The translations under genes were made by a program, and so were the position numbers. Positions 1-40,000 of a stretch of DNA of 40,000 bases are shown one piece after another. Position 1 is the stretch's first letter. The number at the start of each line of letters is the position of its first letter. This DNA is from Methylibium sp. (GTDB lineage: Bacteria; Pseudomonadota; Gammaproteobacteria; Burkholderiales; Burkholderiaceae_C). The DNA lies in NCBI RefSeq assembly GCF_965279545.1, contig NZ_OZ257250.1, forward strand, positions 445,005 through 485,004. Direction: 5' to 3'. A model generated the notes under the pieces. The model did not search any database, was not told the DNA's origin, and was given only the letters and a program-made list of their open reading frames with translations.

Positions 1-552
1 CGCGGCCAGCGTGTCGAGGTCCGGCCCGCCGCCGCTGCCGACGCGCGACAGCGTCATCACGATCAGGCGCTGCGGCCACAGCGCCGGCGCGTCCCACACG
101 CCGGCCGGGTCGAGCGGCATGCCGTGGCGCTGGTCCAGCGAGAGCAGGGCGCGCGAGGGCGGCTCGAAGCAGCGCGCGAGTTCGTCGCGCGCGCGCAGCG
201 ATTCGCTGCCGAACACCGGCGTGACCCGCGTCGCCGACGGGCCCAGTCGGGACAGCAGCCTCTCGGCGTCGGCGTGCCCGCCGAAGCCGGCATCGAGCCA
301 GAGCTGCAGCGCCGGCCGTGCCTCCAGCAGCGCCGCGACCGTGTCGACCTGCGGGGCGCGGCCCTGCAGTGCATCCAGGTCGGCGACATACAGCGTATCG
401 ATGGCACAGTGTTCGCATAGACGACTGGCCACGGTCAGCGGATCGGCGCTGTGGCACAGGGCCGACTCGATCGGCCGGTAGTGCTGCCGATCGCCGCGCA
501 CCGCGCGGACTACCTGGCCGCCCAGCAGGTCGATGACCGGAATGATGTGCAT
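1..552 (-). CDS. HisA/HisF-family barrel protein of the H4MPT/methanofuran cluster; partial, 3' end lies beyond position 1
   Basis: Own minus-strand translation from ATG at 552: MHIIPVIDLLGGQVVRAVRGDRQHYRPIES... It stays open for 184 codons to position 1, and is absent from the ORF track because no stop lies in the window. The IPVIDL..G..VR N-terminus is typical of HisA/HisF-like proteins. Confidence 0.7.
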   Translation of the reverse strand, partial: MHIIPVIDLLGGQVVRAVRGDRQHYRPIESALCHSADPLTVASRLCEHCAIDTLYVADLDALQGRAPQVDTVAALLEARPALQLWLDAGFGGHADAERLLSRLGPSATRVTPVFGSESLRARDELARCFEPPSRALLSLDQRHGMPLDPAGVWDAPALWPQRLIVMTLSRVGSGGGPDLDTLAA

Positions 553-555
553 AGG

Positions 556-1521
556 ATGAACCCGACTCTCTTCGTCTACGAGTATCTCAGCGGCGGCGGC
601 CGGGGCGCGGCGCCGGGCGATGACGCCGGCCATGCCGAGCTGCTGCGCGCGGGCCGGGCGATGCGGGCGGCGCTGGTGGCCGAGCTGGCCGCACTGCCCG
701 GCCTGGACCTGCGCTACGCCTGCGGCGCCGGGGTCGAAGCGCTGCCCGCCCAGCAGGGGGCGGCGGTGTGCCCGCGGCCCGGCGAAACGCCGGCGGCCTT
801 CGTGCAGCGCGAGGGGGCGGCGCATGAACGCATCTGGGTCGTCGCGCCCGAGAGCGATGGCCTGCTGCTGCAGCTGGCCGAAGCGGTGCCGCCCGCGCGC
901 TGGATCGGCTGCGACCGGGCCACGATCCGCCTGTGCGCCGGCAAGCGGGCCACGCTTGCGCACCTCGCCGCGCAGCGCGTCCCGACGCCATTGGATTTCG
1001 GCGAGGGCGCGACACACTGGGTCGTCAAGCCGGACGATGGCGCCGGCACGCTGGACACGCGACGCCATGCGCAGCGCGCGGCGGCACAGGCCGACTTGTG
1101 GCGGCGCCGCGCGAGCGGCGCGTCGGCCACGGTGGAGCCCTGGGTCGACGGCGAGCCGCTGAGCCTGTCGCTGCTGTGCCAGGGTGGCGAGGCGGAGCTG
1201 CTCAGCATCAACCGCCAGCACATCGACATCGCCGCCGACGGGCAGCTGCACGATGCGGGCGTGGCGATCAACCAGATCACCCTCGACGACGGGCGCGCGC
1301 CGGCGCTGGCCCGCATCGCGCAGGCCGTGGCGCATGCGATGCCCGGGCTGCGCGGCTTCGTCGGCATCGATCTCGTCTGGCATCCGCGGCGCGGGCCGGT
1401 GGTGATCGAGGTCAACCCGCGCCTGACCTGCGCCTTCGTCGGCCTGTCGGCCGCACTCGGGCGCACGCTGGCGGCCGAGATCCTGGCGCTGCACGAGGAG
1501 CCGGCCGATGCCGCCGCCTGA
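556..1521 (+). CDS. ATP-grasp ligase, MfnD-like (tyramine-glutamate ligase family)
   Basis: In-frame ATG at 556 inside ORF 451..1521. N-terminus MNPTLFVYEYLSGGG and C-terminal GFVGIDLV...VIEVNPRLT are ATP-grasp_3-like. It sits among H4MPT/MFR genes. Confidence 0.75.
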   Translation: MNPTLFVYEYLSGGGRGAAPGDDAGHAELLRAGRAMRAALVAELAALPGLDLRYACGAGVEALPAQQGAAVCPRPGETPAAFVQREGAAHERIWVVAPESDGLLLQLAEAVPPARWIGCDRATIRLCAGKRATLAHLAAQRVPTPLDFGEGATHWVVKPDDGAGTLDTRRHAQRAAAQADLWRRRASGASATVEPWVDGEPLSLSLLCQGGEAELLSINRQHIDIAADGQLHDAGVAINQITLDDGRAPALARIAQAVAHAMPGLRGFVGIDLVWHPRRGPVVIEVNPRLTCAFVGLSAALGRTLAAEILALHEEPADAAA

Positions 1522-2569
1522 GTGGGTGCTCGGCTGGGACGTCGGCGGCGCGCACGTCAAGGCCAGCCTGGTCGAGCGCGGCGTGCTGCGCGACGTGGCG
1601 CAATGGGCGTGCCCGCTGTGGCAGGGGCTGGACCGCCTGGAAGCGGTGCTCGCCGCGGCGCAGGCACGCTGGCCTGGCGCGGCCGGCGCGGCGCATGCGG
1701 TCACGATGACCGGCGAGATGGTCGACCTGTTCGAGCACCGCGAGGCCGGCGTTCACGCACTGGCCGGCCTGCTGGGCGCGGCGCTCCACGGGCCGCTGTG
1801 GTTCTACGCCGGCGAGCGCGGCTGGTGCGCCGCGCCGGACGTGGCGGCGCGGTGGCAGGACATCGCGTCGGCCAACTGGCGGGCCACGGCCGCGCTGGCG
1901 GCGCAGGCCGTCGGCGACGGCGTGCTGGTCGACATCGGCAGCACCACCGCCGACCTGATCCCGCTGCGCGGCGGCGAGGTGGGCGCGCGAGGCCGCAGCG
2001 ACGCGGAGCGCCTGGTCGGCGGCGAACTCGTCTACCAGGGCGTGGTGCGCACGCCGCTGTGTGCGATCGCGCCGCGCGTCGCGTTCCGCGGCCGTGTGTC
2101 GAACGTGATGAACGAGTTCTTCGCGACCACCGCCGACGTCTACCGGCTCACTGGCGAACTCGACCCGGCGCACGATCTGCATCCGGCCGCCGACGGCAGC
2201 GACAAGGGGGCTGCCGCGACGCGCCAGCGCCTGGCCCGGATGATCGGCCTCGATGCGCGCGACGCGCACGAGACCGACTGGCTCGCCTTCGCGCAGGCCT
2301 GGCGCAGCAAGCAGCTCGACGAGCTCCAGGGTCAGCTCGAACGCGTGATCGCCGCCGCCGCGCTGCCGGCCGCGGCGCCGCTGGTCGCCGCCGGTTGCGG
2401 CGACTTCCTGGTCGCGGCGCTGGCCGAGCGGCTCGCCCGCCCCTGCCGCAGCTTCGCTGCGCTGGTGCTGGACGACGCGCCGCAGGCCGGCGAAGCGCTG
2501 CGGCGCCGGGCCCAGGTCGGCGCCCCCAGCGTGGCCGTCGGCCTGCTGTTCAGCCGGGGGGCGGGCTGA
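1508..2569 (+). CDS. hydantoinase/oxoprolinase-like H4MPT-linked C1-transfer protein (MfnF-like)
   Basis: ORF 1508..2569. WDVGGAHVKAS near the N-terminus and DIGSTTADLIP are ASKHA/hydantoinase-like motifs. Overlaps the upstream gene by 14 nt. Confidence 0.7.
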   Translation: MPPPEWVLGWDVGGAHVKASLVERGVLRDVAQWACPLWQGLDRLEAVLAAAQARWPGAAGAAHAVTMTGEMVDLFEHREAGVHALAGLLGAALHGPLWFYAGERGWCAAPDVAARWQDIASANWRATAALAAQAVGDGVLVDIGSTTADLIPLRGGEVGARGRSDAERLVGGELVYQGVVRTPLCAIAPRVAFRGRVSNVMNEFFATTADVYRLTGELDPAHDLHPAADGSDKGAAATRQRLARMIGLDARDAHETDWLAFAQAWRSKQLDELQGQLERVIAAAALPAAAPLVAAGCGDFLVAALAERLARPCRSFAALVLDDAPQAGEALRRRAQVGAPSVAVGLLFSRGAG

Positions 2570-3177
2570 TGTGGGTCGTCAAGCTCGGCGGCAGCCTGAA
2601 CCAGGATGCCTTGCTGCCTCAGTGGCTCGAACTGCTGGCCGAGCTCGGTGGTGGTCGCGTGATCGTCGTGCCGGGCGGTGGCGCGTTTGCCGAGCAGGCG
2701 CGCGAAGCGCAGGCGCAGTGGCAGTTCGACGATCTGGCGGCCCACAACATGGCCGTGCTCGGCATGGCGCAGACGGCGCTGATGCTGCAGGGCCTGTGCC
2801 CCGCCTTGCAGGCCGCCGCCGGCGAGCAGCCGCTGCGCCGCGTGCTGCTGAGCGGCCAGCCGGCGCTGTGGCTGCCGCTGGACCTGCTGCGCGGCCGGGC
2901 CGATGAGCTGACGAACTGGCGCGTGAGTTCCGACAGCCTCGCGCTGTGGCTGGCGCAGCGGCTGCATGCCGAGCGGCTGCTGGTCGTCAAGTCCTGCGAC
3001 ATCGACGGGCGGCGCACGCTGGCGCAACTGAGCGAAGCCGGGGTGCTCGACGCCGAGTTCGCGACCCGTGCCCGCAACGCCGCCTTCCCGATCGACCTGC
3101 TGCACAAGAGCGAACTGGCGCGGGCCCGCGACCTGCTGCTCGACGAGACGCTCAGCTGCCGGCCGTTCGCGGTGTAG
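2569..3177 (+). CDS. amino-acid (Asp/Glu/uridylate) kinase family protein, MfnE-like
   Basis: ATG at 2569 overlaps the upstream TGA by 1 nt. MWVVKLGGSL...VIVVPGGGAFA is the AA-kinase N-terminal signature. Confidence 0.7.
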   Translation: MWVVKLGGSLNQDALLPQWLELLAELGGGRVIVVPGGGAFAEQAREAQAQWQFDDLAAHNMAVLGMAQTALMLQGLCPALQAAAGEQPLRRVLLSGQPALWLPLDLLRGRADELTNWRVSSDSLALWLAQRLHAERLLVVKSCDIDGRRTLAQLSEAGVLDAEFATRARNAAFPIDLLHKSELARARDLLLDETLSCRPFAV

Positions 3178-3187
3178 GCCTGCAGTG

Positions 3188-3234
3188 CCTGGCCCAAGCT
3201 TCAATCGGATGCGTTTGAATGCAATCCCGTATCA
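3188..3234 (-). repeat. stop-codon-adjacent conserved motif, copy A
   Basis: Read on the minus strand from the mfnB-like stop: TGATACGG GATTGCATTCAAACGCATC CGATTGAAGCT TGGGCCAGG. The 17-nt core TTGCATTCAAACGCATC is identical to copy C. About 80% similar to copy B. Confidence 0.6.
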
Positions 3235-3915
3235 CGCCGGCTGCGCCGCGTCTTCGCACTGCAGCCGATCGCGCAAGGCACGAACGCGCTGCGGATCGAG
3301 CGCCGCGGTGCGCGCGCCGTTGCATACGGCGCTGCGAAAGCCCGCGAAGTCCGGTGCGATGGCCTGCAGCCGCGGCAGGTGTTCGAAGCGCAGCGCGCCC
3401 GCCAGTCCGCACAGCTTGCCGCCGCGGCGCACCTGCGTGACGAAGCGCCGCAACTGCGCTTCGCTCGCGAGGTCGAACAGGCTGCCGCGCGCCTTGTCGT
3501 CGGTGTCGAGCATCAGCGCCGGGAAGGCCAGCGCGCCGGCCCGCGCCAGTAGCGCCGTGTCGATGCCGTGATCGGCGATGAACACCGGCACCACGGCGTG
3601 GCCGCAGACCGCCAGCGCATCCAGCAGCGCGTGCTGGCCGGGCGCGACACCGACCTTCACGTAGTCGACCCCGCAGGCCGCGGTCGCGGCCACGCGGTCG
3701 AGCACCGCGTCCATGCCGGCGCAATCGCCGATCGTCGCGCTGATCGGACGACGCCCGCGCTCGCGCTGCAGCGCGGCGACGATGGCCTCGGTCGTGGCCA
3801 GCGGCAGCGCACCCAGGGCGCCGCCAGACGGCTCCTTCAGGTCGATGAAATCCGCGCCGGCCGCGGCCGCGGCCAGCGCCTCGTCGACGCTGCGCACACT
3901 GACGAGCAGCTTCAT
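3232..3915 (-). CDS. mfnB: (5-formylfuran-3-yl)methyl phosphate synthase, MfnB-like (DUF556)
   Basis: ATG at 3915 within ORF 3232..4518. MKLLVSVRSVDEALAAAAAGADFIDLKEPSGGALGA...ISATIGD...VDYVKVGV parallels archaeal MfnB as I recall it. Confidence 0.75.
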   Translation of the reverse strand: MKLLVSVRSVDEALAAAAAGADFIDLKEPSGGALGALPLATTEAIVAALQRERGRRPISATIGDCAGMDAVLDRVAATAACGVDYVKVGVAPGQHALLDALAVCGHAVVPVFIADHGIDTALLARAGALAFPALMLDTDDKARGSLFDLASEAQLRRFVTQVRRGGKLCGLAGALRFEHLPRLQAIAPDFAGFRSAVCNGARTAALDPQRVRALRDRLQCEDAAQPA

Positions 3916-4502
3916 GCGCCGACTCCGGCCTGGACGCGCTGGCGCGCCACGGCCTCGCGCAGCCAGCCCCAGGCTTCGTGCTCCTCGGGGCCGGCGGTCT
4001 TGTCGATGGCGATCTGCAGGTAGTCCATTTCGGTGTCGATCTTCCCGGGGGCCAGCATCTGCAGGCGACTCACCAGCACCGCGCCTTCGATCACGGCGGC
4101 CTGGGCGCGGTTGAAGCCGGGGAAGGGGGCGTGCGTCAGGTCGAGCACGCGCCTCAGGGTGAGGGTGGGCCGCTCGGCATGGTCGTTGTCGTGCAGCAGC
4201 GCCAGTTCGCTGTGCGCCAGGGCGTTGGCCAGCCGCTGCCCGGCGAAGGACTGCACCGGCAGCAGCGGCCAGCTGCGCGCGCCAAGCCAGCGCGCACACA
4301 CCGCGCCGGCGAACACGCGCGTGTCGGTGGTGAGGTTCAGCACCGCGTGCCGGGTGGTGCGCAGGTTGTCGAGCGTGGCACTGGGCTTGAAGGGCATCAG
4401 CACGACGTGCCCGTCGCGGTAGCGCACGCCGAACGGCGCAATGTGCGGCGTGCCGTCGGCAGCGACGGTCGTGACCACGGTTTCGAAGATCTGGTCGTTC
4501 AT
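3912..4502 (-). CDS. DUF447-family (flavin-reductase-like fold) protein of the H4MPT cluster
   Basis: ORF 3912..4502. IFETVVTTVAADGTPHIAPFGV resembles the DUF447 N-terminus. ATGA overlaps at both ends. Confidence 0.65.
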   Translation of the reverse strand: MNDQIFETVVTTVAADGTPHIAPFGVRYRDGHVVLMPFKPSATLDNLRTTRHAVLNLTTDTRVFAGAVCARWLGARSWPLLPVQSFAGQRLANALAHSELALLHDNDHAERPTLTLRRVLDLTHAPFPGFNRAQAAVIEGAVLVSRLQMLAPGKIDTEMDYLQIAIDKTAGPEEHEAWGWLREAVARQRVQAGVGA

Positions 4503-6016
4503 GGGGTCTTGCCCTCACCCCCGCCCTCTCCCGCTGGCGCAGGAGAGGGAGCTACTCCCTCGCCCCGTTCACGGGGAGAGGGTGGGGGTGAGGGGGTGTT
4601 CTTGCTGCCGTGGGTCATCGTCGTTCCGGGGGCGCACCAGGCCTCCAGGTCGTCGGCGCGCCGCACGGTGGCGACGCCCCAGTCGAGCGGCTGGTCCTGC
4701 ACGTAGCGCTTGCCCAGCCGCCATGCGATCTCGGCACGTGCAAGTTCCACGCCCATGTAGAAGGCGTGCGCGGCATCGTCTTCGAGCCCCAGCTGCGGCC
4801 ACAGCGCGAAGGCGTCCTGCGCCCGCCGCAGGCCGTCGCGGTTGTAGACGTGCAGGCCGTCGGGCGAGACCTGCACGCGGAAGTTCGGGTCGCGCACCTG
4901 GGCGGCGGTGGCCGCGATCTCCTGCGCGGTGTCGGGAAACGGATGCTTGGCATGCACCGTCATCAGCGCGTCGCTCATGCCCTTGGGCAGGGTGCTGTGG
5001 CGCGAGGCGGCATGCATGATGCGCCGCGCGAGGTCGGCTTCGGCGACGGCGCGGCGTGCGTGTTGGCTCACCTGCGTGGTCAGCACGGCCGCCACGTCGA
5101 GCTCGGCGCACAGGCCGAACAGCAGGGCGTTGATGCCGCTGGTGTCGGCCTCGGTCAGCTCGGTGATGTTGCCCACGCCCATCATGATCGGCGCCTCCGG
5201 GTAGCGCTCGCGCAGCGCGTGGTAGCGCACGATGGAGCGGGTGAAGCCGAACGGGATGGGGTCGAGGATCGGGTCGGCGAGGTAGGGCTTGCCGCGCCGC
5301 TCCATCGTCTCGATCGCCTCGTGCAGCGTGGCCATGTCGGCCTGGTCGCTGGCGATCAGCACCGGCACCGCGGCCACCTCGTCGGCGATCCACAGCGTCT
5401 CGAGCTTCAGGCTCAGCAGGTAGTCGGCGCCGGCGCGGCCGCCGCGCAGCAGCTCGTCGGCACTCATCGAGTCGACGCTGACGTTCCAGCCCTCGGCCTT
5501 CAGCGCCTTCACGCTGTCTTCCAGGTGATCGAAGGGCGTGGCCGGCAGGCAGCCGAGGTCGATCACGTCGGCACCGTCGGCGATGAGCGCGCGCGCCCGC
5601 TCGACGATCGCGGCCACCGTCAGCCGCGGCGCATCGACGATCTCCGCGAAGATCGCCACCTGGTATTCGCTCAGGTCGATCGGCTGGGCCGCGCGGTTGA
5701 AGAAGCGCGGCAGGTCCTTCAGTTCCTCCGGCCCGCGTTGCACCGGCACGCCGTAGTGGGTACTCAGCGCGTCCACGTCGCCGCGGCAGCGGCCAGGCAC
5801 GAGGATGCGGTCCACGCGGCGCGGCCGGCCTTCGGCATCGTGGCCGGCCAGCGGTGCGGTGACGCGGCGCCGGATCATGTCGGCCGTCATCAGCGCCGCG
5901 ACCTGCAGGCCGATCTCGCGCACCTCGTAGCTGAAGGCCGGCGGCTCGATGCCGGCGAGCACGCGCTCCAGGCTGGGCTGCGCCAGCCGGCCGGTCAGGA
6001 AGACGATGTGTTCCAT
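4499..6016 (-). CDS. dihydropteroate-synthase-like pterin-binding protein (H4MPT biosynthesis)
   Basis: ATG at 6016 (MEHIVFLTGRLAQPSLERV...) within ORF 4499..6292. The DVIDLGC pterin-binding-type segment is present. The last ~30 codons are encoded by the REP-like element. Confidence 0.75.
   Translation of the reverse strand: MEHIVFLTGRLAQPSLERVLAGIEPPAFSYEVREIGLQVAALMTADMIRRRVTAPLAGHDAEGRPRRVDRILVPGRCRGDVDALSTHYGVPVQRGPEELKDLPRFFNRAAQPIDLSEYQVAIFAEIVDAPRLTVAAIVERARALIADGADVIDLGCLPATPFDHLEDSVKALKAEGWNVSVDSMSADELLRGGRAGADYLLSLKLETLWIADEVAAVPVLIASDQADMATLHEAIETMERRGKPYLADPILDPIPFGFTRSIVRYHALRERYPEAPIMMGVGNITELTEADTSGINALLFGLCAELDVAAVLTTQVSQHARRAVAEADLARRIMHAASRHSTLPKGMSDALMTVHAKHPFPDTAQEIAATAAQVRDPNFRVQVSPDGLHVYNRDGLRRAQDAFALWPQLGLEDDAAHAFYMGVELARAEIAWRLGKRYVQDQPLDWGVATVRRADDLEAWCAPGTTMTHGSKNTPSPPPSPRERGEGVAPSPAPAGEGGGEGKTP
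4511..4596. repeat. REP-like nested palindromic element
   Basis: Outer inverted repeat: gccctcacccccgccctctcccg (4511-4533) against cggggagagggtgggggtgaggggg (4572-4596), one mismatch. Inner hairpin: GAGGGAG-cta-CTCCCTC (4545-4561). Confidence 0.8.
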
Positions 6017-6625
6017 GCGAGGTTCAGCGTCTTCAGCCGCGCGTCGAGTGCCGCTTCGAGTTCGGCCGGCGAGCTCAGCACCTGGCAGAAGTCGATCTGC
6101 CGCAGGCGCTCGACGTTGTCGAGCTCGATGCGCCGCGGCCTCAGCGTGAGCCATTCGCTCGCATGGCTGCGCGGCGCCTTGGTGATGACCACCGGCTCGG
6201 TGTCGCAGGCGAACACCAGGCTGGGCACGCCGAGCTTGCCGGCCTGCGCGAACATGTTGGTCGGCAGCGTGTCCGACAGCCCGAACGCGCACTTGGCGAC
6301 GGTGTTGCTCGTCGCCGGTGCGATCACCACGGTGTGATAGGCCTCGGCGTACAGCCGCCCGACCGGCACCGAGCTCGCGCTCTTGTCGCGGAACACGCGA
6401 AAGCGTTCGCGCAATGCCTCCAGGCGCATGCCGTACAGCGGCAGCACCTCGTCAGCCGCCCCCGACAGGAACAGGTCGACGTTGGGCAGCCGTGCCGCCA
6501 GCGCCATCGACTCCTCGAGGTAGTGCCCGGAGCCGGTCACGCACCACGCGAAGCGCGAACCCGGCGGGTCGTCGGCGGCCGGCGCGTGCTCGTCGCCCAG
6601 CGCTGCCGCCCAGCGCTTCGCCGCC

Positions 6626-8686
<2,061 letters not shown>

Positions 8687-8922
8687 GCTGTCTCCTTAGT
8701 GTTCATGACCGAACGCACGCGGCACTGGCGGTTCGCCAGGGGCCCGGGCGCCATGCCGGTTGCCGCCGGCGATGGTCTCCAGGACCGTTCAGCTTGTCCC
8801 TCACGGGGTCATTGCGTCCCGATTCTGACGCGTCGCTTCGGGGCCTCGTAGGGGGTGGAAGCCCGGGGAGCGGTGTCGAAGTGTTCCAAAATCTGGCATG
8901 GTCCGGGTCTTGCACCCGCAAG

Positions 8923-9444
8923 ATGGTCTTTCAGCACCAGGAGTCGCCCTTGATCGCCGCCCCCCGCCCGCAGCTGCAGTTCACCGCCTCCGACGCCGGC
9001 CGCGATGCCGAAGCGCTGGACCTGATCTTCATCGAAGGTTTCACCGGCCAGACGGTCATCGGCATCCACGACAGCGAACTGCACCGGCCGCAGACCCTGC
9101 GCATCGACGTGACGGCCGGTCTGCCGCGTCCGCGCGCCTGCGACACCGACCGCATCGGCGACACGATCGACTACGGCGTGGTGCGCGAGCGGCTGCAGCG
9201 CCTGCTGAAGGAGCACAGGCTCACGCTGCTGGAGTCCTTTGCCGAAACGGTGGCCGACATCCTGCTCCACGAGTTCGGTGCGCACTGGGTGCGCGTGGTG
9301 GTCGTCAAGCCGAAGAAGTTCGACGATGTCGAGTCGGTGGGCGTGGCGATCGAGCGCCGCCGCGCACCGGAGCCGACGGGCGGGCGCAGCGCCACGGTGC
9401 TGTCGCTGATCGGTGCCGGCATGGTGCCGCCGGGCGGCGCCTGA
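8923..9444 (+). CDS. dihydroneopterin aldolase (FolB) family protein
   Basis: ATG at 8923 in the frame of ORF 8314..9444. LDLIFIEGFTGQTVIGIHDSE...DYGVVRERL is FolB-like. Confidence 0.7.
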   Translation: MVFQHQESPLIAAPRPQLQFTASDAGRDAEALDLIFIEGFTGQTVIGIHDSELHRPQTLRIDVTAGLPRPRACDTDRIGDTIDYGVVRERLQRLLKEHRLTLLESFAETVADILLHEFGAHWVRVVVVKPKKFDDVESVGVAIERRRAPEPTGGRSATVLSLIGAGMVPPGGA

Positions 9445-9490
9445 TACGGTAGCGTTGCCTTCAACCGCACCCGATTGAAGCTCGGGCAGG
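9442..9490 (+). repeat. stop-codon-adjacent conserved motif, copy B (diverged)
   Basis: Starts at the folB-like stop: TGATACGG TAGCGTTGCCTTCAACCGCAC CCGATTGAAGCT CGGGCAGG. Aligns with the reverse complement of 3188-3234. Confidence 0.55.
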
Positions 9491-9508
9491 GGCTCGTTGC
9501 GGCCGTTC

Positions 9509-9522
9509 GTGTGTGTGTGTGT
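9509..9522. repeat. (GT)7 dinucleotide microsatellite
   Basis: gtgtgtgtgtgtgt, read directly in intergenic DNA. Confidence 0.9.
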
Positions 9523-9577
9523 TGAGGTTCGAAGCGTCTCAATGCCTGCCACCTGCCTTGACCGCGCGCTGCTGACC

Positions 9578-9748
9578 AGGCCGCCGGGCGAACGGCTCCG
9601 TTCGTGTCCCCCGGCGTCGGCCTCGCGGCCGACCCCTCCTCCTCCTCTACCTCACTGCGCCGTTCACCCGACGCCCTGGTCAGCACGAATCACTGTAGCC
9701 TGCGCAGGCCGTCAAGTCCCGGCTGGCCGCGGTGGTGGCAGCGCTGGG
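9578..9748 (+). repeat. dispersed ~170-bp intergenic repeat, copy 1
   Basis: Aligns with 30691-30858. The first ~110 nt are roughly 85-90% identical by eye and the last 24 nt (ggccgcggtggtggcagcgctggg) are identical. Confidence 0.8.
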
Positions 9749-9765
9749 ACGGGTTGCTGTGTGGA

Positions 9766-9827
9766 GTGAAGTAAAGGAGGAGGGCCGGGCGGTAGCCCGG
9801 ACCGGGGGACATGAACGCAACACAGCG
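9766..9827 (+). repeat. inverted copy of the left arm of the dispersed repeat
   Basis: GTGAAGTAAAGGAGGAGG...ACCGGGGGACAT is the approximate reverse complement of 9592-9655 (GTGTCCCCCGG...CCTCCTCCTCTACCTCAC). Together they give a ~235-nt long-hairpin or MITE-like architecture. Confidence 0.65.
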
Positions 9828-9876
9828 ACCCGGCGCAGCGCCCCCGCTGACATGTGACAGTCAGCTTTCCGGGTAA

Positions 9877-9912
9877 AACAAAAGCCGACCGGGCAACCGG
9901 TCGGCTTTTGTT
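9877..9912. terminator. bidirectional rho-independent terminator (fae, and the folB-like side)
   Basis: 10-bp stem AGCCGACCGG/CCGGTCGGCT with a GCAA loop. An A-run lies upstream and TTTTGTT downstream, so a U-tract follows on both strands. Confidence 0.8.
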
Positions 9913-9963
9913 CGTGAAGGTCCGAGGCTCAGCGCGCCAGGGCGCGCCTCGCCCCGGCCGGCA

Positions 9964-10473
9964 TCACTTGGCCGCGAACGGGTGAGCGGAGCTGCCCTTC
10001 TTGGCGACCACTTCACGGGCGGTCGGCGAGCCGGACACGGCGCGCTTGATCGACTCCTTGACGGCCTGGTAGTTGTAGTCCTGGATCTTCTTGTCGTCTT
10101 CGGCCAGCCAGTGGATGAAGACACCGACGCAGACGAACAGGTTGTCGGCTTCGTCGGCGGGGATGGTGCCGTCTTCGACGCAATCGGCCACCGCCATGGC
10201 CACGCCGCGCTGGGCTGGGCCGAACATCTGCACGGCCTGCTTCGCGCCCTTGATCGTGACCTTGTTGAACATCACGGTTGCGGGCTTGGTCAGCAGGTTG
10301 GGGGCCACCACGGCGAGCAGCGAGGTGAAGCCATCCTTGTTGTTGACGAGCGCGTTGGCGAACGCGGTCTCGGCAGCACTGCCGCGCGGCCCGATCAGCA
10401 GGTCGATGTGAGCCACTTCGTTGCCATCGCCGACGAGCGATTCGCCGACCATCATCCGGTCAATCTTTGCCAT
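9964..10473 (-). CDS. fae: formaldehyde-activating enzyme
   Basis: 169 aa, [32 protein letters not shown]..., which I recognise as Fae. GGAGA Shine-Dalgarno sequence lies upstream of the ATG. Confidence 0.95.
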
Positions 10474-10571
10474 GTTGAGTCTCCGTGAGCAAGTTCTGCA
10501 GAAGTGAATGTGAAGAGCACTGGGCGTTGCCAGTACGCCGTGAACTTACACGTTCCATGCCAGCGCCGCAA

Positions 10572-11450
10572 TCATGGGAAAGTCGAGAGTCGGGCCACTC
10601 CGAGTGCGCCAGCAATGAACAACGTGGCCACCGTCAGGTCGGCGCTGGTGCCCGGATTCAGCCCCCGGGCCTTGAGATGAGCGTCCCATTCGGCGAAACG
10701 AGGGTCGGTGCCGACCGGTTCGAGCCGATCCGCGCGTTCGAGCCAGGGCGCCGCTTCGGCGGTGACAGCCTGTGCCATCGGTTCGCCGAACTTTCGAACA
10801 ATGTGTGAATCGGGCCAGCGGCCCAGGAACGCGAGGTACAGCGCCTGCACCGCGTCGCTGCCGGCCTCGCGCGGCGGCGGCGCATGCAGGGCGAGCGAAG
10901 CGAGCCCGGTGTCGAACAGGTCGGCGAAGCCGGTCGCGTACTGCAGCGCGATGCGGTCGCGGCCGGCGGCGAGCCGCATCGCGTCCTGCAGGTCGACGGT
11001 CGGCGCGGTCGCGACGTCCTGCGCCTCGGCCCGCCCCAGGCCACCCGGGCTCGCCGCGGCGATCGCGCGGTAGGCGGCGCGAGCGTCCTCGATGTCCAGC
11101 GTGTCGAGCACCTGCTGCAGCTCATGCCGCAGGCCGGCCGCGCCCTGTGCGTTCCGGCCTTCGGCACACCGCTCCAGCGCCAGCGCCAGCGGTGCGCACA
11201 GCAGCACGATGCCGAGGTTGGTGTTGCAGCCGGCGACCACGCGCGTCGCGCGCACCGCGCTCTCGATGCGCGTGCCGACGCGCGCGCCGGGCTCGAACAA
11301 GCCCGGCAGCGCAGCCGCGGCGCTGTCGAGGAAGACGCGCGCGTCCATGCCGTGGCCCGGCGACGCGGCACTCACGTTGCCCGGCTTGCGCACCGCCACG
11401 TCGAGCGCGCAGGCGCGCAGGAAAGCCGTGCGGGCCGCGGCGGTGTTCAC
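10572..11450 (-). CDS. triphosphoribosyl-dephospho-CoA synthase (CitG)-like protein of the H4MPT cluster
   Basis: 292 aa. ...KPGNVS...GCNTNLGIVLL... are CitG-family motifs. GTG start forms a GTGA overlap with the upstream gene. Confidence 0.8.
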   Translation of the reverse strand: MNTAAARTAFLRACALDVAVRKPGNVSAASPGHGMDARVFLDSAAAALPGLFEPGARVGTRIESAVRATRVVAGCNTNLGIVLLCAPLALALERCAEGRNAQGAAGLRHELQQVLDTLDIEDARAAYRAIAAASPGGLGRAEAQDVATAPTVDLQDAMRLAAGRDRIALQYATGFADLFDTGLASLALHAPPPREAGSDAVQALYLAFLGRWPDSHIVRKFGEPMAQAVTAEAAPWLERADRLEPVGTDPRFAEWDAHLKARGLNPGTSADLTVATLFIAGALGVARLSTFP

Positions 11451-12367
11451 GCCTGCCGCGCTTCGCGCGCTTGCGACGCGTGCTTGCGGTCGAGCAGGTC
11501 GTCGACGAGCGCCCTCGCGATCGAGAAGCGCGTGACCCGCTGCAGGCCCTGCCAGGCCGCGACGCCGTTGACTTCGAGCACCAGCGCGCCGTCGGGCGAG
11601 GGGATCAGGTCGATGCCGGCGTAGTCCATGTCGAGCGCGGCCGCCGCAGCCTGCGCGCGTTCGGCCAGGTCGGGCGTCAGCAGCGCCGGCTCGCAGCGCG
11701 CGCCCTGCGCCACGTTGTGCACCCAGTGCGCGCTGACGCGGCGCATCGCGGTGACCGCGCGCCCGCCGATGACCAGCACGCGCCAGTCATGGCCCGGCTG
11801 TTCAAGCGCGGGCACGAAGCGCTGCAGGTAGGCGAGCTGGCCATAGTCCGCCAGCGGCGGCAGCGGCACGTGCACGCCCTCGATGCAGCCGACGCGCTGC
11901 AGCCCCTTGCCCTGCGAACCGAACAGCGGCTTGAGCACGACGGCATGGCCGGTCGCGCTCTCGCGCGTGACGAGTCGCTGTGCCTGCGCCGGCGACTCCA
12001 TCGCCCAGGTCGGCGGGGTCGGGATGCCGGCGGCGTGCAGCAGCAGGCTGGTCATCGACTTGTCGACGCTGCGCTCGATCGCGCGTGCGTCGTTGTAGAC
12101 CGGCACGCCCAGCTCGCGCAGCGCATGCAGCACGCCCAGCCGCTTGGTGACCTGCTCGAAGCTGCCGCCGGCAATGCCGCGCACCAGCGCCGCGTCGGGC
12201 AGTTCGCGGCCGTAGCCGGGGATCACCAGGCCGTGCCAGGCGGCGGTGGTGTCGATGCGGCAGTCGGCCAGGTCGACGCAGCGGCCCTCGGCGCCGCGCG
12301 CCCGCAGCGCCTGCTGCAGCTGACGGGTGTGCCAGCCGGTCTCGTCGGTGAAGATCGCGACCTTCAT
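11447..12367 (-). CDS. mptN: RimK-type ATP-grasp ligase, tetrahydromethanopterin:glutamate ligase-like
   Basis: 306 aa. MKVAIFTDETGWHTRQL...DKSMT...VVLKPLFGSQGKG are RimK-family motifs, in an H4MPT cluster context. Confidence 0.75.
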   Translation of the reverse strand: MKVAIFTDETGWHTRQLQQALRARGAEGRCVDLADCRIDTTAAWHGLVIPGYGRELPDAALVRGIAGGSFEQVTKRLGVLHALRELGVPVYNDARAIERSVDKSMTSLLLHAAGIPTPPTWAMESPAQAQRLVTRESATGHAVVLKPLFGSQGKGLQRVGCIEGVHVPLPPLADYGQLAYLQRFVPALEQPGHDWRVLVIGGRAVTAMRRVSAHWVHNVAQGARCEPALLTPDLAERAQAAAAALDMDYAGIDLIPSPDGALVLEVNGVAAWQGLQRVTRFSIARALVDDLLDRKHASQAREARQA

Positions 12368-12461
12368 GTCGGCCCCCCGGCCGCGGAGTACCGCGTCCGA
12401 CCCCCCGAGGGGGTCTCGCCCGGCTTGGGGCGGCCCGGCGCCGGGCTCGCCGCGGTCTGCT

Positions 12462-13502
12462 TCATGCAGCGTCGAGCCACTGCCCGCGCAGCAGCTCCAG
12501 GTTCATCCGGCCCGCATGCCAGGTCTTGCCCGACTCCAGGCTCGAGACCCACACCTCGGCCGGCGCGAACAGCGCGCCGTCGATCTTGTAGAAGTCGTAC
12601 TCGGCCGCCTTGAAGATGTCGGCGAAGCCGCGGCCGTAGTCGCGCGAGTTCAGCGACGGCAGCTCCTTGGCCAGCAGGCGCGCCGTATCGTCGCCGCCGC
12701 GCACCGTGAGCTGCACGCGGCCACCGTAGAGGATGGCGTCATTGGTGCGGCCCATCGCGTCCAGCCCGTCGGCGCCGGGCGAGGGCAGCGGCGCGCTCGC
12801 CACGCCGTCGACGATGTGCTCGAGCGGGAAGTGCAGCTCGTGCGCCTTGTGCAGCGCCACCTCGAGCACCCGCGCCACCACCTGCGTGGTGCCGGCCAGG
12901 CTGCGCGTGGGCGTGAGGATCAGCGTCAGCTGCTCGGGGCGCAGCCCGCAGTCGCGCAGCACCTTTTCCACCACCACCGGCGGCGGCACGCGGTCCACCT
13001 CGAGCACCAGCACGCCGCTGCGTTCGGCCGCGGCGATCGGGTCGCGGTAGCCGAGCTCCTTGAACAATTCCTCCTTGCCGGCCAGCGCGCGGGCCGGGCC
13101 GGAGCCGAGCGAGAAGAACTTCTTGCCGCCCGCTTCCTCCTTGCTGGCCGACAGGCTCCAGCCCGCGTACTGGCTCGCCAGGCAGGCCAGCACCGGCTGG
13201 CTGCTGCTGACCTCCAGCCAGGTCGGCCAGCCGTGGCTCGCGTCGCCGAAGCCTTGTGCCGCGAGTTCGACGCGGCCCAGCCCACCCATGCAGATCTCGC
13301 CGATCAGCACACCGGCCGCCACGCTGCCGGGCGCGGCGATGCCGGCGTCGACGATGCGCACGCCGCTGGTGTCGTGGCCGACCTGCACGCGCAGGCGGTC
13401 GGCGTCGTCGAGCAGGCGCTGCAGCAGCGGCCGAACGCTGGCGTTGACGCTGATCCGGCTGTCGGCGAAGCGAGGCGTGGGATCGGTGGCGGTTGGGCTC
13501 AT
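12462..13502 (-). CDS. mch: methenyl-tetrahydromethanopterin cyclohydrolase
   Basis: ATG at 13502 (MSPTATDPTPRF...) in ORF 12462..13598. Mch-like along its length (…GGLG…LASQYAGW…). Confidence 0.9.
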   Translation of the reverse strand: MSPTATDPTPRFADSRISVNASVRPLLQRLLDDADRLRVQVGHDTSGVRIVDAGIAAPGSVAAGVLIGEICMGGLGRVELAAQGFGDASHGWPTWLEVSSSQPVLACLASQYAGWSLSASKEEAGGKKFFSLGSGPARALAGKEELFKELGYRDPIAAAERSGVLVLEVDRVPPPVVVEKVLRDCGLRPEQLTLILTPTRSLAGTTQVVARVLEVALHKAHELHFPLEHIVDGVASAPLPSPGADGLDAMGRTNDAILYGGRVQLTVRGGDDTARLLAKELPSLNSRDYGRGFADIFKAAEYDFYKIDGALFAPAEVWVSSLESGKTWHAGRMNLELLRGQWLDAA

Positions 13503-13542
13503 GGCGGTGTCTCGCTGGGTTGTCGTTGTCGTGGAATGCAGC

Positions 13543-14733
13543 TCAAGTCCGTGCCAGCGCGGCGCGCAAGGCGGCGCGTTTTTCCGCGAGGCGGGCACGG
13601 ACCTCGCCAGCGCTGGCGCCGCTCGCTTCGACGCTGCACACCGGATCGCCCGGCGCGAAGCGGCTGCCGGCGGCGGGCAGGTCGTGGCAGTCGTCGCGCG
13701 CTGCCAGCGCGTGCGCCTGCGCCGGTGTCAACTGCACCGCCGCGCGTGCGAACACGATCTCGCTGCCGCGCAGCGGGCGACCGCTCGGCGCCGCCGTGGC
13801 TGCCGCGGGCAGCGTGCCGGCCGTGCAGGCCTCGACGTGGGCGCGCATCCACGGCGTCTGCTCGGCGTAGAGCGCCGCACTCGCCGACGGACGCGGGTTG
13901 ATCTCGAGCAGCGACCAGTGATCGCCGTCGAGCAGGAAGTCGAGGCTGCACAGCCCGCGCAGCCCGAACGCGGCGACCAGTGTGTCCAGCGTCGCCTCCA
14001 GCCCCACGGCCAATGCGGCCGGCAGCGCGACCGGGCCGATGGCGCCGCGGTAGACATGCGGATGGGCAGGGCCCAATGGCCGCACGATCAGCTCGCTGAT
14101 GCCGAGCACCCGTGCCTCGCGGCCGTTGGCGACAAACAGCGCCGACATCGGCGTGCCTGGCGCTTCGCGCTGGTAGTAGGGCTGCTGAGCGGGCTCGGCC
14201 GGATGCCGGTCGTCGGCGCGGCGGATGTGCCAGCCGCCGGTGCCGCGCGCCTCCTTGCGCAGCCAGCCCTGCGGGGGATCTGGCTCGTCGAGCTGGATCT
14301 CGGGATGGGGCAGCCCCAGCCAGTCGAGCATGCCGAAGAAGCCTGCCGGGTCGCGCACGCGCAGCACCGTCTCGGCCGGCGTGCCGATCAGCGGCAGCAA
14401 CTGGGCGCCGCGGCCCAGCAGTTCGGGCACGCATTCGAAGCCGCTGCCCGCCACCCAGCCCCGCACCTGCGGATCGGTGGCCGCCTCGCGCAGGGCATCG
14501 AGCGTGCGGCGTTCGTCGAGCCGCAGGCCGCTGTCGCTGCCGATCGACTGCCAGTGCCGGGCCGCGCGGCGTGTGTCGACATCCCCGAAGGCATCGAGCG
14601 CGATCACGTCGTAGCCCTCGCGGGCCGCCGCCTCGGCCATCAGGCGGGCGGACAGCCCGGCGACCACCAGCGTCGCGCGACCTGTCGAAGCAGCAGTCAC
14701 GTCAGCGTCCCGCGCGTCGACCGTGCGCCCCAC
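13543..14733 (-). CDS. ATP-grasp domain protein of the H4MPT cluster; start 14733 (GTG) or 14700 (GTG)
   Basis: ORF 13543..14733. ...LVVAGLSARLMAEAAAREGYDVIALDAFGD... with C-terminal SLDFLLDGDHWSLLEINPRP ATP-grasp motifs. Confidence 0.7.
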   Translation of the reverse strand: MGRTVDARDADVTAASTGRATLVVAGLSARLMAEAAAREGYDVIALDAFGDVDTRRAARHWQSIGSDSGLRLDERRTLDALREAATDPQVRGWVAGSGFECVPELLGRGAQLLPLIGTPAETVLRVRDPAGFFGMLDWLGLPHPEIQLDEPDPPQGWLRKEARGTGGWHIRRADDRHPAEPAQQPYYQREAPGTPMSALFVANGREARVLGISELIVRPLGPAHPHVYRGAIGPVALPAALAVGLEATLDTLVAAFGLRGLCSLDFLLDGDHWSLLEINPRPSASAALYAEQTPWMRAHVEACTAGTLPAAATAAPSGRPLRGSEIVFARAAVQLTPAQAHALAARDDCHDLPAAGSRFAPGDPVCSVEASGASAGEVRARLAEKRAALRAALART

Positions 14734-14813
14734 CGCGGTACCCGCGCGCAGACGCCGTGGATCCGGCTCCGCCGGTCCACCAGCGTCGCCCCCTCGAGGG
14801 GGAGGCGCCGCAG

Positions 14814-14861
14814 GCGCTTCGGGGGTGGGTCATACCTGCGCTTCGGGGGTGGGTCATACCT
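14814..14861. repeat. perfect 24-bp tandem duplication spanning the mtdB stop codon
   Basis: gcgcttcgggggtgggtcatacct occurs twice (14814-14837 and 14838-14861). The mtdB stop (tca, 14854-14856) lies in the second unit. Confidence 0.9.
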
Positions 14862-15756
14862 CGGCCAGCACCTCGCGCGCCACCGCCAGCGCTTCCGGGA
14901 AGCTCAGGTAGACCGGCTTGTCCGCGCTGCGCATGCGCACCAGCAGGCGGTGCTGCACCTGGTACTTGATGTTGCCGACCGCGAGCGCGCCGATGCCCAC
15001 GGCGCGGCTGCCCGGCAGCAGCTTGCCGCTGTCCATCACGCCGACCCCGGCGATGCCCTCGGGCGGCACCGCGTTCACGTCGGCGGCCACCAGCAGGCGC
15101 GTGGCGATCGCACGGTCGGCCTCGGTGATCACCTGCACGCCGGCGGCGGCGGTGCCGAGCACCACGTCGGCGTCGGCGATCGACGTGCGGATGGCGTCCA
15201 CCCCCTTGCCCGACACGCCGCTCATCGCGCTGCCGAAGCGCACATTGGTCTCGTCGGCGGCGCGCTGCGCGGCCTCGACGCCGCCACGGCTGGACAGCCG
15301 CACGTCGGCGCCGAGCTGCTGTGCCAGCACGCCGGCAATGCGGCCCACGGTGCCACCGCCGCCCAGGATCACGACGCGCTTGCCGGCGAGGTCGGTGCCG
15401 TGCACCTTGCGCAGCTGCGCCTCGACACAGGCCACCAGCGCGGCGGCGGTGGTGTAGGAGCCGCTCGGGTCGGCCATCACCGACACGACGAAGGGCTTGA
15501 CCATCGCCTTGCGCGCGGCGTCCAGCATGTCGGCGGCCAGCAGCACGTCGCGCCCGCCGATGAAGATGCCGGTGCGCACCACGCCTTTCGGGCCGCGCGA
15601 GAAGATCGCGTCCTGCGTCAGGCCGGTCACGCCGTCGAGCGTGACTTCGCTGTAGGTCGGCAGCACCTGGTAGCCGGCATCGGCAGCCATGTTGATGTCG
15701 AACGGGCTCATCTGCTTGCCCGGCGTGATCATGTGAAGAATGTAGGGGCGTTCCAT
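14854..15756 (-). CDS. mtdB: NAD(P)-dependent methylene-tetrahydromethanopterin dehydrogenase
   Basis: ATG at 15756 (MERPYILHMITPGKQMSPFDINMAADAGY...). Rossmann motif VVILGGGGTVG. The MtdB-over-MtdA call is from remembered N-terminal similarity. Confidence 0.8.
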   Translation of the reverse strand: MERPYILHMITPGKQMSPFDINMAADAGYQVLPTYSEVTLDGVTGLTQDAIFSRGPKGVVRTGIFIGGRDVLLAADMLDAARKAMVKPFVVSVMADPSGSYTTAAALVACVEAQLRKVHGTDLAGKRVVILGGGGTVGRIAGVLAQQLGADVRLSSRGGVEAAQRAADETNVRFGSAMSGVSGKGVDAIRTSIADADVVLGTAAAGVQVITEADRAIATRLLVAADVNAVPPEGIAGVGVMDSGKLLPGSRAVGIGALAVGNIKYQVQHRLLVRMRSADKPVYLSFPEALAVAREVLAEV

Positions 15757-15800
15757 CGCAATGGCTTTCAGGTCGTCTGGGTCGGGGAAAACGTCGGTGT

Positions 15801-16820
15801 TCACAGGCGTGGCCGGATCTCGACCGCCGCACCGTGCGAGCGGACACCGACGATCCGCAGCTGCAGCGCGGGGTCGACGACGCCGGCTGCGTGTGCCGCG
15901 GCCCGTGCGGCCTCGGCGTCGGCCGCAGACGGCAGGATGGCGAAACCGGTCGGCCCCCACGAGCTTTGGCCGGTGGCGGCCACGTGTTGCCGCGCGATCC
16001 AGTCGCACAGGCGCGCGACCGACGGGCTGGCGTAGAGCCGGCCGCCCTGGGCCGGCGCGAAGTGCGCGCCGACGAGCTGCTGCATCGCGCTGACGCCGGC
16101 GGCGAACAGCGCGAAGTCGCCGCTGGCCGCACCGGGCAGCACGCGCATCAGCACCTCATGGCACACGGCCGCCGCGTTCGCGCGCTCGAAACTCGGCAGC
16201 GCGGCGATGGCGGCCTTTTCGTCGGCGCCGCTCAGGCCGTGCTGCGACGGGTCGAGCACCAGCAGCACGCGCCAGGCGGCAGGCAGGTCCAGGCGCGCGA
16301 GCAAGGGCGCCGGGCCCCCCTCGTCGCCCGTGCCGCCGTCGAGCAGCAGGCCGCCCTGGTCGAAGCCGGCGATGCCCACGCCGGAGCGCAGGCCGCGCCC
16401 GAGCAGTCGTGCGATCTCCGGCGTGGCGAGCGTCAGGCCGTGCAGGCTGGCGAAGGCGCGGCCGATCGCGAGGGCCAGCTGCGTGCCCGAGCCGAAGCCG
16501 GCATGGGCCGGCGGCACCTGCAGCAGGCACAGGTCGAGCGGCGCATCGAGACCGAAGGCGCGCTGCAGCGTGTCGAGGTGGGCGGCGGCGCGCGCGGCCT
16601 GCGCCTGCGCAGCGGCGCTGCGCGCCCTGAGCTGCGGGCGTTCGGCGCGGCGCAGTTCAACCACCGTCTCGAAGTCCTCGATCACGAGCCCGAGGCTGCC
16701 GAAACGGCGTCCCAGCGTCGCCGAGGGATCGAGGAAGCCGAGATGCAGCCGGCCGGGCGCACGCACGACGACCACGCTGTCGGTCGCGGGCCGCAAGTTC
16801 GAACGGGCTGTCATGAGCAT
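15801..16820 (-). CDS. mptG: beta-ribofuranosylaminobenzene 5'-phosphate synthase (GHMP-kinase fold)
   Basis: ATG at 16820 or 16814 (MLMTARSNL...VRAPGRLHLGFLD...GFGSGTQLALA) at the 3' part of the 979-aa ORF 15801..18740. The rest of that ORF is antisense to the kinase gene. Confidence 0.8.
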   Translation of the reverse strand: MLMTARSNLRPATDSVVVVRAPGRLHLGFLDPSATLGRRFGSLGLVIEDFETVVELRRAERPQLRARSAAAQAQAARAAAHLDTLQRAFGLDAPLDLCLLQVPPAHAGFGSGTQLALAIGRAFASLHGLTLATPEIARLLGRGLRSGVGIAGFDQGGLLLDGGTGDEGGPAPLLARLDLPAAWRVLLVLDPSQHGLSGADEKAAIAALPSFERANAAAVCHEVLMRVLPGAASGDFALFAAGVSAMQQLVGAHFAPAQGGRLYASPSVARLCDWIARQHVAATGQSSWGPTGFAILPSAADAEAARAAAHAAGVVDPALQLRIVGVRSHGAAVEIRPRL

Positions 16821-16856
16821 CGGGTCAGGGTCGGTGCGGCGTGAGCCAGGGTTCAG

Positions 16857-16872
16857 AGCAAGCGCTGTTCCC
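16857..16872 (-). promoter_or_regulatory. candidate sigma54 -24/-12 promoter upstream of mptG
   Basis: Minus strand reads GGGAAC-AGCGC-TTGCT with correct GG-N10-GC spacing, ~37 nt upstream of the mptG ATG. The -24 box departs from TGGCAC at two positions: the leading T is replaced by G, and GGAAC replaces GGCAC. Confidence 0.3.
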
Positions 16873-17171
16873 GGCCTGCGCCGGCCGCCACCGGTGGCGC
16901 AGGCGGGTGTCGATGCGTTCGCTCTGTCGCGTGATGTGCCAAAGCGCGGACAGTGTGTCACGCTGCGGCGGTGCCGGCGAGTGCCGGCGTGGTCCCTCTG
17001 GCTTTGGCAGCGCGCTCCCTCGCGATCAGGGGAAGCCCTAGCGGCCGGTGCACGCCGTGGCGGCGTTGCAGCGGCGATAGTGCGGGGCCCGTGCCGAACG
17101 CACTGTGTGCGGCTTGCACGGCAGGCCGCCTCGCCAGGGGGCTCGTCGATCGGTCTCCTCGTTGCTTCGTG

Positions 17172-18704
17172 ATGATTCGTCCTGATTCCGTGGTGATTCC
17201 TCCAGCCGTCGGCCCGGGAGTTCTTCCCGACGTGCCTTCCGTGCAGCCCGTGCCGCCGGTGCAAACGCCGCTGGAGCTGCCGCGCCTGGTGATGCGCGGC
17301 GCGCTGGTGGTGGTGCTGGGTGCGCTGCTGCTGGCATTGCTGGTCGGCTTGTGGCGCGCGCGCGAGGACATGCGCGACGAACTCTCGGGAGCGCTCGCCC
17401 AGGCCGAGATGAGCGCCTTGCTGATCGCCGCGAACACGATCGACGACGAACAGCTGGTGGCCGCGGTGCGTTCGCTGCGCGACGCGGGCGGATCGCGGCA
17501 CCTCGACGTGCGGCTGCTCGATGGCGCCGGGCGAGTGCGCCTGGAGCCGCGGCCGGAGCAGCCCGCCTCGGCCGTGCTCGGCGTGCTGGTGCAGCTCAAC
17601 CGCGTGCTGTTCGCCCCGCCGCGGGCGCAGACGGTGGCCGCCGTCCTGCCGCGACCGGACGGGCCGGCCTGGCAGGTGCAGTGGATCGCCTCGCACAACA
17701 GCGAGCAACGCGAGAAGCTGGTGCAGCTGGTCGAGATGCTGAGCCTGCTGGCCGGTTGCGGCCTGGTGATGCTGCTGGTGATGCACTGGCGCGTGCGGCG
17801 CTCCTTCCGTGCACTCGCGCCGCTGCTGTCGGCCATTGCCGGGGTCGAGCGGCAGGACCTGTCGGCGGTGCGGGCGCTGCCCGCGATGCCGATCCGCGAG
17901 CTCGACGTCATCGCCCACGCGCTGCGCCACCTGGCCGTGGCGCTGGAACAGGCCGAGACCCGGCGCCGCGTGCTCGGCACCCAGGTGCTGACCTTGCAGG
18001 AGGACGAGCGCAGCCGCCTCGCACGCGAACTGCACGACGAACTCGGCCAGCACCTGACCGCGCTGCGCGTCGACGCCAGCTGGCTGCAGCGCAGGCTGGC
18101 CCACGAGCCCGAGCTCGCGGCCGTGGTCGCAGGCATGAGCGAGCAGTGCTCGCGCATCCAGAACGAGGTGCGCGCGCTGTTGACGCGGCTGCGCCCGCTC
18201 GGCACCGCAGACGCGTCGCAGCCCGACGGCGGCGAGAGCGTCGGGCGCCTGCGCGTGCTGCTCGAGACGCTGGTGCAGGCCTGGGTGCAGTCGCCGGGGC
18301 AGACCACGCGCTACGCGCTGGCGTTCGAGTGCACCGGCTTCGACGCCGACGACCGGCTGCCGCGCGAGCTGGTGCTGACGGTCTACCGCATCAGCCAGGA
18401 GGCGCTCACGAACGTGGCCCGCCATGCGCGCGCGCGCCAGGCACGGCTGAGCGTGCGCATCGAGCGGACGGCCGGCGCACCGAGCGCCTTGCTGGAGTGG
18501 TCGGTCGAAGACGACGGCTGCGGACTCGACCACCCCGGCGCCTGGCAGCGCGGCAACGGCCTGGCCGGTGTCAAGGACCGTGTCTGGTCTGCCGGCGGGG
18601 ATCTCGAATGGCAGCCAGCGACCGCGGCTGCAGACGGGCGACCCGGACTGAAATTGCACGCGCGGCTGCCGTTTGCCGCGATCGGACAGGAGAGTGTGTC
18701 GTGA
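17172..18704 (+). CDS. HisKA_3-type sensor histidine kinase (NarX/LiaS class); start uncertain (17172 or 17292)
   Basis: Frame of ORF 16953..18704. Two TM segments, H-box LARELHDELGQHLTAL, and ATPase motifs EALTNVARHA and DDGCG. Confidence 0.8.
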   Translation: MIRPDSVVIPPAVGPGVLPDVPSVQPVPPVQTPLELPRLVMRGALVVVLGALLLALLVGLWRAREDMRDELSGALAQAEMSALLIAANTIDDEQLVAAVRSLRDAGGSRHLDVRLLDGAGRVRLEPRPEQPASAVLGVLVQLNRVLFAPPRAQTVAAVLPRPDGPAWQVQWIASHNSEQREKLVQLVEMLSLLAGCGLVMLLVMHWRVRRSFRALAPLLSAIAGVERQDLSAVRALPAMPIRELDVIAHALRHLAVALEQAETRRRVLGTQVLTLQEDERSRLARELHDELGQHLTALRVDASWLQRRLAHEPELAAVVAGMSEQCSRIQNEVRALLTRLRPLGTADASQPDGGESVGRLRVLLETLVQAWVQSPGQTTRYALAFECTGFDADDRLPRELVLTVYRISQEALTNVARHARARQARLSVRIERTAGAPSALLEWSVEDDGCGLDHPGAWQRGNGLAGVKDRVWSAGGDLEWQPATAAADGRPGLKLHARLPFAAIGQESVS

Positions 18705-19363
18705 CTGTGAGCCATTTGCCGGGGCCCTTGCGGGTCGCACTGGCCGACGACCATGCGGTCGTGCGTGCCGGCTACCGCCGCCTGCTGGAGCTGGAGGCCG
18801 ACATCGCGGTCGTCGCCGAGTACGGCGATGCCGAAGCGGCCTACAACGCGCTGACCGGCGGAACCGGCGACGACATCGACCTGCTGGTGCTGGACCTCTC
18901 GATGCCGGGTCGCAGCGGCCTCGAGCTGCTGCGCCGGCTGGCCCAGCGGCGCCCCGACCTTTCAGTGCTGGTGTTCACGATGCACGACAGCGCGGCGATG
19001 CTCGACCAGTGCCTGCGCGCCGGCGCGGCCGGCTTCGTGACCAAGAGCAGCGCCCCCGAGGTGCTGGTCACGGCGGTGCGCCAGGCCGCGCGCGGCGAGA
19101 TCGCGCTGTCACCCGACGTGGCCGCGCTGGCGGCGCGCACCGAGGGCGGGCCGCCGCACACCCGGCTGTCGAGCCGCGAGTTCGACATCCTGCAGCAGCT
19201 GCTCGCCGGCCACAGCGTCGAGGAGATCGCGCAGACGCTGCGCCTGAGCACGAAGACAGTGGCCAACTACCAGACCCGCATCCGCCAGGCCTTGGGCGTG
19301 GGCAGTGCGGTGGAGTTGCTGAACTACGCGCGCGAGCATGGGCTCGGCGGGCCGGGGCTGTAG
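18701..19363 (+). CDS. NarL/FixJ-family response regulator (REC + LuxR HTH)
   Basis: GTG at 18701 forms a GTGA overlap with the kinase stop. DLLVLDLSMPG receiver motif. C-terminal LSSREFDILQQLLAGHSVEEIAQTLRLSTKTVANY. Confidence 0.85.
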   Translation: MTVSHLPGPLRVALADDHAVVRAGYRRLLELEADIAVVAEYGDAEAAYNALTGGTGDDIDLLVLDLSMPGRSGLELLRRLAQRRPDLSVLVFTMHDSAAMLDQCLRAGAAGFVTKSSAPEVLVTAVRQAARGEIALSPDVAALAARTEGGPPHTRLSSREFDILQQLLAGHSVEEIAQTLRLSTKTVANYQTRIRQALGVGSAVELLNYAREHGLGGPGL

Positions 19364-19636
19364 CGCTGCGGTGGCTGTTGCGATGTGCGGGCCGCGTCTG
19401 GCTTCTTGTCGATGCGTGATGTAAAGCAGTCATCGACATCGAAGTGGGAGAGGGGTCTTGCCGCTTCCAGGGATCAACTTGTCCGGCGCCGCGTTCAGTT
19501 AGGCCGCCTAAATCGCCTGCGCTCGACAGAAAAAATGGTGTCCTTCTTCTATGGCGAGCAGAAATTGTCCACACGCGGAGGGATTGCGTTAGTGGGCGGC
19601 GCTCCGTGCTAACGCGCGGGGCGCCGCTTAGGCCAG

Positions 19637-19900
19637 TTAGTTAGCCAGGTAGGGGCACCAAGGCCCGGAACGATAGTGCTGAACCACGTTTTCCCAACGG
19701 CCGAATCTGAATCGGACGTAGGCACGGACGTGGGTGCACTTTTGGCGGAAGGTGGTGTGCATGGCACAACTCCCATTCACGTTGGCGATCCGGCGGTGAT
19801 CACCGGGGCTCTTGCGGAATGGGTGGCGCGAACACGCGAGGCTGCGGTCGACAGGATGGTCCTGTCGACCGTAAAATCGAGGGGCTCGCACCACCATCAC
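19637..19900 (-). CDS. hypothetical 87-aa basic protein (weak call) in the low-GC island
   Basis: ORF track entry. My hand count gives GC3 of ~70% (61/87), similar to the neighbouring island gene. No recognisable motif. Contains the 25-bp palindrome. Confidence 0.25.
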   Translation of the reverse strand: MMVVRAPRFYGRQDHPVDRSLACSRHPFRKSPGDHRRIANVNGSCAMHTTFRQKCTHVRAYVRFRFGRWENVVQHYRSGPWCPYLAN

Positions 19901-20078
19901 GCTATAGCGTGTCGGTGGGCGCTAGTCACCGGTTGGGCCTCTCTGGCTGGTCGGTGCGCTCAGCCTGCGCTGCCTGCTGTGGCATTGGTTGAACATCGCG
20001 CCCCCCTTGATTCGTACTCTCGGGGGGCGCACCTACTTCTGGGGCGCATGTTAGCAGGATTTCAGCTCTCACAACGCT

Positions 20079-20107
20079 TTGACGCCAAATCTGTGTTCAA
20101 ATTAAGT
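20079..20107 (+). promoter_or_regulatory. candidate sigma70 promoter for the 328-aa island gene
   Basis: TTGACG (20079-20084), 17-nt spacer, TTAAGT (20102-20107), ~37 nt upstream of the ATG at 20144. Confidence 0.3.
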
Positions 20108-20143
20108 TCTGGCGCCAACCGGCGGCAGAGCAAGGAGAACACC

Positions 20144-21130
20144 ATGTCCCGTGGGCCGGCCTACCCCTACGTAAATTTGGGTGACGCGATCACCCTCACT
20201 AGAAAACTCTTCGATTTCGCGAAACGCGGGGCGGCAAACCTCAACGCGGTTCTCAAGGACAAGTGGGACTACAGCCCGACCAGCAGCAGCGCCGGAAAGA
20301 TCGTCGCCGCGCTGAAGTATTACGGTCTGATTGACGTGCTGCCCGCACCGGCCGCTGGGGGCGGTGAATCAATCCGAATCACAGACAGGGCCTACAGAGT
20401 TCTCGTCGACGATGAGAAGTCACCCGAGCGTATCAAGGCGCTAAAGGAAGCGTGCCTCGCTCCCAAGGCATACAACCTTTGTTGGACGACATGGGGGCGC
20501 GATCTTCCTGAATCTATGCGTTCCACCCTCATTTTCAGCCACGGCTTCAATGATTCGACGGTCGACAACTTCTTGACCAACTACAAGAAATCGATTCAGT
20601 TTGCTGGCTTGCTGGAGCCGGAATTAGCAAAAAGCCAAGATCCAGAGCGCGTCGATTCAAAAAAGAACAAACACAACATCGGGGACTACGTACAATGGGA
20701 GCACGAAGGCGTTCTTGGCTTTCCGAAGGCTCTTAGGCTCGTGAAGTTCTCGGACGACGAAGCGTTTGCATGGGTCGAAGGGCACACAACGGGGTTGCCG
20801 GCGCATGAACTGATCGCGGCCGAAGCGCCGCCTATGGTCGTGAACAAGGGCGATACCGCGTCGCGGGTAATCGAAGTCGGCGCGGGCCGCCTTTCGACCA
20901 GCGGTCAGGCCCCCCGCGTGCCCCCACAGAAGGGGAACGGAATGAGACAAGAAGTCTTGTCGCTAGACGAAGGCGAAGTTGTATTGCAGTGGCCGGCCAA
21001 CATCGGTACGAATGGCGTCGCCGACATGGAAGAGTGGGTGAAGTTCCTGCTTAAGCGGCTGCAGCGCTCTTTGAGAGAGACGCCCAACAAGACGGAACCG
21101 TCGGATAGACCCACTGACGCAGCTTCGTGA
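20144..21130 (+). CDS. hypothetical protein, 328 aa, no confident family assignment
   Basis: AAGGAGAA Shine-Dalgarno sequence lies 5 nt upstream of the ATG at 20144, in the frame of ORF 19676..21130. Followed by a terminator. Lower GC than the host genes. Confidence 0.7.
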   Translation: MSRGPAYPYVNLGDAITLTRKLFDFAKRGAANLNAVLKDKWDYSPTSSSAGKIVAALKYYGLIDVLPAPAAGGGESIRITDRAYRVLVDDEKSPERIKALKEACLAPKAYNLCWTTWGRDLPESMRSTLIFSHGFNDSTVDNFLTNYKKSIQFAGLLEPELAKSQDPERVDSKKNKHNIGDYVQWEHEGVLGFPKALRLVKFSDDEAFAWVEGHTTGLPAHELIAAEAPPMVVNKGDTASRVIEVGAGRLSTSGQAPRVPPQKGNGMRQEVLSLDEGEVVLQWPANIGTNGVADMEEWVKFLLKRLQRSLRETPNKTEPSDRPTDAAS

Positions 21131-21140
21131 ATTGAAAGAC

Positions 21141-21170
21141 AAAGGTGCCCATGAGGCGCCTTTGCTTTTC
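21141..21170 (+). terminator. rho-independent terminator of the island gene
   Basis: AAAGGTGCC-catga-GGCGCCTTT (9 bp including one G-U pair), followed by GCTTTTC. Confidence 0.6.
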
Positions 21171-21242
21171 TGGTCTGCCCCGTCAAGTCCATCATTGCCA
21201 AAATAATATTCGCTCTAAGTGACCGGAGCACCACGCTAGTTC

Positions 21243-21476
21243 ATGCTTCTCACCTTGTTCCTCGCGCTGTGTGTGTTCCACATAGCGACCATCATCCTCA
21301 TCAGAGTCACGAGCGGCGACATCTTCGCCAATCTGAAGGCTGATCTTCCAACTGTCATGCGTCGCCTCAAGGAACGCCGGCCGGTTGCTCATCGCGTCTA
21401 CCAGGTGTCGCTCGGCCTTCCACTCGTGTACCTGGTCATGATGGTTGGCGCCAAGTTGCTTGATCTCGCCTTTTAG
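21243..21476 (+). CDS. hypothetical small membrane protein, 77 aa (weak call)
   Basis: Hydrophobic N- and C-terminal segments (MLLTLFLALCVFHIATIILI..., LGLPLVYLVMMVGA). Hand-counted GC3 is 73% against 62% for the overlapping antisense ORF 21192..21629. No good Shine-Dalgarno sequence. Confidence 0.3.
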   Translation: MLLTLFLALCVFHIATIILIRVTSGDIFANLKADLPTVMRRLKERRPVAHRVYQVSLGLPLVYLVMMVGAKLLDLAF

Positions 21477-21647
21477 GTCCGTTGAACTTCTTGCAGCGTT
21501 CCCACCGTCATGTGGGGGCACCGGCGCAATGGAAAGCGTGGCCGCGATGGCGAGGTTATGTCGCGGTCCGGTGACGCAGGGGGAGCCCAAGCTGTGTGAA
21601 TGGGTTGGCCAGGCATGGAAGCCAGCCATCTGCGTTGCCGCCCGCCT

Positions 21648-22382
21648 TCAGCCCTCGTCCATCAACTCCATCACGAGCCGGCCGCCGAACACCAGCCCGC
21701 TCGACCCGACCAGCTCCTCGCGCTCCAGCCGCACCAGGCCGACGCCGGGGCAGTACCACTCGCGCGCGACGATGGGCACGTCGCGCCAGCCGCCCACCGA
21801 GCTGGAGAAGATGCGCACCTGGCCATTGCCCTCCGCCTTGGTGCAGCCGCTGTAGCGGCGGCCATCGGACTCCACCGCCGCGTCGACCGCGGTGATGCTG
21901 AACAACATCGGCACCGTGGGGAAGCGGTAGCGCGACTCGCGCGGGTAGTTGGTGTTCTCGAGCAGCAGGTAGGGCGTGGTGTCGGTCTGCCACTGGGTGC
22001 CAACGGTGTAGGGGGCCTTGAGCACGTAGCGGCGCGCGGCGTCGGGCTGCGGTCCGGCGTCGATCTCGCTCTTGCTGGCGACGCGGTAGATGCCGCTGTC
22101 GTCGGCGCGCAGCCAGTAGTCGGCGCCGCCATCGCTGTGGCGATGCCAGGCGGGGCCGGGGTCGGCAGCTTGTTCCACCGTCAGCACGTCCGGGGCAAGG
22201 GTGCGCAGCGTCAGGGTCTCCTGCGCGCGGCTGTTGTCCTCGAGATCGCTGGTCGAGCGGTAGACCCAGGTCCGGCCCGGCTCCAGCGGGAACAGCTTGG
22301 TCGCGGCGGGCGGCTTGCCGCAGCCGCCGAGGAGGGCCGCCAGCAGCGGCAGGCCCAGGGCGAGAGCGCGGCGCATGCTCAT
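21648..22382 (-). CDS. lipoprotein of unknown function (fourth gene of the MotA/ExbB-like operon)
   Basis: MSMRRALALGLPLLAALLGGCG is a signal peptide with a lipobox. The ATG at 22382 forms an ATGA overlap with the upstream stop. Alternative ATG at 22376. Confidence 0.75.
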   Translation of the reverse strand: MSMRRALALGLPLLAALLGGCGKPPAATKLFPLEPGRTWVYRSTSDLEDNSRAQETLTLRTLAPDVLTVEQAADPGPAWHRHSDGGADYWLRADDSGIYRVASKSEIDAGPQPDAARRYVLKAPYTVGTQWQTDTTPYLLLENTNYPRESRYRFPTVPMLFSITAVDAAVESDGRRYSGCTKAEGNGQVRIFSSSVGGWRDVPIVAREWYCPGVGLVRLEREELVGSSGLVFGGRLVMELMDEG

Positions 22383-22873
22383 TTCTCCGGCAGCTGGGGC
22401 TTGGGCAGGTCGCGGATCTTCACGTCCTGCTCGTCGCGGCCCGGTCGCAACCAGGCCAGGCCCTTGCGGCCAGCCTTGGGCTCCGCGGTGCCGAGCTGGC
22501 TGACGCCCTGACGGGACCTCTTCATGCCCTCGTTCAGCAGTCCGTGCAGGTCCTTGGCGTAGGGCAGCCGGTAGGCACGCGGCTCCAGGGCCGGCTTGCC
22601 GTCCTCGATCGCGTTCAACCAGACGTACAGCGCACCGGGGTGCGAAGCGGTCGGCTCGTCGATCACGGCCGAGAGCAGGACGAAGCGCGGCGGCAGGGCT
22701 TCGGCCGCGGGCAGCCCCCAGACCGCCTGCAGCACCGCGGCGGCGTGGAAGTACAGCACCGTGACGCCGGCGACCAGCAGGCCTTTGAGCCACGCAGGCC
22801 AGCGCGAATAGAACAGCGCGAGGGCAGTCAGCGCGAGCAGGACCGCATAGGTGATGGCGATGGAAAGCGTCAT
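22379..22873 (-). CDS. membrane protein of unknown function (two predicted N-terminal TM helices)
   Basis: ATG at 22873 (MTLSIAITYAVLLALTALALFY...LLVAGVTVLYFHAAAVL) in the frame of ORF 22379..23524. 14 nt downstream of the preceding stop. Confidence 0.65.
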   Translation of the reverse strand: MTLSIAITYAVLLALTALALFYSRWPAWLKGLLVAGVTVLYFHAAAVLQAVWGLPAAEALPPRFVLLSAVIDEPTASHPGALYVWLNAIEDGKPALEPRAYRLPYAKDLHGLLNEGMKRSRQGVSQLGTAEPKAGRKGLAWLRPGRDEQDVKIRDLPKPQLPEK

Positions 22874-22887
22874 GGCAAGGGGGCGGG

Positions 22888-23493
22888 TCAGAGTTGCTGC
22901 ACCAGGGTCTTGGGCAGGGTGTTGATGTTCGCGACGCTGCCGTCGGGCTGCACGGTGAAGCGCAGTGCCGTGGCCTCGTCGCCTTTGCGCGCGAGCTTGA
23001 CGGTGCCGTAGTACGCGACCTCGGCACGCGGGTTGACCTTCACGAGCGACACCGTCGCCTCGACGGGCTCGCCGTTCTTGCTCTCGTAGTACTGCACGTT
23101 GACCGTGTACTCGCCGGGCGCGACGCCTCTGAGCGTGACCACCTCCTGGTTCAGCGGGTTCACGATCTGCTTGCCGTTGACGACGATGGTGTCGTTCGCG
23201 AGGCCGCGGTCGTCGCGGTCGAGGTGCATCAAGCCCGCTTCGCGCGCACGGAACCACACCAGCTCGCCGTTGGGGTCCTGCACCCAGGTGTCGAGGTCGT
23301 TCGGGTTGTAGTCGGGCCAGCTGACGGTGATGATGAACTCCGCCTTGGCCGGGATGTCGCCGGCCTTGAGCGCCTTCGGGTTCATCGCCAGCAGCGCGAT
23401 GATGAAACAGAAGACGAAGGCGATCAGCATGTTGAACAACATGTCGTAGAACGGGTCGACCTCGACCTCGCGGGTACGACGATGTCGGCTCAT
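22888..23493 (-). CDS. ExbD/TolR-like single-TM protein with a non-canonical periplasmic beta-rich domain
   Basis: 201 aa. RTREVEVDPFYDMLFNMLIAFVFCFII carries an Asp at the start of the TM helix, as in ExbD/TolR/MotB. The C-terminal DLDTWVQDPNGELVWF...LDRDDRG...GEYTVNVQYY does not look ExbD-like. Confidence 0.65.
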   Translation of the reverse strand: MSRHRRTREVEVDPFYDMLFNMLIAFVFCFIIALLAMNPKALKAGDIPAKAEFIITVSWPDYNPNDLDTWVQDPNGELVWFRAREAGLMHLDRDDRGLANDTIVVNGKQIVNPLNQEVVTLRGVAPGEYTVNVQYYESKNGEPVEATVSLVKVNPRAEVAYYGTVKLARKGDEATALRFTVQPDGSVANINTLPKTLVQQL

Positions 23494-24236
23494 GCCTTCG
23501 TCCCGGGCGCCGGCCCGCCGTCACGTGCGCCGTGAGTCAGCCCGTGGCGCTGTGCATCGGCGACCAGCGCATCGGCATAGCGGTCCAGGCGCGTCAGCTG
23601 CAGCCCGAGCAGGATGTTGCCGACCAGGCCGACCATCGTGGTCAGCAGCGCGATGCCCAGGCCCGAGGTCAGGCTCTTGAGCAAGGCCTGGGACTGCGCG
23701 GCGTCGAAGCTTTCGGTGTGGCCGATCTGGATCGCGAGGATCGAGAAGCCGATCACCTTGCCGAGCAGGCCGAGCTTGAGCTGGATGCCGTTGACCCACC
23801 ACGCGGTGGCGTGCGGGCCATGGGTCTGCTCCATCAGCACGTCCAGCGGCGCGTCGAAGTCGGTCGGTCGCTGCGCGAGGGCCGCCCAGTAGTCGGCCAC
23901 CCATCCGGCGCCGTCGCGCCGGCCGGTGGTGACCGCATGGTGCAGCGCGGCGCGCTGCTGCTGCAGTTCGCGCGCGCGCCGCCCGGCCCAGAAGGACGCG
24001 GCGACGAAGACCACCAGGATGACCAGCGTCAGTCCGGTCGGGTCGGAGCTCAGTAGCAGGCCCCACACGCCGCGCACGCCGAGCAGCCAGGTGCCGAAGC
24101 CCAGCAGTCCGACCAAGGCCAGCCACTCGAGCCAGATCGGCTCGGGCAGCGTGCTGCCGCGCAGCGCAGCGCCGGTGCGGCGGTTGTCGGTGGCGGCCGT
24201 CATGCGCCGCCGCCGCAGCGTGACGATGGCCCACAT
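23490..24236 (-). CDS. MotA/TolQ/ExbB proton-channel family protein; start 24236 or, more likely, 24203
   Basis: C-terminal LGLLGKVIGF...LTSGLGIALLTTMVGLVGNILLGLQ matches the MotA_ExbB signature. ATGA overlap with the downstream gene. Confidence 0.75.
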   Translation of the reverse strand: MWAIVTLRRRRMTAATDNRRTGAALRGSTLPEPIWLEWLALVGLLGFGTWLLGVRGVWGLLLSSDPTGLTLVILVVFVAASFWAGRRARELQQQRAALHHAVTTGRRDGAGWVADYWAALAQRPTDFDAPLDVLMEQTHGPHATAWWVNGIQLKLGLLGKVIGFSILAIQIGHTESFDAAQSQALLKSLTSGLGIALLTTMVGLVGNILLGLQLTRLDRYADALVADAQRHGLTHGARDGGPAPGTKA

Positions 24237-24283
24237 CGCGTGGGCATTGGGGCCCGGTGTTGCCGGGCGAACTTCGACCGCAT
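24200..24283 (-). CDS. 27-codon upstream ORF / possible leader peptide (MRSKFARQHRAPMPTRCGPSSRCGGGA)
   Basis: GGAGG-cagcc-ATG gives ideal Shine-Dalgarno spacing at 24293-24281. Its TGA (24202-24200) overlaps the in-frame MotA-like ATG at 24203 as ATGA. Confidence 0.3.
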   Translation of the reverse strand: MRSKFARQHRAPMPTRCGPSSRCGGGA

Positions 24284-24414
24284 GGCTGCCTCCGTGTCGG
24301 TTGGACGTCCCGACCGTCGGCGGCAGGCCGGACCGACGGTGCTGAGGGGGTGAATTCGTTGCCGATGTTAGACAGGCTGCGCGCTTTGGCGCAGGGCAGT
24401 TTGCCCGCCGTGGG

Positions 24415-25218
24415 TCAGGCGCCGCCGCCGCGCTTGGCGAGCTGCCCGAAGCCGCGCTGCGGGTCGTAGCCCCAGCACGCCAGCGCGAAGAAGACCGCGA
24501 GGCAGCCGAGCACCACCCAGGGTGCTGCTCCGGGGTCCTGGCCGTACAGCGCGAGGCGGATCCATTCGACGGCGTGCGTGAAGGGGTTGAGGCGGGCCAC
24601 CTGGTGGATCCACCCGGTGCCCGACGCCTGCAGCTGCGGCAGCGGGTAGAGCGCGGTCGACAGGAAGTACATCGGGAAGATGACGAAGTTCATCGTGCCG
24701 GCGAAGTTCTCCAGCTGCTTGATGTGCACCGACAGCAGCAAGCCGACCGCGCCGAGCATCAGCGCACCGGCCAGCAGCGCCCCCAGGGCATGCAGGCCGC
24801 CCCACGACGCGACCGGCAGGTCGGTGCCGATCAGCAGCGCCACCGCCACGAAGGCCAGCGCCTGCAGCGCCGACAGCAGCGCCGTCGCGCACAGCTTGCA
24901 GAACAGCAGCCACGGCCGCGGCAGCGGCGCGGTGAGCAGCAGGCGCATCAGGCCCATCTCGCGGTCGTAGACCATCGACAGCGAGGACTGCATGCCGTTG
25001 AACAGCAGCACCATGCCGACCAGGCCGGGCACGATGTAGACGTCGTAGGGTTGCTGCAAGCTCGCGTCGGCGACGTGGCGAAAGCCGGCGGCGAACACGG
25101 CCAGCCAGAGCAGCGGCCGCACCAGGGCCGACACCCACCGGCCGGTCTGCTGCGAGAACTTCAGCAGTTCGCGCATCACGATGGCCCGAAGCGCCTGCAG
25201 CGCATGCCGGGCTCTCAT
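24415..25218 (-). CDS. ABC-2 type transporter permease
   Basis: ATG at 25218 (MRARHALQALRAIVMRELLKF...) in ORF 24415..25989. About 6 hydrophobic segments. ATGA overlap with the ATPase gene. Confidence 0.85.
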   Translation of the reverse strand: MRARHALQALRAIVMRELLKFSQQTGRWVSALVRPLLWLAVFAAGFRHVADASLQQPYDVYIVPGLVGMVLLFNGMQSSLSMVYDREMGLMRLLLTAPLPRPWLLFCKLCATALLSALQALAFVAVALLIGTDLPVASWGGLHALGALLAGALMLGAVGLLLSVHIKQLENFAGTMNFVIFPMYFLSTALYPLPQLQASGTGWIHQVARLNPFTHAVEWIRLALYGQDPGAAPWVVLGCLAVFFALACWGYDPQRGFGQLAKRGGGA

Positions 25219-25964
25219 CGGCGCTCCCGGGGCGCTGCGGCATCGGCGCTGCCGCTGGTGCGCGCGATGAAGCCCTGCTCCAGCGTCGGCTCGCCGAGCG
25301 CCGCCGTCACCGCGGCGGGCGTGCCGTCGGCCAGCAGCTCGCCCTGGTGCAGCACCAGCACCCGGTCGGCCGGCGCGGCCTCCTCGACCCAGTGCGTGGC
25401 CCACAGCACGCACACGCCGCGCGTTCGCACGTCCTCGCGCAGGGCGGCGAGCAGGTCGTGGCGCGACTTCGGGTCCAGGCCGACGGTGGCCTCGTCCATC
25501 AGCAGCACGGCGGGGCGGTGCAGGCCGGCCCGCACCAGCTCGACCTTGCGGCGGTTGCCCCCCGACAGCTCGCGCACCTTGCGGTCGAGCTCGGCGCCGA
25601 GGCCGAAGCGCGCACCGTCGGTGGCGATGCGCTCGTTGGCGAGGGCGCGCGGCAGGCCGTGCAGGTCGGCGTGAAACAGCAGGTTGCGGCGCACGCTCAG
25701 GTCCAGGTCGAGCGAGATCTGCTGGAACACCACACCGATGTTGCGCAGCGCCGCAGGGGCGTCGTGGCGCAGCGAGTGGCCGGCGACTTCGACCTCGCCC
25801 TCGTCGGCCGCGAACAGGCCCGTCAGCACCTGGAACAGCGTGGACTTGCCGGCGCCGTTCGGACCGAGCAAGGCGGTGAATTCGCCGGGGCGCAGCGTGA
25901 GCGTGAGGGACTTCAGGGCCGTGCGCTCGCCGTAGCGCTTGGTCAGCCCGCGCACGCTCAGCAT
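25215..25964 (-). CDS. ABC transporter ATP-binding protein
   Basis: Walker A GPNGAGKST, signature LSGGNRRKV, Walker B VLLMDEAT. GGGAGG Shine-Dalgarno sequence upstream. Confidence 0.9.
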   Translation of the reverse strand: MLSVRGLTKRYGERTALKSLTLTLRPGEFTALLGPNGAGKSTLFQVLTGLFAADEGEVEVAGHSLRHDAPAALRNIGVVFQQISLDLDLSVRRNLLFHADLHGLPRALANERIATDGARFGLGAELDRKVRELSGGNRRKVELVRAGLHRPAVLLMDEATVGLDPKSRHDLLAALREDVRTRGVCVLWATHWVEEAAPADRVLVLHQGELLADGTPAAVTAALGEPTLEQGFIARTSGSADAAAPRERR

Positions 25965-26025
25965 CGCGAGGCGACCTCCCGGCGGGCACCGGTCCCCGGG
26001 CGGCCGGTGTCGACGGCCCGGTGCA

Positions 26026-27297
26026 TCACCGGGTCTCGACGGCAGCCGGCTCGGCGCAGTGCCGGGCGTCGCGCCCGTCGTCGGACAGCGTGCGCGAGTT
26101 CGCGTCGGAGCGGTACCACAGGCTGCCGCTGCGCGCCGCGCCCGGCACGAAGCGCAGCGGCTGGGCGGCGACGGTCGGTATGTTCTTCGCGTCCTGCACC
26201 GCGGCGTCGAGCGTGGCGTCGATCAGGTGGCGGTCGGGGCTCTTCGGGCACACCGGATCGGTGGCCGCCGCATCGCCGGTGACGAGGAAGGCCTGGCAGC
26301 GGCAGCCGCCGTGGTCGATCGGGTGCTGGTCGCAGGACAGGCAGGTCTCGCTCATCCACGAGGTGCCGCGGTAGCGGTTGAAGGCGTCGCTGTCGCGCCA
26401 GATGCTCGCGATGCTGTGCTCGGTGACCTTGGGGAAATCGAAGCCGGGCAGCATGCGCGCGCTGTGGCAGGGCAGTGCCGTGCCGTCGGGTGCGATCACC
26501 ATGAACACCGCGCCCCAGCCGGCCATGCAGGGCTTGGGCTTGGCGTCGACGTAGTCGGGCGAGACCCACAGGATCTTCATGCGCCCGGCCAGCCGCTGGC
26601 GGTGGCTGTCGACGATCGCCTCGGCATCGCGCAGGTCGTCGGGCGTGGGCATCAGCGCGGCGCGGTTCAGCCAGGCCCAGCCGTAGTACTGGGTGTTCGC
26701 CAGTTCCAGGAACTCGGCGCCCATGCGCTCGGCCATGTCGATGATGCGGCCCACGTGCGGCAGGTTGTAGCGGTGCATCACGCAGTTGAGCACCATCGGG
26801 TAGCCGAGCGACTTGATGATCGCGGCCACCTTGTTCTTGTGCTCGAAGGTGCGCGTCGACGACAGGAAATCGTTCAGCTCCTTGGTCGAGTCCTGGAAAC
26901 TGAGCTGGATGTGGTCCAGCCCGGCGTCCTTCAGCGCGCGCGCGCGCTTCTCGGTCAGGCCGATGCCGGAGGTGATGAGGTTGGTGTAGTAGCCGAGCTG
27001 GCGCGCCTCGGCGACCAGCTCTTCGAGGTCGTCGCGCAGCAGCGGCTCGCCGCCGGAGAAGCCGAGCTGCACCGCGCCCATCTTGCGGGCCTCGCGGAAC
27101 ACGCGCTTCCAGTCTTCCGTGCCGATCTCGCTCATGTGGGCGGCGTAGTCGGTCGGGTTGGAGCAGAACACGCAGTGCAGCGGGCAGCTGTAGGTCAGCT
27201 CCGCGAGCAGCCACATCGGCGCGCCGGGCGCAGACCGGAGCTGGCCCGAGGGCACGCCCATGTCGTGCACTTCCTCAGACGATCCAGTTGCGTTCAT
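26026..27297 (-). CDS. pqqE: PQQ biosynthesis radical-SAM protein PqqE (alternative start 27261)
   Basis: WLLAELTYSCPLHCVFCSNP is a CxxxCxxC radical-SAM motif. SPASM-like Cys clusters lie near the C-terminus. Follows pqqD. Confidence 0.9.
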   Translation of the reverse strand: MNATGSSEEVHDMGVPSGQLRSAPGAPMWLLAELTYSCPLHCVFCSNPTDYAAHMSEIGTEDWKRVFREARKMGAVQLGFSGGEPLLRDDLEELVAEARQLGYYTNLITSGIGLTEKRARALKDAGLDHIQLSFQDSTKELNDFLSSTRTFEHKNKVAAIIKSLGYPMVLNCVMHRYNLPHVGRIIDMAERMGAEFLELANTQYYGWAWLNRAALMPTPDDLRDAEAIVDSHRQRLAGRMKILWVSPDYVDAKPKPCMAGWGAVFMVIAPDGTALPCHSARMLPGFDFPKVTEHSIASIWRDSDAFNRYRGTSWMSETCLSCDQHPIDHGGCRCQAFLVTGDAAATDPVCPKSPDRHLIDATLDAAVQDAKNIPTVAAQPLRFVPGAARSGSLWYRSDANSRTLSDDGRDARHCAEPAAVETR

Positions 27298-27544
27298 AGG
27301 CGCTTTGCAAGAACTCGTTCACATCGGCGCGCAGGTCGGTCTGGCCGAAGGCGCGCTCGAGGTCGGCAGTGATGTCGGTCACGCTGGCCTGGCCGTCGCA
27401 GCGCTTGAGGATTTCCGTGGCCGGTACGTTGAGCTTGACCAGGCCCTCGGGGTAGAGCAGCACCCAGCAGTCCTGCGCCGGCTCGAACTGCAGGCGGTAC
27501 ATCGGCGCGAGGCGCGGGCAGGCGGTGTCGGTGACGGCGCTCAT
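27275..27544 (-). CDS. pqqD: PQQ biosynthesis peptide chaperone PqqD
   Basis: 89 aa. ...YRLQFEPAQDCWVLLYPEGLVKLN..A.EIL..CDG is PqqD-like. Lies between pqqC and pqqE. Confidence 0.9.
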   Translation of the reverse strand: MSAVTDTACPRLAPMYRLQFEPAQDCWVLLYPEGLVKLNVPATEILKRCDGQASVTDITADLERAFGQTDLRADVNEFLQSAYERNWIV

Positions 27545-27599
27545 TGGGCCCCTCCGTGCTGCGCACTCCGGTATTCGCCCTTGGGACGGCCCGGCGCGC

Positions 27600-28334
27600 T
27601 CATGGTCGGCGGTCCTCGGTCAGGTCGTCGGGGTAGGCGCGCTCGACGGCGTCGAGCATCGACCACAGCACGTCGAGCTTGAACTGCAGGATCTCGATCG
27701 CGCGCTCCTGCTTCGCGCGGGTGTCGCCGAACGCGATGGCGACCTCGAGCCCGTGCTCCACGTCGCGCTGCGCCAGCGGGATGCGGCTGCGGAAATAGGC
27801 CAGGCCCTCGGCGGCGATCCACGGGTACATGCTGGGCCAGCCGGCCAGCCGGTCGGCGTGGATCTTGGGTGCGAACATCTCGGTCAGCGAGGAGATCACG
27901 CCCTCGCGCCAGGGCGCACGGCGCGCGAAGTTCACGTAGGCGTCGACCGCGAAGCGCACGCCGGGCTGCACGTGGCGGTGCGACCACAGGTCCTCGCGGC
28001 TCAGGCCGACGGCCAGCCCCAGGCGTGTCCAGGTTTCGATGCCGCCGGCGTTGGGGCCTTCATGATCGCCATGGCCGTCGTGGTCGAGGATGCGATCGAT
28101 CCAGCGGCGCCGCGTGGCGCGGTCCTCGCAGTTGGCCATCACCGCGGCGTCCTTCATCGGGATCGCCTGCTGGTAGTAGAAGCGGTTGGCGACCCAGCCG
28201 CGCACCTGGAAGGGCTGCAGGGCACCGCTGTTGAGCCGCTTGTTGAAGGCGTGGTGGATGTGATAGCCGGACTCCTTGGCACGCAGGCGCGCCTCGAACT
28301 CCGCGGGTGACCAGGGCAGCAGGGCGGTACTCAC
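27600..28334 (-). CDS. pqqC: pyrroloquinoline-quinone synthase PqqC
   Basis: 244 aa, GTG start. ...[16 protein letters not shown]...[11 protein letters not shown]... is PqqC-like throughout. Confidence 0.95.
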
Positions 28335-28450
28335 AGCACGTGGTCTCCGTCGTGTTGAAGCCGATCGACGGCCTGGCGGTCGACCACCGGCGCTGTTCGC
28401 TCGCTTCGATCCCCGCTGCGCGGGGCCCCTCTTGCGCGGCTCACAGCACG
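28330..28450. repeat. 11-bp perfect direct repeats bracketing a 110-bp pqqB/pqqC spacer
   Basis: ctcacagcacg occurs at 28330-28340 (covers the pqqC GTG start) and again at 28440-28450 (covers the pqqB stop). A second shared block (tctcc..gtcgtg) follows each copy. Confidence 0.8.
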
Positions 28451-29373
28451 ATCTCCATGCCGTCGTGCGCGACCTCGATGCCGCGGCGTGCGAGCTCGGC
28501 GCGTTCGAGGCCGTGGTCGTCGAGGATCGGGTTGCTGTTGTTGATGTGGATCAGCAGCTTGCGGCGGGCCTGCGTGCGGTCCAGCGCGTCCATCATGCCG
28601 GCGCGCTGCGGCGAACTGCTCTGCGGCAGGTGCCCCATGTCGGCGGCGAGCTTGCTGCCGAGGCCGGCCTGTACCATCTCGTCCTCGGTCCAGAAGGTGC
28701 CGTCGACGAGCAGGCAGTCGGCGTTGCGCATCCACTCGAGTTCGACGTCGCCCACGTCGGCCAGGCCCGGCGCATAGAACAGCCGCTTGCCCGACAGGCG
28801 GTCGGTGACTTCCAGCGCGATGTTGTCGCCGACCTTCGGGTCGTGCCGGTGCGGCGAATAGGGCGGCGCCTTGCCGGGGATCGCGACCGCCCGAAAACGC
28901 AGCGTCTCGAAGCCGTCGATGACGAACTCGGCCATGCGCTGCTCGCCCGCGACCGGCAGCATGTGCCAGCGCACGCCGCAGTAGTGGTCGAGCACGGTGA
29001 GGATCGGCAGGCCGGTGGTCAGGTCCTCGAACACGCAGGGCGTGACGTAGAGCTCGATCGGCGGCCCTTCGCGCAGGCTCAGCAATCCGGTCGCGTGGTC
29101 GATCTGCGCGTCCATCAGCACCACGGCCTTGATCGGCGAGTCGCGCAGGCCGTGCTTCGGCTGCAGTGCCGGCTGCAGGCGCAGCTGCTGGCCGATGTCG
29201 GGCGACGCATTCAGCAGCACCCAGCGCTGGCCGTCCGGCGAGATCGCGATCGAACTCTGCGTGCGTGGGCGGATCAGCCGCGAGCCGTTGCGCGCGGCCG
29301 CGCACATCGTGCAGTTGCAGTTCCACTGCGGGCAGCCGCCTCCCGCGCCGGAGCCGAGCACCAGGACCTTCAC
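28441..29373 (-). CDS. pqqB: PQQ biosynthesis protein PqqB (metallo-beta-lactamase fold)
   Basis: 310 aa, GTG start. [21 protein letters not shown]... is the typical PqqB N-terminus. Confidence 0.9.
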
Positions 29374-29659
29374 TGCGCACTCCGGCGTCTGTCGCGCCGG
29401 TCGATCATCACCAACATCGCTTCCCCTCGTCGTCTTCAGTCCCGCGCGAAATCACGCACACTGCGGGCTCGCAACCGAACGCTACCCGTGCCCTTGCGGT
29501 AACGCCAGCCCGTCATGATTTTCTTCCGAGCCACGCATGGGGCCTTGCGCATGCCGCGCAGGGCGTCCGTGTTACGGCAGCTTGCCCGGCGGTCGTCTCT
29601 CCACCGGCGCCTGGAGGTTCACGCACGGTGCGCGGTGGCCGCAACCCCGCATTGACCCT

Positions 29660-30661
29660 GTGAGCTTTTCCGACGATCCGGGGCAAACCCTCGTCCCTGC
29701 CTTGCCGCAAGGCGACTGGCTGGCTCCCGCTGAAGGCCACCGCGTCTGGTGGTGCGAGGGCGGCGATCCGCAGGGCTTGCCGGTGTTGATCGTGCATGGC
29801 GGCCCGGGCGGCGCCAGCCGCCTGGAGCCGACACAGTGGTTCGACGGCCTGCCGGTGCGCTGGATCGCGATCGATCAGCGTGGCTGCGGGCGCAGCCTGC
29901 CGCTGGGCGAGACGGCCCACAACGACCTCGGCACGCTGCTCGACGACATGGAGCGCCTGCGCGCGGGTCTCGGTCTGCCCTGCTGGGCGCTCGCCGGAGG
30001 GTCCTGGGGTGCTCGCGTGGCGCTGACCTATGCCTTGCGGCAGCCGCAGCGGGTGCGGGGCCTGCTGTTGCGCAGTCCCTTTCTCGCCACGGCGGCCGAG
30101 ACGCGGCGCTATGTCGCGGCTTGGCCGCGGTGGCTGGGGGCGGCCGGGCGGCGGTGGTTGGGCCCCGCGGCGGCGGACGCGTTCTTCGCTTTGTATCAGA
30201 GCGAACCAGCACTGCTCCACGATGGTTCAGTGTTTACCCTCGATCGCTTGGGGGCCGATGAGCACGTTGCGCGTGTCTGGTCGGCTTACGACGCGGCGCA
30301 GTCGGTGCCGGGCGGTGTGCTGGCCAGCCAGGCGGGCTTCGATCCGGCGGCCTTGCCGGAGTCCACGCCGCGTCTTTTGGCGTCCTGGCGCATCCATGCG
30401 CACTATGCTGCGGCCGGCTGGGGGGCTGTCGGAGGTCAAGCGCCGGCGGGCATGCCGGCACTGCACGCCGGCAGCGCGGTGAGCGTGGTGTGGGGCGCGG
30501 CCGACGCGACCTGCGACCCGGCCGTGGCCCGGGTCATCGCGGCGTCGCTGCCCGGTGCCCGGGCGCAGGAGGTGCTCGGGGCGGGGCACCGCATGAGCGA
30601 CCCGCTGCTCGCGCCGGCGCTGCGCGCCGCTGCACGCGAGTGGGTGGCGCGGCTGGCGTAG
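29660..30661 (+). CDS. proline-iminopeptidase-like alpha/beta hydrolase (start GTG 29660; the longest ORF starts at 29537)
   Basis: LIVHGGPGGAS oxyanion-type motif and GGSWGA nucleophile elbow. Divergent from pqqB. Confidence 0.75.
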   Translation: MSFSDDPGQTLVPALPQGDWLAPAEGHRVWWCEGGDPQGLPVLIVHGGPGGASRLEPTQWFDGLPVRWIAIDQRGCGRSLPLGETAHNDLGTLLDDMERLRAGLGLPCWALAGGSWGARVALTYALRQPQRVRGLLLRSPFLATAAETRRYVAAWPRWLGAAGRRWLGPAAADAFFALYQSEPALLHDGSVFTLDRLGADEHVARVWSAYDAAQSVPGGVLASQAGFDPAALPESTPRLLASWRIHAHYAAAGWGAVGGQAPAGMPALHAGSAVSVVWGAADATCDPAVARVIAASLPGARAQEVLGAGHRMSDPLLAPALRAAAREWVARLA

Positions 30662-30690
30662 CTGGTTGCAGGTGCTGCGCGTTGCTGGCG

Positions 30691-30858
30691 AGGCCGCCGG
30701 GTAAACGGCTCCGCTCGTGTCCCCCGGCGCCGGCCTCACGGCCGTCCCCTCCTCCTTTACCTCACTTCGCCATTCACCCGACGCCCTCGCCAGCACTCAC
30801 CATCGCCGCCTGCGAAGGTATTCGAGCTCTGGCAGGCCGCGGTGGTGGCAGCGCTGGG
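30691..30858 (+). repeat. dispersed ~170-bp intergenic repeat, copy 2 (single arm)
   Basis: Aligns with 9578-9748. Lacks the inverted right arm and abuts motif copy C. Confidence 0.8.
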
Positions 30859-30861
30859 GTT

Positions 30862-30894
30862 GGACGATCTGATGCGTTTGAATGCAAGGCCGTG

Positions 30895-30897
<3 letters not shown>
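30862..30897 (-). repeat. stop-codon-adjacent conserved motif, copy C
   Basis: Read on the minus strand from the regulator stop: TGACACGG CCTTGCATTCAAACGCATC AGATCG. Confidence 0.6.
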
Positions 30898-32994
<2,097 letters not shown>

Positions 32995-33216
32995 CGAGCC
33001 ATCCTTTCATGCCGCCGGTGGCGGCCAGTCTCTCGTGCCGGCAGTGGGGGCTGCGTTCACAGAAGCCACGGTGCCAGCTTGGGTACGAACCTTCGCGGTC
33101 ATTGTGAGCCTGCCTGTGCCGGAAGATATGGAAGTCGTGTTCAGTTTCGCAGCACCCGCTGCCGGCGTGGTCGGCGGCAGTGGCGGGCGCTCAGGTGGGC
33201 GGCGAAGCGCCGGATG

Positions 33217-33259
33217 AATGCTCCCGTCTCATCGGAGCATTGCTGCAGGGGAGCAATTG
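33217..33259. promoter_or_regulatory. candidate activator-binding repeats upstream of the aor operon
   Basis: AATGCTCC-N9-GGAGCATT is a perfect 8-bp inverted repeat (33217-33241). A third half-site, GGAGCAATTG (33250-33259), follows. The cluster lies ~150-190 nt upstream of aorA. Confidence 0.3.
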
Positions 33260-33407
33260 TCCTGCGACGGATCAGGGTAAGCACCGGATATGAAGTGATG
33301 TGTTCAATCCAGAACATAGGCAGACTGATTCCTAGCGCGAGTCCGCAGTTTGCTGCACGCCAGGAAGCTTCGACCCGATCACCCCAACGCCAGCGGAGAC
33401 GCCAGCC

Positions 33408-33884
33408 ATGCAGAAGACCCTACACCTTGACCCCGAGAAATGCACTGGCTGCCTGCAGTGCGAAATGGCGTGCTCCTTCGAGAACTACGGTGTCTACGCG
33501 CCCAGCAAGTCGCGCATCAAGGTGTTCGACTTCCACCACACCGGCCGCAAGGTGCCCTACACCTGCACGCAGTGCGACGAAGCCTGGTGCCTGCATGCCT
33601 GTCCGGTGGAGGCCATCACGATCGACGGCGCCACCGGCGCCAAGATCGTCAACGAGACCACCTGCGTGGGCTGCAAGGTCTGCACCATCAGCTGCCCGTT
33701 CGGCACGATCAACTACGTGCAGGAGACCGGCAAGGTCCAGAAATGCGACCTGTGCGGCGGCGAGCCGGCCTGCGCGGAAGCCTGCCCGACCGGCGCCATC
33801 ACCTACGTGGACGCGAACTGGACCGGCCTGAACAAGATGCAGGCCTGGGCCGACAAGCTCGGCAACCAGAGCGCTGCGGCTTAA
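33408..33884 (+). CDS. aorA: poly-[4Fe-4S] ferredoxin-like electron-transfer subunit, AorA-like
   Basis: 158 aa with four CxxCxxCxxxCP-type clusters (CTGCLQCEMAC, CTQCDEAWCLHACP, CVGCKVCTISCP, CDLCGGEPACAEACP). GGAGA Shine-Dalgarno sequence. Confidence 0.8.
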   Translation: MQKTLHLDPEKCTGCLQCEMACSFENYGVYAPSKSRIKVFDFHHTGRKVPYTCTQCDEAWCLHACPVEAITIDGATGAKIVNETTCVGCKVCTISCPFGTINYVQETGKVQKCDLCGGEPACAEACPTGAITYVDANWTGLNKMQAWADKLGNQSAAA

Positions 33885-33894
33885 GGAGAATCAC

Positions 33895-35742
33895 ATGTCT
33901 TGGGCAGGAAAAATCCTTCGCGTCAACCTCACGAACGGCACGGTCCAATCCGAGCCGCTGAACATGGAATGGGCCCGGGCCTACCTCGGCTCGCGCGGTC
34001 TCGCGTCCAAATACCTGGTCGAGGAGATCGACCCCAAGGTCGACCCGCTGTCGGCCGAGAACAAGATCATCTGGGCCACCGGCCCGCTGACCGGCACGAT
34101 GGCCTCGACCGGCGGCCGCTACACCGTCGTGACCAAGGGCCCGCTGACCGGCGCGATCGCCTGCTCCAACTCGGGCGGCTACTGGGGCGCCGAGCTCAAG
34201 TTCGCCGGCTGGGACATGGTGATCTTCGAAGGCAAGTCGGCCAAGCCGGTCTACCTGTCGATCGAAGACGACAAGGCCGAGCTGCGCGACGCCTCCCACC
34301 TGTGGGGCAAGAGCGTCTGGCAGACCGAGGAGATCATCAAGAAGCAGCACCAGGATCCGCTGACGCGCGTGTCGAGCATCGGCCTGGCCGGCGAGAACGG
34401 CGTGCTGTACGCGGCGGTGGTCAACGACCTGCACCGCGCGGCGGGCCGCTCGGGCGTGGGCGCGGTGATGGGTGCGAAGAACCTGAAGGCCATCGCGGTG
34501 CGCGGCACCAAGGGGGTCGGCAACATCGCGAACCCGAAGGAATTCATGAAGGTGACCTTCGAGAAGAAGAAGATCCTCGCCGACAACGCCGTCACCGGCC
34601 AGGGCCTGCCGACCTACGGCACGCAGGTGCTGATGAACGTGATCAACGAGATCGGCGCGTCGCCGACGCGCAACCACCGCGACGTGCAGTTCGAGGGCGC
34701 CAAGGACATTTCCGCCGAGGCGATGGCCACGCCGCGCAAGACCGACGGCAAGAAGCCGCTGGTCACCAACCAGGCCTGTTTCGGCTGCACCATCGCCTGC
34801 GGGCGCATCCAGAAGATCGACCAGGGCCACTTCTCGGTCGAGAACAAGCCGCAGTACTGGGGCGCCTCCGGCGGCCTGGAGTACGAGGCGGCGTGGGCGC
34901 TCGGCAACGCCAACGGCGTGAACGACCTCGACGCGCTGCAGTACGCCAACGTGCTGTGCAACGAGCAGGGCATGGACCCGATCTCCTTCGGCGCGACCAT
35001 CGGCGCGGTGATGGAGCTCTACGAGATGGGCGTGCTGACCAAGGAGCAGCTCGGCACCGACGCGCCGTTCGGCTCGGCCCGTGCGCTGGTGCGCTTTGCC
35101 GAGATGACGGCCAACGGCGAGGGCTTCGGCAAGGAGATCGGCCTGGGCTCGGCCCGGCTGACCGCGAAGTACGGCCACCCCGACCTGAGCATGAGCGTCA
35201 AGGGCCAGGAGTTCCCGGCCTACGACAGCCGCGGCATCCAGGGCATGGGCCTGGCCTACGCCACCTCCAACCGCGGCGCCTGCCACCTGCGCGGCTACAC
35301 CGTGGCGTCCGAGGTGCTGGGCATCCCGGTGAAGACCGACCCGCTGGTGTCCGAGGGCAAGCCGGAGCTGGTCAAGGCCTTCCAGGATGCGACCGCGGCC
35401 TTCGACTCGGCCGGCATCTGCATCTTCACCAGCTTCGCCTGGGGCCTGGCCGATGTGCAGCCGCAGGTCGCGGCCGCCTGCGGCGAGGAGTTCACGCTCG
35501 AGAAGCTGAACGAGATCGGCGAACGCATCTGGAACATGGAGCGCGACTTCAACAACAAGGCCGGCTTCACCGCGAAGGACGACACGCTGCCCAAGCGGCT
35601 ACTGACCGAGCCCGCGAAGACCGGCCCGGCCAAGGGCCTCGTCAACAAGCTGCCGGAGATGCTGCCGCACTACTACGAGATCCGCGGCTGGGACGCCGGC
35701 GGCCGGCTCAAGCCCGAGACGCGCGAACGCCTGGGCCTATGA
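33895..35742 (+). CDS. aorB: aldehyde:ferredoxin oxidoreductase family (tungstopterin) catalytic subunit, AorB-like
   Basis: 615 aa. MSWAGKILRVNLTNG...GGRGLASKYL... is AOR-family throughout. AAGGAGAA Shine-Dalgarno sequence. Confidence 0.9.
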   Translation: MSWAGKILRVNLTNGTVQSEPLNMEWARAYLGSRGLASKYLVEEIDPKVDPLSAENKIIWATGPLTGTMASTGGRYTVVTKGPLTGAIACSNSGGYWGAELKFAGWDMVIFEGKSAKPVYLSIEDDKAELRDASHLWGKSVWQTEEIIKKQHQDPLTRVSSIGLAGENGVLYAAVVNDLHRAAGRSGVGAVMGAKNLKAIAVRGTKGVGNIANPKEFMKVTFEKKKILADNAVTGQGLPTYGTQVLMNVINEIGASPTRNHRDVQFEGAKDISAEAMATPRKTDGKKPLVTNQACFGCTIACGRIQKIDQGHFSVENKPQYWGASGGLEYEAAWALGNANGVNDLDALQYANVLCNEQGMDPISFGATIGAVMELYEMGVLTKEQLGTDAPFGSARALVRFAEMTANGEGFGKEIGLGSARLTAKYGHPDLSMSVKGQEFPAYDSRGIQGMGLAYATSNRGACHLRGYTVASEVLGIPVKTDPLVSEGKPELVKAFQDATAAFDSAGICIFTSFAWGLADVQPQVAAACGEEFTLEKLNEIGERIWNMERDFNNKAGFTAKDDTLPKRLLTEPAKTGPAKGLVNKLPEMLPHYYEIRGWDAGGRLKPETRERLGL

Positions 35743-37157
35743 GACACCTGATCCTGGGTGCCGGGCCGGCCGGCGTCATCGCGGCCGAGACGATCCGCAA
35801 GCACGCCCCCTACGACCGCATCACCATCGTCGGCGACGAGCCGGAGCCGCCGTACTCGCGCATGGCGATCCCCTACCTGCTGATGGGCCAGGTCGACGAG
35901 AGTGGCACCTACCTGCGGCGCGACGCCGACCAGTTCCGCAAGCTCGACATCGGCCTGTTGCGCCAGCGCGCGACCCAGGTCGATGCGGCGCGCCGCACGG
36001 TCACGCTCGACAACGGCAGCGTCCTGGGCTTCGACAAGCTGCTGATCGCCACCGGCTCGCAGCCGGTGCGCCCACCGGTGCCCGGCATGGACCTGCCGGG
36101 TGTGCACCCCTGCTGGACGCTGGAGAACGCGCGCCACATCCAGGCGCTGGCCAAGCCCGGCGCCAAGGTGTTGCAGATGGGCGCCGGCTTCATCGGCTGC
36201 ATCATCATGGAGGCGCTGGCGGCGCGCGGCGTCGAGCTCACGGTCGTCGAGATGGGCGACCGCATGGTGCCGCGCATGATGGGGCCGGCCGCCGGCAACA
36301 TGATCAAGGCCTGGTGCGAGAAGAAGGGCGTGCGCGTGTTCACCGGCACCCGCGTCGAGGCGATCGAGGCGGCGCCGTCAGGCGTTACCGAGCCGCCCGC
36401 GGCGGCACCGGTCTCGGCCGAAGGCGGCTTCATCGCCCGTGCGGCGGCGCTGCTCGGCTTCGGCAGCAAGAGCCCGGCGCCGCCCGCGCCCGAGTGGCGC
36501 GAAACGGCACCGGCGCCGCGCGGCAGCGCGATGCGCGTGCGCCTGTCGAACGGGCAGACGGTCGAGGCCGACCTGGTGATCAGCGCCACCGGCGTGAAGC
36601 CGAACGTCGCCTTCCTGAAGGACTCGGGCATAGCCTGCGGGCAGGGCGTGCTGGCCGACGAGCGGCTGCAGACCAACGTGCCCGGCATCTTCACCGCCGG
36701 CGACTGCGCCGAGGCCTTCGACCTGGCAACGCGGACGCGCGTCATCAGCGCGATCCAGCCGAACGCGGCTGACGAAGCCTATGTCGCGGCGATGAACATG
36801 CTGGAGCGCGGCGCCGTGCTCAAGCGCGTGACGCAGATCAACGTGCTCGACACGCTGGGCCTGATCTCGGCGAGCTTCGGCGACTGGCAGGGCGTGCCCG
36901 GCGGCCAGCAGACCGAGATCACCGACCTCGAGGGCTTCAAGCTGCTCAGCCTGCAGTTCGACGCGGAGCGGCTGGTCGGCTGCAACAGCATCGGCTGGAC
37001 CGAGCACGTGGGCGTGATGCGTGGACTGGTCGAAGGGCGCGTGCGGCTCGGCGAATGGAAGGAAAGGCTGCTGGCCGACCCGACGCGCCTGACCGAGGCC
37101 TACATCGCCCAGGGCCAGGCGCAGGAGCGCTGGGTCCAGGCCGGCGCGCACGTGTGA
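35739..37157 (+). CDS. aorC: FAD/NAD(P)-binding pyridine-nucleotide-disulfide oxidoreductase, AorC-like
   Basis: ATGA overlap with aorB. MRHLILGAGPAGVIAAE and VLQMGAGFIGCIIME are dinucleotide-binding motifs. Contains a ~50-aa Pro/Ala-rich insert. Confidence 0.85.
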   Translation: MRHLILGAGPAGVIAAETIRKHAPYDRITIVGDEPEPPYSRMAIPYLLMGQVDESGTYLRRDADQFRKLDIGLLRQRATQVDAARRTVTLDNGSVLGFDKLLIATGSQPVRPPVPGMDLPGVHPCWTLENARHIQALAKPGAKVLQMGAGFIGCIIMEALAARGVELTVVEMGDRMVPRMMGPAAGNMIKAWCEKKGVRVFTGTRVEAIEAAPSGVTEPPAAAPVSAEGGFIARAAALLGFGSKSPAPPAPEWRETAPAPRGSAMRVRLSNGQTVEADLVISATGVKPNVAFLKDSGIACGQGVLADERLQTNVPGIFTAGDCAEAFDLATRTRVISAIQPNAADEAYVAAMNMLERGAVLKRVTQINVLDTLGLISASFGDWQGVPGGQQTEITDLEGFKLLSLQFDAERLVGCNSIGWTEHVGVMRGLVEGRVRLGEWKERLLADPTRLTEAYIAQGQAQERWVQAGAHV

Positions 37158-37182
37158 GCCGTGGCTGGGCGATGATCGCCCC

Positions 37183-37437
37183 ATGAAGATCAGCTTCAAG
37201 CTCTACGCCACGCTGACCGACTACCTGCCGCCCGAGGCCCGCAGCGGCAACCGGGTGGAACTCGACATCGCGCCCGAGGCGACGATCGCCGACGTGATCG
37301 CGCCCTACGGCCTGCCGATGAAGCTGGTGCACCTGGTGCTGGTGAACGGCCACTACGTGGCGCCGGAAAGCCGCGCCGCGCGCACCTTCGTGGACGGTGA
37401 CGTGCTGGCGATCTGGCCGCCGATCGCCGGCGGCTGA
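37183..37437 (+). CDS. MoaD/ThiS-family ubiquitin-like sulfur-carrier protein (AorD-like)
   Basis: 84 aa ending ...WPPIAGG (C-terminal Gly-Gly). Confidence 0.8.
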   Translation: MKISFKLYATLTDYLPPEARSGNRVELDIAPEATIADVIAPYGLPMKLVHLVLVNGHYVAPESRAARTFVDGDVLAIWPPIAGG

Positions 37438-37742
37438 TGCAGGCGCGCTACGCAGCCCGCTTCGAGCGCGACATGGGCTGCACCGAGGCCGAATGGCTCG
37501 GCTGGCTGCCGGGCGCCTGCGGTGTGCATGCGCTGAGCATCGTCGGCGCCGATGCCAGCGCGCAGGTCGCCATCGGCGACGGGACGCTCCTGCTCGCCTG
37601 GTCAGGCCTGCCCGACCGGCAGATCGCGCTGATGCGCCTGCCGCGGCTGGCGGTGAGCTTTCGCTTCACGGGCGTCGACGAAGCCGCCCGCGAACGCTTC
37701 ATGCGCTACTTCGACCTGTTCATGCAGCGCGGCGGCGGGTAG
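37437..37742 (+). CDS. small protein of unknown function, 101 aa (fifth gene of the aor operon)
   Basis: ATG overlaps the upstream TGA by 1 nt (TGATG). Ends ...FMQRGGG. No motif I recognise. Confidence 0.55.
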   Translation: MQARYAARFERDMGCTEAEWLGWLPGACGVHALSIVGADASAQVAIGDGTLLLAWSGLPDRQIALMRLPRLAVSFRFTGVDEAARERFMRYFDLFMQRGGG

Positions 37743-38136
37743 CGCTGCGCGGACACGGGCCTGGGACCGACTGCCTGCGTCGGCTTTGCGGTGGCATGAC
37801 AAACGCCGACATTCGGCTTCAGCACGTGCGTGCAGATCATCGTGGTCGCCAAGCACCGCTGCCTGAAGAACCCCGTCAGTGGCAAGGGCCGGCAGATCGC
37901 CACCCGAGCGGTGCGCTCGGGCTGACGGCAAAGGGCGCAGAGGCTGCACGCCTCAATGCACGATTGCAGCCGCGCATTGACGCGCCATGTGGCTTCGGGC
38001 TTCAATTCATCAACTCGACGCGCCACATTCTGACCATGAACGGCCACCCTCCGCTTCCTCGCGCCGTCACAGTTCATCGTCTCGAAAAGCGGGTTATTGC
38101 CCAGTCTCGTTAGGCCGCGGCGTGAAAGGAGTGTCG

Positions 38137-38721
38137 ATGCTCGACGCACGATCCCGCACGATCTGCTGGACACCCCTTTGTAACAGGGCGCGGGAGGGTG
38201 TCGGACTGGAGCATCTGCTTCTGGCAGACCGTGCAAGTGACAGCGTTGTCCTCGCTTACGACGAGCAGCGCGGTCCGTTCCGGCTCATCTACCGCCTCGA
38301 CTGGGACGACTCGTGGCAGCTTCGCGGTGCCGAACTGGCCCTCATCACGGAGAACTCTGTCCGCTCGCTGACTCTGAAAACAGACGGCCTAGGTCACTGG
38401 CACCACGGTGATGGTCGAGTCATTGCCGAGCTCGATGGGTGCAGGGATATCGATATCTGGCCGACTCCGTTTACCAACATGTTTCCGATTCGCCGCGAGC
38501 CAATGGCTGTCGGTGAGCGGCGACGGTTCCTGATGGCTTGGGTTTTTGCGCCAGACCTGACAGTTCATCCACAGCCGCAGGCATATACGCGGCTTTCCGA
38601 TCGGCGCTACCTTTTCGAGAACCTCGATGGCAGCGGCTTCCAGGCAGAGCTTCTCGTGGACGAAGAGGACATCGTGGTGGACTACCCAGGACTGTTCCGG
38701 CGCGTGAAAACGGATCGTTGA
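38137..38721 (+). CDS. putative glycolipid-binding domain (DUF1089-like) protein
   Basis: AAGGAG Shine-Dalgarno sequence upstream of the ATG at 38137, in the frame of ORF 37987..38721. GCRDIDIWPTPFTNMFPIRR...DYPGLFRR resembles that family as I recall it. Lower GC than its neighbours. Confidence 0.6.
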   Translation: MLDARSRTICWTPLCNRAREGVGLEHLLLADRASDSVVLAYDEQRGPFRLIYRLDWDDSWQLRGAELALITENSVRSLTLKTDGLGHWHHGDGRVIAELDGCRDIDIWPTPFTNMFPIRREPMAVGERRRFLMAWVFAPDLTVHPQPQAYTRLSDRRYLFENLDGSGFQAELLVDEEDIVVDYPGLFRRVKTDR

Positions 38722-38803
38722 CCTGGAATGCCTGAACGAGGAACAGACGGCCACGCCAGAGACTGGAGACGGCCTTGTTGCTCGACAGTTGCTGCGCACG
38801 CCC

Positions 38804-39799
38804 CTACCCGTACCTCAACTCCGTCGCCTTGCCCCAGAACACCCGGTACGAGAACGCCGTGTAGGCCGCGATGGCCGGCACCGAGATGCACACGCCGATC
38901 AGGATGACCTTCAGCGCTGCCGGGCTGCTGGCGGCCTGCCAGATCGTCAGCCGGTCGATCACGACGAAGGGGTAGATGCTGTAGGCCAGCCCCAGGAAGC
39001 CGAGCACGAACACGGCGATCAGCAGCACGAAGGGCAGCCAGCACAGCTCCTTGCGCACGATCGGCTGGTCGAGCACCAGGCGCGTGGTGACGAGCGCGAT
39101 GGCGGTCGTGAGCGGGATCGCCATCAGCGCGATCACCGCGGGCAGCTCGAACCAGCGCTCGCGCACCGTGGCGCTGATCCACGGCGTGGCCAGCGAAATG
39201 AGCAGCATGCCCACGACCACCGGCCACCACGCCAGCCTGGCCCAGCGGATGGCCTTGCGCTGCAGCTCGCCTTCGGTCTTCATGATCAGCCAGGCGGCGC
39301 CGAGCAGCACGTAGGCCGCGGGCAGGGCCAGCGCGATGGCCGCTGCGAACACCGGGTAGTTCCAGCCCTCGCCGAAGCCGCTGATGTAGCGCCCCAGCAT
39401 CCAGCCCTGCGAGGTCGACGCCAGCAGCGAGCCGGCGAAGAACAGCCGGTCCCAGGTCGACTTGTGCGCGTCCCGGGCCTTGACGCGGAAGTCGAAGGCC
39501 ACGCCGCGCAGCATCAGGCCGATCAGCATCAGCGTCACCGGCAGGTAGAGCTGCGAGAGCACCAGGCCGTGCGCCTTCGGGAAGGCGATCAGCAGGATGC
39601 CGATGCCCAGCACCAGCCAGGTTTCGTTGGCGTCCCAGAACGGGCCGATCGAGGCGATCAGCACGTCCTTCTCGGCGGCGCTGGCGCGCGGCATCAGCAG
39701 GCCGACGCCGAGGTCGTAGCCGTCGCTGACGACGTAGACGAGCATCGAGATGCCCATCAGCGCCATGAAGATCAGTGGCAGGGATTGATCGAAGCTCAT
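38804..39799 (-). CDS. cydB: cytochrome bd-type quinol oxidase subunit II
   Basis: 331 aa. ...YVVSDGYDLGVGLL...GPFWDANETWLV... are CydB/CioB motifs. ATGA-type overlap with the upstream subunit I. Confidence 0.9.
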   Translation of the reverse strand: MSFDQSLPLIFMALMGISMLVYVVSDGYDLGVGLLMPRASAAEKDVLIASIGPFWDANETWLVLGIGILLIAFPKAHGLVLSQLYLPVTLMLIGLMLRGVAFDFRVKARDAHKSTWDRLFFAGSLLASTSQGWMLGRYISGFGEGWNYPVFAAAIALALPAAYVLLGAAWLIMKTEGELQRKAIRWARLAWWPVVVGMLLISLATPWISATVRERWFELPAVIALMAIPLTTAIALVTTRLVLDQPIVRKELCWLPFVLLIAVFVLGFLGLAYSIYPFVVIDRLTIWQAASSPAALKVILIGVCISVPAIAAYTAFSYRVFWGKATELRYG

Positions 39800-40000
39800 G
39801 CGGCACCTCCCTTCACCAGCGCGGCGGCGGCGCGGCCTTCGGCCTGCTCCAGCGCGTCGGGCTGCAGCACGTCTTCGGGTTTCTCGGCCATGTACTTCAG
39901 CACGCTCACGTAGGCCACGATCAGCGCGAGGTAGAGCGTCACGTACAGCGCGAAGCTGAGCGCGATCATCGGCGTGGGCACGTTGGTCGAGGCCACGTCG
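39796..40000 (-). CDS. cydA: cytochrome bd-type quinol oxidase subunit I, C-terminal fragment (5' end beyond the window)
   Basis: The frame stays open to the window edge. It has a hydrophobic C-terminal helix and lies immediately upstream of, and overlapping, cydB. Confidence 0.75.
   Translation of the reverse strand, partial: DVASTNVPTPMIALSFALYVTLYLALIVAYVSVLKYMAEKPEDVLQPDALEQAEGRAAAALVKGGAA

What the first reader, a model, noticed from the sequence alone, without database searches (positions are those of the whole stretch)
21648..24293. Tightly coupled MotA/ExbB-like + ExbD-like-TM + membrane + lipoprotein operon with no canonical partner: candidate undescribed ion-driven envelope module
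Four minus-strand genes are joined by ATGA overlaps (23490-23493 and 22379-22382) and one 14-bp gap.
- Gene 1 carries the MotA/TolQ/ExbB channel signature (LGLLGKVIGF...GIALLTTMVGLVGNILLG).
- Gene 2 has an ExbD/TolR/MotB-like N-terminal TM helix with the membrane Asp (VDPFYDMLFNMLIAFVF). Its ~150-aa periplasmic part (DLDTWVQDPNGELVWF..HLDRDDRG..GEYTVNVQYY) is neither ExbD/TolR-like nor an OmpA-type peptidoglycan anchor. From memory it resembles the DLD-x-V-x-DPNGE beta-sandwich of DUF2135/YfaP-type proteins, which I could not verify.
- Gene 3 is a 2-TM protein with a soluble tail.
- Gene 4 is a lipoprotein (LLGGC lipobox).
No TonB, TolA, Pal, flagellar or Zorya-type partner is adjacent. A stator-like unit wired to a new periplasmic domain plus a lipoprotein would be a distinct PMF-coupled system. 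The operon also borders a low-GC island.
Basis: partly seen in the sequence, partly recalled or inferred. Interest (0 to 1): 0.7.

Follow-up and report, generated by a model that had tools for sequence, protein, structure and literature searches.

The report
Unannotated MotA-like envelope motor cassette
Four tightly coupled genes beside the PQQ cofactor operon encode an undescribed relative of the proton-driven Ton/Tol/flagellar-stator motors; its three-gene core also occurs in over two hundred phage contigs, so it is probably a new type of ion-powered cell-envelope machine whose job is unknown.

Summary
Four minus-strand genes (21648-24236) are joined by two ATGA overlaps and a 14-bp gap.

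- g1 is a divergent MotA/TolQ/ExbB channel protein.
- g2 has an ExbD/MotB-like N-terminal helix with an invariant Asp, followed by a confidently modelled beta-sandwich that is neither ExbD-like nor OmpA-like.
- g3 has two TM helices, a small domain and a conserved C-terminal LPPxKLPEK-type motif.
- g4 is a DUF3108-like lipoprotein.

g2 and g3 match no Pfam, NCBIfam or PADLOC model.

1. The conserved unit is g1-g2-g3. It occurs in the same order in 78 of 80 fetched viral contigs, in Rhizobium phages including 16-3, and in Azospirillum.
2. g4 was found only in the Burkholderiales loci.
3. In Burkholderiales the cassette nearly always sits in PQQ / quinoprotein alcohol-dehydrogenase clusters. Here the order is pqqBCDE, a PedA1/PedC-type ABC transporter, then g1-g4.

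A lineage-specific paired change (g1 Thr160 to Lys, g2 Leu13 to Asp) fits g2's helix lying inside a g1 ring.

Best reading: a new Ton/Tol-like ion-driven module, recruited in this genome to periplasmic PQQ metabolism. Function and stoichiometry are inferred, not shown. I found no paper describing it.

The parts
23490..24236 (-). g1: divergent MotA/TolQ/ExbB-type channel subunit with four predicted TM helices and a short cytoplasmic loop. The start may be the ATG at 24203.
   Evidence: PF01618 scores 18.8 bits, below the 22.9 cutoff, on the TM3-TM4 hairpin. 12 of 14 family members hit PF01618, best E=1e-9. A family profile against PDB sequences finds TolQ E=0.027, ExbB 0.2, ZorA 0.3 and MotA 3.7. 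LGLLG(K/T)V and TT motifs are invariant or nearly so.
22888..23493 (-). g2: ExbD/TolR/MotB-like N-terminal TM helix bearing Asp17, a roughly 15-residue linker, and a periplasmic beta-sandwich (residues 53-191) rich in invariant acidic residues.
   Evidence: AF2 model has pLDDT 90.7, with a helix at 14-36 and 11 strands. D17 is invariant in 167 of 167 fetched loci, as are W59, D66, D68, D94, D95, G97, E117 and G127. No Pfam, NCBIfam or PADLOC family matches. There are weak PPC, DUF2135 and protease beta-jelly-roll similarities.
22379..22873 (-). g3: two TM helices, a small beta-rich domain, and a tail ending in a conserved VKIRDLPxPQLPEK-type motif. It is the third universal subunit of the cassette.
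   Evidence: A g3 HMM finds a homologue directly after g2 in all 80 viral loci and nearly all bacterial loci. AF2 gives pLDDT 67.6, with helices 2-22 and 27-52, five strands and one helix. The C-terminal motif is shared by bacteria and phages. No fold or family match.
21648..22382 (-). g4: lipoprotein (lipobox LLGGC, Cys21, Gly at +2) of the DUF3108-like family with two invariant Cys. It is a lineage-specific accessory subunit.
   Evidence: 8 of 10 orthologues hit PF21347 DUF3108_like, best E=4.2e-5. The lipobox is kept in 9 of the 10 aligned orthologues, and C180 and C211 are invariant. It was found only in the Burkholderiales loci.
24200..24283 (-). 27-codon upstream ORF preceded by GGAGG. 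Its TGA overlaps the in-frame ATG 24203 of g1 (ATGA). It may be a coupling leader; conservation was not tested.
   Evidence: Read directly from the sequence.
24415..25218 (-). PedC-type ABC-2 permease, immediately upstream on the same strand. It lies 178 bp before g1, with no terminator-like site in between.
   Evidence: 72% identical to the L001 permease, which matches TIGR03861 at 357 bits. ATGA overlap with the ATPase gene. No terminator found.
25215..25964 (-). ABC ATPase of the 'PQQ-dependent alcohol dehydrogenase system' (PedA1-type).
   Evidence: TIGR03864 scores 329.6 bits, above the cutoff of 302.25.
26026..29373 (-). pqqE, pqqD, pqqC and pqqB (PQQ biosynthesis), upstream on the same strand.
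   Evidence: PqqB matches TIGR02108 at 397 bits. ORF translations and orthologous loci support the rest.
30895..32994 (-). Sigma-54-dependent activator (GAF-PAS-AAA-HTH). It recurs upstream of the cassette in related genomes.
   Evidence: Pfam Sigma54_activat E=1.6e-55. Present in 36 of 80 related loci.
17200..19363 (+). HisKA_3 sensor kinase and LuxR-type response regulator (PedS/PedR-like), convergent with the cassette as in Ideonella. Coordinates are approximate.
   Evidence: tblastn to the L001 kinase (42%) and regulator (58%); Pfam annotation of L001.

Best explanation
g1, g2 and g3 form a previously undescribed branch of the MotAB / ExbBD / TolQR class of ion-driven inner-membrane machines.

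Shown:
- g1 carries the channel hairpin of that superfamily.
- g2 has a single N-in TM helix with an invariant Asp near the cytoplasmic end, followed by a novel beta-sandwich.
- g3 always follows g2.
- The three genes travel together in bacteria and phages.

Inferred:
- g1 forms a ring around a g2 dimer. Ion flow through the Asp site drives a conformational or rotary cycle.
- g1 has almost no cytoplasmic domain (about 170 aa in phages), so the work is delivered in the periplasm. It would pass through g3, a membrane-anchored tether with a conserved C-terminal motif, playing the part that TonB or TolA plays for ExbBD or TolQR.
- In Burkholderiales a probable outer-membrane DUF3108-like lipoprotein (g4) was added as the distal partner, giving a Tol-Pal-like layout.
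- The module has been wired into the operons that make PQQ and encode the PedA1A2BC-type transporter. Its physiological role there most likely concerns the periplasmic quinoprotein alcohol-oxidation system: handling of the cofactor or metal (PQQ, Ca2+ or lanthanide), or keeping the envelope intact while alcohols are oxidised.
- Phages carry the bare core, presumably to impose the same envelope activity on infected cells.
For: Superfamily membership of g1: PF01618 is the only Pfam family hit, in 12 of 14 members. PDB profile hits are TolQ, ExbB, ZorA and MotA, on the TM hairpin only. In the fetched loci T200 is invariant, and T160 is invariant in viral copies.

g2: Asp17 is present in 167 of 167 loci and Asn21 is nearly invariant. 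The N-terminus has five positive charges before the helix. The AF2 model has pLDDT 90.7.

Physical coupling of g1 and g2: in the Burkholderiales loci g1 position 160 is Lys (79 of 81) where viral copies have Thr (82 of 82). In the same loci g2 position 13 is Asp (82 of 83) where viral copies are hydrophobic. This is a charge-compensating pair at the place where ExbB Thr148 faces ExbD Asp25 (positions recalled from the ExbBD literature).

Obligate trio: g1-g2-g3 in order in 78 of 80 viral loci, with no other conserved neighbour. The trio is also present in an alphaproteobacterial MAG, a marine bacterial contig, Azospirillum and Rhizobium phages.

g3 as tether: the positively charged TM1-TM2 loop places its domain in the periplasm (reading of A5). 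Phage copies have Gly/Glu/Asp-rich linkers. The C-terminal PhixFxxLPPxKLPEK motif is shared across bacteria and phages.

PQQ link:
- 55 of 80 Burkholderiales loci have PqqB or a PqqB-like gene within 6 kb.
- 49 of 80 have the PedC permease, usually directly upstream.
- 15 of 80 have pqqC and pqqE.
- The neighbours match TIGR03864, 03866, 03863 and 03861.
- A second, about 50%-identical clade also sits beside pqqBCDE and a PQQ dehydrogenase.
- No terminator separates the ABC genes from g1.
Against: - No experiment, multimer model or structure exists. Stoichiometry, ion dependence and rotation are all extrapolated from relatives.
- The window g1 itself is below Pfam's gathering score (18.8 against 22.9 bits).
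- g3 shows no similarity to TonB or TolA by sequence or fold. Its model is only moderately confident (67.6), so the 'TonB-like adaptor' role rests on anatomy alone.
- The Lys/Asp pair is probably one evolutionary event, so it is suggestive, not statistical.
- Lys in place of the pore Thr could even mean the Burkholderiales version no longer conducts ions.
- The PQQ link cannot explain the phage, Azospirillum or marine copies, which have no PQQ neighbours. It may reflect co-regulation rather than shared function.
- A second PQQ-linked clade lacks Asp17 and has Glu/Asp13 instead.
- The window has no PQQ dehydrogenase, TonB-dependent receptor, PedA2 or PedB within 40 kb.
Confidence: 0.5

Rival explanations
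1. It is a conflict module of phage origin, such as superinfection exclusion, a Zorya-like envelope sensor, or control of host membrane potential and lysis timing. The bacterial copies are domesticated or hitch-hiking, and the PQQ neighbourhood is incidental.
For: At least 225 viral contigs encode g2 relatives, many on contigs of 100-527 kb. The trio is the only conserved block there, amid terminase, head protease, sigma factor and Hsp20 genes. It is present in temperate rhizobiophage 16-3 and in T4-like rhizobiophages. The only known MotAB relative without a transport or motility role, ZorAB, is an anti-phage system. g1's best PADLOC hits are ZorA.
Against: PADLOC hits are insignificant (E=0.02-0.08) and g2-g4 have none. 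There is no cytoplasmic effector or long ZorA-like tail. Burkholderiales copies have host-like GC. They are 75-92% conserved across genera in fixed metabolic operons, not in defence islands. A second bacterial clade independently sits beside pqq genes.
Confidence: 0.2
2. It is not a force-generating motor but a gated ion or metal pathway, or a sensor. The acidic beta-sandwich of g2 would bind Ca2+ or lanthanide in the periplasm, and the g1/g2 channel would conduct or signal it. This would complement the PedA1/PedC transporter that supplies metal for PQQ dehydrogenases.
For: g2 has an invariant acidic cluster (D66, D68, D73, D92, D94, D95, D101, E117) in a fold weakly resembling Ca-binding PPC and beta-jelly-roll domains. 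The cassette lies next to the ABC transporter that P. putida needs for lanthanide-dependent growth. The outer-membrane route for lanthanides in P. putida is stated to be unresolved (PMC12997753). The pore Thr is replaced by Lys specifically in the PQQ-linked clade.
Against: The same acidic residues are invariant in phage copies with no PQQ or lanthanide context, so they are more likely structural Ca2+ sites. No known MotA/ExbB relative acts as a metal transporter. Metal binding was not tested.
Confidence: 0.15
3. It is an ordinary extra ExbB-ExbD or TolQ-TolR paralogue that energises a TonB or TolA encoded elsewhere, for instance for the TonB-dependent receptor found near the cassette in some relatives.
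For: g1 is in the ExbB/TolQ superfamily. One UniRef record names a g2 orthologue 'Biopolymer transporter ExbD'. A TonB-dependent receptor lies within 6 kb in 9 of 80 loci.
Against: g2 matches no Pfam family including ExbD PF02472, PF02472 is absent from the listed matches of 40 family members, and g2 has a different periplasmic fold. g1 has four TM helices and a minimal cytoplasmic loop, unlike ExbB or TolQ. A dedicated third subunit, g3, is always present. The window has no TonB-dependent receptor.
Confidence: 0.05

Closest known systems
ExbB-ExbD-TonB (Ton system)
   Same: A MotA/TolQ/ExbB-type channel subunit, a partner with a single N-in TM helix carrying an essential-looking Asp, and a third membrane-anchored periplasmic protein. 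The genes are translationally coupled. A TonB-dependent receptor lies nearby in some relatives.
   Different: g1 has four TM helices and almost no cytoplasmic domain. g2's periplasmic domain is a beta-sandwich, not the ExbD alpha/beta fold, and does not match PF02472. g3 has two TM helices and no TonB C-terminal domain or detectable homology.
TolQ-TolR-TolA-TolB-Pal
   Same: The overall layout matches in Burkholderiales: inner-membrane motor, tether and a probable outer-membrane lipoprotein. TolQ is the best PDB sequence hit for the g1 profile (E=0.027).
   Different: There is no TolB. g4 is DUF3108-like and not an OmpA-type peptidoglycan binder like Pal. g2 and g3 are unrelated to TolR and TolA. 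The phage and alphaproteobacterial copies lack the lipoprotein altogether.
MotA-MotB / PomA-PomB flagellar stators
   Same: Four-TM topology of the A subunit. The Asp sits near the cytoplasmic end of the B-subunit helix. A short segment links the helix to the periplasmic domain.
   Different: No large cytoplasmic torque-generating domain, no OmpA-like peptidoglycan-binding domain, and no flagellar genes nearby. There is an extra obligatory subunit, g3.
ZorA-ZorB (Zorya anti-phage system)
   Same: A non-motility, non-transport MotAB relative tied to phage biology. It gives weak PADLOC hits to g1.
   Different: No long ZorA cytoplasmic tail, no ZorC/D-type effectors and no peptidoglycan-binding ZorB domain. 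The hits are insignificant. This cassette is carried by phages themselves and by metabolic operons.
GldL-GldM / PorL-PorM (gliding and type IX secretion motor)
   Same: The B-type subunit carries beta-sandwich domains in the periplasm, and the output is periplasmic rather than cytoplasmic.
   Different: GldM uses an Arg/Glu pair rather than an Asp and has a long multi-domain periplasmic stalk. No sequence relation was detected, and the taxa and gene context differ.

Membership tests
MotA/TolQ/ExbB proton channel superfamily (PF01618): g1 | Significant match to the family profile | tested here: met
   The window protein scores 18.8 bits, E=0.0014, below the 22.9 gathering score. However, 12 of 14 aligned family members match PF01618 and nothing else, best E=1e-9. 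Precomputed unmarked Pfam hits exist for homologues in L083, L170 and L171.
MotA/TolQ/ExbB proton channel superfamily (PF01618): g1 | C-terminal TM hairpin with conserved GLLGT(V) and (T)T pore residues | tested here: met
   In the fetched loci G156, G159 and G163 are invariant apart from one gapped row, and T200 and G203 are invariant. Position 160 is Thr in 82 of 82 viral copies but Lys in 79 of 81 Burkholderiales copies, including the window. The profile aligns to TolQ residues 136-196.
MotA/TolQ/ExbB proton channel superfamily (PF01618): g1 | Pentameric ring around a dimeric partner (5:2) | not testable with these tools
   No multimer prediction was available. The only indirect hint is the paired K160 (g1) / D13 (g2) change.
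ExbD/TolR (PF02472): g2 | N-in single TM helix with a conserved Asp near the cytoplasmic end | tested here: met
   Helix 14-36. D17 is present in 167 of 167 fetched loci. The N-terminus has five Arg/His before the helix. Exception: the P0244/L171 clade has Glu/Asp13 and Val17.
ExbD/TolR (PF02472): g2 | Periplasmic ExbD/TolR alpha/beta domain and a profile match | tested here: not met
   No Pfam match for the window protein at E<=1. PF02472 is absent from the 25 most frequent of 39 families matched by 40 members. The model is all-beta after the helix.
MotB/Pal/OmpA-type stator anchor: g2 | C-terminal OmpA-like peptidoglycan-binding domain | tested here: not met
   No OmpA Pfam, NCBIfam or PDB hit. 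The fold is a beta-sandwich.
DUF2135 / PPC-type beta-sandwich: g2 periplasmic domain | Significant profile match | tested here: inconclusive
TonB / TolA force transducers: g3 | Single N-terminal TM helix, Pro-rich or helical spacer, and a TonB/TolA C-terminal domain | tested here: not met
   g3 has two TM helices. There is no TonB or TolA Pfam hit among 18 members at E<=1. No fold match. Only the general layout of anchor, linker and C-terminal motif is analogous.
ComEC N-terminal DUF4131 (TM helices + OB fold): g3 | Profile match to PF13567 | tested here: inconclusive
   5 of 18 members match weakly, best E=0.0058, over the TM region. hhalign against the E. coli YcaI N-terminus gives probability 0.2%. 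Foldseek lists only insignificant small-barrel proteins.
DUF3108-like lipoproteins (PF21347): g4 | Profile match plus a lipoprotein signal peptide | tested here: met
   8 of 10 orthologues match PF21347, best E=4.2e-5. The window copy itself has no hit at E<=1. The lipobox Cys is kept in 9 of 10.
Zorya (ZorAB + effectors) | ZorA with a long cytoplasmic tail, ZorB with a peptidoglycan-binding domain, and ZorC/D/E/F/G effector genes | tested here: not met
   PADLOC gives g1 E=0.018-0.076 only, over about 60 residues, and no hits for g2-g4. No effector genes are adjacent.
PQQ-dependent alcohol dehydrogenase system (TIGR03861-03866 neighbourhood) | Co-location with the marker genes of that system | tested here: met
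   The window ATPase matches TIGR03864 at 329.6 bits, above 302.25. L001 neighbours match TIGR03866, 03863 (348.9 bits, below its 413.6 cutoff) and 03861. Recurrence across 80 loci is shown. g1-g4 themselves have no NCBIfam model.

The most novel reading that the evidence does not exclude
The cassette is a new class of ion-driven envelope motor with its own dedicated force transducer (g3), independent of TonB and TolA. Phages spread it widely to re-energise or remodel the host envelope during infection. Proteobacteria have domesticated it, adding a DUF3108-like lipoprotein, to traffic or retain the periplasmic cofactor or metal (PQQ, Ca2+, lanthanide) of quinoprotein dehydrogenases. That step currently has no known machinery.
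Probability: 0.25. Interest if true: 0.9.

Novelty: new variant of a known kind. Interest (0 to 1): 0.72.

Why it matters
Ion-driven MotAB-type motors are known from only a handful of systems: flagella, Ton, Tol, gliding/type IX secretion, Agl and Zorya. Each new one has revealed a new way of delivering energy to the envelope.

- **A new branch.** This cassette would add a branch with a new axle domain and a new third subunit. Phage copies have the smallest A subunits seen in this analysis, about 170 aa.
- **Phage biology.** Its presence in over two hundred phage contigs, including jumbo phages and the classical rhizobiophage 16-3, suggests an unrecognised phage strategy acting on the host envelope or membrane potential.
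- **PQQ physiology.** Its fixed position beside pqq genes and the PedA1A2BC-type transporter gives a concrete candidate for open questions. These include how lanthanides cross the outer membrane where no LutH-type receptor exists (stated as unresolved in PMC12997753). They also include how PQQ, which can diffuse out of the cell (PMC12124388), is kept or loaded in the periplasm.
- **Tractability.** Workable systems exist: Methylibium petroleiphilum, Piscinibacter sakaiensis, Azospirillum brasilense and phage 16-3.

Tried and rejected
1. Canonical ExbD/TolR or MotB identity for g2 was rejected: no profile match and a different fold.
2. Zorya or another PADLOC defence system was rejected: only insignificant ZorA hits.
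3. Fold matches gave nothing useful.
   - Foldseek of the g2 model against PDB found no hit at E<=1e-3.
   - Foldseek against BFVD found only four weak hits to uncharacterised phage proteins.
   - Foldseek of the g3 model against PDB found nothing.
4. PHROGs gave only g2 to phrog_1735, of unknown function (E=5e-6). The rhizobiophage proteins have no PHROG hit.
5. g3 as a ComEC-like DUF4131/OB module remains a weak lead, not supported by hhalign against E. coli YcaI.
6. Profile searches of g2, g1 and g4 against PDB sequences gave only marginal hits.
7. Sigma-70 promoter, terminator and sigma-54 promoter scans around the operon found nothing informative.
8. No tRNA flanks the low-GC island.
9. 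No pqqA-like peptide was recognisable upstream of pqqB.
10. Eight literature searches and four papers found no description of the cassette.
11. The first genome scan with the 40-sequence alignment failed for lack of a conserved stretch.

Full report
**Observation.** The window is a high-GC Burkholderiales sequence. The closest proteins are from Methylibium, at 93-95% identity. On the minus strand there are four genes:
- g1, 23490-24236 (in-frame alternative ATG at 24203);
- g2, 22888-23493;
- g3, 22379-22873;
- g4, 21648-22382.

They are linked by ATGA overlaps at 23490-23493 and 22379-22382 and by a 14-bp gap.

The stated end, 24293, is not the g1 start. It is the GGAGG of a 27-codon upstream ORF (24283-24200) in another frame, whose stop overlaps ATG 24203 of g1. 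GC falls to 0.57-0.62 just downstream, at 20-22 kb.

**What the four proteins are.**

*g1.* It gives only a sub-threshold PF01618 match: 18.8 bits against a cutoff of 22.9, on residues 155-227. However, 12 of 14 aligned family members match PF01618 and nothing else, best E=1e-9. A family profile finds TolQ (E=0.027), ExbB (0.2), ZorA (0.3) and MotA (3.7) among PDB sequences, always on the last two TM helices. g1 has four predicted TM helices and a cytoplasmic loop of about 60 residues. Phage versions are only about 150-210 aa, median 174.

*g2.* It has no hit in Pfam, NCBIfam or PADLOC.
- An AF2 model built on 40 diverse homologues is confident (pLDDT 90.7). It shows a TM helix at 14-36, a roughly 15-residue low-confidence linker and an 11-strand beta-sandwich at 53-191.
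- The fold search found no significant PDB match.
- Sequence profiles show faint similarity to Ca-binding beta-jelly-roll/PPC domains and to DUF2135.
- Asp17 in the helix is present in all 167 copies I fetched. So are W59, D66, D68, D94, D95, G97, E117 and G127.

*g3.* It has two TM helices, a small beta-rich domain (model pLDDT 67.6) and a conserved extreme C-terminus. This reads VKIRDLPxPQLPEK in Burkholderiales and F(H/Y)ELPPxKLPEK in many phages. It has no fold or family match.

*g4.* It is a lipoprotein. The lipobox is kept in 9 of the 10 aligned orthologues, and two Cys are invariant. It belongs to the DUF3108-like family: 8 of 10 orthologues match, best E=4.2e-5.

**Co-conservation.** The g2 family is large. 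It has 3966 clusters at 90% identity and 1784 representatives at 50% identity. At least 583 hits occur among the representative genomes of 185,579 species.

In the 80 best genome loci, all Burkholderiales-like, g1-g2-g3-g4 occur in the same order in 76. Three exceptions are cut by contig ends. One, L082, has lost g3 and g4. g2 is far more conserved (72-92%) than g1, g3 or g4.

**The real unit is a three-gene core, and it is common in phages.**
- A 53%-identical copy in an alphaproteobacterial MAG has only g1-g2-g3.
- Copies at 36-38% identity lie on phage contigs carrying gp32, T4 baseplate or phage metallopeptidase genes.
- A scan of IMG/VR found at least 225 viral contigs with g2 relatives (39-47% identity among the 80 best), many of 100-527 kb.
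- In 78 of the 80 fetched viral loci, HMMs for g1, g2 and g3 hit three consecutive, often overlapping genes. The other two loci are truncated.
- No other gene is conserved beside them. The neighbours are ordinary phage genes: large terminase, head protease, sigma factor, Hsp20.
- Among cultured phages, only 29 Rhizobium/Sinorhizobium phage records carry it. These include temperate phage 16-3 (p038, p040, p042) and T4-like RHph_N34 (gp145-147).
- The trio is also on Azospirillum brasilense chromids and on a marine bacterial contig.
- g4 was found only in the Burkholderiales loci.

**Genomic context in bacteria.** In the window the cassette follows, on the same strand:
- pqqB-C-D-E;
- an ABC ATPase matching TIGR03864, 'PQQ-dependent alcohol dehydrogenase system' (329.6 bits, above the cutoff);
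- a PedC-type permease.

No terminator-like site lies in the 178-bp gap. A sigma-54 activator lies further upstream, and a HisKA_3/LuxR two-component pair is convergent downstream.

Across the 80 Burkholderiales loci three arrangements recur (counts approximate):
- PqqB-like, PedA1, beta-propeller, binding protein, PedC, g1-g4, TctC (about 45 loci);
- sigma-54 regulator, PqqB-like, g1-g4 (about 18 loci);
- sigma-54 regulator, pqqBCDE, g1-g4 (about 14 loci).

The neighbours match TIGR03866, TIGR03863 (below its cutoff) and TIGR03861.

A second clade, about 50% identical, has three genes plus a periplasmic SNase-like gene. It also lies beside pqqBCDE and a PQQ dehydrogenase. Another copy sits among tetrahydromethanopterin genes. 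The PedA1A2BC transporter is required for lanthanide-dependent growth of P. putida, whose outer-membrane lanthanide route is unresolved (PMC12997753).

**Evidence that g1 and g2 touch as in known motors.** In the fetched Burkholderiales loci, g1 position 160 is Lys in 79 of 81 copies. This is the Thr of the LGLLGTV motif, equivalent to the pore Thr of ExbB/TolQ by alignment. It is Thr in all 82 viral copies and in the alphaproteobacterial copy.

In the same loci, g2 position 13, one turn before Asp17, is Asp in 82 of 83 copies. It is hydrophobic in all viral copies. A charge-compensating pair at the pore is what a ring-and-axle geometry predicts. It is probably a single evolutionary event, so it is only suggestive.

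**Mechanism proposed.**
- Shown: superfamily membership of g1, the invariant TM Asp and new fold of g2, the obligatory trio, and the PQQ neighbourhood.
- Inferred: a g1 ring around a g2 dimer uses ion flow at Asp17. g1 has almost no cytoplasmic mass, so output is periplasmic. It would pass through g3, whose TM1-TM2 loop is positively charged, placing its domain outside. g3 also carries, in phages, Gly/Glu/Asp-rich linkers and a conserved terminal motif.
- With g4 as a probable outer-membrane partner (Gly at +2, by the E. coli rule), the Burkholderiales version resembles Tol-Pal in layout.
- Its role is most likely tied to periplasmic PQQ-dependent alcohol oxidation: cofactor or metal handling, or envelope maintenance under alcohol stress. 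The phage copies show that the core activity is more general.

**Rivals.**
- A phage-derived conflict or host-takeover module: plausible for the phage copies, weak for the metabolic operons.
- A metal-binding channel or sensor: the acidic cluster fits, but it is equally invariant in phages.
- An ordinary ExbBD/TolQR paralogue: rejected by the domain tests.

**Comparison with the literature.** A 2025 survey of MotAB homologues divides them into flagellar and 'generic' ion transporters, and notes members of unknown function. It describes B subunits with compact peptidoglycan-binding folds. The text search of that paper found no mention of a beta-sandwich (0 occurrences), and none of the twelve passages shown (22 hits in all) describes a phage-borne cassette (PMC12505986). 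A 2022 review of 5:2 motors does not mention one either. All source names for g2, g3 and most g1 orthologues are 'hypothetical protein'.

**Verdict.** The evidence enlarges it: an unannotated three-gene MotA/ExbB-type cassette shared by phages and Proteobacteria, here extended by a lipoprotein and embedded in the PQQ system. It is a new variant of a known kind of machine, and its function is unproven.

Noticed in passing
window 24200-24293 (minus strand): A 27-codon ORF (MRSKFARQHRAPMPTRCGPSSRCGGGA) with a GGAGG Shine-Dalgarno sequence five bases upstream. Its TGA overlaps the in-frame ATG 24203 of g1 (ATGA). It may be a translational-coupling leader between the ABC genes and the cassette.
   Followed up: no
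window about 19600-21650: Low-GC stretch (0.57-0.62) with a long ORF, 19676-21130, that has no Pfam match. It lies where 41 of 80 related loci carry a conserved TctC/Bug-family periplasmic binding-protein gene right after g4. It looks like an insertion that replaced that gene. No tRNA flanks it. PQQ is a tricarboxylate, so the usual TctC neighbour may matter for function.
   Followed up: partly
g1 residue 160 (window about 23757-23759) and g2 residue 13 (about 23455-23457): Lineage-specific paired change. The pore Thr of LGLLGTV is Lys in Burkholderiales, and a hydrophobic residue one turn before the TM Asp of g2 becomes Asp. It is absent from all phage copies.
   Followed up: yes
L171 3850-4506, L172, and protein P0244: A second PQQ-linked clade of g2 lacks Asp17 (Val instead). 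It carries Glu/Asp at position 13 and Lys at position 21, while its g1 keeps Thr. The acidic site has moved one helical turn. This clade has a signal-peptide SNase-like gene directly upstream of g1.
   Followed up: partly
g3 C-terminus, window 22382-22423; also L157, L094, L170, L173: A short terminal motif (PhixFxxLPPxKLPEK) is shared by bacterial and many phage g3 proteins. In phages it sits behind Gly/Glu/Asp-rich linkers. It looks like a docking peptide for an unknown partner.
   Followed up: partly
window 33895-37157 (plus strand): An aldehyde:ferredoxin oxidoreductase (AFOR_N/AFOR_C, E=1e-135) is followed by a pyridine-nucleotide-disulphide oxidoreductase domain, next to the PQQ region. 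A second sigma-54 activator lies at about 6695-8245. Together they suggest an alcohol/aldehyde oxidation island.
   Followed up: no
window 29374-29760 (minus strand): No recognisable pqqA peptide (E-x3-Y motif) was found upstream of pqqB in any frame. The precursor gene may lie elsewhere.
   Followed up: partly
L168 736-2176: g1 and g2 are called as one 411-aa protein, followed by a 72-aa remnant of g2. This is most likely a frameshift or assembly error rather than a true fusion. The context is tetrahydromethanopterin (C1) metabolism.
   Followed up: no
L173 (Azospirillum brasilense Sp7 chromid NZ_CP012915.1, about 985-987 kb): A cultured, tractable alphaproteobacterium carries the g1-g2-g3 trio between an amidase gene and purU, with a PhyR-like regulator nearby and no PQQ genes. 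tblastn reports two places per Azospirillum record, so there may be a second copy.
   Followed up: partly
L020, L059, L060, L063, L064, L070, L079 (genome contigs record titles): MAG records titled Chitinophaga pinensis, uncultured Bifidobacterium sp. or Bordetella parapertussis carry loci 78-84% identical to the Methylibium g2, with Burkholderiales-type pqq context. These titles look like taxonomic mislabels.
   Followed up: no
L082 6001-7700: This is the only full-length Burkholderiales locus where g3 and g4 are missing. The TctC gene follows g2 directly, suggesting a natural partial loss of the cassette.
   Followed up: no
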